DNA of 64,000 bases, from positions 13,820 to 77,819 of the forward strand of contig DASRYH010000050.1 of NCBI GenBank assembly GCA_035687245.1, given 5' to 3'. The notes below the pieces were generated by a model that was given only the letters and a program-made list of their open reading frames with translations, was not told the origin of the DNA and did no database searches. The stretch comes from Coriobacteriia bacterium. GTDB lineage: Bacteria > Actinomycetota > Coriobacteriia > Anaerosomatales > PHET01. Within the stretch, counting starts at the first letter, position 1, and every line of letters starts with the position of its first letter. The position numbers and the translations under genes were made by a program. Of the stretch, positions 1 to 64,000 are shown piece after piece.

Positions 1-872
1 GCGTACGGGTAAGGCGCCACGAGCGCAGGCACGCCAAGCGTTGTGAGCTCCGCGATGGATGTGGCGCCCGATCGAGCCACCACGAGATCTGCGGCGGCGA
101 TTATGTCACCCATGTCGGTGAGGTAGTCGAAGAGCAGCCAGCGCCTTGGGTCGTAGCCAGCCGCCTCGAGCGACGCGGTGACGGATGCGAGCTCCTTGGG
201 GCCCGTAACGTGAACGATCACGAGCCGCTCTTTGGCCATCAGCGCCGAATGCAGACCGACCAACGCGGTGTTGAGGTGCCTTGCCCCCCGGCTTCCGCCA
301 AAGACCAGCAGCAAAAGAGCATCCTCAGCGATGCCAAGCCGGGCACGACCAGCGTCGCGAGACGCGTTGCGCACGGCATCTCGTACGGGGTTGCCGGTAA
401 CCACCGTGCGGTCGGGATGCGCGAGCAGCTTGACCGAGTCCGCATAGGTCACGCCGACCTTGCGTGCCCAACGAGAGAGGAACTTGTTGGCCATGCCGGG
501 CACCGAGTTCTGCTCGTGCAGCACGAGCGGGACTCCGCGAACCACAGCCGCCAAACCGACTGGCAGCGAGACGTAGGCACCAAATCCCATGACGACGTCG
601 GGGCGCCAGCTGCCCAAGAGGCGCCACGCCTTGTACGCGGAGCTCACGGCGCGAAACGCAGCAGTGATAAGTGTCAGCGGGCGGGCGCGGTCGAAACCCT
701 GGGCGGGAAGTGCGTGGAAGTCCAGGCCCGCTTCGGTTGCGAGCCGTGCCTCGAGACCGTTGGGCGTACCGACGAAGAGGACTTCGTCACGCTCTGCGAC
801 GAGTCTGTCCGCGACGCTCAGTGCCGGATACACGTGCCCGGCTGTCCCGCCGCCGCTCATGACCACTCTCAC
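1..872 (-). CDS. murG: UDP-N-acetylglucosamine--N-acetylmuramyl-(pentapeptide) pyrophosphoryl-undecaprenol GlcNAc transferase MurG (3' end beyond window)
   Basis: Absent from the ORF track because it runs off the window. Minus-strand translation from GTG 872 (or ATG 860) reads RVVMSGGGTAGHVYPALSVADRL...PLVLHEQNSVPGMANK...FGGSRGARHLN...ARSGATSIAELT. The GGTxGH and HEQN motifs are typical of MurG. It follows ftsW as expected in dcw order. Confidence 0.9.
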   Translation of the reverse strand, partial: MRVVMSGGGTAGHVYPALSVADRLVAERDEVLFVGTPNGLEARLATEAGLDFHALPAQGFDRARPLTLITAAFRAVSSAYKAWRLLGSWRPDVVMGFGAYVSLPVGLAAVVRGVPLVLHEQNSVPGMANKFLSRWARKVGVTYADSVKLLAHPDRTVVTGNPVRDAVRNASRDAGRARLGIAEDALLLLVFGGSRGARHLNTALVGLHSALMAKERLVIVHVTGPKELASVTASLEAAGYDPRRWLLFDYLTDMGDIIAAADLVVARSGATSIAELTTLGVPALVAPYPY

Positions 873-2028
873 GTTGACGCTCCTCGACAGGTCTCGGCCC
901 CTTGACCGCGCGTGGCGCGAGGGTCCCGTATTCCGATACGGATAGAACGAGCCCTACGGCGATCATCGTGACGAGCATCGATGCGCCGCCGTAGCTCACG
1001 AATGGTAGGGGCTTGCCTGTAACCGGCATGAGGCCTGTGACAGCGGCCATGTTGATAGCCGCCTGAAACGCGAGCATTCCCGTCATGCCGCCCGCGAGCA
1101 GCTTGCCGAAGGAGTCCTTGGCGCCAGCCGCGATGCGCAGGCCGGCATAAGCGAAGACGCCGAAGGCGACGACGATTGCCAGTGTGCCTATGAGCCCGAC
1201 CTCCTCGCCGATGATCGCGAGGATGAAGTCCGTGTGGGCCTCAGGCAGGTAGAAGAACTTCTGGCGCGACAGCCCGAGACCTACGCCTTTGACTCCGCCA
1301 CTGCCGAACGCATAGAGCGCTTGGACGATCTGGTAGCCGTTGCCCGACTGGTCCTTCCACGGGTCGAGAAAGCCCGCCACGCGGCGCATGCGGTACGCCG
1401 AGCTGGCGACGAAGACCACGCCGAGTGCGACCAGAGTCGCGGCGGATCCAAACACCCAGGTCAGTGACACGCCTGCAAGAATGAGCACGATAACGACCGC
1501 GACGATAAGAGTCGCCGTTGTACCCATGTCCGGCTGCATCATGATGAGCGCCGCGGGAATGGCAGTCAGCCACATGGCCCTGATAAGGAAGTCCTTGGTC
1601 GACAGCCTGCCGCGCTGCCAGTCGACCGCGACTGCGGCGACCGCGATGACACACGCGATCTTGGCGAGCTCAGATGGCTGCAGGTTGATGAAACCGAGCG
1701 GGATCCAGCGCCGTGCACCGTGGCTCACGACACCGATGCCCAAGACGATGACGAGCAGGCCGACCGCGCCTGACCACCACAGCATGTGCGTTTCTTTGAA
1801 GCGACGGTAGTCGAACCTGGAGAGCACAAGCGCGATCGTCCACGCGATGACCGCGAACAGGATCTGGCTTCGGACGAAGGCGATGCTCGTCCCGTCGGCT
1901 GCGAGCGCCTTGATCGATGAGGCGGAGTAGATCATGACGACGCCGAAGCAGGTCAGGAACAGCGCCGAGCCCATGAACAGGTAGCGCGGAATGCTGCCCC
2001 CGGCGAACTGTCGCTTCTGCCCGGCCAT
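787..2028 (-). CDS. ftsW: SEDS-family peptidoglycan glycosyltransferase FtsW
   Basis: 413-aa polytopic ORF with FtsW/RodA/SpoVE-like sequence (LQPSELAKI, QPDMGT, PFVSYGGAS). Lies between murD and murG. The ATG shares 1 nt with the murD stop (TGATG). Confidence 0.9.
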   Translation of the reverse strand: MAGQKRQFAGGSIPRYLFMGSALFLTCFGVVMIYSASSIKALAADGTSIAFVRSQILFAVIAWTIALVLSRFDYRRFKETHMLWWSGAVGLLVIVLGIGVVSHGARRWIPLGFINLQPSELAKIACVIAVAAVAVDWQRGRLSTKDFLIRAMWLTAIPAALIMMQPDMGTTATLIVAVVIVLILAGVSLTWVFGSAATLVALGVVFVASSAYRMRRVAGFLDPWKDQSGNGYQIVQALYAFGSGGVKGVGLGLSRQKFFYLPEAHTDFILAIIGEEVGLIGTLAIVVAFGVFAYAGLRIAAGAKDSFGKLLAGGMTGMLAFQAAINMAAVTGLMPVTGKPLPFVSYGGASMLVTMIAVGLVLSVSEYGTLAPRAVKGPRPVEERQRESGHERRRDSRARVSGTERRGQTRRRA

Positions 2029-3422
2029 CAGCAGCGCCCCAGTTCGGCCACGGCCGACTTGAAAACGCGCCCGCGCTGCTCGTAGTTGTCGAACTCATCG
2101 AAGGACGCACACGCCGGCGAGAGCACGACGGCGTCGCCCTCTTCGGCAATATCGGCGGCCGTCACAATCGCCTCGTGCATGGTGGAGCGCACCTCAACTG
2201 GAAAGTCCTCGTCCGCTTCGGCGACGTCTGCAAACGCCCGGCTCAGCTCCTCACGCGACTCGCCGAAGAGCACGGCAGCCTGCGCCTGCTCGCGAACCGC
2301 ACGCGCAAGTTCGTGGAAGTCGCTGCCCTTGTTGCGCCCGCCCAGTAGCACGACGACCGGACGGTCGGTGAAGGCGCCCAACGCTTTGAGCACTGCATCC
2401 GGGTTAGTGGCTTTGCTGTCGTTGAACCACTCGACGCCATTTACCACGCCACACGGCTCGAGACGGTGCTCGATGGCGTCGAAGGTGCGCAGGCCGCGAC
2501 GGATATCTTCCAAACGCACGCCTAAGGCAGCGACTGCCGCGGAGGCAGCCAGTGCGTTGCTCACGTTGTGGGCCCCGCGAATGAGCAGCTCGTCGATGGC
2601 GACCAGCGGCTGCGGGCCGTGATCGGCGGAGCGCAGCGTGAGCACGCCGTCGACGAGGCAAGCATCGGGGACGATCGAGCCGCCGAGACCGACGCGCACT
2701 ACTGCCGCGCCCCCCTCGCCTGCCCGAGTCGCATAGGCCGCTGAACCGGGGTCGTCCACATCGATGACTGCGGTATCCCCAGGCCCAAGGTTGGCCAGCA
2801 CCCGCGCCTTGTCCTCCGCGTAGCGCTCCAGCGACCCGTGCCAGTCGACGTGGTCGGGCGTGATGTTGAGAAGAACCGCCACACGCGGGCGGAAGGTGGT
2901 CGTCAAGGCAAGCTGGAAAGACGAGACCTCGGCGACCAACACGTCATTCGTGCCGTCGGCGACCGCAGTGATCGCAGCCGAGCCGATGTTGCCCACCGCC
3001 TGTGCCGGGACGCCGCCCGTGCCGAGCAGATGGGCCACGAGCGATGTCGTGGTGGTCTTGCCGTTGGTTCCGGTGACCGCGACCCATACGTTGTCGGAGC
3101 GCTCGTAGGCGAACTGGATCTCTGAGATGACCTCGCCTGAGACATCCCTCGCCCACTTCATGATCGCCGAATGCGGCGGGATGCCGGGGCTCGCGACGCA
3201 TACGTCGAAGCGACCTTCGGCGGACTCGACACCCAACTCCACGCGGGCCCCAAGTGCTCTGAGTGTCTCGGCGCGCGCCCTCATGACTTCCGAATCGGAT
3301 GCGTCGACAACTGTCACAGACGAGAACTCGCCGGGCATGCGCTCCGCGCAGTACCAAGCGGCAGCAAAGCCGCTGGTGCCGAGGCCGAGTACGACAATGT
3401 CGGATGGGGCAGACACGCTCAT
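2028..3422 (-). CDS. murD: UDP-N-acetylmuramoylalanine--D-glutamate ligase MurD
   Basis: 464 aa. N-terminal Rossmann fold (VLGLGTSGFAAA) and Mur ligase P-loop (VTGTNGKTTT). dcw position between mraY and ftsW. ATGA overlap with the mraY stop. Confidence 0.95.
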   Translation of the reverse strand: MSVSAPSDIVVLGLGTSGFAAAWYCAERMPGEFSSVTVVDASDSEVMRARAETLRALGARVELGVESAEGRFDVCVASPGIPPHSAIMKWARDVSGEVISEIQFAYERSDNVWVAVTGTNGKTTTTSLVAHLLGTGGVPAQAVGNIGSAAITAVADGTNDVLVAEVSSFQLALTTTFRPRVAVLLNITPDHVDWHGSLERYAEDKARVLANLGPGDTAVIDVDDPGSAAYATRAGEGGAAVVRVGLGGSIVPDACLVDGVLTLRSADHGPQPLVAIDELLIRGAHNVSNALAASAAVAALGVRLEDIRRGLRTFDAIEHRLEPCGVVNGVEWFNDSKATNPDAVLKALGAFTDRPVVVLLGGRNKGSDFHELARAVREQAQAAVLFGESREELSRAFADVAEADEDFPVEVRSTMHEAIVTAADIAEEGDAVVLSPACASFDEFDNYEQRGRVFKSAVAELGRC

Positions 3423-4471
3423 CCCTTGAACCGCGCGGACTCGAAGAAGAAGAGCGCGAATCCCAAGCCCGCGAGAACGCCGGTCACGATCCAGAAGCGA
3501 ACCATGACCTTGGTCTCAGACCAGCCAAGCATCTCGAAGTGGTGATGGATAGGCGCCATTTTGAAGATGCGCTTCCCACGCAGCTTGAAGGACGCCACCT
3601 GCAGCACCACCGAGAGTGTCTCGATCACATAGATGCCGCCGATGATCAGGACGAGCAGCTCGGTCTTGGTGATGGCGGCCAGCGCCGCGATACCCGCTCC
3701 GAGTCCGAGCGATCCCGTGTCCCCCATGAAGATGTCGGCGGGGTAGCTGTTGTACCAAAGGAAGCCAATGCAGGCACCGCCGATAGCAGCCGCCAGCAGG
3801 GCGGTAGGCAGAGAGTCGAGGCGGAAGGCGATACCGGCGTATGCGAGCGTGACGATGGCGACCGTGCCGGCGGCGAGGCCGTCCAGCCCGTCGGTGAGGT
3901 TTACGGCGTTGCTCATGCCGGTGACCATGATCATCACGAAGAGCATGTAGATCCACGGAATCACGATCGCCATTCCAGCGATGGTCACATGTGTCGAGAA
4001 GACGCCAAGTTCGACCCGCGAGTTGATGAGCGGAAGCTGCAGCCACGTGCCGATGCCGCCCCAGTTCACGGCGAGCAGGCAGAAGACGACCGCGATCGCG
4101 CCCTGCCATGCGAGCTTGGCGCGAGGACGAAGCCCCAGCGAGCGCTCGTGTGCCACCTTCGACCAGTCGTCGATGAAGCCGAGTACACCCGCGGCGAGCA
4201 TCGCGCCCAGCGCGAGCAGGCTCAGGCGGTGTACCTGACCCACGAGCAGGAACGTAGCCGCAACGACGAGCAGGATGAGCACGCCACCCATCGTGGGCGT
4301 GCCCTGCTTGATCAGATGACCCTGCGGCCCATCAGCACGTACCTGCTGGCCAATATTGCGAACGCGCAGAAGTCGCATCCACAGCGGGAAGAGCAGGGCG
4401 GTCGCCATCAAGGCGAGGACCATCGCCAAGAAGACCTGATAGGTCGGGTAATGGGAGAGCTTAGCCAACAC
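3419..4471 (-). CDS. mraY: phospho-N-acetylmuramoyl-pentapeptide transferase MraY
   Basis: 350-aa polytopic ORF with MraY signatures (GTPTMGG, NAVNLTDGLDGLA, DTGSLGLG, APIHHHFE). Confidence 0.95.
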   Translation of the reverse strand: MLAKLSHYPTYQVFLAMVLALMATALLFPLWMRLLRVRNIGQQVRADGPQGHLIKQGTPTMGGVLILLVVAATFLLVGQVHRLSLLALGAMLAAGVLGFIDDWSKVAHERSLGLRPRAKLAWQGAIAVVFCLLAVNWGGIGTWLQLPLINSRVELGVFSTHVTIAGMAIVIPWIYMLFVMIMVTGMSNAVNLTDGLDGLAAGTVAIVTLAYAGIAFRLDSLPTALLAAAIGGACIGFLWYNSYPADIFMGDTGSLGLGAGIAALAAITKTELLVLIIGGIYVIETLSVVLQVASFKLRGKRIFKMAPIHHHFEMLGWSETKVMVRFWIVTGVLAGLGFALFFFESARFKG

Positions 4472-5876
4472 GCGGGTTCACGATCCCTTCCACGACCCTC
4501 TCGAGCCCCATCATCCGAGACGCCTTCACGAGCACGACGTCTCCCGGTCCAAGCAGGTCGTCGAGCACCTCATTCGCTTCGTCAAGAGTACGACATGGGC
4601 GCACCGAGCCGGCATCCATACCTTCAGCCCGCGCGCCTTCGGCGATTCGGAGCGATCGCTCGCCTACCGTGACGAGGACGTCGATGCGTGCGCGCCCAAC
4701 TTCTTCACCGATGTGGAAGTGGGCAAGCTCAGAGAACGATCCCAGCTCGCCCATGTCGCCGAGCACTGCGATTCGCCGTGTGGTGGTAGCCATCGCCGAA
4801 AGCGTCTCGATCGCGGCCTTCATCGACGAGGGGTTGGCGTTGTAGGCATCGTTGACCACGGTAATGTCGCGCGCGGTATTGATGAGCTCCATGCGCATCG
4901 AGCTCAAAGCGGTCTCACCCAGTGCCCGGGCAATCGATTCGAGGTCGACGCCCAGCTCGAGACCGACGATTGCCGCCGCGCACGCGTTGTATACGTTGTG
5001 CCGGCCGGGGACCGCCAGCGTGACGCCTATCTCGCCAGCATGCGTGACCAGGGTGAATGTGGCGCGAGACTCCTCATCCAGCGAGATGTCGGTCGCACGC
5101 ACGTCGCAACCCTCCGACATGCCGTAGGTGAGTACCCGGGCCTCGGTCATCTGCCGAATCGCCGCGGAGTAGGCGTCGTCGCCGTTGAGGAAGACCGCAC
5201 CTCTCTCGCCAATCGCCGCGGCAAGCTCGCCCTTCGCTTCGGCGATCGACTCCTGCGAGCCCAGAAGCTCGATGTGGCTCGTGCCCACGTTGGTGACAAG
5301 CCCCATGTCGGGCCGCGCGATCTTGGCGAGTGCTCCGATCTGGCCCTTGCCGCGCATCCCCATCTCGACGACGAGCGCCTGAGTGTCGCAGTCGGCAGTC
5401 AGGATCGTCAGTGGAAGGCCCAGCTGGTTGTTGCGGTTACCGGCGGTGGCGGTAACGCGCAGACGCGTGCCGAGTACCGCCGAAAGGAAGTCCTTGGTGG
5501 ATGTCTTTCCGGTCGAACCGGTGATGGCCACGACAGTGGCAAGCAGCCGGTCGCGATGCCACGCGGCGAGAATGCCGAGCGCTTCGGTGACGTCGTCGAC
5601 CTTAAGGACGGCACAGCCACGCGCTGCGGCGGCGTCGGCAAGCCCTTCGACGTCGCTGATGTCCCGAGAGATGACCACGACGCGCGCACCCCGTTCGACT
5701 GCGGCGACCGCGTGGTCGTGTCCGTCTACGTTCTCGCCAGGCAGTGCCGCGAACAGCATGCCCGCCGTGAGCTGGCGCGAGTCGATCGTGACACCGAGTG
5801 CTGTCGCGGTCTTTGGACCCGCCACGACGACAGCTCCGATGACATCGGCGATCGTATGTGCAGAGGCCGTCAGCAA
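4461..5876 (-). CDS. murF: UDP-N-acetylmuramoyl-tripeptide--D-alanyl-D-alanine ligase MurF
   Basis: 471 aa. Mur ligase P-loop ITGSTGKTSTKD. Lies between murE and mraY and overlaps both neighbours by 7-11 nt. Confidence 0.9.
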   Translation of the reverse strand: MLTASAHTIADVIGAVVVAGPKTATALGVTIDSRQLTAGMLFAALPGENVDGHDHAVAAVERGARVVVISRDISDVEGLADAAAARGCAVLKVDDVTEALGILAAWHRDRLLATVVAITGSTGKTSTKDFLSAVLGTRLRVTATAGNRNNQLGLPLTILTADCDTQALVVEMGMRGKGQIGALAKIARPDMGLVTNVGTSHIELLGSQESIAEAKGELAAAIGERGAVFLNGDDAYSAAIRQMTEARVLTYGMSEGCDVRATDISLDEESRATFTLVTHAGEIGVTLAVPGRHNVYNACAAAIVGLELGVDLESIARALGETALSSMRMELINTARDITVVNDAYNANPSSMKAAIETLSAMATTTRRIAVLGDMGELGSFSELAHFHIGEEVGRARIDVLVTVGERSLRIAEGARAEGMDAGSVRPCRTLDEANEVLDDLLGPGDVVLVKASRMMGLERVVEGIVNPRVG

Positions 5877-7384
5877 CCCAGCGCCTCCCGTGCCTCTTCG
5901 CGATCGTCAAAGTGGACGATGCGGTCCGCGAAGATCTGATAGTCCTCGTGGCCCTTGCCTGCGATCAGGATGCTGTCACCGGGTGCCGCCTGCTCGATGG
6001 CCTTGCGAATCGCAGTGCGGCGATCCACCTCCAGCTCGTAGCTGGCGCCGGTGCCCCGGAAGCCGTCCTCGACCTGCAGGATGATGCCGACGGGATCCTC
6101 GCTGCGCGGGTTGTCGCTGGTGATGATCGCGTGGTCTGAGCCGGCCGCGGCGGCCGCGCCCATCAGCGGACGCTTGTCGGGGTCGCGGTCGCCACCGCAT
6201 CCGAAGACGACGATGACGCGGCCGTCAGTGACCTCGCGCATGGCAGCGAGCGCCTTTTCGACGGAGTCCGGCGTGTGCGCGTAGTCCACGACCACGGCAA
6301 AGTCCTGCCCGCACTCAACGCGCTCCAACCGCCCGGGCACCTGTGGGGCGCTCTGGAGACCCTCGACGACCGTCTCGAGAGGCAGACCCAGCCCGAGCGC
6401 GCAGCCCGCGGCCACAAGAGCATTGCTGATGTTGTATGCGCCCGCGAGCGGGAGGCGCACATGGGCGCTCCCCAGCGGCGTGTTGAGCGTGAAGCCGGAG
6501 CCCATCGCGTCCAGATGCTCGTCGGACGAGGTGATGTCGGCCGGCTCGAACCGACCGACTGTCATGGCGCCGGGGCACGCCTCTGCGAGCTCTCGGCCAA
6601 ATGGATCGTCGAGATTGATCACGCGCTTCTCGACGTCGAGTTCGGTGAACAGGCGCCTCTTGACCCCGGAGTACTGCTCCATCGTGCGATGGAAGTCCAA
6701 GTGGTCCTGCGTGAGGTTCGTGAACGCGGCTACTGCGAAGTGCGTGGCCTCGACGCGGTGCAGGTCGATTGCGTGGCTCGATACCTCCATGACGGCAGCA
6801 TCGACACCAGCATCCACCATGCGCCCGAACAAGGCCTGCAAGTCGGCCGACTCAGGAGTGGTACGCGACGACGCTTCGCGAACTCCGGCGACAACCGTCT
6901 CCACAGTGCCGACAAGCGCGGTTGTCTTGCCGGCCGTCTGCAGGATGCAGTCGGTCAGATAGGTCGTGGTGGTCTTGCCGTTGGTCCCGGTGATGCCCAC
7001 GAGGGAGAGCTTCGAGCTCGGATCACCATGGAAAGCGCGGGCGGCGCGAGCTAGCGCGATGCGCGCGTTGGCCACCTTGAACTGAGGCACGTCGAGAGAG
7101 AGTTCACGCTCGACCACCAGGCCAGCTGCGCCCGCATCGAGCGCAGCCTCGGCATAGTCGTGACCGTCAGCGGCAAATCCCCGCACACAGAAGAAGACAT
7201 CGCCAGCTACCACCTTGTCTGAGCGGTAGGCGATGCCTGTCACCGTCGCATCATCCGACGGTCCGATTGCGACCGCATAGTCGCCGAGCAGTTGCTTGAT
7301 GCTGGTCACGCGCGCCCCTGAATCATCGTGAGATTCTAGCATCGGCTCAGTCACGGCTCCCCTGATCCGATGCCTTTCCGACAC
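5870..7384 (-). CDS. murE: UDP-N-acetylmuramoyl-L-alanyl-D-glutamate--2,6-diaminopimelate (or L-Lys) ligase MurE
   Basis: 504 aa. Mur ligase P-loop ITGTNGKTTT and C-terminal DNPRSEDP motif. The start could instead be the internal Met at 7342, which would remove the 38-nt overlap with ftsI. Confidence 0.9.
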   Translation of the reverse strand: MSERHRIRGAVTEPMLESHDDSGARVTSIKQLLGDYAVAIGPSDDATVTGIAYRSDKVVAGDVFFCVRGFAADGHDYAEAALDAGAAGLVVERELSLDVPQFKVANARIALARAARAFHGDPSSKLSLVGITGTNGKTTTTYLTDCILQTAGKTTALVGTVETVVAGVREASSRTTPESADLQALFGRMVDAGVDAAVMEVSSHAIDLHRVEATHFAVAAFTNLTQDHLDFHRTMEQYSGVKRRLFTELDVEKRVINLDDPFGRELAEACPGAMTVGRFEPADITSSDEHLDAMGSGFTLNTPLGSAHVRLPLAGAYNISNALVAAGCALGLGLPLETVVEGLQSAPQVPGRLERVECGQDFAVVVDYAHTPDSVEKALAAMREVTDGRVIVVFGCGGDRDPDKRPLMGAAAAAGSDHAIITSDNPRSEDPVGIILQVEDGFRGTGASYELEVDRRTAIRKAIEQAAPGDSILIAGKGHEDYQIFADRIVHFDDREEAREALGC

Positions 7385-9158
7385 CTTGCGTTTCGGTCGT
7401 CTTGCCTTGCGAGTCCGCCTCCACGCTCGAGGGCGGCACCTTCAGGTGTGAGACCGAGAACGCGGCCAGCTTGGAGAAGGTTGGCGCGGCGATGGTACCG
7501 CCGTATATCGCGTTGGAGGGCTCGTCGAGAACGACGCAGACAAGCACTTGCGGATCTTCTGCGGGGAGGAAGCCGATGAAGGAGCCGACGAACTTGCCGC
7601 CAGCGTAGCCCAACCGCGGCACGGCCTTCTGCGCGGTACCTGTCTTGCCCGCTACCGTGTAGCCGTCCACTGCCGCTTCCTTGCCGGTGCCCTCGGTGAC
7701 GACGTGTTGCAGCATGCCGTTGACCTGTGCAGCCGTGCCCTTGGTCACGGCACGGCGCTTGGGCCACGTAGGTACGGCCGACTTGTCCTGAGGCACGTCC
7801 AAGAGGAAGTGCGGTGTGGTCAGCTCGCCGTCGTTGGCGACTGCGGCCACCGCGCGAGCGAGCTGAAGCGACGTGACAGACACGCCCTGCCCGAAGGGAA
7901 TGTTGCCAATCGACGAGGAGGACCAGTTCGCCGGCTCGGGGAGCCATCCCTTTGCCTCGCCGGGAAAGTCCACGCCGGTCTTTTCGGTCAGCCCGAATGC
8001 GGCAAGGCCCTCGTACAGCCCGTCCTTGCCAAGCTTCTGGCCGAGCTTGACGGTGCCAACGTTGCTGGAGTTCGTGAGGATCTCGGTGAGCGTCCAGTTG
8101 ACGGTGCCACGGGGGTGCGACTCGTGGATGGTGCGATCGCCGACTCGGATAGTCGGAGGGAGGTGGAACACCGACGCGGGCGTGTAGAGGCCCTGTTCGA
8201 TGACGGCGGACGCTGTGAGCGTCTTGAGGGTGGACCCGGGTTCGTAGGCGTCGCTTATGGGCGTGTTGCGAATCGCCGCGGCCTTGGCCTTGCCATACTG
8301 GTTCGGGTTGAAGCCGGGAGACGAGGCCATCGCGTAGATCTCACCCGTGCGCGGGCTCATGATAACAACCGAGCCGCGCTTGGCTCCCCACTTCTTAGTC
8401 GCTTTCGAGATCTGGACTTGGGCTTCGTATTGGATGTCTTTGTCGATCGTCAGCACAACGTCGTGGCCGTGCGTAGGCGGGATCTCCTTGTGTACGCCAC
8501 CGGGTATCGGCTGGCCCTTTGGGTCGCGCTCGCTGAGCAGCACGCCCGGAATACCGCCGAGGACCTCGTTGTACTCGGACTCGACACCGGCAAGACCCTT
8601 GTCGTCGATGCCGACGAATCCGAGCACCTGGCATGCGAGCTCGCCTGAGGGGTAGAGGCGGCGGTAGTCGTCCAAGAACCCGATGCCATCGAGATTGAGC
8701 TTCTCCAGCGCATCGGTACGGTCGACATCGACCTTGCGGGCGATGTACTCGAAGCCAGTGTGCTTGTTGAGCTTCTCGAGATACGCGGCCTCATCGCCAC
8801 CGATGGTGTCGACCAGTGCCTTGGCCACCGCGGCCTTGTCTTTGATTCGGTTGGGTGCAGCGAAGACGGTGCGCGCCTCGATACTCACTGCGAGGGGCTC
8901 ACCCTCGCGGTCGTAGATGGTGCCGCGGCGCGGTGGCAGCTCGATGTCGCGCAGGCGCTGGTTGAACGCCATCTCCGCATACGCGCGCGACTTCACGCCC
9001 TGGATCCAGACGAGCCTTACGCCGATGAGGACGAAAAGGATCCCGAAGCAGACCAAAAGGAACGCGTATCGGCCGCTGCCCGATGGGCGTGACCGCTTCT
9101 TGCTCACCGCGTTCCTCCCGTTTCTTCTACTTGCGACTGGAAGCGAGCGCCACATCAC
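7347..9158 (-). CDS. ftsI: class B penicillin-binding protein / septal peptidoglycan D,D-transpeptidase
   Basis: 603 aa. Has an N-terminal TM anchor, a PBP dimerisation region and transpeptidase motifs (STLKT for SxxK, SSN for SxN, KTGTA for KTG). dcw position between ftsL and murE. Confidence 0.9.
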   Translation of the reverse strand: MMWRSLPVASRRNGRNAVSKKRSRPSGSGRYAFLLVCFGILFVLIGVRLVWIQGVKSRAYAEMAFNQRLRDIELPPRRGTIYDREGEPLAVSIEARTVFAAPNRIKDKAAVAKALVDTIGGDEAAYLEKLNKHTGFEYIARKVDVDRTDALEKLNLDGIGFLDDYRRLYPSGELACQVLGFVGIDDKGLAGVESEYNEVLGGIPGVLLSERDPKGQPIPGGVHKEIPPTHGHDVVLTIDKDIQYEAQVQISKATKKWGAKRGSVVIMSPRTGEIYAMASSPGFNPNQYGKAKAAAIRNTPISDAYEPGSTLKTLTASAVIEQGLYTPASVFHLPPTIRVGDRTIHESHPRGTVNWTLTEILTNSSNVGTVKLGQKLGKDGLYEGLAAFGLTEKTGVDFPGEAKGWLPEPANWSSSSIGNIPFGQGVSVTSLQLARAVAAVANDGELTTPHFLLDVPQDKSAVPTWPKRRAVTKGTAAQVNGMLQHVVTEGTGKEAAVDGYTVAGKTGTAQKAVPRLGYAGGKFVGSFIGFLPAEDPQVLVCVVLDEPSNAIYGGTIAAPTFSKLAAFSVSHLKVPPSSVEADSQGKTTETQGVGKASDQGSRD

Positions 9159-9687
9159 CCACGAGTAGCACCTGGGCTTCGCCCGCGGTCAGGTCCATGA
9201 TCTTCTGCAGGGTGGACGCTCCCGCGACGTCGGCAGCGGCGACGTGCTTGCCGGCGACCTTCTTCGCGCTGACCTTGCTCGCGCCAGTCTTCTTGGACGG
9301 CTGAGCAGTGATGTCGAGGTAAGTTACCGCACCCGCGGGCTTCATACCCATGGTCTTTGAGGCGATGGTGCGAATCCGTGAGGGCGAGCCCAGCGCGCTC
9401 TCACGCACCTCGAGAATGTCGCCCTCGTAGCGCTCAGTCCGAATGCTTTCGCGCAGAATCGTCGACTCACGCGATAGCTGGGCTGCTCGGGCGGCCACCC
9501 AGACCCGGCCGAGGCCGGCTGTCGCCAGCACCACCATGCATACTGCGAAGATACGGAAGTAGCCCAAGGCAGCGGCGTCCGCGCTGCTAACACGGCGCTT
9601 CGAAGATGTGGCGGGTGCTTTGACGACCCGGAGGTGAGAGCCGCGACGTTGGCGCGACTCCTGCATCCGGCGAGCCGGCAGACCCAC
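9127..9687 (-). CDS. ftsL: FtsL-like single-pass cell-division membrane protein
   Basis: 186 aa. Basic N-terminus, one TM helix (IFAVCMVVLATAGLG) and a helical ectodomain. Called mainly from its conserved position between rsmH and ftsI. An alternative ATG start lies at 9666. Confidence 0.6.
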   Translation of the reverse strand: MGLPARRMQESRQRRGSHLRVVKAPATSSKRRVSSADAAALGYFRIFAVCMVVLATAGLGRVWVAARAAQLSRESTILRESIRTERYEGDILEVRESALGSPSRIRTIASKTMGMKPAGAVTYLDITAQPSKKTGASKVSAKKVAGKHVAAADVAGASTLQKIMDLTAGEAQVLLVGDVALASSRK

Positions 9688-9729
9688 GTTGCACCTCCCC
9701 TTTCGCTGCTCGCCCCTCAGGCGTCTCGT

Positions 9730-10683
9730 CTAGCGTTTCTCTGCAACCCTCAACTTCGCGCTCCTGGAGCGCGGATTCTCTTCGATCTCGTCGGCGCTGG
9801 GCACGACTGCCCTGCGTGTGACGATGCGGAGTACCGGCTCATTCCCGCACGTGCAGACCGGAAGGTCTGGCGGACATGTACACCCCGTGGCTGCCTGGCT
9901 GAAGATGCGCTTGGCTATGCGATCCTCAAGCGAGTGGTAGCTGATGACTGCGATGCGCCCCTTCGGCGATAGCCACCGAATCGCTGCCTCCAGACCGCGC
10001 TCGAGTGCACCGAGTTCGTCGTTCACTTCGATCCGAAGCGCTTGGAAGACCTTCTTGGCCGGGTGTCCGCCGCTCCGACGTGCCGAAGCCGGTATCGCGG
10101 CCTTGATGATGTCGACGAGATCTCCGGTCGTGGCGATGGGGCGGCGGGCGCGCGCGGCTGTGATGAAGGCTGCGATGCGCGACGCCCACCGTTCCTCGCC
10201 GTAGTCACGGAAGATCCGGGTGAGGTCTGCTTCGTTGTAGTGTGCGATGACCTCTGCTGCGGAGAGAGTCTGTTTACCCGGGTCCATCCGCATGTCCAAC
10301 GGGGCGTTCGCCTTGAAGGAGAAGCCCCTGTCGGGCACGTCTATCTGGTGCGAAGAGACGCCCAAGTCCATCAGCACGGCGTCCACGTACGGGACGCCTG
10401 CCTCGACGAGCAGGTCGTCGAGGTCGCCGAAGTTGCCCTTGAGCAAGATCGTCTTCGCAGGGGTTTGCTGGCCGAGGCGTAGTGCGACTGATGCTGCTTC
10501 TAGTGCCGAGTCATCTTGATCGATACCGACCAGGATTCCGGTCGGTGCGATCAGTGCTGCAAAGTGTCTCGCGTGTCCTGCCCCGCCTAAGGTGCAATCG
10601 ACGACGATAGACCCGGGGTGCAATGAGAGGTGCTGCGTGACCTCGGCCAGCAAAACTGGGGTGTGCCGGTATTCCATTATCAA
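9730..10683 (-). CDS. rsmH: 16S rRNA (cytosine1402-N4)-methyltransferase RsmH (MraW)
   Basis: 317 aa. Contains HTPVLLAEV, DCTLGGAGH, DLGVSSHQ and SYHSLEDR, the canonical RsmH motifs. Directly follows mraZ. Confidence 0.95.
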   Translation of the reverse strand: MIMEYRHTPVLLAEVTQHLSLHPGSIVVDCTLGGAGHARHFAALIAPTGILVGIDQDDSALEAASVALRLGQQTPAKTILLKGNFGDLDDLLVEAGVPYVDAVLMDLGVSSHQIDVPDRGFSFKANAPLDMRMDPGKQTLSAAEVIAHYNEADLTRIFRDYGEERWASRIAAFITAARARRPIATTGDLVDIIKAAIPASARRSGGHPAKKVFQALRIEVNDELGALERGLEAAIRWLSPKGRIAVISYHSLEDRIAKRIFSQAATGCTCPPDLPVCTCGNEPVLRIVTRRAVVPSADEIEENPRSRSAKLRVAEKR

Positions 10684-10686
10684 GTC

Positions 10687-11121
10687 CTACAGGAGCCCAG
10701 CGTCAGCCAGCTCCTGGGAAAGTGCGCCGATATCGCCGGCGGTCGCGCCGTTGTAGCGCTCCCATGCCTTGGCGTCCCACAGCTCAATGCGGTCGCCGCT
10801 GCCGATCACGACGACGTCTTTTGCCAGCCCTGCCCAGTCGCGCAGGCTCGGCGTGAGCGAAACGCGCCCTGCCGAATCGAGATCGACTTCATTCGCGCCC
10901 GACGCGAAGAAGCGACGAACCTCGCGAACCTTCGGGTTGAAGTCCGACTTGGCGAGGAGTTCGCCCATGAACCGCTCGTAGTCAGCCGGAGCGAAGACGT
11001 ACAGGCAGTTGTCGAGGCCCTTGGCCACGGTGACGCTGCCTGCGAGCTGATTCCGGAACTTGGCGGGCAGCGACAGGCGCCCCTTGGCGTCCAGCGTGTG
11101 CTGGTGCTCGCCGAGAAACAT
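10687..11121 (-). CDS. mraZ: transcriptional regulator MraZ
   Basis: 144 aa. MFLGEHQHTLDAKGRLSLPAKFR plus a second DxxGR repeat (DSAGRVSL). First gene of the dcw cluster. Confidence 0.95.
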   Translation of the reverse strand: MFLGEHQHTLDAKGRLSLPAKFRNQLAGSVTVAKGLDNCLYVFAPADYERFMGELLAKSDFNPKVREVRRFFASGANEVDLDSAGRVSLTPSLRDWAGLAKDVVVIGSGDRIELWDAKAWERYNGATAGDIGALSQELADAGLL

Positions 11122-11193
11122 CCGTCCCCTCCTGCCCTCTTCCCTCGCACTTCGAGACGGTCTCTTTGTGGGAAACCCCCTCCTCGGTTCGCT

Positions 11194-11222
11194 ACTCTAT
11201 GACACTTCATGCCACTAGGCAA
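11194..11222 (-). promoter_or_regulatory. candidate sigma-A promoter of the mraZ/dcw operon
   Basis: The minus strand reads TTGCCT (11222-11217), a 17-nt spacer, then TAGAGT (11199-11194). This lies about 70 nt upstream of the mraZ ATG. Confidence 0.5.
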
Positions 11223-11240
11223 CCCTTTTATGGGATTTTG

Positions 11241-11288
11241 CACCACTCGTCCCCATTTCGCTCCACCTACCCCCACGGCGCTCCACAC
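11241..11288 (-). promoter_or_regulatory. MraZ-box-like array: five direct (G/A)TGG(A/G/T)G repeats at exact 10-bp phasing
   Basis: The reverse complement of 11241-11290 is AGGTGTGGAG CGCCGTGGGG GTAGGTGGAG CGAAATGGGG ACGAGTGGTG. The hexamer recurs every 10 bp, starting 18 nt upstream of the candidate -35. The GTGG/TGGG core resembles published MraZ operators. Confidence 0.55.
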
Positions 11289-11426
11289 CTAGACCGAACT
11301 CCCGTGTGCGTTTTCGGAAACGGGACCACCTCGCGCGAACTCCTCCGTTGGTCGCGGCGTCAAAGGGGGTGAAGGGCGATCGATTCCTTCGGCGTTGACA
11401 CGGTGAACGCGCGATGAACGGCTGCG

Positions 11427-11455
11427 TTGCTCCCGCCACTGGGGAGGGGTAGAAT
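11427..11455 (+). promoter_or_regulatory. candidate promoter for the 45-aa peptide gene
   Basis: TTGCTC (11427-11432), a 17-nt spacer, then TAGAAT (11450-11455). The -10 element lies about 40 nt upstream of the ATG at 11495. Confidence 0.4.
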
Positions 11456-11494
11456 TCGGGTCGCATACCCCGCTGACCGGAGGTGAACGACTCT

Positions 11495-11632
11495 ATGACC
11501 CCGAACTGGGCCGGAGCTGTTGTCTGGGTTCTCGTTCTCGCGTTCTTCGTTGTCGTTGCGCTCGGCATCGCGATCGGCGCGTACGCCGCCTCGGTGCTCA
11601 AGAAGCGTGAAGGCAACGTCACCGACGTCTAG
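11495..11632 (+). CDS. 45-aa single-TM hydrophobic peptide (hypothetical; below the ORF-track size cutoff)
   Basis: ATG 11495 is preceded by GGAGGTG 8 nt upstream. Translation: MTPNWAGAVVWVLVLAFFVVVALGIAIGAYAASVLKKREGNVTDV. It has its own candidate promoter and a downstream terminator. Confidence 0.5.
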   Translation: MTPNWAGAVVWVLVLAFFVVVALGIAIGAYAASVLKKREGNVTDV

Positions 11633-11657
11633 ACGTCGAAGCGCTGCACGACCGATC

Positions 11658-11702
11658 GACGCCCTTTGCGCCACATGCGGCGCTGAAGGGCGTCTTTTCG
11701 TT
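11658..11702 (+). terminator. rho-independent terminator / possible attenuator
   Basis: GACGCCCTT..(inner GCGCC/GGCGC stem)..AAGGGCGTC followed by TTTTCGTT. It sits 26 nt after the peptide stop and 18 nt before the DUF4349 start. Confidence 0.6.
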
Positions 11703-11719
11703 GTCAGACACAGTGGAAG

Positions 11720-12772
11720 GTGAAGGTCATGTGGTCACCCAAGGCACGACGCACGCGCACGATCCTGGTCGTCGTCGGCGTTACCGGGGCGCTGATCTTC
11801 GGCGCGGTCCTCGGCGGTGCGCTCGTGGGCGTCGCCCTCTTCAACGTCGGTGGCAGCAGCAGCGCCGGCCAATCGACGTCGGATGGCTACGCCACCGAGC
11901 AGATGAACTATGGCGTCGCCAGCGCACCTCAAGCAACACGCGATGCCGCAGTCACAGGTGGTGCCGCAGAGTCCAAGGCCGCCGCTCCCGATCAGCTAAC
12001 GGCATCGACCACGGCAGCAACCGCTGAACCCATGATGGTCAAGACGTCTTCGATGGACGTGCGAGTCGACAAGGTTGGGGACGCGCTCGATCAGATTCGC
12101 GGCATTGTCGGCCGTTTCGGCGCGCAGATCTCCGACTACTCGGTCTCAAACGACGCGACCGTCCGCCCAATAGAGCCCACGATGCAGTCCGCAACGCCTT
12201 CTTCGGCCTACGTCACAATCCGCGTTCCGGCTAAGAACCTCGACGCCCTGCGTGCCGAGCTCTCCAAGGTCGGCGACGTCTTGACCGAGTCGTCTTCGGC
12301 AAGTGACGTCACGCAGCAGTATGTGGATATGGATGCACGCCTCAAGAACCTCAAGGCCGAAGAGGGTCGGCTGCGCGACTTCCTCACCAAGACCAACAAG
12401 GTAAGCGAGCTGCTGCAGGTCGAGAGCGAGCTCTCGCGCGTGCGTGGCGATATCGAGTCGATGCAGGCTCAGCTGGACTACCTCAGCAAGCAGGTCTCGC
12501 TCGCCACGCTCACCTTGAACTTGAGCGAGCCCGGCGCCGTGGTGCGCCCGCAGGGAATCGACTGGGGCTTCCGCGCAGCGCTCACCCGTGGCTTCCAGGG
12601 CGCTGCATCGGTCGTGACCTTCCTCATCACTGCGACGATCGCGCTGCTCCCGCTCCTGCTCGTGGGTATGGTCGTCTTCCTGATAGCGCGTGCCCTTGTG
12701 CGTCGCGCACGCAAGAACCGGCCCGCCGAAGATACGGCCGCCGAGTCCGCTCCCGATGAAGGAGACGAGTGA
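11720..12772 (+). CDS. DUF4349-like membrane-anchored coiled-coil protein
   Basis: 350 aa. N-terminal TM, a central region (YVTIRVPAKNLDALRAEL...QQYVDMDARLKNLKAEEGRLRDFL...LSRVRGDIESMQAQLDYL) and a C-terminal TM. This matches my recollection of the DUF4349 family. An alternative ATG start lies at 11729. Confidence 0.75.
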   Translation: MKVMWSPKARRTRTILVVVGVTGALIFGAVLGGALVGVALFNVGGSSSAGQSTSDGYATEQMNYGVASAPQATRDAAVTGGAAESKAAAPDQLTASTTAATAEPMMVKTSSMDVRVDKVGDALDQIRGIVGRFGAQISDYSVSNDATVRPIEPTMQSATPSSAYVTIRVPAKNLDALRAELSKVGDVLTESSSASDVTQQYVDMDARLKNLKAEEGRLRDFLTKTNKVSELLQVESELSRVRGDIESMQAQLDYLSKQVSLATLTLNLSEPGAVVRPQGIDWGFRAALTRGFQGAASVVTFLITATIALLPLLLVGMVVFLIARALVRRARKNRPAEDTAAESAPDEGDE

Positions 12773-13020
12773 TCTCTCGCCTGCGGCTACGAATCCCGAT
12801 CTGGGCGGCGCTCGCCATTCCGAGCGCCGCCTATCTCGTGCGCTCGATCCTGATACGTCACGGCGACTTCAGTGTCGACAGAGCAGACATCCTTGTGGTG
12901 TCGCTGGTCGTGTGCGCAGTAGCGGCAGTTGTCTGGATGCGACACAGAGCCGACGACGAAGCGGACGCGTCCGTCAAGGACCCGTCCGCTTCGGAAGCGA
13001 CCTCTGACTCTGACTCCTAG
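12769..13020 (+). CDS. 83-aa two-TM membrane protein (hypothetical)
   Basis: ATGA overlap with the upstream stop. Two hydrophobic helices and an acidic/Ser-rich tail. I recognise no family. Confidence 0.45.
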   Translation: MISRLRLRIPIWAALAIPSAAYLVRSILIRHGDFSVDRADILVVSLVVCAVAAVVWMRHRADDEADASVKDPSASEATSDSDS

Positions 13021-13997
13021 GCCTTCTTGCTGTAGGGCTTGCCGTCAGCTGCTGGGGCCACCGAACGCCCAACGACGCCTGCCAGCACAAGGACTGTCAG
13101 CAGGTAGGGCAGCATGAGGAAGAACTGCGGCGGAATCTTGATGACGTTTGAGAATATCTGCAGCTTGAGCTGCAGCGCGTCCGCGAAACCGAACAGCAGC
13201 GACGCAAGGTAGGCACCGCCGGGGATCCAGCGACCGAAGATCATGGCCGCAAGGGCGATGAAGCCACGCCCGTTCGTCATGTTCTCGGTGAAAGCACCCA
13301 CCTGCTCGAGCGTTAGGTTCGCTCCAGCGAGGCCGGCCATGGCACCGGAGATCAGCACCGCCATCCACCTGCCCCGGTAGACGTCGACGCCCACGGTGTC
13401 GGCCGCTCGCGGATGCTCACCGAGCGCACGAAGCCTCAGACCCCAGCGCGTCCGGTAGAGCGCCCACGTGAGGAAGACGGCCAGGAACATGCCCAAATAG
13501 ACGAGCGGCGTGTAGCTCAGGAAGACCACGTCGATCCACGTCCACAGGGTGCCCATCGCGCCCTGACCGCCAGCAGGGAAGTCGAAGACTGGCTTGAGGC
13601 GCTCGACCGAGTCGGTGGTGCCGGGGTGCTTGAAGATCGTCTCCATCAGAAAGCCCGTCGCACCCAGTGCGAGAATGTTGATGGCCGTGCCTGAGATCAC
13701 CTGGTCGGCCTGCAAGTTCACAGATGCCCATGCATGGAGCGCGGAGAACATCGTGCCCCCCACGATCGCCGCGAACACACCGAGCCACGTCGCGAGTGCG
13801 ACCGGCACGCCCCACCCGGGCGCGAGAAGCGTCACGGCTACGCCGAAGAACGCTGCCACGAGCATCAAGCCTTCCATGGCGATGTTCACAACGCCGGAGC
13901 GCTCGCAGATCGTGGCGCCGATAGCCGCGAGGGCGATCGGTGTCGCAAGGCGTACCGCGGATGCGAACAGTTCGGGGGTGAAGACCTCGCTAAACAT
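13017..13997 (-). CDS. ABC transporter permease (BMP/nucleoside-type importer, second permease)
   Basis: 326-aa polytopic ORF of the sugar/nucleoside permease type (YufQ/NupQ-like). Last gene of the SBP-ATPase-permease-permease operon. Confidence 0.88.
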   Translation of the reverse strand: MFSEVFTPELFASAVRLATPIALAAIGATICERSGVVNIAMEGLMLVAAFFGVAVTLLAPGWGVPVALATWLGVFAAIVGGTMFSALHAWASVNLQADQVISGTAINILALGATGFLMETIFKHPGTTDSVERLKPVFDFPAGGQGAMGTLWTWIDVVFLSYTPLVYLGMFLAVFLTWALYRTRWGLRLRALGEHPRAADTVGVDVYRGRWMAVLISGAMAGLAGANLTLEQVGAFTENMTNGRGFIALAAMIFGRWIPGGAYLASLLFGFADALQLKLQIFSNVIKIPPQFFLMLPYLLTVLVLAGVVGRSVAPAADGKPYSKKA

Positions 13998-15156
13998 TGG
14001 TCGCCCCCGTTCGGCGTGCCCGGGCTACGGCCCAGGTGACGATCGCCTCTGCGCCGACCAAGAAGATGATCGTGCCCTGAATGATCGAGATCACCTTCTG
14101 CGAGACCGCCGCTTCGAGCTGCATCGTTCCGGCTCCCGCCGACAGTGCGCCGAACAGGATCGCCGCGGCGATGACTCCGAAGGGGTTCTTCTTGGCAAGC
14201 AGAGCGACCGCGATTCCCGTGAAACCGAAGCCCGCAGAGAACTGGTCGAACAGCCTCCAGTGAACGCCCATCACCTCCACCGCGCCTGCGAGACCGGCGA
14301 GCGCGCCGGAGGTGCAGAGCGACTTGATCGTGGTGGAGGCGATCGAGATTCCGCTGTTCTCAGCCGCGAAGGGGCTGAAGCCTACAGCGCGGGCCTCATA
14401 GCCCATCACCGTGTACTTCAGAATCCACCACACGACGAGCGCCGCAACGATGCCGATCAGAATGCCAACGTGCGCGCGGTTCGGCTGGATGAACCCGAAT
14501 ACGTCGGAGATGCGAGAGAGCCTGGCCTCAGGCGGCAGCTCCGGCGTCTGCGGGATCTGACCCTCGGCCTTGAACGGACCGGTAACGATCCACGAGACGA
14601 GGTAGCGTCCGATGTAGGAGAACATCATCGTCGTAATGACCTCATGGGCGCCGATCTTCGCCTTCATGAGCGCTGGAATGAAGGCCCACGCCGCACCGGC
14701 GAGCGCGGCGCACAGGAGCGCGATGGGGGCCGCTACGAACCACGGCGTCCCAGCGAGCTGGTAACCGAAGAATGCAGCGGCAAGGCCGCCCATGAAGAGC
14801 TGGCCTTCGGCACCGATGTTGAACAGGCCGGCTCGGAAGCCGTATGCGAGCGCAAGACCCGTGAAGACCAGCGGCGTCGCTTTTAGCAGCGTCTCGCCGA
14901 TCTGGCGGGTCCCCCCGAACGCTCCCGAGAACATTGCGAGATACGCCTGGACCGGGCTCTTGCCCGCCGCAAGGATGACCACGGAGCCCAGCAGCATCGC
15001 GATAGCAATCGAGAGAAACGGGGTGGCGATGCTGATGGCGCGCTTGATCCGCTCCTGCTCCAGCGCGAACCGGCGCTCCTCGCTCTCGCGCTGAGCGACG
15101 CTTGCTTGGACCTCTTGGTCTTGGCGTGGGGTCTCAGACATGGGACCCCTCCGCAA
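13990..15156 (-). CDS. ABC transporter permease (BMP/nucleoside-type importer, first permease)
   Basis: 388-aa polytopic ORF (YufP/NupP-like). Overlaps both neighbouring genes. Confidence 0.88.
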   Translation of the reverse strand: MRRGPMSETPRQDQEVQASVAQRESEERRFALEQERIKRAISIATPFLSIAIAMLLGSVVILAAGKSPVQAYLAMFSGAFGGTRQIGETLLKATPLVFTGLALAYGFRAGLFNIGAEGQLFMGGLAAAFFGYQLAGTPWFVAAPIALLCAALAGAAWAFIPALMKAKIGAHEVITTMMFSYIGRYLVSWIVTGPFKAEGQIPQTPELPPEARLSRISDVFGFIQPNRAHVGILIGIVAALVVWWILKYTVMGYEARAVGFSPFAAENSGISIASTTIKSLCTSGALAGLAGAVEVMGVHWRLFDQFSAGFGFTGIAVALLAKKNPFGVIAAAILFGALSAGAGTMQLEAAVSQKVISIIQGTIIFLVGAEAIVTWAVARARRTGATNV

Positions 15157-16762
15157 CCTCGGACGCTGAATCGGCCATCTTGTCGCCCTTGCCTCCGGTC
15201 ATGTAGTAGCCGAGCTGCTCCTCGGTCACTGCGCCTCCCTCGAACTCAGCGGCGATCCGGCCTTCGTATACGACGAGGATCCTGTCCGATAGCGACATGA
15301 CCTCTTCGAGCTCCATGCTCACGAGCAGTACCGCCTTACCCGCGTCGCGTTCGGCGAGTATCTGACGATGGACGAACTCGATGGCGCCGACGTCCAGACC
15401 GCGCGTCGGCTGAGCGGCAATGAGCAGGTTCGGGTCGCGCCCCAGTTCGCGCGCGAGCACGAGCTTCTGCTGGTTGCCGCCCGACAGGTTGGCGGCCGCG
15501 ACGTGAGCGGATGGTGTTCGCACGTCGTAGGCCGCTATGCGCTCTGCTGCTATCCGCTCGAGATACTTGCGATCGAGGATGCCGGCCTTTGAGAACGGCG
15601 GGCGGCGATGATCCCCGAGGGCAAGGTTCTCGACCAGATCGAAGTCGAGCACCAGACCGCGCCTGTGCCTGTCTTCCGGGACGTGACTGACGCCATGAGC
15701 GATCGTGGCGCGCGTGCTGGCGTGCGTGATATCTGAACCGCGCAGCCGAACGGTGCCCCCGACAGGACGCCGAAGTCCCATGATCGCCTCAACGATCTCG
15801 CGTTGCCCGTTGCCATCAACGCCGGCGATACCGACGATCTCTCCACCGCGGACTTGGAAGCTCACCTCACGGACCGCCTCAAGCTTGCGGTCGTCGAGCA
15901 CCTTGAGGCCGTCGACCTCGAGCACGACCTCCTTTGGCGAAGACGGCGCCTTGTCGACGCGCAGTACAACCTCGCGTCCCACCATCATCTTCGCTAGTGA
16001 CTCTTCGCTGCACTCGCTCGGTGTTGTCTCGCCCACCACGCGTCCAAGGCGCATGACGACGATGCGGTCGGCAAAGGCCATGACCTCGTCGAGCTTGTGG
16101 GTGATGATCACGACCGCAAGTCCTTCGGAGACGAGACCGCGAACGATCTCGAAGAGCTCGCGCACCTCTTGCGGCGTGAGCACCGCGGTCGGCTCGTCGA
16201 GGATGAGGATGCGGGCGTCGCGGTAGAGCGCCTTGAGGATTTCGACTCGCTGCTGCCTGCCGACTGAGAGGTCCATGACGCGCGCGTCCGGGTCGACCTT
16301 GAGGCCGTAGCGTTCGGAGAGCTCCACCACGCGCTTGCGCGCCGCAGCGCGATCGATGACGCCACCAACGCCGGTGGTCGGCTCTCCGCCCAAGACGATG
16401 TTCTCGGTGACCGTGAGCGGTTCGACGAGCATGAAGTGCTGGTGAACCATGCCGATGCGTAGCGCGATGGCGTCAGCCGGACCAACGATCGAGACGGGCT
16501 GACCGTCGACGAGGATCTCTCCTTCGTCCTTGCCGAGAAGGCCGTAGGCGACATTCATCAGCGTGGACTTGCCCGCGCCGTTCTCCCCAAGCAGCGCGAC
16601 GACCTCGCCGGCCCCTACCGCGACCGAGACGTCATCGTTTGCCAGTACTCCGGGAAAGCGCTTGGTAATGCGACGAAGTTCCAGGGCGATGGTGCGCCCG
16701 TGGGGTACAGACGGCGCCGGGCACGCGGCGACCGGTTCATCGGCCATGGAGACCCCCGTCAT
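15134..16762 (-). CDS. ABC transporter ATP-binding protein with duplicated NBDs
   Basis: 542 aa. Has Walker A GENGAGKST, the LSVGRQQR/LSGGNQQK signatures and two Walker B motifs (ILILDEPT, LLIAAQPTRGLD). This is the RbsA/NupO-type tandem ATPase. Confidence 0.92.
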   Translation of the reverse strand: MTGVSMADEPVAACPAPSVPHGRTIALELRRITKRFPGVLANDDVSVAVGAGEVVALLGENGAGKSTLMNVAYGLLGKDEGEILVDGQPVSIVGPADAIALRIGMVHQHFMLVEPLTVTENIVLGGEPTTGVGGVIDRAAARKRVVELSERYGLKVDPDARVMDLSVGRQQRVEILKALYRDARILILDEPTAVLTPQEVRELFEIVRGLVSEGLAVVIITHKLDEVMAFADRIVVMRLGRVVGETTPSECSEESLAKMMVGREVVLRVDKAPSSPKEVVLEVDGLKVLDDRKLEAVREVSFQVRGGEIVGIAGVDGNGQREIVEAIMGLRRPVGGTVRLRGSDITHASTRATIAHGVSHVPEDRHRRGLVLDFDLVENLALGDHRRPPFSKAGILDRKYLERIAAERIAAYDVRTPSAHVAAANLSGGNQQKLVLARELGRDPNLLIAAQPTRGLDVGAIEFVHRQILAERDAGKAVLLVSMELEEVMSLSDRILVVYEGRIAAEFEGGAVTEEQLGYYMTGGKGDKMADSASEVAEGSHV

Positions 16763-16772
16763 GGAAGCGGTG

Positions 16773-16802
16773 CGGGGCGGACGCGCGATGGCGCCCGCCC
16801 CG
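16773..16802 (-). other. intercistronic GC-rich stem-loop between the SBP and ATPase genes
   Basis: CGGGGCGG(G/A)CGC...GCGCCCGCCCCG inverted repeat in the 56-nt gap. There is no U-tract. Such hairpins commonly stabilise the upstream SBP message. Confidence 0.4.
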
Positions 16803-16818
16803 ACAACCGAATTCGGAC

Positions 16819-17895
16819 CTACTTGTCAGGGACGACAACCGCACCGGACTTGATATCGTCCGACGCCTTCGTCACTGCGTCCTTGATCTCCTGCGGCATC
16901 TTGCTGTCCCAGTCGTGGAACTCCGCGAGACCAACGCCGTCTTCGGCGAGACCGAAGACCTTGTTCTCTCCACCCTTCAGGGTGCCGTCAACGGCAGCCT
17001 GAACGGTCTGGAACACAGCGTTGTCAACGCGCTTGACGGCCGAGGTGACGATGGTGTCGCCCGGGTCGGTAAGCGTGTTGTACTGGTCGGCGTCGACGCC
17101 GATGAACAGTGCCTTGTTGTCCTTGCACGCGCTGAACGAGCCGTTACCGGTCTGGCCAGCGGCGGCGAAGATGATGTCAGCGCCACCCTCGATCATGGCC
17201 TTGGCGGCTTCGGCGCCCTTCTGCTGATCCGTGAAGGTACCGGTGTAGACGCTCTTGACCTCGATCTTCGGGTCGACCGACTTGGCGCCGGCCTCGAAGC
17301 CGATCTTGAAGCGCTGGACGGCCGGGATTTCCATGCCGCCGACGAAGCCGATGACCTTCTTGTCGTTGATGCGAGGGTCGGCGTCGGTCTTGGTGGTGAG
17401 CATGCCTGCCACGACACCAGCGAGATAAGCGGCTTCCTGCTCCTTGAAGTTAAGGCCGAGCGTGTTGGCCTCAGGCTTCTCGAAGTTGATATCGATGCCA
17501 CCAAACACGACGTCCGAATTCTGCGGCGCAACCTTGACGACCGTGTCGGTCATCAGGAAGCCAACGGCGAAGATCGGGTTGTAGCCGGCAGTTGCAAGCT
17601 GGGTGATGTTGCTCTCGTAGTCCGTCGGCTCCTTGGACTCGAGAACCTGGATCTCCACGCCCAGCTCCTTCTCGGCGCGCTGCAGACCCGCGTACGAGAG
17701 GTCGTTGAACGACTTGTCGCCCAGACCGCCGACGTCGGTGACCATTGCGGCCTTCACGTCGGTCTTGGGGGTCTCAGCGGCGGGGGTCTCGGTCGCAGGC
17801 TTCTCGGCCGCAGGCTTCGAACAGCCAACCGCCAACGTTGCGACCAACGCGATTGCGAGCAGGAGTGCTGTGATCTTGCCGAACTTCGATCTCAC
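16819..17895 (-). CDS. BMP-family (basic membrane protein / PnrA-Med-like) substrate-binding lipoprotein
   Basis: 358 aa. Signal peptide with lipobox LAVGCS, and BMP-like motifs (VTDVGGLGDKSFND, IGFVGGMEIP). First gene of the ABC operon. Confidence 0.9.
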   Translation of the reverse strand: MRSKFGKITALLLAIALVATLAVGCSKPAAEKPATETPAAETPKTDVKAAMVTDVGGLGDKSFNDLSYAGLQRAEKELGVEIQVLESKEPTDYESNITQLATAGYNPIFAVGFLMTDTVVKVAPQNSDVVFGGIDINFEKPEANTLGLNFKEQEAAYLAGVVAGMLTTKTDADPRINDKKVIGFVGGMEIPAVQRFKIGFEAGAKSVDPKIEVKSVYTGTFTDQQKGAEAAKAMIEGGADIIFAAAGQTGNGSFSACKDNKALFIGVDADQYNTLTDPGDTIVTSAVKRVDNAVFQTVQAAVDGTLKGGENKVFGLAEDGVGLAEFHDWDSKMPQEIKDAVTKASDDIKSGAVVVPDK

Positions 17896-17991
17896 GTGGA
17901 TCTCCCTCCTCTATTCACGGAACGTCCCTTCGCATCCATTCTAGCGGAAACCGAGGCCGTTCCTCCGACAAACCACGCACCTGCGAGGCCC

Positions 17992-18897
17992 TTATCGCAG
18001 GCGCGCGCGAGGGTGCGTACTAACATATTCTTCCCGTACGTGACGCATATCCACGTGCGTATAGACCTGAGTCGTCGAAATATCCGAATGCCCCAGCATC
18101 TCCTGCAGCGCGCGCAGGTCAGCACCGCCCTCTAGCAGGTGCGTCGCGAACGAGTGCCGCAGCGTGTGAGGGTGCAGCCTTTCAATGCCCACGCGCTGCC
18201 CGTAGGTGCGAACAAGCGTGAACACGGACTGCCGTGAGATTCGGTTGCCGCGTGTGCTGAGAAAGACGGCCGATGCGGCCTGCGAGACGCTGCGGGCCTG
18301 CCGAAGGTGCGGCCTCCCCTGCTTGATGTAGGCGTCAAGCGCGTGCTGCGCCATGCCTGCAACAGGCACGAGCCTCTCCTTGCTGCCCTTCCCGAAGACG
18401 CGGATGAGGCCCTCTGAGAGGTTGAGGTCGAGCGTATCGAGTCCTACAAGCTCGCTCACGCGCATCCCGCAGCCATAGAGTGTCTCGACAATGGCCCGGT
18501 CACGCAGGCCGACCGGGCCATCAGGGAAGCGCTGCGACAGCAACCGGTCCGCGTCGTCGATCGAGATGACATCAGGCAGGCGCTCAGGCACCTTCGGCAG
18601 TGGCAGGCGCGCGCTCGGGTGGTTGCGGGTGATGCCCTCGCGCACGAGGAACTTGTGAAAGCCTTTGATCGCAGAGACTTTGCGCTCGACGGAGCTCGGC
18701 GCCAGCCCCGACGCATGCAGCGAGGCGACGAAGTCGGTGATGTCGTCGCGGGTCACGGCGTCCGGATTGGCGCGGCCGCGGGCCTCGAGGAATGCGACGT
18801 AGGCGTCAAGATCGCGCCGGTAAGCAGCGATCGTATTGGGCGACGAGCCGCGTTCGACTGTCAGGTGACCAAGGTATTCGGCGATGAGACTGTTCAC
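17992..18897 (-). CDS. xerD: site-specific tyrosine recombinase XerD
   Basis: Catalytic region reads LHPHTLRHSFATHLLEGGADLRALQEMLGHSDISTTQVYTHV. The ORF-track start (TTG 18930) lies inside the ald terminator hairpin, so GTG 18897 (VNSLIAEYLGHL..., about 301 aa) is preferred. Confidence 0.85.
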   Translation of the reverse strand: MNSLIAEYLGHLTVERGSSPNTIAAYRRDLDAYVAFLEARGRANPDAVTRDDITDFVASLHASGLAPSSVERKVSAIKGFHKFLVREGITRNHPSARLPLPKVPERLPDVISIDDADRLLSQRFPDGPVGLRDRAIVETLYGCGMRVSELVGLDTLDLNLSEGLIRVFGKGSKERLVPVAGMAQHALDAYIKQGRPHLRQARSVSQAASAVFLSTRGNRISRQSVFTLVRTYGQRVGIERLHPHTLRHSFATHLLEGGADLRALQEMLGHSDISTTQVYTHVDMRHVREEYVSTHPRARLR

Positions 18898-18915
18898 GGT
18901 CTCAGTATAGAGGCA

Positions 18916-18945
18916 GCGAGGCCGCCCCAAATGGGGCGGCCTCGC
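18916..18945 (-). terminator. stem-loop terminator downstream of ald
   Basis: Perfect 13-bp inverted repeat GCGAGGCCGCCCC-AAAT-GGGGCGGCCTCGC, 27 nt after the ald stop. The U-tract on the minus strand is only modest (CUGCCUCUAUACU). Confidence 0.6.
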
Positions 18946-18971
18946 GTGTTCTCGCTATCTGTGCAGGCTTC

Positions 18972-20087
18972 TTACGCGAGGAACTGCTCGAGAGGCGTGT
19001 AGTCGAGGCCGTGGACCTCGGCGACCTCCTTGTAGGTGACCTTGCCGTCGATGACGTTGGCACCCTTGGCGAGCGCTGCGTCGTCGGCGAGAGCCTGCTT
19101 CCAGCCCTTGTCGGCGATGGCCAGACCGTAGCGCAAAGTAGCGTTGGTAAGCGCCATCGTCGAGGTGTTGGGAACGGCGCCCGGCATGTTGGCGACACCG
19201 TAGTGCAGAACGTCGTCGACGAAGTAGATCGGGTCCGCGTGCGTCGTGGCGTGCGTGGTTTCGATGCAGCCACCCTGGTCGACAGAGACGTCGACGAGCA
19301 CGGCGCCCCTCTTCATGGTGGGGAGCATGTCCTTGGTGACCAGGAACGGCGTCTTGGCACCCGGCAGCAGCACGGCACCGATGACGAGGTCTGCGGTCTT
19401 CACGGCCTCGCGGACGTTGTGCTTGCTCGAGTACATCGTCGTGATCCGGTTGCCCCAGATCTCATCGAGGTAGCGCAGGCGGTCGAGGTTGACGTCGGCG
19501 ATCGTCACGCGAGCGCCCATGCCCATCGCAACGTAGGCGGCGTTGGTACCGACCACGCCGCCACCGAGAACGAGGACGTTGGCGGGAGCGACACCAGGAA
19601 CGCCACCCATCAAAACGCCACGGCCACCGTTCGGCTTCTGAAGGTAGGCAGCGCCCACCTGCGAGGCCATGCGGCCGGCGACCTCGGACATCGGAGCCAG
19701 CAGCGGAAGGCTGTGGTTCGGCAACTCGACCGTCTCGTAGGCGATGCAGACCGCGCCCGAGCCGATGAGACCCATCGTCTGCTCGTAGTCGGGAGCGAGG
19801 TGCAGATAGGTGTAGAGGATCTGGCCGGGGCGCAGGCGAGCGATCTCAACGGCCTGCGGCTCCTTGACCTTCACGATCATCTCAGCCGAAGCAAAGACCT
19901 CGTCGGCCGTGTCGACCATCTTCGCGCCGGCGCCGACGTATTCGGCATCCGTGAACGAAGAGCCTTCGCCAGCGGCCTTCTCGACCAGAACGCTGTGGCC
20001 ATGGGCCACGAACTCGGCGACGCCGGCCGGCGTCATGCCGACACGAAACTCGTTGTTCTTGATCTCCTTGGGTACTCCGACGATCAC
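18972..20087 (-). CDS. ald: alanine dehydrogenase
   Basis: From GTG 20087 (GGGAG RBS 8 nt upstream) it reads [23 protein letters not shown]..., the canonical Ald N-terminus, with the NAD fold [14 protein letters not shown]. The 42-aa Arg-rich extension in the ORF track is rejected. Confidence 0.92.
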
Positions 20088-20270
20088 CTTTCGGCTCCCT
20101 TCGTGCGCGCCTCTCGCGGCGCGGTCGGGTCTCGACTGCCGCCCTGTCGATATGCAGGGGCGGCGACTGCTTGCAAACCTCTGACAGTGTACCGCCCTGA
20201 ATGGGGTGCGCAATGCCCGAAATGCATGGTCTCAATCGCGTATTGCATAAGAAAACGCCGATTTGAGCAC

Positions 20271-21347
20271 CTAGGGGTGTATGCGAGATGCAATCTCTCC
20301 GGCGGCGAAGGCGGCCGCGAAGAAGGCCGGGTCGTCGGCCGATCCACGTCCCATAGTGGTCACGCGAACCCCCTGCATCGGCGGTGCATCGACCGTACCC
20401 TCAGGCGAGGTGACCAGTGTATGTCTCGCCTCGACGCCCGCCTTGAGAAGACCTTCGGCTATGGCATCGGAATATTCTGCTGAAAGAGTGGGAACCGCCA
20501 CAATGGCAGGCGCGAGAGCGACCTTGGTGAGCGCGGCCAGCGTGTGGTGGCTGACTCCGCGGTGGCGCTCGCGCGCATCGGCGAACGAGACACGCAGGCA
20601 GGCGACGGGCTGTCCGCCCAACGAAGCGACCGCATTGATCGCCTCACCTTGCGCGACACCACCGTGTCCGAAGGGCGTCGATGTTCCCGCAACGCCCGGA
20701 CCGATGGCGACGATCGCGACGTCAGCTCCGGCAACGTGCCGAGCGGCAAGTAGACCCGAGTGCAGGTTCACGGCTTCAAGCTCCCCGCCGAACGCCTGCC
20801 CACACGTGATCGTGGTATCGATGAGGCTCGCTGCGCAAGACGCGACGATCACCTCAGAGAGTGCGAGGGGCAACGCCGCACCGTCAGTCGCGCAGTAGGC
20901 AACGCGCGCGTCGGGGCGTGCTCGCTTGACGGCAGCGGCGACGAGAGGCACTTGGCTGTGAAGCCCGCAGCAGACGACGGGCATCCCGTCGAGGGAGTCC
21001 GCTGCGGCCATGATCTCGTGTGAAGGTGACTCCGGCGCCTCGACAGCCATGACGTCGAGCTGCAACGGCGTGTAGCGCAGCTTCATGATGTGCCCACCGC
21101 TGGGAGCGTCGAGCGCGATGCCATCACTCCCCTGCCGCGCCACGACGAAGTGGCTGCCACCGGTGCCGAGTCCGAGCTCGACCGCCGTGGTGTTGAGCAG
21201 CACACGGTCGCCTTCGGCGCAGATACCGGCCAAAGCAGGGTAGTTGAGCGCGGTTCCCGCCTCGCCCGTATCCAACTCGACGGTGAGCTTCTGCAGATCA
21301 TCACGCGCCGAATCGACCGCGACGACCGTGCCCCAAACGAGCTTCAC
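20271..21347 (-). CDS. DUF3866-like conserved hypothetical protein
   Basis: 358 aa. The N-terminal beta region followed by NTTAVELGLGTGGSHFVV matches my recollection of DUF3866. GTGA overlap with the upstream M20 gene. Confidence 0.6.
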   Translation of the reverse strand: MKLVWGTVVAVDSARDDLQKLTVELDTGEAGTALNYPALAGICAEGDRVLLNTTAVELGLGTGGSHFVVARQGSDGIALDAPSGGHIMKLRYTPLQLDVMAVEAPESPSHEIMAAADSLDGMPVVCCGLHSQVPLVAAAVKRARPDARVAYCATDGAALPLALSEVIVASCAASLIDTTITCGQAFGGELEAVNLHSGLLAARHVAGADVAIVAIGPGVAGTSTPFGHGGVAQGEAINAVASLGGQPVACLRVSFADARERHRGVSHHTLAALTKVALAPAIVAVPTLSAEYSDAIAEGLLKAGVEARHTLVTSPEGTVDAPPMQGVRVTTMGRGSADDPAFFAAAFAAGEIASRIHP

Positions 21348-22477
21348 CGCGCCTCACCCGCCTCGGGTTCAAGGCGTAGCGCGACGGCCACGGTCAGCTC
21401 CACGAGTGCCTCGAGATCATGTATGGCTATACGCTCGTCGACTCCGTGTACGTGCAGCATGCCGCACGAAAGCGCGAGTGTGGGCACGCCCTTGCCCGCG
21501 AAGATGTTCGCGTCGGAGCCACCACCGGTCGTGCGAAGGCTCGCTTCAAGTCCGGTGTCGTGGCACGCCGCCTCCAGCGCAAGCACCGCGCCGGAGTCCA
21601 GCGGGATTCCGAAGCCTTCGTACTCGCATGTCCACACGACGTCGGCGCTGCCGCCAGCGCGCGCTGCGGCATCCTCCATCGTCTTCTCCATCGCTTTGCG
21701 TACCTCTTCGACGCGCTCACGGTTCAGAGAGCGGCACTCACCCGTGATGACGACCTTCGGAGTGATGACGTTGGTCGCGTTCCCGCCTTGAATGCTGCCC
21801 ACGTTGGCGGTGGTCTCGTCGTCCAGCCTTCCAATTCGCATGTTGCTGATCGCGTCTGCCGCAATCGCAATTGCGGAGATTCCCTGCTCAGGGGCTACGC
21901 CCGCGTGCGCGGCTCGCCCCTCGAAGAGCGCATCAAAGGTGAAGTGCGTCGGCGCGCCCACGATGATGCCGCCCACCGGGCCTTCGGCGTCGAGCACGAG
22001 GCACAGGTCGCATCCGAGCTCGTCGGCATGCACGTGCTTGGCACCCCGCAGCCCGACCTCTTCTTGCACGGTGAAGACGCAGCGCACGGTCGGGCGGTCA
22101 CTCCCGCGTTCTGCAAGGCGGCGTACGCACTCGATCGAGGCGGCCAGTCCCGCCTTGTCGTCGGCACCCAGAACCGTCTCGCCTTCGCTCACGACGTAGC
22201 CGTCCTCGATGCGAGGCACGACGCCGCGGCCCGGCTCGACAGTATCCAGATGGGCCGAGAGGATCAGCACCGCCGGGCGGTCGCCGGGAAGCTCCGCAAT
22301 CAGGTTGCCCGTATTGGAGCCGGTGCGCGAGGCGCTATCGTCGAAGCGCACGTCGCAGCCGGCGGCCGCGAGCTGCTCGGCGCAGTACGCCGCACAGCTC
22401 GCCTCCTCGCCAGAGGGGCTGTCGATCTGCACCAGCTCGAGGAAGGTCGCGAGAAGCCGTTCATTACGGTCGTTCAC
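21344..22477 (-). CDS. M20-family metallopeptidase (peptidase T / tripeptidase-like)
   Basis: Contains LELVQIDSPSGEE, SAHLDTVEPG, ADDKAG and FTVQEEVGLRGAK, the M20 metal-ligand motifs. GTG 22477 (RBS AGGGGG) is preferred over the track start at 22528, which overlaps pyrG. Confidence 0.8.
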   Translation of the reverse strand: MNDRNERLLATFLELVQIDSPSGEEASCAAYCAEQLAAAGCDVRFDDSASRTGSNTGNLIAELPGDRPAVLILSAHLDTVEPGRGVVPRIEDGYVVSEGETVLGADDKAGLAASIECVRRLAERGSDRPTVRCVFTVQEEVGLRGAKHVHADELGCDLCLVLDAEGPVGGIIVGAPTHFTFDALFEGRAAHAGVAPEQGISAIAIAADAISNMRIGRLDDETTANVGSIQGGNATNVITPKVVITGECRSLNRERVEEVRKAMEKTMEDAAARAGGSADVVWTCEYEGFGIPLDSGAVLALEAACHDTGLEASLRTTGGGSDANIFAGKGVPTLALSCGMLHVHGVDERIAIHDLEALVELTVAVALRLEPEAGEAR

Positions 22478-22496
22478 GCTGCGACCCCCTGATTGC

Positions 22497-24104
22497 TTAA
22501 CGTGCGTGCTTGAATGCGACGGCGGCACCGATGAAGTCGCGGAAGAGCGGCGCGGGACGCGTCGGGCGGCTCTTGAACTCCGGGTGACCCTGGTTGCCCA
22601 AGAACCAGGGGTGGTCCGGCAGCTCGACCATCTCGACCAGCTTGCCGTCTGGGGACAGGCCGCTGATGACCAGACCGGCCTCGGTCAGGCGCTCGCGGTA
22701 CGCGTTGTTGACCTCGAAGCGATGACGGTGGCGCTCGTAGATGACCTCTTCGCCGTAGGCCTCGAAGCCCTTGGTGGCTGGGATGACCTTGCAGGGGTAT
22801 GCGCCGAGACGCATCGTGCCGCCCATGTCAGCGACGTCCTGCTGGTCGCGCATGAGGTCGATGACCGGATGCTCGGTGACCGGGTCGAACTCGCTGGAGT
22901 TGGCGCCGTCCAGCCCCGCGACGTGGCGGGCGAACTCGGCGACCGCCACCTGCATGCCCAGACAGATGCCGAAGTAGGGAACCTTCCCTTCACGAGCATA
23001 GCGGGCCGCGCGGATCTTGCCTTCGATGCCGCGGATGCCGAAGCCGCCGGGCACGAGGATTCCGTCCATCGAGGCAAGCACCTGATCGACCTCTTCGGGA
23101 GTGAGCGACTCGGCATCGACCCAGTGCACATTGACCTTGTGATCGTGGAAGATGCCTGCGTGCTCGAGCGCCTCATTCACCGACAGATACGCGTCGGGAA
23201 GCTGGACGTACTTGCCCACCAGTGCGATATCGACCTCGTCGGGCAGAGCTGCCGCATGGGCAACAAATGCGTCCCACTCGCTCATGTCGGGAGCGCCGCA
23301 CTCCAGCGTCAGCCGCTCGATCACCATCTCGTCGAGCTGCTGCGCGCGCAGGTTCTCGGGGACCTCGTAGATCGAGCGGGCGTCGATGGCAGAGACCACG
23401 GCCCTGGGATCGACGTCGCAGAACAGCGCGATCTTTCGGCGAATCGAGGCATCGATGGGCCGATCGCTTCGGCAGACGATGAAGTCAGGCTGGATACCGA
23501 TGCTGCGAAGCTCCTTGACGGAGTGCTGCGTCGGCTTGGTCTTGAGCTCTGAGGACGCTCCGATCCACGGGACGAGCGTAACGTGGATGTAGCAGACGTT
23601 GTCGCGGCCCTTGTCCTTGCGCATCTGGCGGATGGCCTCGAGGAACGGCAGCGACTCGATGTCGCCCACCGTACCGCCGACCTCGGTGATGATGACGTCG
23701 GGCTGGGTCTGTTCCGCGAGCCGATTCATACGGTCTTTGATCTCGTTGGTGACGTGCGGAATGATCTGCACGGTGCCGCCGAGGAAGTCGCCGCGGCGCT
23801 CCTTGGTGATGAGCGTCTGGTAGACCGAGCCCTGCGTGACGTTACAGTCGCGGGAGAGCGACTCATCGATGAAGCGCTCGTAGTGCCCGAGATCGAGGTC
23901 GGTCTCTCCCCCATCATCGGTCACGAAGACCTCGCCGTGCTGGAACGGGCTCATCGTGCCGGGATCGACGTTCAGGTACGGGTCGAGCTTCTGGATCGTC
24001 ACTTTGAGGCCGCGCGACTTGAGCAGCCGGCCGAGCGAAGCGGCGGTGATGCCCTTGCCTAGCGAAGAGACGACGCCTCCGGTCACGAAGATGTGCTTGG
24101 TCAT
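22497..24104 (-). CDS. pyrG: CTP synthase
   Basis: 535 aa. [19 protein letters not shown]..., and a GATase domain with GICLGMQ and HRHRFEVN. Confidence 0.97.
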
Positions 24105-24153
24105 AAGGCCCGAGTCAGCTCCCTTTCTTAGTTTGTGTTGCCCCGAGGCGATT

Positions 24154-25155
24154 CTACTCGGGGTTGGTATCCGTGGGTGGACAAGTTTCGTTGATTTCAG
24201 ACGACAGCTCGTCTTGCGGCAGCCGGCCTATGTCGTCGATGCGAGAAAGCAGCCGCGACGCGGCTATCACCTTCGAGAACGAGACCTTCTCGCTCGCGAG
24301 GTTCAGGCCGAAGATCACGACGAAGTAGACGGCGAGCGCCCATAGCGGCAAACCGGCGACGATGAGGAGGCCGGCCACGGCCCCCATCGGGTTGGCCCCG
24401 GCGTCTCCAAGCATGCCGCGCTCGCCCAGGTCGTAGCGCCACACGGCAATCACGGGGCCAAGCGCGAACAAGAGCAGCGCGGCCACGTCGATCACGCGAC
24501 TTGCTAGCGAAGTGTCGAAGGCGCGTGCATTCGCGCCGAAGAGAAGCGCGGTAGACAGCACGCCGAAGACCGCAAGCACCGAGTAGACCTTCAGCGCCCG
24601 GCCCGGTCTCAGGTCGGTGAGGTTCACGAAGTTGGATGTGAGAGCGATCGATGCGCCCGCGAGCAGCCCCAGACCCAGCTTGGTGAACGCACCGGGAAGT
24701 CCCGCAGCAGTGACAGTGCCCCATGGCGCGAGCTCCTCGATCACCAGCGCGACGATGAGGCTCGCAAGGCTCAGGCCGAACAACTTCATGCCTCCGGTGG
24801 TAAGCCGGCCGGCCAGCAGTGCCTTGATGTGCCCTTTGAAGCCGCGAGCGTCCGCCGTGCCGTATGCGTCGTCAACGGCACCCAGAGCGAAGGCGACGAG
24901 AGCGAGCGGTCCGGCGAGCAGAAGGATCCTGATGACTGAGCGACCAGCGATCAGCTCGGGTGCGACGCCGGCGATCATGGCCGAACCCGCCCACAGCAGC
25001 CACGCCACTCCCAGCCCGTAGAAGACCTTTCGGCCGCGGTAGTTGGTGACAAGCGCCTTGGACGAGGATTCGAGCGAGGGTACGAGCAGTGCGATACCTG
25101 CTGCGGGGACACCTATCCCCAGGAGGAGAGCGGCGGCGATAACGACGCCTCTCAC
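24154..25155 (-). CDS. glycosyltransferase family 4 (MraY/WecA-like polyprenyl-phosphate sugar-1-phosphate transferase)
   Basis: 333-aa polytopic ORF with GAVDDAYG and [15 protein letters not shown] motifs typical of the MraY/WecA superfamily. GTGA overlap with the upstream 777-aa gene. Confidence 0.78.
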
Positions 25156-27485
25156 CGTGTACTCTCTTGGTCGCTACCGGCCTCTTCGGCAGCTTGTATG
25201 CCGTTCACGCTGGTGAGCATCACCCACACGAGAGCGACGCCGATGTAGAAAACCTCGAGTGCCGGGATGACGATCCCGGAGTCCTCCGTGAAGTACGCGA
25301 CCATACCCGCGACGAGCGAGACGGTGATCGCATCTGCGAAGTCGGGATTGCGCGTTAGCGTTGAGGCGAAGTCACCCTGCGGGCGCCAGCGCATGAAGCC
25401 CAGAAACGCCAGCATCGCGACGAGGATGTAGGACCAGTTGGTGCGAGTCAGCACGCGGGCGTTGGTTGCGGCCTTGCGGGCGATGATGATCCACAGCTCG
25501 CCGAGGCCGCCCTTCTCCGCCGAAGTGAGTGCGCGCGCCAGATGCGTCTGCTGCCCGCCGCCGAACATGTCGATTGCGGCGAAGCCCGCGATGATCACTA
25601 CGACCGCCACGAACAGCCAGAAGACGAGCTTCCAGCTCACGTGATTGCCGTTCATCAGTACCCAGGCTAGACCGAAGCCTACGACGCCCCAGATAGCGAC
25701 GCCCACGTTGGCGCCCCAGAAGGGAGCGGCGGCTGTCGCGATGACGACCGCACCGAACGCCGGGATGCCGAAGCGCTTGAGGTAGCGGATCGCGGTCGAG
25801 TCCGGCCACTCGTCGAAGATGAGGGCCATGCCTGCTACCGAGGCGCCGAAGACGATGGCGGCCGCCTCGTTGCCCATGCCGTAGAAGCGGGCGGCGAGTA
25901 GAGGCGAGTAGCCGAAGAAGTTAGTGAACGAGAACGGCGCGCCGAGCCACTGATCGACGAGGATGACGCCGACCGTCAGCAGCGACAGCACGGCGACTGG
26001 GACGCGCATGGCTGCCTTCCACCACAGAAGCAGCCCGATGGCCCACACGACAGCAGTCGTCACCAGCAAACCGATGATGGCTTCGGCAGCCGTCGACGGC
26101 CAGCGCAGCCAAGCGAAGGTCAGCCAGCTGGATACCGGTACCGCGAGCACGAGCAGGAGCGCACCTTTGAGCGTGACCGTCCAGAAGTCGCGGAAGCGTC
26201 GGCTCCAGGAGCGAGAACGCACGAGCACGAACGTCGCGATCGCGATCACCACAACGGTGAGCCCCACGAATCCGTTCACGACACCCGGCTTCGCGTCGTC
26301 GATCGCAACGGCCGTCGCATTCATTCGCGCGAGTTGAGCGGCCCGAGCGTCGGTCGTGGCACTTGTCGAGACCGAATGCATCTCGTTGCCGATGACCTGC
26401 ACCGGCCGGTCGATCCCAAGCGCGTCGAGCGCAGTGGCGGTCACATCAAGGTCGGTGACAACGCCAGTGCGCTGAGTGGAGCTGGACTCGACGTAGCCCT
26501 TCCAGCCTTGCCCTGCAATGACGATCGGGCCCATGCCCTCTGTCTCGCCGGTGACCGGGTCGCCGGTCGACTGAGAGACGACCATGATGGTCGCGTCGCC
26601 GAAGGACTCGCGCGCCATTCCCACGACGCCATCGAGCGTCTTGAGTGCGCGTGCGCGCTGCTTCTCGGCGATCTGGTCTGTGACCTGAGTCGAGAACTTG
26701 ACTGCGCGATAGGAGTCGCCCGGGTCAAGCACGACGAGCGCAGGCTTGTCACTCGCCTTCACGGTGGCGGCCACCTTTGTGAGGCGCTCGCCGAATCGCT
26801 CCATATTGGTCTGGATGCCGAAGGGTGCGTGTGGGTCCTCTTCAACGAGGCGGGCAGACACGTCGCCGAGCTGGACGAGGCCGTCGGAGTTCATCGCAGC
26901 GAGCGCAGCCGGACGGATGCGCCGCTGCTCTGCGGTCGTGTACCCGATGTCGGAGTTGCCGATCGCGGCGGTTATCCCGCCGGCCTTCTCCACGGCACTG
27001 CCGAGAGTGCCGAGCGTGACTTCAGAAGCGCGGTCGGCGTTGAGCCGCTCGGTCATGGGAAGGCCGAGGAATACCACGGCGTTGCTTCCGACCTTGTCGC
27101 CGGTCGTGCGCTCGAACGCTTCGCCCGCCGTTCCGACCTCGTAGCTCTCCCATGCGTTGTAGGCACCGGCCGCAACCGTGGAGTGGACCGCCCACGCACC
27201 AGCCGAGATCGAAAGCGCACCTTCGAGCGGGGACGCGGGGTCGCCGGGCAAGCGGACGCGGCTGCGCGCGTTGACCTCGCCAAGAGCACCGTCTTCGGCA
27301 AGTGCCCACAGCTGCGGCGTCGTCTGAGCGGAGAGATCTCCCCAGCCAAGGTAGGGAGCGAGGATGATGACCACCTTGCGGGCGGGAGCTGGTGCGGCCT
27401 CGGCATGTGAGGAGTGGCCTGCCCACGCCGCGATACACGCGGCGATCAGCACGACTGTCGCGAGAGCTCGTTTCATCCGGGCCAA
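25152..27485 (-). CDS. 777-aa envelope protein: signal peptide + alkaline-phosphatase-superfamily-like ectodomain + C-terminal polytopic membrane domain (hypothetical)
   Basis: Signal peptide MARMKRALATVVLIAACIAAWAGHSSHAEA. KVVIILAPYLGWGDL near the N-terminus and TGVVTDLDVTATALDALGI near aa 340 resemble the first strand and the C-terminal motif of AP/sulfatase-fold domains. About 10 predicted TM helices follow from aa 400. Confidence 0.7.
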   Translation of the reverse strand: MARMKRALATVVLIAACIAAWAGHSSHAEAAPAPARKVVIILAPYLGWGDLSAQTTPQLWALAEDGALGEVNARSRVRLPGDPASPLEGALSISAGAWAVHSTVAAGAYNAWESYEVGTAGEAFERTTGDKVGSNAVVFLGLPMTERLNADRASEVTLGTLGSAVEKAGGITAAIGNSDIGYTTAEQRRIRPAALAAMNSDGLVQLGDVSARLVEEDPHAPFGIQTNMERFGERLTKVAATVKASDKPALVVLDPGDSYRAVKFSTQVTDQIAEKQRARALKTLDGVVGMARESFGDATIMVVSQSTGDPVTGETEGMGPIVIAGQGWKGYVESSSTQRTGVVTDLDVTATALDALGIDRPVQVIGNEMHSVSTSATTDARAAQLARMNATAVAIDDAKPGVVNGFVGLTVVVIAIATFVLVRSRSWSRRFRDFWTVTLKGALLLVLAVPVSSWLTFAWLRWPSTAAEAIIGLLVTTAVVWAIGLLLWWKAAMRVPVAVLSLLTVGVILVDQWLGAPFSFTNFFGYSPLLAARFYGMGNEAAAIVFGASVAGMALIFDEWPDSTAIRYLKRFGIPAFGAVVIATAAAPFWGANVGVAIWGVVGFGLAWVLMNGNHVSWKLVFWLFVAVVVIIAGFAAIDMFGGGQQTHLARALTSAEKGGLGELWIIIARKAATNARVLTRTNWSYILVAMLAFLGFMRWRPQGDFASTLTRNPDFADAITVSLVAGMVAYFTEDSGIVIPALEVFYIGVALVWVMLTSVNGIQAAEEAGSDQESTR

Positions 27486-27672
27486 TGATAGCGGAAAGAT
27501 GCGTCAAGACGTTGACGGAAACCTTACGCCTCCCCTGCGCCTGCCTGCGCGGCGCACGCTCGGGTTACACTTTGAGCCGCCGAACACGGACGCGCGCAAG
27601 CGCGTGAAGCCGAAGGGACCACCCATCAGCCAGTCCTCGTCCAACCCGTCAATCGCGCGATCGACTGCACTG

Positions 27673-29253
27673 ATGTCGACCGCGACCACCCTGTCGCGCG
27701 TCACCGGATTCGTGCGTATGTGGGCGACGGGTTACGCCCTGGGTGTGACCGCGCTTGCCTCGGCCTACAACGTCGCGAACAACATCCCGAACATGATCTT
27801 CGAGTTCGTGGCGGGCGGCATCCTCTCCTCGCTGTTTATCCCGACCTTCCTGGAGCTGCGCAACGAGCGCGGCGAAGAGGACGCGTACCGGTTCGCCAGC
27901 CATGTTCTCAACCTCGCGATCGTCGCTCTGGGATTCGTAGCGGTGCTGGGTACGGTCTGGCCCGAGCCATTCATCTGGACGCAGACGTTCCGCATGAGCG
28001 CAGAGGCGGCAGCGCACGTGCGCTCTCAGGCGGAGTTCCTCTTCCGCTTCTTCGCGATCCAAGTGGTCGCCTACGGCGCAGGGATGGTCGTCCAAGGCCT
28101 GCTCAACGCGCAGCGCCGCTACCTGTGGACGGCGCTCGGCCCCGTCTTCAACAACTTCGTCGTCATCGCAACGATGCTCGCCTACCCGACCATCTACCGG
28201 AGCAATCCTCAAACCGCTCTCATCGTTCTGGCCGCGGGCACGACGCTTGGCGTCCTCACGATGTTTGCCGTGATGGTGCCAGACCTCATGAAGAGCGGCG
28301 TCCGGTACCACTTCGAGTTCGGGCTGTCGGACCCCGCCGTCCGCAAAATGCTCAAGCTGGCGCTCCCCACCGTCATCTACGTCGTGACAAACCTCGTGGC
28401 GGTCTCGTTTCGCAACGCATCAGCCCTGGCAGTCAGCGGCGAGGGTCCGTCCACGCTCATGTACGCCTGGACCTTCTTCCAGCTCCCCTACGGCATCCTC
28501 GCCGTCGCATTGGCGACCGCGGTCTTCACCGAACTCTCCGATGCAGCGGGCCGAAAGGACATGGTGGCTCTGAAGGAGCAGTTCAGGCGGGGGCTGCGAA
28601 GCACGGCCGTGCTCATGATTCCCGCGTCCGCGCTGCTGATCGCTCTCGCCCAGCCGCTCATATCGCTCTATCGTGCCGGTGCTTTCCGCGCCGAAGACGT
28701 CGCACCGGTAGCGACCGCACTGCGCACCTGGTCGGCCGGCCTCGTCTTCTTCGCCTGCATGATGTTCACGCTTCGCACGTTCTATTCGATGAAGGACACG
28801 CGCACCCCGATGCTTGCGAACCTGGCGCTGACCCCTGTGCAGATCGGTCTGTACTTGTTGCTGCCGACGGGCATCGCGGGTTGGAAGGGTCTCGGGATCA
28901 CCGGCATCCCGCTCGCCGATATCACCTTCTACCTGCTGCTCTTCGTCACTCTCGCGCTGTTGCTTCGCCGAAGAATCGGCGGTTACGACCTGCGCGGCTT
29001 CGCATCGACCGCCGCGCGGATGCTCGTCGCAAGCGTGGCCGGCGGTGGCGTGGCGTGGTGGCTCGCAGGTGTGCTCGCCCCCGCGGCGCCCGGTTTCGGC
29101 CCTGCGCTTATGCAGGTGACGGCCGGCGGGATCGCCGGTCTGCTCGTAGCCTTCGGCGGCGCGAAGCTCCTGCGCGTCGAGGAGCTCGACATCGTGACCA
29201 ACCTCATCGCACGTCTCGGTTCGCGCTTCTCGCGTGGCCGCACGAAGGGATAG
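27673..29253 (+). CDS. murJ: lipid II flippase MurJ (MviN)
   Basis: MSTATTLSRVTGFVRMWATGYALGVTALASAYNVANNIPNMIFEFVAGGILSSLFIP is the conserved MurJ N-terminus. About 14 TM helices. GTG 27604 is an alternative start. The track start at 27364 overlaps the divergent gene and is rejected. Confidence 0.87.
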   Translation: MSTATTLSRVTGFVRMWATGYALGVTALASAYNVANNIPNMIFEFVAGGILSSLFIPTFLELRNERGEEDAYRFASHVLNLAIVALGFVAVLGTVWPEPFIWTQTFRMSAEAAAHVRSQAEFLFRFFAIQVVAYGAGMVVQGLLNAQRRYLWTALGPVFNNFVVIATMLAYPTIYRSNPQTALIVLAAGTTLGVLTMFAVMVPDLMKSGVRYHFEFGLSDPAVRKMLKLALPTVIYVVTNLVAVSFRNASALAVSGEGPSTLMYAWTFFQLPYGILAVALATAVFTELSDAAGRKDMVALKEQFRRGLRSTAVLMIPASALLIALAQPLISLYRAGAFRAEDVAPVATALRTWSAGLVFFACMMFTLRTFYSMKDTRTPMLANLALTPVQIGLYLLLPTGIAGWKGLGITGIPLADITFYLLLFVTLALLLRRRIGGYDLRGFASTAARMLVASVAGGGVAWWLAGVLAPAAPGFGPALMQVTAGGIAGLLVAFGGAKLLRVEELDIVTNLIARLGSRFSRGRTKG

Positions 29254-29256
29254 CCC

Positions 29257-29946
29257 GTGGAGATCGCAGTACTCATCCCGGCCCACAAAGAGTCGGAGCG
29301 CATCGGTGCGACCGTTGAGGCCGCACGCGCCATTCCCGGGGTCACGAGGGTGGTCGTCGTCGACGACGGCTCGGAGGACGCCACCCCAGACGTCGCGGAG
29401 GCAGCCGGCGCCAAGGTCGTGCGGCTCATCTTCAACGTCGGAAAGGGTGCGGCGCTCGAGGCCGGCGCGGCACGAGTGGCCGACGCCGACATCGTGTTGC
29501 TGCTGGACGGGGACTTGGGCGAGACAGCGGCCCAAGGCGAGCTACTGCTCGGTCCCGTGCTCTCTGGTGAGGCCGATATGGTGGTGGCCGGATTCCCTCG
29601 CCCCACCGGCAAGGCCGGTTTCGGGCTGGTGAAGGGGCTCGCACGCTTCGGCATTGCTCAGATGGGGCGCGGCTTCGAGGCCAACGCCCCCCTCTCGGGT
29701 CAGCGAGCGCTGACCAACGAGTGCTTCGCGACCGTGCGTCCGTTTGCGACCGGCTACGGTGTGGAGGTGGCGCTGACTGTGCGGGCGCTACGCGCCGGCT
29801 TCAGGGTCACCGAGGTCGAGACGACGATGGCGCACGCGGCTACGGGACGCGACCTGCATGGCTTCATCCATCGCGGACGTCAGTTCGTGCACGTGGGGCT
29901 CGCGCTGCTCCGGCTGGCCTTCGAGAAGGCGCCTACACGCCCGTAG
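29257..29946 (+). CDS. glycosyltransferase family 2
   Basis: 229 aa. IAVLIPAHKESERIG...VVVVDDGSEDAT...LLLDGDL shows the GT-A fold with DxD motifs. Lies 3 nt after the murJ stop. Confidence 0.8.
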   Translation: MEIAVLIPAHKESERIGATVEAARAIPGVTRVVVVDDGSEDATPDVAEAAGAKVVRLIFNVGKGAALEAGAARVADADIVLLLDGDLGETAAQGELLLGPVLSGEADMVVAGFPRPTGKAGFGLVKGLARFGIAQMGRGFEANAPLSGQRALTNECFATVRPFATGYGVEVALTVRALRAGFRVTEVETTMAHAATGRDLHGFIHRGRQFVHVGLALLRLAFEKAPTRP

Positions 29947-29949
29947 AGC

Positions 29950-30834
29950 CTACTGGGCCGGTGTCTTGGCCGGGAACGTCGGGAAGAGCGCCACGGCCCG
30001 ACCAGCGGTTCCGTAGTAGCCCGTCTTCGCACCGTGAAGCAACGCCACGAGCGAGTACTTGCCGATGTCGGTGCCCAGCGTGTCGATCGCCGGCAGGTCG
30101 AGATCAGCGGCCGCGGACGCGAGCGTCCACTTCGTCCCCGCCGACTGTGCACCCACCGTCGGCACCTTGTGCCCCGCAAGCGCCGTCTGCAGAGCGAGGC
30201 CTGCCGAATCGGCTTTGCTGCCGGGGGCATCGATGTTCACGAAGCCACCGGCCACAGGAATCACGTCGGCGCCGGTGTCGTCTTTGGTCTCTTCAAGTCC
30301 CTCGATGCTGATGACGTCGGCAGCCACCAGCGCTTCTGTGACCGGACGAGCGTCTGTGGCGTTGGTCCACTCCACGGCGAGCGAGGCCGCGATGCTCTCT
30401 TCGGGCTTCTCTGCACCGGCCGCCAGCGACTCAACCGCGCTACGCAGCTTGTCGTCGTTCAGGCCGAATCGGGCGGCTTTCATCGTGACGACCACAGCGG
30501 TTCCGCCTGCGTCTTCGATGGCCTGCGTCGCTGCCGAAAGCCCGTCGTTGCGACCGGAGTTGGTGACCACATAGATCGTGCGCTTGGCCAGCTTGCCGGA
30601 GACCCAGTCGTTTGCGGCCGCGCCAGAGAATGCCTCGTAGTTCGCGTTGCCGGCAGCAAGCTGCTTGTTCTCTTTGCGCAGGTCCGCGAACTCCTTGCGC
30701 AGGCCCTCCACGAGCGCCTGAGGCTGGCTGGAGAACGACCCCTTCTGCACGATGAGTCCGCCGAGCACGAGGCCCAGCGACAGCGCGAGGAACACCGAGA
30801 CCAGCGAGGCTATGTGGTAGCGCAGGTTGTACAT
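29950..30834 (-). CDS. MctB/SteB-like 'copper transporter' family membrane-anchored protein
   Basis: 294 aa. The N-terminus MYNLRYHIASLVSVFLALSLGLVLGG is characteristic of the MctB family. Directly downstream of steA, as in Corynebacteriales/Mycobacteria. Confidence 0.7.
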   Translation of the reverse strand: MYNLRYHIASLVSVFLALSLGLVLGGLIVQKGSFSSQPQALVEGLRKEFADLRKENKQLAAGNANYEAFSGAAANDWVSGKLAKRTIYVVTNSGRNDGLSAATQAIEDAGGTAVVVTMKAARFGLNDDKLRSAVESLAAGAEKPEESIAASLAVEWTNATDARPVTEALVAADVISIEGLEETKDDTGADVIPVAGGFVNIDAPGSKADSAGLALQTALAGHKVPTVGAQSAGTKWTLASAAADLDLPAIDTLGTDIGKYSLVALLHGAKTGYYGTAGRAVALFPTFPAKTPAQ

Positions 30835-30855
30835 GACAGCGTTACTCCTTCGGCG

Positions 30856-31983
30856 CTAGAAGCCTAGCAGCGCGCGGACGCGCAAGACGACGAGTTCGAC
30901 GAATGCGCGCGCAGCCGGCGAGATGAACAGTACCGCAGTGACGACCGCGAGCGCGGCGGCGGCTATGAGCACGAGGTGCGAAGCACCAATGGTGGCGCGG
31001 TAGAGCTTGTTGACGCCCTTGGCATCCACAAGCTTGGGGCCGACCTTCAGTCTCACGAGGAACGAGGAGGCCATGCCCTTTCGGCCTTTGTCGAGGTACT
31101 CAACGAGGTTGGCGTGAGTGCCGAGCGCAACGATGAGGTCAGCGCCGCTCTCCCATGCCAGAAGCAGCGCGAGGTCCTCGCTCGTCGCGGCCAGCGGCCA
31201 TGTGCGCGCCTTCTCGGCGAGGCCAAGCGCCTCGATGCGCTCCATGCCAGGCGCGCGGCCGTCGGCATACGCATGTACGATCAGGAACGCTCCGCTTCGC
31301 AGCGCCTCGTCGGTTACCGAGTCCATGTCGCCGACGATGACATCGGGCTTGAAACCCGCTTCCATGATTGCGTCGGCACCACCATCGACGCCCACGAGCA
31401 CCGGGCGCATCTCGCGAATGTAGGGCGTCAGTGCGCGAAGGTCCTCGCGGAAGTCGTAGCCCCGCACGACGACCAGCACATGGCGCCCGTGAATCTCTAC
31501 CGGAACCTCCGGCACCCACATCTCATCGACGAGCAGATCTCGCTCGCGCTCGAGGTACTCGATCGTGTTGCGGGCGAACTTGTCGAGTTGCTCGCCGAGA
31601 CCGGCCTTCGCCGCCTCCATGCGCTCCTCGACCTCGATAACCGACAGCCTGGTGCCCCGCGCGCAGACCTGCCCGTTGACGAGGACCTCATCGCCTACGA
31701 CCTCGACGACATCGCCCTCCTTCACGCACTCGAAGACGCCAGGTCCCGCATCATCGATGAGGGTGACGCCGCCGCGAGTGAGCAGGAGCGGGCCAACGTT
31801 GGGATAGGTGCCAGAGATCGAGGGAGCGGCATTGATGACGACCTCGACACCGGTGGTCAGCAGCGATTCGGCGCTGACGCGGTCCATGTCGATGTGGTCG
31901 ATGATCGCGACATCGTCGGCGTTCAATCGCTTGACGAGGTCTTTGGTCCGCTTGTCGAGCTTTGCTATTCCCTGGTGGCGCAT
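30856..31983 (-). CDS. steA: putative cytokinetic-ring protein SteA
   Basis: 375 aa. GIAKLDKRTKDLVKRLNADDVAIIDHIDMDRVSAESL and a C-terminal TM match my recollection of the SteA family. Conserved position after recN. Confidence 0.75.
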   Translation of the reverse strand: MRHQGIAKLDKRTKDLVKRLNADDVAIIDHIDMDRVSAESLLTTGVEVVINAAPSISGTYPNVGPLLLTRGGVTLIDDAGPGVFECVKEGDVVEVVGDEVLVNGQVCARGTRLSVIEVEERMEAAKAGLGEQLDKFARNTIEYLERERDLLVDEMWVPEVPVEIHGRHVLVVVRGYDFREDLRALTPYIREMRPVLVGVDGGADAIMEAGFKPDVIVGDMDSVTDEALRSGAFLIVHAYADGRAPGMERIEALGLAEKARTWPLAATSEDLALLLAWESGADLIVALGTHANLVEYLDKGRKGMASSFLVRLKVGPKLVDAKGVNKLYRATIGASHLVLIAAAALAVVTAVLFISPAARAFVELVVLRVRALLGF

Positions 31984-32086
31984 CGTCTTCCTTGGTCGAG
32001 AACGCGCGAGAGGTGCACGGCGGCGTTCGCCGCGCCTCGGGGTATGCTAGCACGCCCTGAGGCGGCCGCCGGGGGCCTCCACAGCA

Positions 32087-33727
32087 TCAGCACACCGCGT
32101 TGAGCGCCTCGCGTGCGGCGTCGAGCAGCTCGCGAGCGTGAGCGGTCGAAACGTCAGAGTCGTTGCCCGAAAGCATGCGGGCTATCTCGGCCACCCGGGC
32201 GTCGCCCTCCACCACCGCGACCGTCGTCGAAGCGGCCGTTCCCGCATTCGACTTGCTCACCACGACCTGCCTATTTGCATACGCAGCGACCTGCGCGAGG
32301 TGCGTGACCACGATGACCTGGTGCGTGCGGGCGAGCAGCGCCAAGCGCCGGCCGACCGCGTCTGCGGTGCTACCGCCGATCCCCGCGTCAATCTCATCGA
32401 AGACGAGCGTGCGCGATTCGTCTGCGCGGCCTAGCACGCCCTTGAGCGCGAGCATGACCCTCGAGATCTCGCCGCCCGAGGCGATCTTGGCGAGCGGCCG
32501 TGCGGCCTGGCCCGCCGCCGGTGAGTAGAGGAACTCGATACGGGCAGGACCCGCCTCCGTCCACTGCTCGAACGGCAACTCGCCGAAGGCGACTTCGAAG
32601 CTGACGTCGGGCATCGCAAGGTCGACGCTGGCGGCGCGCAACGCCTCGACGAACAGCGGCGCCGCGTCACGCCGAACTGACGCCAGATACCCGGCCCGCT
32701 CGCGCAAAACCGCCTCACAGGTGGCTACCGTCTCGCGTGCCTCTCGTAGCGCCTCATCGGAGCCACTGACTGCTGCGAGGCCTGCTACCGCCTGCTCGTA
32801 ACGCGCTTGTACCTCAGCGAGGGATGGACCGTACTTCTTCTTGAGTCCTGAAAGCGCCGAGAGACGCGCGAGAGTGGCTTCGAGTACGGCGGGGTCGTGC
32901 GTCACGCCGTCGCGATAGGCTCGCAGCGAGCTGCCGGCATCGTCCAGCAGCAGCTGCAGCTCCTCGAGCCGAGACGCTATCTCGTCGAGCGAGGCGTCGA
33001 TACCGTCCACCTTGGCAAGCGAAGCCATAGCGTTGCTCACGCGATCTGCGGCGCCACCCTCCGAGCGAAGCGCTGAAGCGGCGGATGCCGCAGCGTCAGC
33101 AAGCCGCTCCGCATGCTGCAACGCGGGAAGCGCGGCCTCGAGCTCGTCGTCCTCGCCGTCGAGCGGCCCGACCTTCTCTATCTCGTCGACGACGAAGCGC
33201 AGGTAGTCCGCGTTTCGGAGCGCCTCCTCCAACGCCGCAAGCAGCTGGGCCTCATGGACCACAGCCGTCGCATGACTCGAACGCGCTGAACGGTACTCAT
33301 CCAATGCGGCGCTCGCTGCATCGCCGATCCACGCGTCGAGGTAGCCCGCGTGTGTGGACGTACGCAACAACGCCTGATGCTCGTGCTGCCCGTGAAGGTC
33401 CACGAGCGGACCAATCCGATCAGCCAGCGCGCTTACGGTAGCCATCTCACCCGAGAGCGAACAGCGGCTGCGGCCGTCGGCTGATACACGGCGCTTCGCG
33501 ACCAGCTCGTCGCCTGCCTCCACGAATCGGCCCTCAACGAGCGCCTCGGCGGCACCGCCGCGCACTGCTCCGGAGTCCGCGCGCTCGCCCAACAGCAGCT
33601 TCAGCGCCCCGAGCAGTACGGTCTTGCCCGCGCCGGTCTCGCCGGTCAGCACAGTCAGCCCGCCACCAAACTCAATCCAGACGTCTTCGATGAGGGCGAG
33701 ATCGCGAACGTGGAGCTCCTCGAGCAT
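32087..33727 (-). CDS. recN: DNA repair protein RecN
   Basis: From ATG 33727: MLEELHVRDLALIEDVWIEFGGGLTVLTGETGAGKT. SMC-like coiled coil and C-terminal LVFDEIDAGIGG. The 50-aa upstream extension in the ORF track overlaps nadK and is rejected. Confidence 0.95.
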   Translation of the reverse strand: MLEELHVRDLALIEDVWIEFGGGLTVLTGETGAGKTVLLGALKLLLGERADSGAVRGGAAEALVEGRFVEAGDELVAKRRVSADGRSRCSLSGEMATVSALADRIGPLVDLHGQHEHQALLRTSTHAGYLDAWIGDAASAALDEYRSARSSHATAVVHEAQLLAALEEALRNADYLRFVVDEIEKVGPLDGEDDELEAALPALQHAERLADAAASAASALRSEGGAADRVSNAMASLAKVDGIDASLDEIASRLEELQLLLDDAGSSLRAYRDGVTHDPAVLEATLARLSALSGLKKKYGPSLAEVQARYEQAVAGLAAVSGSDEALREARETVATCEAVLRERAGYLASVRRDAAPLFVEALRAASVDLAMPDVSFEVAFGELPFEQWTEAGPARIEFLYSPAAGQAARPLAKIASGGEISRVMLALKGVLGRADESRTLVFDEIDAGIGGSTADAVGRRLALLARTHQVIVVTHLAQVAAYANRQVVVSKSNAGTAASTTVAVVEGDARVAEIARMLSGNDSDVSTAHARELLDAAREALNAVC

Positions 33728-33729
33728 CT

Positions 33730-34578
33730 CTAGCCCCCGAAGAACTCGTCGGCGACAGTCTCGTAGAAGTCGCGACCGTGCAGCTTCACGAGCGAGAGGT
33801 CGTGGTCTCCCCGCCGCACAACCACGCGCTCGATAGTGCGGCGCGATGGGGCGAGGTCCCCGTCGACGACCACGCACGCATCGCTGCGAGCGGGATCGGA
33901 GAGCTCGATCGAGACTTCATCAGTAGCACCCGTGACGAGAGGCCGCGCCTGGAGTGTGTGGGCCGCTACCGGCACCACGACCAGCCCGCCGAAGCCGGGC
34001 GCGACTATGGGGCCGCCTGCCGAAAGCGCGTAGGCGGTCGAGCCGGTCGCGGTCGCGACGATCACCCCGTCGGCGCGTAGGTCGGTGATGGCGTGGTCGT
34101 CCACGGACACGCGAAGCGCGACCACGCGCGCGGAAGCGCCTCGCGAGACGACTACCTCGTTTAGAGCGCGGTAGGAGCCGTTCACTCGGCCTTCCATGTA
34201 GACGTCAGCACGCAGCGTTGCGCGGCGCTCGATTCGCGCCTCTCCCGCCAGCGCGGCCTCGACCGACTGTCGCATGGTCTCGGGCTCAGCACCGGCCAGA
34301 AAGCCCAGCCTGCCGAACTTCACGCCCAGCAATGGAACCTCGACGTCTCCGAGTGCATGGAATGCTTTGAGGATCGTGCCGTCGCCGCCGAGCGCCACCG
34401 CCAGCGCAGGGGCACCGATGTCGGAGGCGGGCACACCAACCGCAGGCAGTCCGCATCCTTCGGCGTCTCCTGAGGTCATCACAGGCTCAACGCCGGCGCC
34501 AGTAAGCCACGTCACCAGTTCGGCGGCGGCGTCCACAGCGCGAGGGTTCGCGGTATTGGGAACGATCAGAACTCGCAC
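33730..34578 (-). CDS. nadK: NAD kinase
   Basis: 282 aa with the GGDGT motif (ALGGDGTILKAF) and GSTAYALSAGGP. Confidence 0.93.
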   Translation of the reverse strand: MRVLIVPNTANPRAVDAAAELVTWLTGAGVEPVMTSGDAEGCGLPAVGVPASDIGAPALAVALGGDGTILKAFHALGDVEVPLLGVKFGRLGFLAGAEPETMRQSVEAALAGEARIERRATLRADVYMEGRVNGSYRALNEVVVSRGASARVVALRVSVDDHAITDLRADGVIVATATGSTAYALSAGGPIVAPGFGGLVVVPVAAHTLQARPLVTGATDEVSIELSDPARSDACVVVDGDLAPSRRTIERVVVRRGDHDLSLVKLHGRDFYETVADEFFGG

Positions 34579-34581
34579 TCG

Positions 34582-35376
34582 CTAGCCTCCAAATGCTTCG
34601 TGGGCCTGCGACACCAGCGCAACAGGATCGACATCGGTCTCTTCCCCGCTTCGCGCGGCCCACAGCCAGAACTCGATGTTACCGTTCGGGCCGGTGATGG
34701 GCGAGAACGTGAGTGCACGCACCACGAGCCCCGCGTCGTGAACTGAGTCGATCGCCCTGCGCAAGACATCTTCGTGGACTGCGGCGTCTTTCACGACGCC
34801 CCGTTTTCCCACACGGCCCTTACCCGCCTCGAACTGCGGCTTAACCAAAGCCACCATGTCACCTTCGGCGCCGAGAAGCGCCTCGAGATGTGGCATCACC
34901 GTACGAAGCGAGATGAACGACACGTCGCAGACCAGCAGGTCGAAGGGCGCACCCAGCTCCTCGGGCGAGACGGAGCGGACGTTGGTCCTCTCAATCACGG
35001 TCACACGGTCGTCCACGCGCAATGACCACGCAAGCTGCCCGTAGCCCACGTCGAGAGCGACCACATGAGCGGCGCCCTCCTGCAGCAGGCAGTCAGTGAA
35101 GCCGCCGGTGCTGGCACCGACGTCGATAGCTGAGCGGCCCGCGATGGGAACGGCGAACTTCGCGAGTGCGCCTGCCAGCTTGTCGCCGCCACGCGACACG
35201 TAACGAGGCCGCTCGGTTACTTCGATGATTGCGTCCTCGTCGACCGACTGCCCCGCCTTGCGGACGACCTGGCCGCCGACTCTGACCTCGCCGGCGAGCA
35301 CCGCGGCTCTCGCCTGTTCGCGAGACGGGAACAGCCCGCGATCAGCGAGAAGCGCGTCGATCCGCAGTCGCGCCAT
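34582..35376 (-). CDS. tlyA: TlyA-family rRNA 2'-O-methyltransferase
   Basis: From ATG 35376: MARLRIDALLADRGLFPSREQARAAVLAGEVRV (S4 domain), then an FtsJ fold with DVGASTGGFTDCLL. Confidence 0.9.
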   Translation of the reverse strand: MARLRIDALLADRGLFPSREQARAAVLAGEVRVGGQVVRKAGQSVDEDAIIEVTERPRYVSRGGDKLAGALAKFAVPIAGRSAIDVGASTGGFTDCLLQEGAAHVVALDVGYGQLAWSLRVDDRVTVIERTNVRSVSPEELGAPFDLLVCDVSFISLRTVMPHLEALLGAEGDMVALVKPQFEAGKGRVGKRGVVKDAAVHEDVLRRAIDSVHDAGLVVRALTFSPITGPNGNIEFWLWAARSGEETDVDPVALVSQAHEAFGG

Positions 35377-37300
35377 CAGCACTCGGCTCCGTAGTGGTCT
35401 CAGTGACCTCGGGGTGTGTGGAGGCAGGAAGGTCGACCAGACGCCCGAGGACCGCACCGCGCACTCCTTCGGCGGTCAGACCGACCTCGCTTAGAAGCTC
35501 GTTCATGGCACCATGCGTCACAAAGCAGTCGGGCACAGCCAGGCGAAGTACCGGAGAGGCGATTCCCAGGTCGGAGAGCGTCTCGCAGACTGCCGCGCCG
35601 AAGCCACCGACCGCTGTGTTCTCCTCGACCGTCACAACCAGCCGGTGAGACATCGCCGCGTTCGAGATCGCCTCGACATCGATCGGCTTGACCCAGCGCA
35701 TGTTCGTCACAGAGCACGAAACGCCGTCTTCGGCGAGCATGCCGGCGGCCGCCTCCGCGACGCCCACCATTCGGCCCACGGCCAGAAGGGCCACATCGGT
35801 GCCGCGCCGCTTCACCTGCGCGCGTCCGATCTCCCATGTGGAAGGCTCGCCCATCTCGACGCCCGCACCCGCACCGCGCGGGTAGCGGATGGCAACCGGG
35901 CCGTTGATGCCGAGCGCCGTGTGAAGTGCATCGGCGAGTTCAGCTTCGTTGGAAGGCGCCATCACCATCATGTTGGGGATAGAGCGCAGGTAGGTAAGGT
36001 CGAAGACGCCGTGGTGGGTGGGCCCGTCCTCGCCCACGAGCCCGGCACGGTCGAGGCAGAAGACGACCGGCAGGTTCTGTAGCGCGATGTCCATGATCAG
36101 CTGGTCATACGCGCGCTGCAGGAACGTCGAGTAGATCGCGACGACCGGCCTTCGGCCACCCAGCGCGAGACCCGCAGCCAAGCCGACAGCGTGCTCTTCG
36201 GCGATGCCGACGTCGTAGAAGCGCTTCGGGAAGGTCGACGCGAAGCGGTCAAGCCCTGTGCCTGAGGGCATGGCCGCCGTGATAGCGACAATGCGGTCGT
36301 CCTTGCTTGCCTCCGCGACAAGCGAGCGTGAGAAGGCCTCGGTGTAGCTGATGGCGCCTGTGCTCCCATTGGCCTTGCCGGTCTCGATGGAGAACGGCCC
36401 GATACCGTGGAACGCGTCCGGCTGCTCTTCGGCGTGGCTGTAGCCTTGACCCTTGTGAGTGACCGCGTGAACGATGACAGGGCCATCTGTGAGCTTCGCG
36501 GCCTTGACCGCCTGCTCGACCATGCCGACATCGTGCCCATCGATGGGGCCGACGTACTTGAGCCCCAGTTCTTCGAAGAGCATGCCCGGAACGACGAGCT
36601 GTTTGAAGGACTCCTTGACGGCCTCGCCGGCGTCGACCATGACCTTGCCCATCGGCAGCTGCGCGAGGCGAGACTCCACGCCATCGCGAAGCCGCTGGTA
36701 GCGCTGGTCGAGGCGCACACGTGCTAGGTAGCTCGCCAGCGCGCCGACGTTCTCCGAGATCGACATCTCGTTGTCGTTGAGCACGACGACGATGCGCGTT
36801 CCCAGGTGCCCTATATGGTTCAGCGCCTCGAACGCCATGCCGCCGGTCATCGAGCCGTCACCGATCACGACCACGATCGTCTCGTCGCCGCCGCGTGCGT
36901 CGCGTGCGAGCGCGAGACCCAGCGCGACGGAGAGCGAATCGGATGCATGGCCGGTGTCGAAGGCGTCGTAGGGCGACTCGCTGCGCTTCGGGAAGCCGCA
37001 GACGCCGCCGTACTGCCGAAGGGTGCTGAAGCGATCAAGGCGGCCCGTGATGAGCTTATGGACGTAGGACTGGTGCCCGACGTCGAAGACGATGCGGTCG
37101 GCCGGGCAGTCGAGTGCCCGGTGAATGCCGAGGGTGAGCTCGACGATACCGAGATTGGGGGCGAGGTGGCCGCCGGTCGCAGACACCGTAGAAACGAGTT
37201 CAGCGCGGATCTCAGCGGCGAGCTGGGACAACTGAGCGGTCCCCAGCGACTTCACGTCGCAGGGACTCTCTATGCCATCCAAAATGCGCTTGGTGTCCAC
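35342..37300 (-). CDS. dxs: 1-deoxy-D-xylulose-5-phosphate synthase
   Basis: 652 aa. GGHLAPNLGIVELT, the TPP motif GDGSMTGGMAFEALN and a transketolase-like C-terminus. GTG start. The 3' end overlaps tlyA by 35 nt. Confidence 0.95.
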   Translation of the reverse strand: MDTKRILDGIESPCDVKSLGTAQLSQLAAEIRAELVSTVSATGGHLAPNLGIVELTLGIHRALDCPADRIVFDVGHQSYVHKLITGRLDRFSTLRQYGGVCGFPKRSESPYDAFDTGHASDSLSVALGLALARDARGGDETIVVVIGDGSMTGGMAFEALNHIGHLGTRIVVVLNDNEMSISENVGALASYLARVRLDQRYQRLRDGVESRLAQLPMGKVMVDAGEAVKESFKQLVVPGMLFEELGLKYVGPIDGHDVGMVEQAVKAAKLTDGPVIVHAVTHKGQGYSHAEEQPDAFHGIGPFSIETGKANGSTGAISYTEAFSRSLVAEASKDDRIVAITAAMPSGTGLDRFASTFPKRFYDVGIAEEHAVGLAAGLALGGRRPVVAIYSTFLQRAYDQLIMDIALQNLPVVFCLDRAGLVGEDGPTHHGVFDLTYLRSIPNMMVMAPSNEAELADALHTALGINGPVAIRYPRGAGAGVEMGEPSTWEIGRAQVKRRGTDVALLAVGRMVGVAEAAAGMLAEDGVSCSVTNMRWVKPIDVEAISNAAMSHRLVVTVEENTAVGGFGAAVCETLSDLGIASPVLRLAVPDCFVTHGAMNELLSEVGLTAEGVRGAVLGRLVDLPASTHPEVTETTTEPSADGATADRRASR

Positions 37301-37428
37301 GGACCGTCCATTGCTCGCGTCGTTGCCGGTTTCGCGCCGCGCTCATCACACCACAATAGTACGTACCAGCTGCTCAGGCACGTGTGCGAACCCGACCGTC
37401 ACTGCGTCGTTGAGTTGCCGCCGAGTGT

Positions 37429-37758
37429 CTACTCTGTCGTCGACTCGTCCTGCGCGGGCACGTCCCCATCTTCGGCGACCGCTTCCGCGTCGGCTTCGGG
37501 TACTACGGCGTCTTCCGCGGAGGCTTCAGAGCCCTCCATAACCTCGATATCCTGGCCGGGCTCGGTCTGCTCACTTGCGGGCATTTCGCTGCCCCAGTCG
37601 GCGTGGTCGATGAGCTCCGTGCACTGGTTGGCAAGACGCACACCCTCCTCGAGGAGATCGAGGCTCTTCTCAAGCGAAACGTCTTTCTTGCGCACCTGCG
37701 TCACGATGTCTTCGAGGCGGGCACGCGTCCGGCTGAAGCTGTAGTCGTCGTCAGGCAT
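37429..37758 (-). CDS. xseB: exodeoxyribonuclease VII small subunit with acidic C-terminal extension
   Basis: FSRTRARLEDIVTQVRKKDVSLEKSLDLLEEGVRLANQCTELI is the XseB helical hairpin, followed by about 50 D/E-rich residues. Overlaps the nusB stop by 8 nt. Confidence 0.8.
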   Translation of the reverse strand: MPDDDYSFSRTRARLEDIVTQVRKKDVSLEKSLDLLEEGVRLANQCTELIDHADWGSEMPASEQTEPGQDIEVMEGSEASAEDAVVPEADAEAVAEDGDVPAQDESTTE

Positions 37759-38182
37759 CCGTGAGGTCCTCTCCGGGGATGCGGCGTTCGGCGATACGGC
37801 CGAGCACTCCGTTCACGAACTTGGACGAGTCTTCGCCGCCGTAGACCTTGGCCAGCTCGACCGCCTCATTAATCGCGACGCTCGGCGGAATCTCAGGCAC
37901 GAAGAGCAGCTCATAGGTGGCGATACGTAGGATGTTGCGGTCCACGAGCGGCATGCGGCCGACACTCCAGTGTTCGGAGGTCTCGCCTATGAGCTCGTCG
38001 AGCTCGGCGATACGGCTCTCGGCGCCTATCGCCAGCGAGCGAGCGTACTCGTCGGGTTCACCATCTTCGGTCGAGTAGCTGCCGATGGCGAGGATGCGAC
38101 CTATCGCCTCACCGGTGACTTCGCGCTGGTAGAGCATCTGCAGCGCCTGACGGCGTGCCCTGTGGCGTTCGGGTTTCGGCAT
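37751..38182 (-). CDS. nusB: transcription antitermination factor NusB
   Basis: 143 aa. RHRARRQALQMLYQ...ELLFVPEIPPSVAINEAVELAKVYG. Confidence 0.92.
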   Translation of the reverse strand: MPKPERHRARRQALQMLYQREVTGEAIGRILAIGSYSTEDGEPDEYARSLAIGAESRIAELDELIGETSEHWSVGRMPLVDRNILRIATYELLFVPEIPPSVAINEAVELAKVYGGEDSSKFVNGVLGRIAERRIPGEDLTDA

Positions 38183-38529
38183 TATTCGGCGAACACGAGC
38201 CCGTCGATGAACACGTCGACGGCTGCCACCTCGACGCCCACCTGGCTTGCGAGCGCGTCGGCCACCGACGCCTGCACGGCTGCAGCAACCTCACGCAGCT
38301 TGAAGCCGTAGGTCACCTGTACGTGGATGGTGACTGTAAGCTTCGACTCCTCATCGACGACTACGTCGATGGCGCGAGCGGTGCCCTTGCGGCTCTTGGC
38401 CACCAGACCGGCGAGACCGGGCGCGCCGACAGCGGCAACGCCTTCGACGCCCTCTGTGGCGACATTGACTATGGTATCGAGGACTCCCGGCGCGACGCCG
38501 AGCCCCTCGAGGCGAATCTCGTCAGACAT
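38182..38529 (-). CDS. Asp23/Gls24-family envelope stress protein
   Basis: 115 aa. VAPGVLDTIVNVATEGVEGV...IDVFIDGLVF is the typical Asp23 fold sequence. Lies directly upstream of nusB, as in Firmicutes. Confidence 0.85.
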   Translation of the reverse strand: MSDEIRLEGLGVAPGVLDTIVNVATEGVEGVAAVGAPGLAGLVAKSRKGTARAIDVVVDEESKLTVTIHVQVTYGFKLREVAAAVQASVADALASQVGVEVAAVDVFIDGLVFAE

Positions 38530-38555
38530 ACGTGCTCCTTACAGCCCTCGCGCGC

Positions 38556-39905
38556 TTAGGCGCCGCCGAGCTCGGTTTCGACGAAGTCAGTATAGACCTC
38601 ACCTCTGATGAAGGCGGGGTTATCCACCACACGCAGGTGGAACGGGATGGTCGTCGGGATTCCCGTGACGATGAACTCGTCGAGCGCACGGCGCGCTCTC
38701 GCGATGGCTTCCTCGCGTGTCTCGCCCCACACGATGAGCTTGCCCAGCAGCGAGTCGTAGGTCGGAGGCACCGTGTAGCCGGAATAGACGTGGCTGTCGA
38801 TGCGGACGCCGAAGCCTCCCGGAGGGTTGAAGACGTCGATGCGGCCGGGATGCGGCCGGAAGTTGTGCTCGGGGTCTTCGGCGTTGATGCGGAACTCGAT
38901 CGCGTGGCCGCGCAGCACGAGGTCTTCCTGATTGGCGTGCTTCATCGGCAGACCCGCAGCGACGCGAATCTGCTCCTTGATGATGTCGACGCCCGAGATC
39001 TGCTCCGTGACCGGATGCTCGACCTGGACTCGCGTGTTCATCTCCATGAAGTAGAAGCGACCGTCGGTGTCGAGCAGGAACTCGACGGTGCCGGCGCCTT
39101 CGTAGTTCACGTTGCGAACGAGGCTGATCGCAGCCGCACCCATTGCTTCGCGCGTCGCCTGGTCCAGAGCTGGCGACGGCGCTTCCTCGATCAGCTTCTG
39201 GTGACGGCGCTGGATCGAGCAGTCGCGCTCGAACAGATAGACCGCGTTGCCGTGGGAGTCGGCCATGACCTGGATCTCCACGTGCCGCGGGCGAGCCAGG
39301 TACTTCTCGAGGTAGACGGTGTCGTTGCCGAAGGCGGCCGCAGCCTCAGTGCGAGCTGCGGTGAAGTTGACTTCGAGCTCGCCAGAGTCACGGGCCACAC
39401 GCATGCCCTTGCCACCGCCGCCTGCCGAAGCTTTGATGAGCACCGGAAAGCCGACCTCTTCGGCGAAGCGCAGGGCCTCGGCGGCGGTCTCGACGGGTCC
39501 GGGGCTTCCCGGGACGGTCGGCACGCCGGCCGCCGCAGCGGTCTCGCGGGCAACAGCCTTGTCGCCCATGCGCTCGATCGCCTCAGGCGACGGGCCGATG
39601 AAGACGACACCAGAGTCGGCGCACGCACGAGCAAACGCAGCGTTCTCGGCCATGAAGCCGTAGCCGGGGTGGATCGCCTGCGCGCCGGTGGTCAGCGCCG
39701 CCGAAATGATGTTAGGCATGTTGAGATAGGACGCGGCCGACGGCGCAGGGCCGATGCAGACGGCGATGTCGGCCATCTTCACCGGCAGCGACTCGCGGTC
39801 GGCCTCTGAGTAGACGATGACCGAGGAGATGCCCATCTCGCGGGCGGCGCGGATGACGCGCAGCGCGACTTCGCCGCGGTTGGCTACAAGGATGCGATCG
39901 AACAC
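38556..39905 (-). CDS. accC: biotin carboxylase (AccC / PycA-type)
   Basis: 449 aa. MFDRILVANRGEVALRVIRA, ATP-grasp GGGGKGMR and EMNTRVQVEHPVTE. Confidence 0.93.
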   Translation of the reverse strand: MFDRILVANRGEVALRVIRAAREMGISSVIVYSEADRESLPVKMADIAVCIGPAPSAASYLNMPNIISAALTTGAQAIHPGYGFMAENAAFARACADSGVVFIGPSPEAIERMGDKAVARETAAAAGVPTVPGSPGPVETAAEALRFAEEVGFPVLIKASAGGGGKGMRVARDSGELEVNFTAARTEAAAAFGNDTVYLEKYLARPRHVEIQVMADSHGNAVYLFERDCSIQRRHQKLIEEAPSPALDQATREAMGAAAISLVRNVNYEGAGTVEFLLDTDGRFYFMEMNTRVQVEHPVTEQISGVDIIKEQIRVAAGLPMKHANQEDLVLRGHAIEFRINAEDPEHNFRPHPGRIDVFNPPGGFGVRIDSHVYSGYTVPPTYDSLLGKLIVWGETREEAIARARRALDEFIVTGIPTTIPFHLRVVDNPAFIRGEVYTDFVETELGGA

Positions 39906-39916
39906 GGTGCTCCGCC

Positions 39917-41761
39917 TTAGGCCGGCTCGTAGTAGAACAGGACGGTGCCGTACTCGACGGGGTCGCCGTTGCTCATGCAGACCTCACGGATGAATCCGCC
40001 CTCTTCGGCAGAGATCTCGTTCATCAGCTTCATGGCCTCGAGGATGCACAGGGTCTGACCTTCGGCGATCTGGTCGCCGGCGGCAACGAATGCGGGGGCA
40101 CCGGGGCTCGCAGCCTCGTAGTAGGTGCCGACCATCGGAGCCGTGACCGTCTTCCAGCTTGCGGGACGATCCCCGGCGGCCGGAGCAGCCGCAGGCGCTG
40201 CAGCAGCCGCAGCAGGCGCTGCCACCGGTGCTGCGACGGGGGCTACGGAGACGCCGGCGCTCTTACGCACGGTCACCTTGGTGTCGCCCTCTTCGATGAT
40301 GACCTCAGCCAAGTCCGATGCCTCGACCATCTTGATGAGCTCGCGGATCTGGGAAACGTCCACCGACTCGTCCTCCTTGACGGTATGAATCTCTTCACTC
40401 ATGAGGAATACGGCCTTCTCGGCCCCCTCGCGATGTGCGGTCAGATAGGTGCGCGCTTCGTTGGGGAAGAGCGCATACATCAGTACGTCTTCTTCGCTCT
40501 TGGCCAGGTCGCCAACTTCTGCTTCTACCTCGGCGAAGGTGGTGGTGACCAGCGAACCGGGGCGCACGTCTTCGGCAAGTGGCTTGAGATCGCCCAACAC
40601 CTTGGCGACGATTTCCTTGTCCATGGGGCCGGGTGCCTTGCCGTAAAGGCCTTGGACGTAGTCGCGCATCTCGGAGGGCACGATGTTCCAGCGCTTGCCC
40701 GTGAGCACGTTCATGACGGCCTGGGTGCCCACGATCTGCGACAGCGGCGTCACAAGCGGCGGGTAGCCGACTTCGGCACGTACGCGCGGTACTTCGGCGA
40801 GCACGTCGGGAAGCCGATCGCTCGCCTTTTGAAGCTCGAGCTGGCTGATGAAGTTGCTCATCATGCCGCCCGGTACTTGGTGGCTGAAGACCTCCATCTG
40901 CAGCAGCGTGGTGATGCCTCGCTTGAGGTGCTTGCGCTCGCGCACGCCCTCCCAGTACTCGGCGATCTCGAAGAGGAGGTCCAGGTCGAGCCCGGTGTCG
41001 TACGGACTCTCCATGAGCGCAGCGACGATCGTCTCGACGGCAGGCTGGCTGTTGCCGAAGGCGAGCGCGACCACGGCGGTATCGACGATGTCGGCACCAG
41101 CCTCGGCGGCCTTCACATAGTTCATCGGAGCCATGCCGCCGATGTAGTGGCAGTGAACGTGGATCGGCAGGCCGATCTCGTCTTTGAGAGCGCGAACCAT
41201 CTTCTCCGTGCGGAATGGCGTGAGCATGCCCGCCATGTCCTTGATACAGATCGTGTCCGCGCCGATGTCCTTGAGCTGCTGCGCGTACTCGAGGTAGGCG
41301 TCCAGCGTGTGCACAGGGCTGATCGTGTAGGAGATGGCGCCCTCGAACAGGCCACCGACCTCCTTGACCGCGCGTCCCGCGACCTCCACGTTGCGAATGT
41401 CGTTGAGCGCATCGAAGACGCGGAAGACGTCGATGCCGTTGCGCTTAGAGGCGCGCACGAAGCGTTCGACGATCTCGTCGCTGTAGTGGTGGTAGCCAAC
41501 TAGGTTCTGGCCACGCAGAAGCATCTGCAGCGGGGTCTTCGGGCAGTGCTTCTTGATGGTGCGAAGACGCTCCCACGGATTCTCGTCCATGAAGCGCAGG
41601 CACGAGTCGAACGTCGCGCCGCCCCAGACCTCGAGCGACCAGTAGCCCACCGAGTCCATCTTCGGCAGGATGGGCAGCATATCGCCGATCTCCATCCGAG
41701 TCGCCCACAGAGACTGGTGGGCGTCTCGAAGCGTTGTGTCGGTGATATGGACGGGTCGCAT
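39917..41761 (-). CDS. carboxyltransferase (5S/oxaloacetate decarboxylase alpha-type) fused to a biotin carboxyl carrier domain (PycB-like)
   Basis: From ATG 41761: MRPVHITDTTLRDAHQSLWATRM (HMGL-like TIM barrel). Ala/Pro linker, then a C-terminal biotinyl motif CILEAMKLMNEI. Confidence 0.85.
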   Translation of the reverse strand: MRPVHITDTTLRDAHQSLWATRMEIGDMLPILPKMDSVGYWSLEVWGGATFDSCLRFMDENPWERLRTIKKHCPKTPLQMLLRGQNLVGYHHYSDEIVERFVRASKRNGIDVFRVFDALNDIRNVEVAGRAVKEVGGLFEGAISYTISPVHTLDAYLEYAQQLKDIGADTICIKDMAGMLTPFRTEKMVRALKDEIGLPIHVHCHYIGGMAPMNYVKAAEAGADIVDTAVVALAFGNSQPAVETIVAALMESPYDTGLDLDLLFEIAEYWEGVRERKHLKRGITTLLQMEVFSHQVPGGMMSNFISQLELQKASDRLPDVLAEVPRVRAEVGYPPLVTPLSQIVGTQAVMNVLTGKRWNIVPSEMRDYVQGLYGKAPGPMDKEIVAKVLGDLKPLAEDVRPGSLVTTTFAEVEAEVGDLAKSEEDVLMYALFPNEARTYLTAHREGAEKAVFLMSEEIHTVKEDESVDVSQIRELIKMVEASDLAEVIIEEGDTKVTVRKSAGVSVAPVAAPVAAPAAAAAAPAAAPAAGDRPASWKTVTAPMVGTYYEAASPGAPAFVAAGDQIAEGQTLCILEAMKLMNEISAEEGGFIREVCMSNGDPVEYGTVLFYYEPA

Positions 41762-41890
41762 CGCAGACCCCCTTCGCTTGGTCGTCGGGGCGATCGCCGG
41801 ACGGCGCATCGCGTAGAAGCTCCAGTATATACGAGCCGCGACCGGCTACACACTGCCGACCGCGGCCAAGAATGCGAGAAAACGAGTGCG

Positions 41891-42451
41891 CTAGACGCGC
41901 GTGATGTAGCGTCCGTCGCGGGTGTCGATCTTGAGCTTGTCGCCGGTGTTGACGAACATCGGGACCTGCACGACAGCACCGGTCTCGAGCGTGGCCGGCT
42001 TGGTGCCGCCCTGCACGGTATCGCCCTTGAAGCCCGGATCGGTCTCGGTGACCTCGAGCTCGACGAACATCGGCGGCTCGACGCCCATGTACTCGCCGTC
42101 GGCGGTCATGATCTCAATCTCGTCGTTCTCCTTGAGCCACTTGGCCTGGTCGCCGACGAAATCGGCGCTGAGCTCGATCTGCTCGTAGCTGCCGTTGTCC
42201 ATGAAGTGGAACGAGGCACCGTCGTTGTAGAGGTACTGCATCTTCTTGGTCTCGACACGCACGTCGTCGAACTTCTCGCCCGCGCGGAAGGTGTAGTCCA
42301 CCACGCGCCCGCTCTCCAGCTCCTTGAGCTTGGTACGGACGAACGCGCCACCCTTACCGGGCTTGACGTGCTGGAACTCGACGATGACCCAGCGCTTGCC
42401 CTCGTGCTGGATGCACATACCGTTCTTGAACTGCGCGGTGGTGACGGACAT
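41891..42451 (-). CDS. efp: elongation factor P
   Basis: 186 aa. FQHVKPGKGGAFVRTKLK contains the conserved modified-Lys loop. Confidence 0.97.
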   Translation of the reverse strand: MSVTTAQFKNGMCIQHEGKRWVIVEFQHVKPGKGGAFVRTKLKELESGRVVDYTFRAGEKFDDVRVETKKMQYLYNDGASFHFMDNGSYEQIELSADFVGDQAKWLKENDEIEIMTADGEYMGVEPPMFVELEVTETDPGFKGDTVQGGTKPATLETGAVVQVPMFVNTGDKLKIDTRDGRYITRV

Positions 42452-42517
42452 GACTCACGTACTCCTTCATCTGCGAGCGCAATCACGCTGCTGCACAGCG
42501 GGCGCTCGTATCGGTTC

Positions 42518-43594
42518 CTACAGCTCGATGAGGTCCTTCGGCGAACGGGTCAGAATCCTAGATCCACCCTCTTGGACCACTACCAAGTCCTCGATTCTAA
42601 CACCCCCGAAGCCCGGCTCGTAGACGCCCGGCTCGATGGTAATGACGTTGCCTGCGACGAGCGTGTCGTTGCTGCGAGGGCTAGCACTGGGCGACTCGTG
42701 GACCTCGAGGCCCACACCATGCCCGAGACCGTGGCGGAACAGATCGCCGAATCCCCTCTGCTCAACCTCCCTGCGCGCTGCCGCATCCACTTCGCAGCCA
42801 CTCGCGCCAGCGACGACAGCCGCGTTGCCCGCCTGATTGGCCGCGAGAACCGCTTCGTAGTACTCGCGCTGCCGGTCGGTGGCGCGACCCAGCACGACCG
42901 TGCGCGTCATATCGGCGCAGTAGCCGTCGACCTTGGCACCGAAGTCGAGTTTCACGAAGTCGCCGGTCTGGAAGGCGCGCTGGGTGATCTTCGCGTGCGG
43001 AAGCGCTGAGTTGGGCCCTCCTGCGATGATCGGTACGAAGGCGAGGCCGTCGCTGCCGTTCGTGCGCATGTAGAACTCGAGGTCGAGCGCGAGCTCGGCC
43101 TCGGTCACTCCGGGGCGGATGCGCCCAAGAATGTAGGTGAACGTGTCGTCAGTGAGCTGCTGGGCCGCGGCGATGCGCCCGATCTCCGCCTCGTCCTTCA
43201 CCGCACGGAGTGCCTCCACCCAACCACTCGCCATGTGGGTGTCGACCCCCAGCGCCTTGCGAGCGCCTTCGAAGCCCTTGAGCGACATCGAGTCCTCGAC
43301 GGCCGCAGCCCCATCTAGCAGCTCAGCTGCAGTCTCAATGACGTTGACCTTGGCCTCGACCACTCGCCAGCCGGTACCCACGGCAGCTGCGGTGGCAGCC
43401 TCGACGTAGCGGTTGTCGGTGATGAGCGCGGCCGATTCGGCAGTCACAAGAGCAACGTGTGCCCGCTCGTCGTCAAAGACCCGCTCGAAACCCGTGATGT
43501 AGGCGACGTTGACCGGCTCGGTCACCGCGAGTCCGGCAACGCCCTCAGCGGCTATGCGCGCCCTGAGCTGCGCCAACCGGGACTCGGAGTTCAC
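42518..43594 (-). CDS. Xaa-Pro aminopeptidase (M24B)
   Basis: From GTG 43594 (RBS AAGGAGG): [18 protein letters not shown]... Has M24 metal ligands ([35 protein letters not shown]). GTGA overlap with the aroQ stop. Confidence 0.9.
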
Positions 43595-44034
43595 GCGACC
43601 TCCTTGGCGAGCCGCGCGGCTGCACGAAGGGCGAGCATGTAGCTCGTCACGCCGAACCCGGAGATCTGACCGGCGCACGCCGGCGCGATTACGCTGGTGG
43701 CGCGGAACTTCTCGCGAGCGTGGATGTTGGAGAGGTGGCACTCGACGACCGGAATCGCAATCGCGCCTACGGCGTCGCGCAGCGCATACGAGTAGTGCGT
43801 GAACGCGCCGGGATTGAAGACGATGCCGTGGCAGGTCTCGCGCGCGTCGTGGAGCGCGTCGATGAGCACGCCCTCGTGATTGCTCTGCCGAAAGACGAGC
43901 TCTACCCCGATCTCTTCGGCAAGCGAGCTCATGGCGGCCTCAATGTCGGCGAGCCTGGCAGCGCCGTAGACTTCGGGCTCACGCTCCCCCAACAGGTTCA
44001 GGTTGGGCCCGTTGAGCACGAGAATGCGGATCAT
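43591..44034 (-). CDS. aroQ: type II 3-dehydroquinate dehydratase
   Basis: From ATG 44034: [36 protein letters not shown]. 147 aa. The 125-aa Arg-rich extension in the ORF track overlaps aroB and is rejected. Confidence 0.93.
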
Positions 44035-45137
44035 GATCGTGCCTCTCCCTTTGTCGCCGCCCACGCGGCGAGATGTGCCGAAAGCACGGCATCGTCCACG
44101 GCCGTGCACTCCCAGACGCCAGGCGCGCTCGGCAGTACCATGCGCACCGAACCGGCCCTTACCTTCTTGTCCCCATGCATCGCCGAAAGCAGCAGATCGA
44201 CACGCGGCTCGAGCTCGAGTGAGGCAAGTCCCACGAGGTCGAGGAGCCGGTCTTGCCTGCGCACGAACTCCGCATCCGTCCTGCCTTCGGCAAGTGCAAC
44301 GCGCGCGGCGAAGCGCATTCCTTCGGCAACGGCGGCACCATGAGTGAAGGTGCCATAGCCGGCAACCTTCTCTACGGCGTGACCGAGTGTGTGTCCGTAG
44401 TTCAAGCACTCGCGCGGGCCCTCTTCGCGTTCGTCTCGAGCCACAACCGCCGACTTGAACGCCACGCAGCGCTCGATGAGCTCCTCGATCACTGTCGCTT
44501 CCCGGTTGGCGATCTCAGAGGCGTGCGATTCGGTCCATGCAGTGAATTCCTCGCTGTCGAGCAACGCGCTCTTGACGGCCTCTGCTACACCCGAGAGCCA
44601 CTCTGGCTCAGGCAGCGTGGCGAGCGTCGAGGTGTCGGCCACAACCACGATCGGCTGCTTGAACGCGCCCGCGAGGTTTTTGCCCGCCTCGAGGTCGACG
44701 GCCGTCTTGCCCCCGACCGACGAGTCGACCATCGCGAGCAGCGTCGTGGGCACTTGAGCGAACGCGATACCGCGCTGGTAGACAGCGGCGGTGAAGCCGG
44801 CGAGGTCGCCGATCACGCCGCCGCCAACGGCCACCACGAGGTCATCGCGACCGAGTCTGGCAGCAGCCATCGCTTCGACAATCTGGCCGGCGAGCGCCCA
44901 GTTCTTGGATGCCTCGCCCGCGGGCACCGTCATAGGAGTCACGTTGAAGCCCGCCCGTGCGAGCGACGTATCCACGCCAAGCGCCCAGCGCTCGGCGATG
45001 TTGCTGTCGGTCACCAACGCCACGTTGCGTGCGGCGCTCAACTCCCGCAGGCGTGGTCCGATACCGCCCAGAAGATCCGGGCCGATCTCGACATCGTATG
45101 TCGCGCCGGGAACCGGGACTGACACAGAACGCGTCAC
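44031..45137 (-). CDS. aroB: 3-dehydroquinate synthase
   Basis: 368 aa. [19 protein letters not shown] and YGHTLGHA motifs. Confidence 0.93.
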
Positions 45138-45652
45138 AAGAGCTCCTCAACTGCCGAAAGGGCGCGCATCGCCACTTCTTCGGCGCTCGCACCGCCGGTG
45201 TCTATGCATGCGTCGGCCACTCCGGAGTAGAGCGCTTCTCGCGCGCCCAGCAGAGCGGTCGCCGCCAGCGTACCGCCGGGTCCGGCCAGAAGCGGACGGG
45301 TAGATACGTCGCCGATACGAGCAATCGCCTCGCCCGCGGATACCTGCAGGTAGAGCACGACGCCCAGCTCCTTGAGGAGCGAGCGGTTCTCGGGCCGGAC
45401 GACGACGCCTCCGCCGCAGGCCACCACGGACGCTGGCTGACCGGCAAGTGCCGCCAGCGCCTCGGTCTCCATCTCGCGGAAGCGCTCCTCGCCGAGGGTC
45501 GCGAAGACCTCGGGGACGGACATTCCCGCGCTTGCCTCGATGGCATCGTCCAAGTCGACAAAGGGTCGGTCGAGCTCTTCGGCGATTCGCACCCCTACCG
45601 TCGATTTGCCGGCGCCCATGAAACCGACGATGAAGATGTGGCCGTGGCTCAC
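45134..45652 (-). CDS. aroK: shikimate kinase
   Basis: P-loop GFMGAGKSTVG. GTG 45652 forms a GTGA overlap with the aroC stop, giving about 172 aa. Confidence 0.9.
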   Translation of the reverse strand: MSHGHIFIVGFMGAGKSTVGVRIAEELDRPFVDLDDAIEASAGMSVPEVFATLGEERFREMETEALAALAGQPASVVACGGGVVVRPENRSLLKELGVVLYLQVSAGEAIARIGDVSTRPLLAGPGGTLAATALLGAREALYSGVADACIDTGGASAEEVAMRALSAVEELL

Positions 45653-46797
45653 CGGCTGACCCTGTCGCGGTATCGGTCCCACGCGGCGACCATGTCGTCG
45701 GCCGAATCGCGGCCGAAGGTATCGAGGTAGGCTCGGGCCAGTGCAAAGGCGACTTCGGCCTCGGCAACTACCGCAGCCGCGGGCACGGCGCAGACGTCGC
45801 TGCGCTCCTTGCTTGCGTCGATTGGCTCGTGCGTGTCGAGATCCACGCTGCCCAGCGGGCGCATGAGCGTTGGGATCGGCTTCATCGCCGCGCGGACCAC
45901 GAGCAGCTCGCCGTTGGTCATGCCACCCTCGAGTCCACCCGCTCGGTTCGTGGCACGCGAGAAGCCGGTGCCTTGCGTGTAGCGGATCTCGTCGTGCACG
46001 GTGCTCCCACGTCGCTTCGCCGCAGCGAAGCCGTCGCCGAATTCGACGCCCTTGATGGCAGGAATGGACAGCACCGACGCGCCGAGGTCGGCATCGAGGC
46101 GCCTAGCGGCCTCCGCGTAGCTGCCAAGACCGGGTACGAGCCCGCTCGCGGTCACCACGAAGACCCCACCGAGCGACTCTCCGTCGGCGCGCGCCGCATC
46201 GATCTCGTCGCGCATGGCCTGGGCCACTTCGGCATCGGGACAGCGCACATCGCACGCTTCCACCGCTTCGAGGTCAACGCCGGCCGGGTCGACGTCATCG
46301 CACGCCGCTGAACCGATGGACTCGACGTAGGACGCTATCTGCACGCCGAAGAGGCCGAGTACGGCCTTTGCGATGCCGCCGGCGGCGACTCGCGCAGCGG
46401 TCTCACGCGCGCTGGCGCGCTCGAGGATGTCTCGCATGTCGTCCGAGCCGGTCTTGAGGACTCCGCCGAGATCGGCGTGGCCGGGACGAGGAGCCGTCTC
46501 GCGAACGCCGACAGGCTTCTCCCCTTCGGCGGCCATTACGTCGGTCCAGTTGTCCCAGTCGCGGTTGGCGACGGTCAGACAGACGGGGCTACCGATCGTT
46601 GCGCCGAACCGGATGCCGGACAGCACGGTTGCGCGGTCGGTTTCGATCCTCTGGCGACCTCCGCGGCCATAGCCGCCTTGGCGACGCTTCAAATCGGTGT
46701 TGATGGTGGCGAGGTCGACGGGAACACCAGCGGGGACTCCGCTGACGATGGCGCACAGAGCGCGTCCGTGTGACTCCCCTGCAGTGGTATAGCGCAT
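45649..46797 (-). CDS. aroC: chorismate synthase
   Basis: 382 aa. MRYTTAGESHG, GGYGRGGRQ and RSDVCAVPAA. Confidence 0.95.
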   Translation of the reverse strand: MRYTTAGESHGRALCAIVSGVPAGVPVDLATINTDLKRRQGGYGRGGRQRIETDRATVLSGIRFGATIGSPVCLTVANRDWDNWTDVMAAEGEKPVGVRETAPRPGHADLGGVLKTGSDDMRDILERASARETAARVAAGGIAKAVLGLFGVQIASYVESIGSAACDDVDPAGVDLEAVEACDVRCPDAEVAQAMRDEIDAARADGESLGGVFVVTASGLVPGLGSYAEAARRLDADLGASVLSIPAIKGVEFGDGFAAAKRRGSTVHDEIRYTQGTGFSRATNRAGGLEGGMTNGELLVVRAAMKPIPTLMRPLGSVDLDTHEPIDASKERSDVCAVPAAAVVAEAEVAFALARAYLDTFGRDSADDMVAAWDRYRDRVSR

Positions 46798-46837
46798 GGC
46801 AACGCGGACCTTTCAGGTCACGAGTTCAGGTGCGCAG

Positions 46838-46846
46838 ATTCTAACA
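46838..46846 (-). promoter_or_regulatory. candidate extended -10 promoter (TGtTAGAAT) upstream of aroC
   Basis: The minus strand reads cTGTTAGAATc about 40 nt upstream of the aroC ATG. There is no convincing -35. It is flanked by two copies of GCGCACCTG (46827-46835 and 46863-46871). Confidence 0.3.
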
Positions 46847-46876
46847 GAGCAGGGGTGTTGGGCAGGTGCGCTTCGG

Positions 46877-47497
46877 CTACTTACTGATGCCCTGACCGAC
46901 CGAGAGGGTGACCTCGCTGTCGCCGTAGAGCATCGTCGCCGAAGAGGACGTCAGGTTGACGACCTTCCAGGGCGTGCCTTCGAGCGTATCGCCTTCACCG
47001 GCCGTGTAGCTCTTACCGTTCCAGATGAAGGTGGCGACAAGATCACCATCGACCGTCTTGATGCTCTCCAGCGCCAGCGTGTCCGCCGGAACCGACGCGG
47101 TCGAGCTCGTATTCGTGCTGCCCGAAGTGCCGGTCGACGAAGTCGTCGTCGCCGAGACAGGCGGTTTCACCGTGGGCACGAATGGGTTGCGGAATGTGAA
47201 AACGTCCTCGACGGGATCCGCATCGCGCGCGGTTGCAGGCTCAGTTGGCGTCGCGGGCTTCTGGTTGCTCGCCGTAGTGACAGGTGCCTTGGCCGCATCC
47301 TTGGCCGCGTCCTTGACCGCGTTGAACAGACCGTTGCCCAGTATCAGCAATCCGACTGTGGCGAGAAGAGCCGCTACGATGGCGAGCCCTCCGGCGATCA
47401 TAAGCGCCTTGCCAAGAGTCGTTGAGAAGAATCCCGCCTTCGGCTCGACTGCTGCGTCCGCCTGAGGGACAGGGGCCGGGTTCATGTTGTCGACCAT
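46877..47497 (-). CDS. membrane-anchored PilP-like pilus assembly protein (hypothetical)
   Basis: 206 aa. N-terminal TM and a low-complexity T/S/P linker containing FRNPFVP. The C-terminal beta-rich segment (LALESIKTVDGDLVATFIWNGKSYTAGEGDTLEGTPWKVVNLTSSSATMLYGD) resembles the PilP pattern. RBS GGGGGGAG. Lies immediately after pilO. Confidence 0.5.
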   Translation of the reverse strand: MVDNMNPAPVPQADAAVEPKAGFFSTTLGKALMIAGGLAIVAALLATVGLLILGNGLFNAVKDAAKDAAKAPVTTASNQKPATPTEPATARDADPVEDVFTFRNPFVPTVKPPVSATTTSSTGTSGSTNTSSTASVPADTLALESIKTVDGDLVATFIWNGKSYTAGEGDTLEGTPWKVVNLTSSSATMLYGDSEVTLSVGQGISK

Positions 47498-47510
47498 CTC
47501 TGCTCCCCCC

Positions 47511-48128
47511 TTACTGGGCCGGCGCCGTAGCAGGCGCGCTTGCCGATGCGTCAGCCGATGCCGGCAGTACGTACGTCGTGATCTTCATCGTGGTCTGGAC
47601 GTCATACTGGCCCAGCGACGGTTCCTTATCCTTGCGTGTCTGCTCGTCAATCGGCTCCGAGCGCAGCTCGTTGACGCGGACGAGGCGAGACATCTTCTGC
47701 AGGTCCTGGACGAAGTCGACAGAGTCGCTCCAGGAGCCCCAAGTGACCACGTTCAGGCTCATCTCGACGTAGGGCTTGCCGGCTGGCATGAGCGGCGGCT
47801 GCGGCTCGATCCTTCTGATGAGCACGCCATCGTCATAGGCACGGTCCTGCAGCTCAACGAGGAGCGAGGGCAGCTCAGGGGTGTCGGGCAGCGATGCCGC
47901 CAGCTGTAGCAGCTCGGCATCGTTCTGGACGGCACGGTCACGCACTTCCTTGCGCCTATCCAGTAAAGTCTTGGCCTCGCCCTGCTGCCGTTCCGCCGAG
48001 GCGATGTCGGCATCGAGCTGGCGCATCTGAGCGATCTTGGGAACGATCAGCGCCACGACTGCGACGACCACCAGCAGCAGGAACAATGCTGCTACGAGCA
48101 TGAGTTGGTTTCGCGGTGAGAGTTTCAT
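47511..48128 (-). CDS. pilO: type IV pilus assembly protein PilO
   Basis: 205 aa. N-terminal TM, a coiled coil (QMRQLDADIASAERQQGEAKTLLDRR) and a ferredoxin-like C-terminus. Position after pilN. Confidence 0.75.
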   Translation of the reverse strand: MKLSPRNQLMLVAALFLLLVVVAVVALIVPKIAQMRQLDADIASAERQQGEAKTLLDRRKEVRDRAVQNDAELLQLAASLPDTPELPSLLVELQDRAYDDGVLIRRIEPQPPLMPAGKPYVEMSLNVVTWGSWSDSVDFVQDLQKMSRLVRVNELRSEPIDEQTRKDKEPSLGQYDVQTTMKITTYVLPASADASASAPATAPAQ

Positions 48129-48137
48129 GGCTGCCTA

Positions 48138-48782
48138 CTACTGGACCGCGGCCGTGGCCGAGGCGCTCGAAGAATCGGACGGGATTGCGATCTTCGCGGT
48201 TGCGGTGAAGTTGAGGACTTCCACGCCGGTCGACGACGCGTCCTCGTCCAGACCCTGGAAACCGCTGTAGTCGCCGATCTCGGCAGTCGTGAGCCAAACA
48301 TCGTAGAGCGAATCGAGCGAGTTCAAGCGCACGAGACTAGCAGCCGTGGACTTAAAGCTCGAAGCCATCGAAGCGCCGCCGCCACGCGGAGCGCATCCGT
48401 CGATGAGCAGCCCCTGCGTCTCACTCGCCGTCAGAGTCTTGACGAAGACCTCTTCGGGCAGGATGACCGCGAGCTCTTCGGCGAGCCGGCCCATGTTGAC
48501 CCGTCCAGCGATAGCAGCTGCTGCGACCTGCTCGCGCTGCCTGAGGGACGCTTCCTGCACCTCAAAGACGCGATAGGAGTCAGCCTGCGCCTGCAGCTTG
48601 CCGGTACTCTCCTCGATGGTCTGCAGGTCACGTGCGCGCGAGGAGGCCGTGAAGCTCAAGACGCCCCACACCGCGACAACGACTCCCAGTAGCACGAGGC
48701 CCGGAATGATGACGGCCGGGTACCAGCGCTCGTACCTGCGGCGCTCGAGAATCTCAGCTGGCAGAAGGTTGATCCTGACCAT
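48138..48782 (-). CDS. pilN: type IV pilus assembly protein PilN
   Basis: The N-terminus MVRINLLPAEILERRR is the conserved PilM-binding INLLP peptide. One TM follows. Confidence 0.85.
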   Translation of the reverse strand: MVRINLLPAEILERRRYERWYPAVIIPGLVLLGVVVAVWGVLSFTASSRARDLQTIEESTGKLQAQADSYRVFEVQEASLRQREQVAAAAIAGRVNMGRLAEELAVILPEEVFVKTLTASETQGLLIDGCAPRGGGASMASSFKSTAASLVRLNSLDSLYDVWLTTAEIGDYSGFQGLDEDASSTGVEVLNFTATAKIAIPSDSSSASATAAVQ

Positions 48783-49924
48783 TAGTCAAGACCCCCCAAC
48801 GCCAATCCGATTGCAGGCGCGACGCCAAGGCGGTCTGCCATGACGGCCGGCTCGACACTCGATGCCAGCTGCACCTGAGACAGCGGGTCGCCGATGACGA
48901 CCTCAGTCTGAAGCCCGTTCGCGAGGTACGCAGGGAAGTTGCGCAAGGCTGCACCGCTGCCCGTAAGGATGATTCGCTTGATGGTGCGCAGCTGGGCAGC
49001 CTGCGTCAGGTAGTAGTCCAACGATCGGCGGACTTCACCGATGAACTTGTTCGCCTCGCGCTCGAGCGCTTCCTGTGCGGCGCCCACGACCTGGGGATCT
49101 ACTCCCGCGGGAACCGCAGGAGCTGAGCCGTCCAGTGCGGGCAGTCCAACCTGAAGCTTGAGCGTCTCCGCCTCGTCGAAGGTCAGGTTCAACACGCTGG
49201 AGACGGCCTGGGTGAACTGGCTACCAGCCTGCGAAGACACACGAGTGAACCGTGTGACCCCACCCTCGACCACAGCGATGTTGGTGATACCCGAGCTCAC
49301 GTGGATGAGGCCGACAGCCTCGCTGTTCTCGTGCTCATCGGGGAAGAGCACGCTCGACTCGCCCAGAAGCGACCTGACGAGCGCGAAAGCGGTCACGTCG
49401 ATCTGCATGAGCTTGAGTCCGGCGCCTTCGACCGCATGTACGAGGTCGCTGATCATGTCGCGTTGCGCGGCAACGAGAAGCACTTCCATCATGTGCTCGT
49501 CGGCGGCGGTCACGTAGTCGCCGATCACCTCGTGCGAAAGGATAGCTTCGTCGATGGGAATCGGGATGTAGTCCTGGGCCTGATATTGGATGGCGCCGGC
49601 AAGCTCGGCCTTCTCCATGAAGGGCAGGTCGATCAGGCGCACAACGACCTTCTGGTTCGAGACTCCAACGGCAACTTCCTTGGAGCGGAAGCCTCCCGTG
49701 CGCCACAGGTCCTTGAGTGCGCCGGCGACCGCCTCAGCGTCGATGATCTCGCCCTCTACGACAGCACCGTAAGGCACGCCGACAGAGGCATACGACGAGA
49801 GAATGGGGCCGGAGCCGGATGGCCGAACCTGGACGGCGCGAACATGATCCGTCCCGATGTCCAACCCGATGGGTGGCGTCACTGCGCCAAAGGAAACAGG
49901 AGCCACGCAATCCTCCCTCGACAT
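48782..49924 (-). CDS. pilM: type IV pilus assembly ATPase-fold protein PilM
   Basis: 380 aa with an actin/FtsA-like fold (IGLDIGTDHVRAVQV..., ILTGSGAALRNF). Directly precedes pilN. Confidence 0.85.
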   Translation of the reverse strand: MSREDCVAPVSFGAVTPPIGLDIGTDHVRAVQVRPSGSGPILSSYASVGVPYGAVVEGEIIDAEAVAGALKDLWRTGGFRSKEVAVGVSNQKVVVRLIDLPFMEKAELAGAIQYQAQDYIPIPIDEAILSHEVIGDYVTAADEHMMEVLLVAAQRDMISDLVHAVEGAGLKLMQIDVTAFALVRSLLGESSVLFPDEHENSEAVGLIHVSSGITNIAVVEGGVTRFTRVSSQAGSQFTQAVSSVLNLTFDEAETLKLQVGLPALDGSAPAVPAGVDPQVVGAAQEALEREANKFIGEVRRSLDYYLTQAAQLRTIKRIILTGSGAALRNFPAYLANGLQTEVVIGDPLSQVQLASSVEPAVMADRLGVAPAIGLALGGLD

Positions 49925-50098
49925 CTGCTACGACTAGTCTTCATCAACTTCTGCGATGCTCCCGCGGCGATGATATCACAGAGACTGCTGTGTCGACCCT
50001 GATAGCGCCGACCACGTTTTGTGATATTCGCCACTCTTGCACAACTCTCATATCGGCAAGCGATGCCTGAGCCTTGAACTCTCATTTCCTGGTCCTGG

Positions 50099-50932
50099 TC
50101 AGGCCAGTCCGGCAAGCCTCATGTACCACTGCCAGAGAGGTTCGCCCCCGAAGACCACCACGACGGTGGCGGCCGCGATGAAGGGGCCGAACGGCATCTT
50201 TTCCCGCCAACCCTTCAAGCGTCCGGCCGGCAGCATCCACAGAACGCCGAGGATGCTCGCCAGGAACAGAACCATGACGGCGTACGGCCCAACGAAGACA
50301 CCGATCGCGCCAAGCAGTTTCACGTCCCCCATGCCGAATCCGTCGGCCTTGCGTACCGCCGAATAGAGCGCCGCGAGGCCGAGGCTCAGCCCCGCGCCAA
50401 GCAGCACGCCCGCAAGAGCGCCATACAACGGATCTGCGGGCCAGCCGCCCGCTGACGCAGGCACGAGTGGCATCGCAGCCCAACCGATCAACTTGGCAGC
50501 AGCAGCGAGCACAAGACCGGAACCGAAGAGCCCGGCGACGAGCACATTCGGCAGACGCATCACATCGATGTCGATCATCGAGAGCAGTAGGAGCAGGGTG
50601 AACAGCACGATCGCGGGCACCGTCTTCGGCCCCATGTGGTAGTAGGAGCCCGCGAGCCACCACAGAAGGCCCATCGCGGCCTCAACGAGTGGGTACCTGG
50701 TGGAGATGGGGTCTCCGCAGTCCGCGCACTTCCCGCGCAGCCATAGCCAGCCGAGCACCGGCACGTTGTGGTACCAGCGGATCGGATGGCCGCACGCCGG
50801 GCAGTGCGATGCGGGGTAGTTGAGCGACTCGCCTCGAGGCAGCCGGTAGATCACGACATTCCCAAAGCTACCGATGAGCAGGCCGAACACCCCGAGAAGG
50901 AGCGGTCCGAGCCACGAAGGGACTTCCAGCAC
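50099..50932 (-). CDS. pilD: prepilin peptidase (A24 family) PilD
   Basis: From GTG 50932 (AAGGA upstream): LIGSFGNVVIYRLP, a CPACGHPI...CADCG zinc knuckle and the catalytic-Asp region GMGDVKLLG. The upstream ORF-track extension overlaps the pilin gene and its terminator and is rejected. Confidence 0.85.
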   Translation of the reverse strand: MLEVPSWLGPLLLGVFGLLIGSFGNVVIYRLPRGESLNYPASHCPACGHPIRWYHNVPVLGWLWLRGKCADCGDPISTRYPLVEAAMGLLWWLAGSYYHMGPKTVPAIVLFTLLLLLSMIDIDVMRLPNVLVAGLFGSGLVLAAAAKLIGWAAMPLVPASAGGWPADPLYGALAGVLLGAGLSLGLAALYSAVRKADGFGMGDVKLLGAIGVFVGPYAVMVLFLASILGVLWMLPAGRLKGWREKMPFGPFIAAATVVVVFGGEPLWQWYMRLAGLA

Positions 50933-51042
50933 CTTGACAGGTCCTTTCGACGACGAGTGGCGAAACGAGCCTAGCCGAAGTGGGTTTCGGCCGCCACACC
51001 GGTCCACGCCGGTGCGCACCAGAGTGTTGTCGCTTCCTCCGG

Positions 51043-51076
51043 AGAAACAAGAAGGGCCGGGAGATCCCGGCCCTTC
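51043..51076 (-). terminator. strong rho-independent terminator after the pilin gene
   Basis: The minus strand reads GAAGGGCCGGGA-UC-UCCCGGCCCUUC followed by UUGUUUCU. The stem is 12 bp and perfect, starting 24 nt after the pilA stop. Confidence 0.8.
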
Positions 51077-51099
51077 CGTTACGCTTTGGTTCGATTGGC

Positions 51100-51465
51100 C
51101 TAGTACTCGTGGCCGTCCGACGCAGCCAGGCTGCAGACGAAGTTCGGCGAAGACGTACCGGAGCCGTTCAGGCTGTAGACACCAGCGGCGGGGCATGCCG
51201 GGGTCGTCTTGACATAGGTACCGAGATCGCCCATAGCGGCGGCGAAGTTGGCCCAGTCGGCCGGATCGTTCGTCGGGTCAGCGGCACGCCACTGCTCGAT
51301 AGCACCGTCGAGGGTGCGCAGGTTGGCCTGGCACGAACGACGCTGTGCGTTGCCGCGAGCGGCGTTGAAGACCGGGATAGCGATAGCAACAAGAATACCG
51401 ATAATAAGCACGACGACCATGAGCTCGACGAGGGTGAATCCCTCTTCCTTACGGAACAGCTTCAT
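51100..51465 (-). CDS. pilA: type IV pilin (major pilin candidate)
   Basis: From ATG 51465 (RBS GGAGG): MKLFRKEEG|FTLVELMVVVLIIGILVAIAIP. This is a class III signal peptide with Gly-1, Phe+1 and Glu+5. 121 aa with 3 Cys. Confidence 0.9.
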   Translation of the reverse strand: MKLFRKEEGFTLVELMVVVLIIGILVAIAIPVFNAARGNAQRRSCQANLRTLDGAIEQWRAADPTNDPADWANFAAAMGDLGTYVKTTPACPAAGVYSLNGSGTSSPNFVCSLAASDGHEY

Positions 51466-51500
51466 GTGGTCGCACCTCCTCTCCCCCATCTGGGGTAACA

Positions 51501-51528
51501 GTCGGGCGGAACCTTTCCGCCCTCCGAC
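51501..51528 (-). other. stem-loop in the pilA 5' leader
   Basis: GGGCGGAA-agg-TTCCGCCC is a perfect 8-bp stem, extendable with GTCGG/CCGAC across a 2-nt bulge. It ends about 36 nt upstream of the pilA ATG. Confidence 0.4.
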
Positions 51529-51643
51529 ATCACAGTTATCGGTGGCCCACAACCAGACTTGAGCAAAAATGTGGGATAAATCTCAGATTGGTGTCGACCG
51601 TCACTACAAATGAGCACAAATCGGCGTTTTGCCAGCTTGTCGG

Positions 51644-51685
51644 GGGGAAACGAAACGGGCCCGGGAGCTGATGGCTCCTGGGCCC
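51644..51685 (-). terminator. terminator-like hairpin after pilC
   Basis: 12-bp stem GGGCCCAGGAGC/GCTCCCGGGCCC with one mismatch, followed by GUUUCGUUUCCCC. It begins about 39 nt after the pilC stop. Confidence 0.5.
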
Positions 51686-51723
51686 GCTGCATTCGATTTC
51701 AGTACGAACTGCTGATGCTGCCG

Positions 51724-52932
51724 CTACTGCACCAGGCTGATGACGTTGAACATCGGCTGATACAGGGCGATGACCATACCGCCGACTACGACGCCCAGAG
51801 TCATCATCATGAGCGGTTCGATCAGTGATGTGAGACCCTCTACCGCCGACGAGACCTCTTCGTCGTAGAAGTCGGCGATCTTGTTGAGCATCGCGTCGAG
51901 CGCACCGGTCTCTTCGCCGACCGCGATCATCTGCACGAGCATCGATGGGAAGACCTTGCTCTCCGATAGCGGCTTGGCGATCGTCTCGCCTTCCTTGATT
52001 GCCGATCGGGCGTTCTGAACCGCTTCGGCGACTACCTCGTTGCCGGCGGTCTCGCCAACGATGTCGAGCGCGGTGAGGATTGGAACGCCCGCCGCGATGA
52101 GCGTGCCGAACGTTCGCGTGAACTTGGCCAGGGCCATCTTCTGAATCATGCCGCCGAACACAGGCATCTTGAGCTTCGCGCTGTCCCAAATGTAGCGTCC
52201 GGCGCCACTCGCCCACCACTTGAAGATGAAGAACAGGACGACGGCGACCACCGCAGAAACGAGACCCTTCCAGCTTGCGACGAAGTGGGAGATGTTGATC
52301 AGCGTGCGCGTCGTGATTGGCAGCTCACCACCCATGTCCGAGAACATCTTCTCGAAAGTCGGGATGACGAAGATCATCATCGCGGCAAGGATCAGCAGAA
52401 CCATCGCGCCCATCGCGACCGGGTAGGTCATCGCTGACTTCACCTTGCCCCGCAACGCCAAGTCACGTTCGAAGTGGTCCGCTACTCGATTCAAGACCTC
52501 GTCGAGAACACCACCAGTCTCGCCGGCTCGGACCATGTTGATGAAGATGGGCGGGAACACCTTGGGGTGCTTGGCGAGAGAGTCAGAGAGCGACTGGCCC
52601 GCCTCAACGTCCTTCCCGAGCTGCGCGATGATGTCGCGCAGATACGAGTTCTCCGTCTGACCCGACAGGATCGTCAGACACTTCGTGAGCGACAGACCCG
52701 CGTTGATCATCGTGGAGAACTGCCGGGCGAAGATCGAGACGTCCTTGAGCTTCACGCCCGTACCGAACGTGATGCTGTTCAGGGCTGCAACGCCGGTCTC
52801 AGAGTTGAGCTCGACGATGATGTAGCCCATCTGAGTGAGCTTGCCCTGGACCGCCTCTTTGCTCTCACCTTCGAGCTTACCCTTGGCGATCTTGCCTGCT
52901 CGATCTCGGACTGTGTATACGAACGTGGCCAT
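51724..52932 (-). CDS. pilC: type IV pilus platform protein PilC (GspF family)
   Basis: 402 aa with two GspF repeats (FARQFSTMINAGLSL..., FTRTFGTLIAAGVPI...). Confidence 0.92.
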   Translation of the reverse strand: MATFVYTVRDRAGKIAKGKLEGESKEAVQGKLTQMGYIIVELNSETGVAALNSITFGTGVKLKDVSIFARQFSTMINAGLSLTKCLTILSGQTENSYLRDIIAQLGKDVEAGQSLSDSLAKHPKVFPPIFINMVRAGETGGVLDEVLNRVADHFERDLALRGKVKSAMTYPVAMGAMVLLILAAMMIFVIPTFEKMFSDMGGELPITTRTLINISHFVASWKGLVSAVVAVVLFFIFKWWASGAGRYIWDSAKLKMPVFGGMIQKMALAKFTRTFGTLIAAGVPILTALDIVGETAGNEVVAEAVQNARSAIKEGETIAKPLSESKVFPSMLVQMIAVGEETGALDAMLNKIADFYDEEVSSAVEGLTSLIEPLMMMTLGVVVGGMVIALYQPMFNVISLVQ

Positions 52933-52960
52933 GATGACTCCTTGATGCGTTGTCCGCCTG

Positions 52961-54631
52961 TTAGACGATGACTCGCATGATCTCCTCGATCGAGGTCTGC
53001 CCCAGCCTTACCTTTTCTAGACCATCTTGCTTCAGCGTGTGCATGCCTTGCGCTACTGCCGTCGCCTTGATCTTCTCAGAGGTCGCTTCTTCCACACAGA
53101 GGCGCGAGATCTCCTCAGTGATCGTCAGCACTTCGTGCACGCCGATACGCCCACGATAGCCCGTACCACCGCACCGGCGACAGCCTTCGGCGCGGTATAC
53201 GACCTCAGGGACGTTATCGGCAGGGAAGCCGGCCTCGATGAGCACCTGCGACTTGGGACGCCACTCCTGCTTGCAGTCCGGGCATAGCTTCCGAGCCAGG
53301 CGTTGGGCCAGCACGCAGTCGATTGCCGAGGAGACCAGGAAGGGCTCGACGCCCATCTCGATAAGGCGCGTCATAGCACTCGACGAGTCGTTGGTGTGCA
53401 GCGTGGAGAGGACGAGGTGACCGGTGAGCGCCGACTCGATGGCGATCTGTGCGGTCTCCTGGTCACGGATCTCGCCGACGAGGATGACATCGGGCGAGCA
53501 GCGCAGGAACGAGCGCAGTGCGCGAGCGAACGTGAGACCGGCCTTGTGGTTGATCTGACACTGGTTGACGCCCGGGAGGCGATATTCGACCGGGTCTTCG
53601 GCGGTGATGATGTGTCTGTCGGGATCGTTGAGCACGTTTATCGCCGCATAGAGCGACGTCGACTTGCCCGAACCCGTCGGACCGGTCACGAGTACGGTGC
53701 CGTACGGCTTCTTGAAGGAGGCCTCGAAGCGCTCGAGTGCCGAGGGCAGGAAGCCGAGATCGGAGAGCTGTAGCAGGATCGAGTCCTTGCGCAGGATTCG
53801 CAGAACCACGCGCTCGCCGTAGACCGTCGGGAGCGTTGACACTCGGAAGTCCACGCGGTGCGCGCCGACGGTGACGGCACAGTGGCCGTCCTGTGGCCGA
53901 CGCGAGTCCGCAATGTCCATCTCGGCCATGATCTTGAAGCGGCTGATGAGCGACTGCTGCGACGACTTCGGACTGCGCATGATCTCGTGGAGCACGCCGT
54001 CGATTCGGAAGCGCACGCGAACCTCAGACTCCTGCGGCTCGATGTGAATGTCAGACGCGCGCTCGGTGACGGCCTTCTGGATGAGGTAGTTGACGAGTTT
54101 GACGGCCGGAGACTCCTCGCCGACCTCAGTCATACCCGCGAGCTCGTCTGATGAGATGTCGTCGGTTCCAACGAAGTCGGAGTCGTCGGTGTGCTCGGCG
54201 ACCTTGTAGTACTCCTGGATCGCTGCCTGAATGTCGTCTTTAGTGGAGATTGCGGGGCGGATTTCGAGACCCGTGATGATGCGCAGGTCATCGAGGGCAA
54301 GCACGTTCTGCGGGTCGGCCATCGCAACCACGAGCTCACCGTCGGTGAGCTTGATCGGCATCAGCGTGTACCGTTCGGCGAGGTCACGGGGAACGGTCGT
54401 GACGGCCGAAGGCTCGGGATTAACCTCTCCGAAGTCGATGTAGTCGATCCCGATCTGCTTGGCCATGACCGAGAGAATCGAGCCTTGAGTCGCGTACCCG
54501 AGGTCGACCAACACGCGGCCGAGCGGACGGCTGGTGGCCCGGTGGACCTCAAGCGCGTCCGCCAACTGGCGGTCGGTGATGATTCCGGCCCGCTCAAGGA
54601 GCTGGCCGAGTCGTTGTCCGGCTAGTGCCAC
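52961..54631 (-). CDS. pilB: type IV pilus assembly ATPase, PilB/GspE family (paralogue 1)
   Basis: 556 aa. N-terminal GspE-N/MshEN-like domain, Walker A GPTGSGKST, Asp box AEDPVEY, Walker B LVGEIRD, His box LSTLHTND and a tetra-Cys cluster CPDC...CRRCGGTGYRGR. GTG start. Confidence 0.92.
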   Translation of the reverse strand: MALAGQRLGQLLERAGIITDRQLADALEVHRATSRPLGRVLVDLGYATQGSILSVMAKQIGIDYIDFGEVNPEPSAVTTVPRDLAERYTLMPIKLTDGELVVAMADPQNVLALDDLRIITGLEIRPAISTKDDIQAAIQEYYKVAEHTDDSDFVGTDDISSDELAGMTEVGEESPAVKLVNYLIQKAVTERASDIHIEPQESEVRVRFRIDGVLHEIMRSPKSSQQSLISRFKIMAEMDIADSRRPQDGHCAVTVGAHRVDFRVSTLPTVYGERVVLRILRKDSILLQLSDLGFLPSALERFEASFKKPYGTVLVTGPTGSGKSTSLYAAINVLNDPDRHIITAEDPVEYRLPGVNQCQINHKAGLTFARALRSFLRCSPDVILVGEIRDQETAQIAIESALTGHLVLSTLHTNDSSSAMTRLIEMGVEPFLVSSAIDCVLAQRLARKLCPDCKQEWRPKSQVLIEAGFPADNVPEVVYRAEGCRRCGGTGYRGRIGVHEVLTITEEISRLCVEEATSEKIKATAVAQGMHTLKQDGLEKVRLGQTSIEEIMRVIV

Positions 54632-54714
54632 TTAGTCTGCTGCTTCCGCCGAGGACCTACCGATGCATCAGAGCACGCCACCGCCTGCTGTGGTAGCAGA
54701 CCTTGTGACGCTCC

Positions 54715-55254
54715 TCACACTCCTTTATCGGTTTCATCCTTGGCTTCTTTTAGGGCCGAGAGCAGCGAATCGGCATATGAGCGGAACTTCAGCTGCGTGC
54801 GCGTCCCGTCTTTGACCACGATCCGGGTGTCACCGACCCACAGTTCGACAGGTGCGACGAGACCGCTTGCGTAGGGCGCCTTGGCCGCGCGATCGGTGTC
54901 AGACTCGTTCTTAGCTTGCGCAGGCTCAGGCGCCAACTCGGCGTCCTCCGGCTCGATTTCCCCGGCCACTTGCGGCCCTTCGACGGCGTCCGACACTCCA
55001 GCGGCGTCTGCGGGCAGATAACGAGTCTCAGGCACAGGGAGCAACGGTTCTTCGGCAGGCTCCAGCACCAGGGGCCGTGGTGCCGGGAATGTAGTCTGGG
55101 GTTCGTCGGCCGGCATCAGCTGGGAGGCAGGCCCGCCTACTGCCGAAACGGACTTGTTGGACGACTTGTTCAGGCCAGTCGCGAGAGTGATCACGATGCC
55201 GATGACACCGATGACGATCCCGGCACCGATTCCCAAGAGGATCGGATCAGCCAC
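54715..55254 (-). CDS. 179-aa single-pass membrane protein with P/E-rich linker and small C-terminal domain (hypothetical)
   Basis: N-terminal TM (ILLGIGAGIVIGVIGIVITLA), then a P/E/A-rich linker, then VELWVGDTRIVVKDGTRTQLKFRSYADSLLSALKEAK. Starts 3 nt after the GTPase stop. I recognise no family. Confidence 0.55.
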   Translation of the reverse strand: MADPILLGIGAGIVIGVIGIVITLATGLNKSSNKSVSAVGGPASQLMPADEPQTTFPAPRPLVLEPAEEPLLPVPETRYLPADAAGVSDAVEGPQVAGEIEPEDAELAPEPAQAKNESDTDRAAKAPYASGLVAPVELWVGDTRIVVKDGTRTQLKFRSYADSLLSALKEAKDETDKGV

Positions 55255-55257
55255 TCC

Positions 55258-55785
55258 CTACTCCATGTTCTCGACGATGGCGTAGAGCAGTCCCAGCAGA
55301 ACCGACTTGACCGAGTCGCGGCTGCGGGCGTCCAGCGCCAGCATTGGAACGTCTGGGTGAAGCTCAAGGCTCTTTGCGAGCGCCTTAAGCGACCCTTCGT
55401 CGCCCTCGGCGACCTTGTTTGCGCCTACGACGAACGGCACGTCCGAGCGCTCCGTGAAGAACTCGATGATCTCCTTGGCCTCACGCACGCTCTCGCGTGA
55501 GCCGGCGTCGACGAGAACGACGAAGCCAAGCATTCCTTCCGAAAGCGTCTCCCACATGAAGGAGAATCGTGACTGCCCGGGCGTGCCGAACAGGTAGAGC
55601 ACCACATCATCGGAGACCGTGATGCGACCGAAGTCCATTGCAACCGTCGTCTCGCCCTTGCTGTCAGACGAGTAGTCGCTGACCTGTCGCTCAGTTGAGA
55701 GCACGGTGATCTCGGAGACCGACTTGATGAACGTCGTCTTACCTGCGTTAAACGGGCCTGTGACCACTACTTTGACCGACTGCAT
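55258..55785 (-). CDS. small Ras-like P-loop GTPase (CvnD / COG2229 / MglA-superfamily type)
   Basis: 175 aa. G1 VVVTGPFNAGKTTF, switch I TTVAMDFG, G3 LFGTPGQSRF and a degenerate G4 GANKVAEG. This resembles conservon CvnD-type GTPases. Confidence 0.8.
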   Translation of the reverse strand: MQSVKVVVTGPFNAGKTTFIKSVSEITVLSTERQVSDYSSDSKGETTVAMDFGRITVSDDVVLYLFGTPGQSRFSFMWETLSEGMLGFVVLVDAGSRESVREAKEIIEFFTERSDVPFVVGANKVAEGDEGSLKALAKSLELHPDVPMLALDARSRDSVKSVLLGLLYAIVENME

Positions 55786-55795
55786 CTGCGGTGTC

Positions 55796-58528
<2,733 letters not shown>

Positions 58529-58566
58529 TTGAAAACGTCACTTACCTCTTAGCCGAATACCCGTCA

Positions 58567-59199
58567 CTAGCCGAGAATCTCGCCGATCTCGCCTGCCGTG
58601 CGTCGCATGTCGAAGATCGTCAAACCAAGCTTGGCGCGACGGTCTGCCAGGCACGTCAGAACCGCCCTGTCTCCCGCCGCCATCAGCAGCACGTAGCCGT
58701 CCTCGCCTTCGATGAACACCTGCGAGAGCTTCCCCCGTCCGAGTTCGGCCGCTGCGCGCTCGCCAAGTCCCAGAATCGCTGCAGACATCGCGCCGACCCG
58801 GTCCTCCTGGATCCCATCGGGCAACGCGGATGCCATCGGAAAGCCGTCGAGCGACACGAGCGCAGCCGCTTCAACGTCGTGGTTCTCTTGCATGAGTGCG
58901 TTGAGCGCGTCTGCTAGCCGACGTTCGCGATCGGTACGCGCCGGCTGCGGGATCGGTGCCACAGGTGCCGCGGACACAACGGGTGCAACGGCGGGTGCCA
59001 CAGGTTCAGCGACCGGTGCTACGAGAGCGACCGGCATTGACGCGACATCGACTTGGCCGGCGTCGGCTTCCAGGTCGCTGTCCGCCAACGCGAGCGGCAC
59101 AGCCACCGGGGGTGTAACAGGCGGCACGATCGGAACCGGCACGCTCTGCTCTTCGGCATCGTCATCCATGAACAGTTCGCCGAATACGTCATCGACCAT
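58567..59199 (-). CDS. Roadblock/LC7 (MglB/CvnB-like) domain protein with acidic + P/V/A-rich N-terminal extension
   Basis: From ATG 59199 (RBS GGGAGGTG). The C-terminal 110 aa (LNALMQENHDVEAAALVSLDGFPMASAL...SQVFIEGEDGYVLLMAAGDRAVLTCLA) fit the Roadblock/LC7 fold pattern. The N-terminal 100 aa are low complexity. Confidence 0.75.
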   Translation of the reverse strand: MVDDVFGELFMDDDAEEQSVPVPIVPPVTPPVAVPLALADSDLEADAGQVDVASMPVALVAPVAEPVAPAVAPVVSAAPVAPIPQPARTDRERRLADALNALMQENHDVEAAALVSLDGFPMASALPDGIQEDRVGAMSAAILGLGERAAAELGRGKLSQVFIEGEDGYVLLMAAGDRAVLTCLADRRAKLGLTIFDMRRTAGEIGEILG

Positions 59200-59352
59200 G
59201 CGACGAACACCTCCCAGGGGTCTTAGGCGGGACGACACGCGGGTTGCGCGGACAGCAGGAAATGCAATCGGCGTGAGTGCCAATCGTCGCACGAAGGATG
59301 GGGGCAAACAACAGCGAACTGCGCCCATATGCTGCAATTTCTCTCGGACGCA

Positions 59353-61023
59353 TCACACCACCACCCTCAGGATCTCTTCGAGCGACGTCTGGCCCAGACG
59401 AACCTTCGCGAAGCCGTCGTCACGCAGCGTGAGCATGCCCTCTTCGACGGCCTGTTTCTTGATGCGGTCGGCCGAAGTGTTCTCGACCGTAAGGTGTTCG
59501 AGCGTCTCCGACATACGCATCACTTCATGAATGCCCATTCGGCCCTTGTAGCCGATGCCGTTGCACTTGCGGCAGCCGCGCGACTTGAAGAGTCTGGGCG
59601 GATCCCCCGGCTCGAACGGGAAACCGAGCCGTTCAAGCTGCGACTCTTCGGGCAGGTAGGCTTCCTTGCACTCGGGGCACAGACGCCGTGCAAGACGCTG
59701 CGCGACCACCAGCGTGACAGCCGACGCCGTCAGGAAGGGCTCGATGCCCATCTCGGTGAGTCGGGTGACTGCCGAAGGGGCGTCGTTTGTGTGCAGAGTG
59801 GAGAGCACGAGGTGTCCGGTCAGCGCCGCTTCAATCGCGATAGTGCCGGTCTCGCGGTCTCGGATCTCACCAATCATGACCTTGTCAGGGTCCTGACGAA
59901 GAATCGAGCGAAGGGCGGCTGCGAATGTGAGCCCGGCGCGCTCGTTGACGTGGACCTGGGACAGTCCGGCAAGCCGGTACTCGACAGGGTCTTCGACAGT
60001 GATGAGATTCGACTTCGGGTCGTTGGTCTCGTTGATCGCCGCGTACAGCGTGGTCGACTTACCCGAACCCGTCGGACCGGTGACTAGGATGGCGCCGTAC
60101 GGGAGCGACAGCGCCTCCAGCAGCAGCTGCATATTCTGCTCGAGGAAGCCGAGGTCCTTGAGTGACATCATGATCGAGTCACGGCGTAGAAGTCGCATAA
60201 CGGCGAGTTCGCCGTGCACGAGCGGAAGCGTCGCGACGCGGAAGTCCACGGCCTTGCTGTCGAGCACGACTCCGAATCGACCGTCCTGGGGCACTCGCCG
60301 CTCGGCGATGTCCATGCCCGAGGTGATCTTCAGGCGGCTAATCAGCTGCCGGTGAGTCTTCTTCGGTGCGGTGAACACCTCTCGGCACACGCCATCGATG
60401 CGGAACCGCACGCGCATCTCATGCTCCTGCGGCTCTATGTAGACGTCGCCAGCACCCTGACGGATGGCCTCGGTGACGATCTGGTTCATCAGTTTGGCTA
60501 CCGCAGACTCTTCTTGGGCGGCCTCATCGTCCTCGTCCTTGGCCGACGAGACGTTCTGATCGTCGAGCTCGCCAAGCATGTCCTCGACGTTGGTCTGGCT
60601 GGCCTTGTAGCGCTCGATGGCGCTGTCGATATCAGTGCCCACGCCCACGACGACGCGCACATCACGGCGCGTCACAATACGCAGGTCGTCGATGGCAAGG
60701 ATGTTGGCCGGATCGGCCATCGCAACCACGAGGGTGGCATCCTCGAGGGCGACCGGTAGCATCGAGTGCTTTCTCATGAGATCCATGCTCACGAGCACGA
60801 GAGCGTTGGGATCGATATCGGTCGCGGAGATGTCGACGAACTCCAGCCCCATCTGATCGGCGATCGCACGCGCGATCGACGTCTCAGACGCGTAGCCGCA
60901 CTCGTCGAGCACGAACGGCAATGGCCGGTCCTGCGCGCGCGAAGTCGCGTCGTCAAGCTGCTCCTGCGTGACGACTCCCGCACGCACGAGCAGCTGTCCG
61001 AGTCTCTGACTACGCGCTGCCAT
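59353..61023 (-). CDS. pilB: PilB/GspE-family secretion ATPase (paralogue 2)
   Basis: 556 aa. Same architecture as paralogue 1 (GPTGSGKST, VEDPVEY, MIGEIRD, LSTLHTNDA, CPEC...CRKCNGIGYKGR). Overlaps the aroE stop by 14 nt. Confidence 0.9.
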   Translation of the reverse strand: MAARSQRLGQLLVRAGVVTQEQLDDATSRAQDRPLPFVLDECGYASETSIARAIADQMGLEFVDISATDIDPNALVLVSMDLMRKHSMLPVALEDATLVVAMADPANILAIDDLRIVTRRDVRVVVGVGTDIDSAIERYKASQTNVEDMLGELDDQNVSSAKDEDDEAAQEESAVAKLMNQIVTEAIRQGAGDVYIEPQEHEMRVRFRIDGVCREVFTAPKKTHRQLISRLKITSGMDIAERRVPQDGRFGVVLDSKAVDFRVATLPLVHGELAVMRLLRRDSIMMSLKDLGFLEQNMQLLLEALSLPYGAILVTGPTGSGKSTTLYAAINETNDPKSNLITVEDPVEYRLAGLSQVHVNERAGLTFAAALRSILRQDPDKVMIGEIRDRETGTIAIEAALTGHLVLSTLHTNDAPSAVTRLTEMGIEPFLTASAVTLVVAQRLARRLCPECKEAYLPEESQLERLGFPFEPGDPPRLFKSRGCRKCNGIGYKGRMGIHEVMRMSETLEHLTVENTSADRIKKQAVEEGMLTLRDDGFAKVRLGQTSLEEILRVVV

Positions 61024-61921
61024 CGTTCACTTCCATGTCCCCCATCCGCGCGTCAAGCGCGGCCTCGGCTGCCTTCTTCATCACGTCGCGCGGCGCCTTG
61101 GCCGTCGACCCTTCGTTCCACATGTCAATCGCGATGGCCGCCTGAGCAACAAGCATCCCCAGCCCGTCGAGCGCAACCGCACCGGCGTTGCGGCCGTCCG
61201 ACACGAACGCGGTCGGACGATTCGTGCCATAGACCATGTCGAACCGGACCTGGCCGGGGCGCACCCACTCGGCGGGAACGGGGCTGGGATCTCCCGTCCG
61301 CATGCCGAGCGGCGTCGCATTCAGCACGAGGTCCGCGCCTACGACGACGTCGCGAGCCATGCTTGACTCCTCGACCTCGAACAGCACGGAACCGCCGTGC
61401 CGGCCGAGTCGCTCGACGAGTTCCGCGGCCTTCTCGACGTTCCGATTCACTACCGTGATCCGAGACGCCCGCCCGAGCATGAGCGCGACGACCGCCGCAC
61501 CAGCAGCTCCGCCGGCACCGAGGACCACGATGTCTTTATCGGCAGCGGTGAAGTCGGCCTCGACCTCAAGTGCCTCAATCAGGCCGCGTCCGTCGGTGTT
61601 GTAGCCCACAGAGCGCCCGTCTTCGGAGATCTGGACGGTGTTGACCGCCCCCGCCATCGCCGCGGCGGTGGAGACCTCATCGACAAGCTCCATGACCGAC
61701 TGCTTGTAGGGCATGGTGACGTTGAATCCAACGAACGGGAGCGAGCCGGTCGCGGCCACCACTCGGCGCAAGCCGGCCTCATCGGGAACCTCCAGCGGCA
61801 CGTATACCCAGTCGAGACCCAGGTGCGCGTATGCGGCGTTGTGAATCGCCGGTGACAGCGTGTGTGCCAGGGGTTTGCCTATCACACCTGCGAGCTTCGT
61901 CGTTCCACGAATAGACTGCAT
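61010..61921 (-). CDS. aroE: shikimate dehydrogenase
   Basis: From the internal ATG: MQSIRGTTKLAGVIGKPLAHTLSPAIHNAAY..., with NVTMPYK and LGAGGAAGA. The start coordinate was derived by in-frame arithmetic from the ORF track, so it may be off by a few nt relative to my reading of the printed sequence. The 131-aa Arg-rich upstream extension overlaps yqeG and is rejected. Confidence 0.88.
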   Translation of the reverse strand: MQSIRGTTKLAGVIGKPLAHTLSPAIHNAAYAHLGLDWVYVPLEVPDEAGLRRVVAATGSLPFVGFNVTMPYKQSVMELVDEVSTAAAMAGAVNTVQISEDGRSVGYNTDGRGLIEALEVEADFTAADKDIVVLGAGGAAGAAVVALMLGRASRITVVNRNVEKAAELVERLGRHGGSVLFEVEESSMARDVVVGADLVLNATPLGMRTGDPSPVPAEWVRPGQVRFDMVYGTNRPTAFVSDGRNAGAVALDGLGMLVAQAAIAIDMWNEGSTAKAPRDVMKKAAEAALDARMGDMEVNDGSA

Positions 61922-61971
61922 CTGACTCAAGCCCCTCAGTTGAGTGAAGTGCGACTTCACTACTTGAAAGC

Positions 61972-62466
61972 TTACGGGAGTGGCGTCCTCCCTGCGAGCA
62001 CCAGTGACTCCAGCCGCCTGAGCACGAGGGTGTGCGGCAGGTCGGACTCGGAAAGCGGTTGTACGAGCACGGTCGTCATTCCAACGAGCTTGCCACCCAT
62101 TACATCGGTAAAGAGCTGGTCGCCGATTATGGCTGTCTTCTTCGCGGTGGTGCCTAGCAGCTTCACTCCACGAAGAAAGCCGAACGGGAGCGGCTTGAGT
62201 GCGCGGGGCACCATCTCGACGCCGATGGCGTCTGCCACACGCTTCACGTGAGCATGCCAGTTGTTGGAGACCAGACACATCGAGAAGCCCGACGCGATCG
62301 CGTCGCGTGCCCACGCGTTGAGCTCTTCGACCATCTCGCCGGTGTCTCGGGGCAGAATCGTGTTGTCGATATCGACCAGAAGCGAGTCGACTCCACGAGC
62401 GCGCAGCTCGTCGAGATCGATATCGGTCACCTTTCGGTAGTAGAACGTTGGCGCGAGTAGCGACAT
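61972..62466 (-). CDS. yqeG: YqeG-family HAD-IIIA phosphatase
   Basis: 164 aa. LLVDIDNTI, CLVSNN and IGDQLFTDV are the HAD motifs I-III. yqeG-aroE adjacency is the same as in Bacillus. Confidence 0.8.
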   Translation of the reverse strand: MSLLAPTFYYRKVTDIDLDELRARGVDSLLVDIDNTILPRDTGEMVEELNAWARDAIASGFSMCLVSNNWHAHVKRVADAIGVEMVPRALKPLPFGFLRGVKLLGTTAKKTAIIGDQLFTDVMGGKLVGMTTVLVQPLSESDLPHTLVLRRLESLVLAGRTPLP

Positions 62467-63147
62467 CTAGTGGTCCTGTACGCCGTCTCCGTTGTGGTCG
62501 TGACTCGCGAGGCCGCCCGCGGACTTGATGGCTTCGAGCTCCTTGTTGATCGCTGCCACCTTCGCGTCGTCCTTCGCCAGCATGTAGATGCCCCTGAACA
62601 TCACGAGACCATCGTAGCGGTCATCCGCGGTCGACCACGAAACATCGCTTCGCATGCCCTTCCCGGCGAGTTCGATCATCTTCGGCAGGTTGCCCTTGGC
62701 ATCCTGCATCATCAGCAGCTGAGCGAGGTTGGCGTACATGAGGCCCGAGGTTGGGTTGCTCTTCAGCCCGTCCTCGGCGATCCCGATTCCCTGCTCCATG
62801 TTGCCGCCCTTGGCGACCATGTAAGAGGCCATGTAGTAGCCCTGCACGAACTGCGGGTCGAGCAGGGTCACCAGCCGAAGGTGCGGGAGCATGTAGGCCT
62901 GCTTCTCCAGCGGCACCCCGTCGTAGTAGGTGTGGAAGATCGGGTCGATGCGGTTCCAGATCACGGCTGCTGCGAACATCCGCAGCCCGCCGAGGAAGGC
63001 GAAGCCGCTCTTGCCCAGAACACGCCCGGTGCTCGAATGCCCCTCTGCCGGCGCAGAGTACGACGCGAGGGCCGTACCCGCGAAGAGCACGACTACTAGT
63101 ACCGCGACCAGTACGAGTACGCGGGTCTTGCCCGTGAATGCGCTCAC
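62467..63147 (-). CDS. membrane-anchored TPR-like repeat protein (hypothetical)
   Basis: GTG 63147 forms a GTGA overlap with the upstream permease stop. N-terminal TM (VLVLVAVLVVVLFAG), helical-repeat-like sequence and a C-terminal DHNGDGVQD loop. The Arg-rich 248-aa extension in the track ORF (to 63891) is rejected. Confidence 0.5.
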   Translation of the reverse strand: MSAFTGKTRVLVLVAVLVVVLFAGTALASYSAPAEGHSSTGRVLGKSGFAFLGGLRMFAAAVIWNRIDPIFHTYYDGVPLEKQAYMLPHLRLVTLLDPQFVQGYYMASYMVAKGGNMEQGIGIAEDGLKSNPTSGLMYANLAQLLMMQDAKGNLPKMIELAGKGMRSDVSWSTADDRYDGLVMFRGIYMLAKDDAKVAAINKELEAIKSAGGLASHDHNGDGVQDH

Positions 63148-63884
63148 AGGTCTCTGCCCGAGAACGCTGCTGAGGCTCCTACCAGCAGAAGACCAGCGAG
63201 CGCCACGAAGGTGAGCACCATCGAGCCGATGTAGACCGGGCTCACACCACCGCCGTGCGCGATCGGGTTGATGACGTTGAAAGCGTCCAGGCTCGGAAGC
63301 CACCACGGCGTTGCCGGCTGGCCCTCTCCACCGAATCCGAGCACGCCGGAGATCGAGTGGCCGATGAAGATGAACGCGAGCGCTGCGATGACCGCGGTCA
63401 CCGGGTTGAAGCGGCTGGAAGCGAGCACCGTGAGCGCCATGATGACGCCGGTCTCGAGCCAGATCGCGATCGCACCCTCGATGAGCACGAGCATGGGCTG
63501 GTGGTAGACGAGCATGCCGCAGGCGATCGCGATGACGACGAACGCGGCGATGACGATGCCTGTGACCAGGAACATCCCGAGCCAGCTGCCCACGATGTAG
63601 TGCCAACGCCGAACATCGCGCGCCAGCAGGCTGAACACCGTGCGACGCTCCACTTCGCCAGGAATTCGCGTGGCCGCAAGCGCGAGGCCCACGATGAGAG
63701 CTGCGGTGAACATTAGCGCCAAGGTGATTTCGCGATAGACCGCAGAGACGACTTCGCCGCCGTAGTTCGGAAGCATCGGAATGGCGAACGCAAGCAGTGC
63801 TGCGAACACGAGCACTACCCAGATGACTTTTCGGCGCACGGCGTCTGCGAGGACGGCGCGGGCGATAGCGAGAGTCTGGTTCAT
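63144..63884 (-). CDS. ABC-2-type transporter permease
   Basis: From ATG 63884: MNQTLAIARAVLADAVRRKVIWVVLVFAALLAF... Six predicted TM helices. ATGA overlap with the upstream ATPase stop. Confidence 0.7.
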   Translation of the reverse strand: MNQTLAIARAVLADAVRRKVIWVVLVFAALLAFAIPMLPNYGGEVVSAVYREITLALMFTAALIVGLALAATRIPGEVERRTVFSLLARDVRRWHYIVGSWLGMFLVTGIVIAAFVVIAIACGMLVYHQPMLVLIEGAIAIWLETGVIMALTVLASSRFNPVTAVIAALAFIFIGHSISGVLGFGGEGQPATPWWLPSLDAFNVINPIAHGGGVSPVYIGSMVLTFVALAGLLLVGASAAFSGRDL

Positions 63885-64000
63885 CGCGCACCCCCCTCCT
63901 CTACCGACTCGCCAAGCATGCGGGCGAAGTAGTCCTCGAGCGAGTCGCGTTTGGGCGAGACCGCCAGCAGCGTCCAACCGGCGTCGTCGAGTGCATCGAC
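63881..64000 (-). CDS. ABC transporter ATP-binding protein, C-terminal fragment (5' end beyond window)
   Basis: The minus-strand frame reads VDALDDAGWTLLAVSPKRDSLEDYFARMLGESVEEGGAR*. This is a typical ABC-2 exporter ATPase tail (SLEDxF). Confidence 0.55.
   Translation of the reverse strand, partial: VDALDDAGWTLLAVSPKRDSLEDYFARMLGESVEEGGAR

Follow-up and report, generated by a model that had tools for sequence, protein, structure and literature searches.

A putative kinase-less conservon relative with a PATAN protein in a type IVa pilus operon of a Coriobacteriia bacterium

What might a cassette of genes for a Roadblock protein, a PATAN (DUF4388) protein and a small GTPase do between the two pilB genes of a type IV pilus operon? 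This question is posed by a 64,000-nucleotide stretch of DNA from a Coriobacteriia bacterium (the window). We lean towards the view that the cassette is related to the actinobacterial conservon (AGPS) but lacks its kinase, and that it forms, within a type IVa pilus operon, a G-protein switch whose PATAN output would contact PilB/PilC. Our literature search found no published description of this arrangement in a pilus operon. The idea is in part already in the literature: gene-neighbourhood links of PATAN with MglB and MglA were described by Wuichet (2014; PMC4316618) and, as cited there, by Makarova (2006), and in Synechocystis the PATAN domain alone suffices for output and directly binds the N-domains of PilB1 and PilC (bioRxiv 10.1101/2021.06.11.447907).

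A compact cassette within the pil genes

All cassette genes lie on the minus strand (Table 1). Their reading frames, their order and the narrow gaps of 3-38 nt claimed for them in the original prediction were confirmed from the sequence: 38 nt separate the Roadblock gene from the PATAN gene, 10 nt the latter from the GTPase gene, and 3 nt the GTPase gene from that of a 179-aa membrane protein, after which pilB1 follows at a distance of 83 nt. The gap between pilB2 and the Roadblock gene measures 153 nt, and pilB2 overlaps by 14 nt with aroE, the upstream edge of the insertion of pil and cassette genes into a string of aro genes. A hairpin scan of the coding strand found no terminator-like structure within the cassette; the sole strong one lies 3' of pilA. 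The Roadblock reading frame extends over 58567-59337, and the previously chosen ATG at 59199, with a GGGAGG Shine-Dalgarno sequence about 8 nt upstream, is its best start. Profile searches also bore out the Roadblock, DUF4388 and GTPase assignments (Table 1). Collectively, the long reading frames, the strong family matches and the conserved synteny are far beyond chance.

Table 1. Features of the aroE-aroC interval in the window
Feature	Position	Strand	Basis
aroE (shikimate dehydrogenase)	61010..61921	-	Pfam Shikimate_dh_N 1.4e-27; ATG at 61921
pilB2	59353..61023	-	556 aa; T2SSE 1.8e-137, MshEN 3e-21
Roadblock/LC7 protein	58567..59199	-	210 aa; Robl_LC7 5.4e-19
PATAN/DUF4388 protein	55796-58528	-	910 aa
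PATAN (DUF4388) domain, residues 1-170	58019..58528	-	PF14332 2.3e-33
Alpha-helical insertion (alpha-clip) in PATAN, residues 57-113	58190..58360	-	NF053729
Winged-helix-like domain of PATAN protein, residues 175-240	57809..58006	-	AF2 secondary structure, hhalign
Acidic Pro-rich low-complexity tail, residues about 246-892	55853..57793	-	composition
Conserved extreme C-terminal helix of PATAN protein	55799..55852	-	motif, hhalign
CvnD-like small GTPase	55258..55785	-	175 aa; ATP_bind_1 3.7e-19, Arf, Ras
Single-pass membrane protein	54715..55254	-	179 aa; no family profile matches
pilB1	52961..54631	-	T2SSE 1.6e-138
pilC (platform protein)	51724..52932	-	T2SSF 8.5e-67
pilA (prepilin)	51100..51465	-	N_methyl 2.6e-08
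Terminator-like hairpin after pilA	51050-51077		strong; 12 pairs, 9 G-C
pilD, pilM, PilN-like gene, pilO, 206-aa membrane protein	46877..50932	-	PilM_2 6.9e-55, PilO 9.5e-14
pilD (A24 peptidase; start uncertain)	within 46877..50932	-	A24_N_bact 3.6e-35
aroC, after the pil genes	45649-46797		Chorismate_synt 9e-113

An N-terminal transmembrane helix and a variable linker precede the conserved C-terminal part of the membrane protein, a strand-strand-helix motif of about 40 aa (APVELWVGDTRIVVKDGTRTQLKFRSYADSLL); the protein has no Pfam or NCBIfam match. A gene of the same architecture and C-terminal motif lies 3' of the GTPase gene in most Coriobacteriia-type loci, and Actinomycetes-class loci and the L034/L046 lineages carry a related motif. 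Judged by its sequence, this protein is a conserved fourth member of the cassette; its conservation had been overlooked in the original prediction.

Conservon-like switch proteins and a PATAN domain

The motifs GPFNAGKT, FGTPGQSRF and NKVA, quoted for the GTPase in the original prediction, are indeed present (G1 GPFNAGKT, G2 ETTV, G3 GTPGQ, G4 NKVA), and small_GTP joins the profile matches listed in Table 1. With the CvnD protein of Streptomyces venezuelae, taken from a genuine conservon with the order HK-Robl-DUF742-ATP_bind_1, the GTPase shares 42% identity (E 5e-40) and the common core TTVAMDFGRIT / LYLFGTPGQxRFxFxW. Fifty positions are invariant across its Actinomycetota and Chloroflexota orthologues, and the switch regions are invariant in both phyla. 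The G4 motif is variable (N[KR]xx in the cassette versus NxFD in conservons), and its guanine-selecting aspartate is not conserved in Actinomycetota; hence, the GTPase could bind ATP instead. In the AF2 model, the N-terminal third of the GTPase is poor.

In the Roadblock protein, an N-terminal extension of about 95 aa, rich in Pro, Ala and Val, precedes the C-terminal Roadblock domain, which is 26% identical (E 2.6e-11) to the S. venezuelae CvnB protein adjoining CvnD. In the PDB it matches 7F8M (2e-23), MfpD/Rv3364c (9e-8) and CvnB5 (1.6e-7), and no solved MglB structure at E<0.01; we consider it a CvnB/MfpD-like candidate GAP. The identities to CvnD and CvnB support the earlier proposal that Roadblock protein and GTPase form a nucleotide-switch module of the conservon/MglAB kind, and the order Roadblock-X-GTPase matches cvnB-cvnC-cvnD, as had been noted.

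It had further been suggested that the place of DUF742 is taken by the DUF4388 protein. This is literally true for part of the protein. When 43 orthologues were compared with the DUF742 alignment, the winged-helix region aligned with a probability of 85.1% (hhalign, P 6.2e-6; reversed control P 0.19), and winged helix plus C-terminus with one of 93.7% (P 1.9e-7), with an alignment reaching the last residue of both families; the reversed controls gave P 0.17-0.19. A single-sequence Pfam search returned DUF742 only at E 0.13, so that it is not called. The PATAN protein ends in ...RDLRVDKSTLLKIIDGLKEL-COOH and its CvnC/DUF742 counterpart in ...ERILREVIxGLRAL-COOH; the corresponding motif, [LIVM][LIVM]..[LIVM]I.G[LIVM][RK].L$, is found in 120/120 DUF742 proteins, in 32 of 72 PATAN orthologues plus 4 fragments, and in no true background match among 930,057 residues. 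PATAN paralogues of 248 aa that lack an adjacent GTPase gene do not possess this terminal helix. On the strength of these alignments, the winged helix and the C-terminal helix share homology with CvnC/DUF742, which is the GEF of conservons, and the cassette therefore represents a CvnB-CvnC-CvnD core without its kinase, in which PATAN is fused to the CvnC-like part. It differs from conservons, which stand alone and possess the CvnA histidine kinase, in its location within a pilus operon, in its additional membrane protein, and in the placement of the CvnC-like part behind PATAN and, in Actinomycetota, behind a long acidic linker. In the 910-aa protein, the tail comprises 665 aa (26% D+E, 4% K+R, net charge -144) with a (PE)13 run. 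Tail length varies between orthologues, whose total length is 434-808 aa in the Coriobacteriia-type clade, about 275 aa in Chloroflexota and >1000 aa in Solincola-type loci.

The AF2 model of residues 1-255 of the PATAN protein has a pLDDT of 89.9 and shows four helices at residues 59-122; Foldseek retrieved no solved structure resembling the PATAN domain from the PDB (best E 0.015). Overlooked at first, its alpha-clip holds a tandem MshEN-type motif of helical repeats of about 24 residues, as in the c-di-GMP receptors MshE, PilB/PilF (N-termini) and NfrB. The second repeat, RLGQILVDHGAVTEKVLETFVSEQ, fits the strict c-di-GMP-binding consensus exactly (RLGxx(L/V/I)(L/V/I)xxG(L/V/I)(L/V/I)xxxxLxxxLxxQ; strict regex, residue 90), and the alpha-clip scores 46 bits (cutoff 38) on NF053729, the curated NCBIfam model of the MshE-type c-di-GMP motif. 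Unlike in these receptors, the repeats lie inside PATAN rather than at an ATPase N-terminus, the first has no leading Arg, and 8 residues instead of 5 separate the two. NF053729 is passed at about the cutoff by 23/24 Coriobacteriia-type PATAN orthologues, compared with 7/20 from other clades at E<=1e-3, and most Actinomycetes-class and Chloroflexota orthologues have an eroded motif. From this motif, c-di-GMP is predicted as the alpha-clip ligand and a likely input.

Cyanobacterial PatA-type PATAN-REC regulators (PixG, PixE, LsiR, PilG) likewise have PATAN as their output domain, which by itself binds the N-domains of PilB1 and PilC; it contains an alpha-helical insertion akin to the N-terminus of PilB-type ATPases, and the regulators are genetically linked to the pilus motor. 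Their input is a phosphorylatable receiver domain, whereas in the cassette this place is taken by the CvnC-like GTPase-binding module, the small GTPase and the Roadblock protein. The cassette has no chemosensory kinase, although a PATAN paralogue stands at the head of a chemosensory (Che-type) operon, which includes another PilB-like ATPase, in a related Anaerosomatales genome.

With MglA/MglB (and SofG) of Myxococcus and Thermus, the cassette has in common a Ras-superfamily small GTPase without the G3 aspartate, a coupled Roadblock protein and a link to type IV pili. MglA is encoded outside the pil operon and acts via SgmX/FrzS/SopA; the cassette lies within it and includes a PATAN protein. 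The GTPase aligns with MglA at 94.9% (hhalign) and shares only 21% identity with it, has GTPGQ instead of TVPGQ, and has a Thr where MglA bears its intrinsic arginine finger. The motif criteria of Wuichet (PMC4316618) place it in Groups 2-5 of the MglA family rather than in Group 1, and most plausibly in Group 5. An identification as MglA proper was rejected on account of the two missing motifs and the lack of an MglB structure match for the Roadblock protein. A possible reading, which we hold to be improbable though worth serious attention, is that the cassette governs polarity instead of activity: the GTP-bound GTPase would mark a pole or site to which the PATAN protein brings PilB, with the membrane protein and acidic tail as localisation scaffold, as for MglA/SofG in Myxococcus. 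The alignment and the wider MglA-family signature (GTPGQ, coupled Roadblock) agree with this, as do the conserved membrane anchor, the positioning of PilB and PilT by MglA/SofG (PMC4316618) and the setting of pilus assembly direction by PatA-type regulators (bioRxiv 10.1101/2021.06.11.447907). Against it stand the much closer kinship to CvnD, the two missing MglA motifs and the absence of RomR/RomX-like genes near the cassette; nothing in the sequence tells positioning from gating, and the two are mutually compatible.

Conservation of the cassette beside pilB

Our census covered the 80 closest GTPase loci, with counts based on informative loci. In 66/66 loci with sufficient flanking sequence the PATAN gene precedes that of the GTPase; a downstream PilB is present in 41 of 43 Actinomycetota loci from several classes (Coriobacteriia-type 23/23, Actinomycetes-class 13/15, Solincola-type 4/4, L034/L046 1/1). 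This strong enrichment led us to reject a chance insertion. In most Actinomycetota loci aroE lies upstream; in Solincola-type loci it has moved between the GTPase gene and pilB, and the neighbourhood is still kept. Nineteen Chloroflexota PATAN-GTPase loci, some with Roadblock, are surrounded by unrelated housekeeping genes and have no pil gene within 10 kb; consequently, the module is not obligatorily linked to pili. Its presence in this phylum also contrasts with mfpC, which was reported to be exclusive to Actinobacteria (PMC13015309).

The placement of a PilB at the position of the conservon kinase, as originally proposed, holds for the Coriobacteriia-type and L034/L046 lineages only; aroE is found there in Actinomycetes-class genomes, which have a single PilB, and extra Roadblock genes in Solincola-type loci. 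The original prediction had also raised the idea that the cassette selects which of the two PilB paralogues engages PilC/PilM. As in the window, 22/22 informative Coriobacteriia-type loci indeed have the cassette exactly between two PilB genes, and the Synechocystis PATAN domain binds a PilB N-domain. The two full-length paralogues (51% identical; T2SSE about 1e-137 and MshEN in both) differ in their N-terminal MshEN motif: PilB1 carries a canonical c-di-GMP motif pair (NF053729, 53.9 bits), whereas that of PilB2 is degenerate in the source genome (30.2 bits, below the cutoff), and the model is passed by 38/38 PilB1-type (downstream) orthologues compared with 11/21 of PilB2-type. PilB2 possesses the Walker A sequence GPTGSGKST and the tetracysteine motif, and matches TIGR02538 at 1.5e-186. 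Nevertheless, the cassette is kept where an upstream PilB is missing (Actinomycetes-class 0/15, Solincola-type 0/4) and in Chloroflexota without any adjacent PilB. Paralogue choice is therefore at most a lineage-specific elaboration and, as most cassette-bearing lineages have one PilB, not the general function; as an account of the cassette we deem it unlikely.

A proposed gating of the pilus motor

Equally doubtful is a regulator of conservon type whose output lies outside the pilus, such as gene expression via the winged helix, and that merely shares the ancient aroE-aroC gap with the pilus genes: conservons govern development, metabolism and gyrase protection rather than pili (PMC13343842, PMC11343762), the Chloroflexota module has no pil neighbours and the winged helix yields weak MarR-type matches, but the operon is tightly packed with pilB on either side, pilB adjacency outlasts rearrangements such as the Solincola-type aroE shift, a pilus-motor output of PATAN has been shown by experiment, and the authors of the PatA-type study argue against DNA binding (bioRxiv 10.1101/2021.06.11.447907).

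The kinase-less conservon relative that we favor lends itself to a mechanism modeled on characterised relatives. MfpC is the GEF and MfpD the GAP of MfpB (PMC11343762, PMC13015309); in the cassette, the Roadblock dimer would correspondingly act as GAP and the CvnC-like module as GEF, or as a partner that recognizes the nucleotide state of the GTPase, while the PATAN domain would provide the output. The long acidic tail may link the PATAN head to the GTPase-binding C-terminal helix as a flexible spacer, and the membrane protein may anchor the complex at the base of the pilus. Through its nucleotide state, the GTPase would decide whether, and probably also where, PATAN engages PilB/PilC, so that pilus extension is gated, a likely input being c-di-GMP that binds to the PATAN alpha-clip and to PilB1. 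Taken in this way, the cassette would probably serve these bacteria to start, stop or position the pilus motor.

The pilus locus and its conservation

Profile HMM searches bear out the family assignments (Roadblock, DUF4388, GTPase, PilB and the pil genes) that the original prediction had made by eye, and its gene order, coordinates and strand stand as well. The same searches uphold the identities of PilC, PilD, PilA, PilM, PilO and five shikimate-pathway genes; Pfam holds no match for the PilN-like ORF or the 206-aa protein. The type IVa pilus machinery, of the monoderm type with PilB, PilC, prepilin, PilD and PilM/N/O, lies in a single locus of the window, and four genes for a Roadblock protein, a PATAN/DUF4388 protein, a small GTPase and a membrane protein form a cassette between the paralogues pilB2 (upstream) and pilB1 (downstream). 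The packing is operon-like: the gaps from pilB2 through the cassette to pilB1 measure 153, 38, 10, 3 and 83 nt, aroE and pilB2 overlap by 14 nt, and the ATG predicted as the Roadblock start (59199) is preceded by GGGAGG. Over the 16 kb scanned, no terminator-like hairpin was found within the cassette; the sole strong one, directly after pilA, suggests pilin-specific transcript termination or attenuation inside the operon. An Rfam scan of the intergenic gaps found no riboswitch.

Features of the pilus locus (window positions)
Feature	Position	Strand	Evidence or remark
ORF upstream of aroE	62467-63891	minus	hydrophobic segment; 277-aa C-terminal part without Pfam match
Pilus operon and cassette within the shikimate-pathway gene string	43591-62314	minus	aroE upstream, aroC-aroK-aroB-aroQ downstream
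aroE	61010-61921	minus	shikimate-pathway gene, profile HMM
pilB2	59353-61023	minus	T2SSE ~1e-137 + MshEN
Roadblock protein	58567-59199	minus	Robl_LC7 5.4e-19
PATAN/DUF4388 protein, 910 aa	55796-58528	minus	DUF4388 (PF14332) 2.3e-33
Small GTPase, 175 aa	55258-55785	minus	ATP_bind_1 (PF03029) 3.7e-19; also Arf, Ras, TIGR small_GTP
G4 motif of the GTPase	55405-55416		NKVA
Single-pass membrane protein, 179 aa	54715-55254	minus	fourth cassette gene
pilB1	52961-54631	minus	T2SSE ~1e-137 + MshEN
pilB1-pilC gap	52932-52961		
pilC, pilA, pilD, pilM, PilN-like gene, pilO, 206-aa membrane protein		minus	3' of pilB1 in this order
Hairpin after pilA	51050-51077	minus	12 pairs, 9 G-C; strongest terminator-like site in 16 kb
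206-aa membrane protein	46877-47497	minus	after pilO
aroC-aroK-aroB-aroQ		minus	3' of the pil genes; profile HMM

Several further features of the locus deserve mention. In several actinobacterial classes the pil genes are likewise bracketed by aroE and aroC (loci L004, L014, L017, L025, L037 and L041 of GTPase relatives from other genomes). The 206-aa protein, built of an N-terminal TM helix, a Ser/Thr-rich linker and a beta-rich C-terminal part, keeps its position in Coriobacteriia-type loci at 34-52% identity and is a possible pilus alignment component specific to monoderms. The Arg-rich N-terminal half of the ORF upstream of aroE looks like an over-extension in GC-rich DNA. No PilT-like retraction ATPase is encoded in the window's 64 kb; at seven loci of close relatives (L003, L012, L015, L016, L021, L022, L026) the pilB1-pilC gap fits a gene of ~1.1 kb, with a weak PilB-like match there in L016 and L022, and Actinomycetes-class loci carry a PilT-like gene after pilB, ~31% identical to PilB1.

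A GTPase scan over one genome per GTDB species returned at least 561 relatives, from which the 80 closest loci, with flanks of up to 10 kb, were kept; the window proteins were placed on them by tblastn.

Gene arrangements at the 80 loci closest to the window GTPase
Group	Loci	Arrangement
(i) Coriobacteriia/Anaerosomatales-type MAGs	32	aroE-pilB2-Roadblock-PATAN-GTPase-(TM protein)-pilB1-pilC-pilA-pilD-pilMNO-aroC, as in the window
(ii) L034, L046 (Ca. Geothermocultor)	2	cassette between two PilB genes, as in the window
(iii) Actinomycetes-class MAGs	23	aroE-Roadblock-PATAN-GTPase-pilB-(PilT-like)-pilC-pilA
(iv) Solincola-type	4	three tandem Roadblock genes, PATAN protein >1000 aa, GTPase, aroE-pilB-pilC-pilM
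(v) Chloroflexota (Anaerolineae, Herpetosiphon, Ardenticatenaceae, others)	19	PATAN (~275 aa)-GTPase, sometimes then Roadblock

PilB is encoded downstream at 23/23 and upstream at 22/22 informative loci of group (i). For group (iii), whose members are Acidothermaceae, Frankiales, Nanopelagicales and Mycobacteriales, it is found downstream at 13 of 15 loci and never upstream. Solincola-type loci (L041, L052, L064, L070; ~5100-10500 in each) encode PATAN proteins of 1081-1273 aa and place aroE between the GTPase gene and pilB. Among the Chloroflexota, PilB is absent within 10 kb both downstream (0/17) and upstream (0/10), and the neighbours are unrelated housekeeping genes. A Roadblock gene is adjacent at each of the 53 Actinomycetota loci whose upstream flank is long enough. 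Comparison of the five arrangements therefore defines the core of the module as PATAN, GTPase and Roadblock. Across Actinomycetota this module is wired beside pilB, and the second PilB is a lineage-specific trait. The cassette is kept next to pilB across Actinomycetota classes, as its proposed association with pil genes had led one to expect, and this synteny, together with the flat GC content over the locus, rules out a chance or mobile-element insertion.

GTPase, Roadblock protein and membrane protein

A PDB search with the GTPase sequence and profile was of no use for sub-family placement, as its top matches were eukaryotic Rab, Sec4 and Arl8 proteins, with MglA absent among the 60 matches listed; we therefore compared the protein directly with verified MglA (identical to PDB 6HJH_A) and with CvnD from a Streptomyces venezuelae conservon (histidine kinase-Robl_LC7-DUF742-ATP_bind_1, that is CvnA to CvnD). 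It is 42% identical to CvnD (E 5e-40) and 21% identical to Myxococcus MglA, with which an hhalign profile-sequence alignment is significant (94.9%). In this alignment, Thr46 faces the intrinsic arginine finger of MglA (ETDRT) and GTPGQ stands for the MglA TVPGQ. The Group 1 MglA hallmarks, a G3 TVPGQ and an arginine finger by the G2 threonine, are absent from the window GTPase, and the signature of Groups 2-5 of the wide MglA family (GTPGQ, Thr for the arginine finger, a coupled Roadblock protein) is present. Under the grouping scheme of Wuichet and Sogaard-Andersen (PMC4316618), the sequence places the protein in Groups 2-5, outside Group 1, with Group 5 as the most plausible assignment. Group 5 is heterogeneous and has been reported from Actinobacteria and Chloroflexi, "occasionally" near PATAN genes (PMC4316618); the G4 motif NxFD of the conservon Group 2 (PMC4316618) is not present in the window GTPase.

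Fifty GTPase positions, covering both switch regions, are invariant between Actinomycetota and Chloroflexota, among them the stretches ETTVAMDFGRIT and LYLFGTPGQxRFxFMW..L.EGMLG. At G4, Chloroflexota have NKQD and Actinomycetota N[KR]xx: the Asp of NKxD is invariant in the former (NKQD 19/19), and its position varies freely in the latter (NKVA, NKVD, NKVG, NRAE and others). That this guanine-selecting Asp is not conserved in Actinomycetota hints at a relaxed or altered nucleotide specificity. For the GTPase, an AF2 model built on a shallow alignment (72-97% identity; N-terminal third poor, pLDDT 68.8) matched Rab1b and KRAS in Foldseek at ~5e-4, which supports a Ras-like fold only.

The Roadblock domain shares 26% identity with S. 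venezuelae CvnB (E 2.6e-11). Its matches among solved structures are the Roadblock/LC7 proteins 7F8M, 9JUE and 7YH1, CvnB5 (3LEQ, 1.6e-7) and the mycobacterial CvnB counterpart MfpD (Rv3364c; 9HEF, 9e-8); at E<0.01, MglB is not among them. No cassette protein has a HATPase_c match indicative of a CvnA sensor kinase. The proposal that a PilB occupies the kinase position holds for the window, where pilB2 (T2SSE) lies upstream of the Roadblock gene, but fails in those clades that have aroE or extra Roadblock genes there.

The 179-aa membrane protein matches no family. Most Coriobacteriia-type loci carry after the GTPase gene one of the same build, with an N-terminal TM helix, a highly variable linker and the C-terminal motif APVE[ML]WFGDxR[IV]GVKxGTxTYxxFxx[YI]AxxL, and the corresponding gene of the Actinomycetes-class loci and of L034/L046 ends in a related strand-strand-helix motif. 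We count the protein among the members of the cassette.

The PATAN protein

The AF2 model of residues 1-255 is confident (pLDDT 89.9) and comprises a PATAN core of beta/alpha fold, an insertion of four helices (59-122) and a winged-helix-like domain (175-237); the PF14332 match contains a ~40-residue insertion relative to the Pfam model. A Foldseek search against the PDB gave nothing below E 0.01, so that no solved structure resembles the whole; partial matches to GATOR1/SEA-complex and winged-helix proteins span only ~70 columns and are not interpretable. There is no Response_reg match to indicate a REC domain, and the C-terminal part is made up of the winged helix, followed by an acidic tail and then a CvnC-like helix. 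The tail, already predicted as acidic, comprises 665 residues with 26% Asp+Glu, 4% Lys+Arg and a (PE)13 run.

From the ~275-aa Chloroflexota forms to those exceeding 1000 aa, the PATAN orthologues have an amphipathic helix in common at the C-terminal end (window, ...DKSTLLKIIDGLKEL; Actinomycetes class, ...NKSLLLRLIAGVRGL; Chloroflexota, ...RSVIRKLIDRIKRL), and this helix resembles the end of CvnC/DUF742 proteins (...ERILREVIxGLRAL). A convincing DUF742 signal came from the broader 43-sequence profile only. Pfam DUF742 against the single window sequence gave E 0.13 (12.5 bits, cutoff 27), hhalign of 16 Chloroflexota sequences 19%, and a PATAN winged-helix HMM against DUF742 E ~1; the best hit of the DUF742 HMM among the locus ORFs had E 0.25, with PATAN proteins accounting for 20 of the 36 weakest matches. 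The 43-orthologue profile aligned with DUF742 across the winged helix (hhalign 85.1%, P 6.2e-6) and, once the variable tail was removed, across winged helix and C-terminus to the last residues of both (93.7%, P 1.9e-7); reversed-sequence controls gave P 0.17-0.19. The motif [LIVM][LIVM]..[LIVM]I.G[LIVM][RK].L occurs in all 120 real DUF742 proteins of our comparison set, in 32/72 PATAN orthologues plus four fragments, and nowhere in 930,057 residues of background ORFs, a count that is illustrative only because the motif was written with both families already in view; the hhalign comparison is the actual test. On this profile evidence, the C-terminal region of the PATAN protein probably shares its ancestry with the C-terminal two-thirds of DUF742. 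The original prediction, which had put a DUF4388 protein in the DUF742 position, is borne out to that extent, but no stand-alone DUF742 protein is involved. Together with the Roadblock protein and the GTPase, this region would make up a homologue of the CvnB-CvnC-CvnD core.

PATAN proteins of 246-250 aa from the same clade possess PATAN and winged helix and miss the terminal helix. The single case that we looked up, a 248-aa paralogue (L081:8001-16747, Anaerosomatales GCA_030017365.1; also L082) ~55% identical to window residues 1-245, has neither tail nor terminal helix nor a GTPase neighbour; the terminal helix therefore goes with the adjacent GTPase. Its gene is the first of the chemosensory operon PATAN-CheR-REC-PilB-like ATPase-CheW-CheW-MCP-hybrid CheA, in which the ATPase (612 aa) is of the MshEN+T2SSE type. 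PATAN thus accompanies PilB-type ATPases in both pil and che contexts. This che operon is akin to the cyanobacterial Tax/Pix systems but divides PATAN and REC between two genes and contains a third PilB-type ATPase.

The helical insertion (residues 59-113) is recognised by the curated NCBI model NF053729 of the MshE-type c-di-GMP-binding motif pair (46 bits, cutoff 38). Of its two repeats, only the second, RLGQILVDHGAVTEKVLETFVSEQ, agrees with the strict published consensus (PMC5013675) and its regular expression; the leading Arg is missing from the first, and the spacer counts 8 residues instead of 5. An NF053729-level score is reached by 23/24 Coriobacteriia-type PATAN orthologues; in other clades only 7 of 20 show any match. 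PilB1-type N-termini pass the model throughout (38/38), as do 11/21 of the PilB2 type. Window PilB2 scores 30.2 bits, below the cutoff; we dropped a general statement that PilB2 has lost c-di-GMP binding because 11/21 orthologues still pass, though by score it is true of the window protein. The second MshEN repeat of PilB2-type proteins has usually lost Leu-Gly (RSLTAVL or RPLPFVL for PLGRVLV). A likeness of the PATAN insertion to the N-terminus of PilB-type ATPases was drawn by Makarova et al. 2006, as relayed in bioRxiv 10.1101/2021.06.11.447907; nowhere in the literature searched is it called a c-di-GMP site. No GGDEF motif or gene is present in the window.

Readings of the cassette

We consider it somewhat probable from these homologies that the cassette encodes a G-protein switch which uses the PATAN domain to act on the pilus motor. 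By analogy with characterised relatives, the Roadblock protein would be the GAP and the CvnC-like module a GEF or state-dependent partner of the GTPase: in mycobacteria, experiments have shown that MfpC, the CvnC of these bacteria, is a GEF of the CvnD homologue MfpB, whose GAP is MfpD (PMC11343762; summarised in PMC13015309 and PMC13343842). PATAN would serve as output by binding the PilB and PilC N-domains, as judged from PixE, PixG and LsiR of Synechocystis, where PATAN alone suffices for output and both N-domains were bound in two-hybrid assays (bioRxiv 10.1101/2021.06.11.447907). More speculatively, c-di-GMP may act as input via the helical insertion (alpha-clip), the membrane protein as anchor and the acidic tail as spacer. 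All mechanistic steps are proposed from homology; the cassette itself is widely conserved.

A tentative extension joins these elements: the PATAN::CvnC fusion might be a bifunctional coupler, with its CvnC-like end as GEF or sensor of a CvnD-type GTPase and its c-di-GMP-loaded PATAN head docking onto PilB/PilC, and the module, common to Actinomycetota and Chloroflexota, might represent the ancestral, kinase-less form of the enigmatic conservons of Streptomyces and Mycobacterium, which would have arisen from it by losing PATAN and acquiring a histidine kinase. Such a coupler would be the first case of a G-protein switch built straight into the type IV pilus motor of Gram-positive bacteria. A purely spatial role in the manner of MglA, compatible with a switch and hard to separate from it by sequence, appears rather doubtful to us. 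That the cassette picks which PilB paralogue engages the platform, as originally proposed, is improbable and at best a local elaboration, as the second PilB is lineage-specific and group (iii) loci, without an upstream PilB, keep the cassette. A non-pilus output with a merely inherited neighbourhood is equally unlikely, since the adjacency to pilB persists through rearrangements.

To our knowledge, type IVa pili of Actinomycetota have so far not been studied experimentally, and the regulation of monoderm pilus motors is largely uncharted. A review describes the actinobacterial pili examined up to now as belonging to the Tad type (PMC6916266). Already on record are MglB-like and MglA-like genes near PATAN genes (Makarova 2006; PMC4316618), the binding of PATAN to PilB1/PilC (Jakob 2020; Han 2022), the GAP/GEF roles in conservons and the MshEN motifs. 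In the literature searched, which is sparse in subscription journals so that absence from it is no proof, we found the cassette described for no type IVa pilus operon of actinobacteria or other monoderms, in line with the original remark that no characterised GTPase switch was known there, and no account of a kinase-less conservon core outside Actinobacteria; nor did its full texts describe the PATAN::CvnC relationship.

Found immediately upstream of pilB in several classes of actinobacteria, the cassette is a conserved candidate regulator with clear boundaries, and it joins the separate lines of conservon/AGPS signalling, with its obscure outputs, cyanobacterial PATAN-PilB control and MshEN-type c-di-GMP sensing. 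If the PATAN::CvnC protein works in the proposed way, it would give a conservon-like system an identifiable physical output, the pilus motor, and would offer a testable path linking a second messenger and a GTPase cycle with pilus extension.
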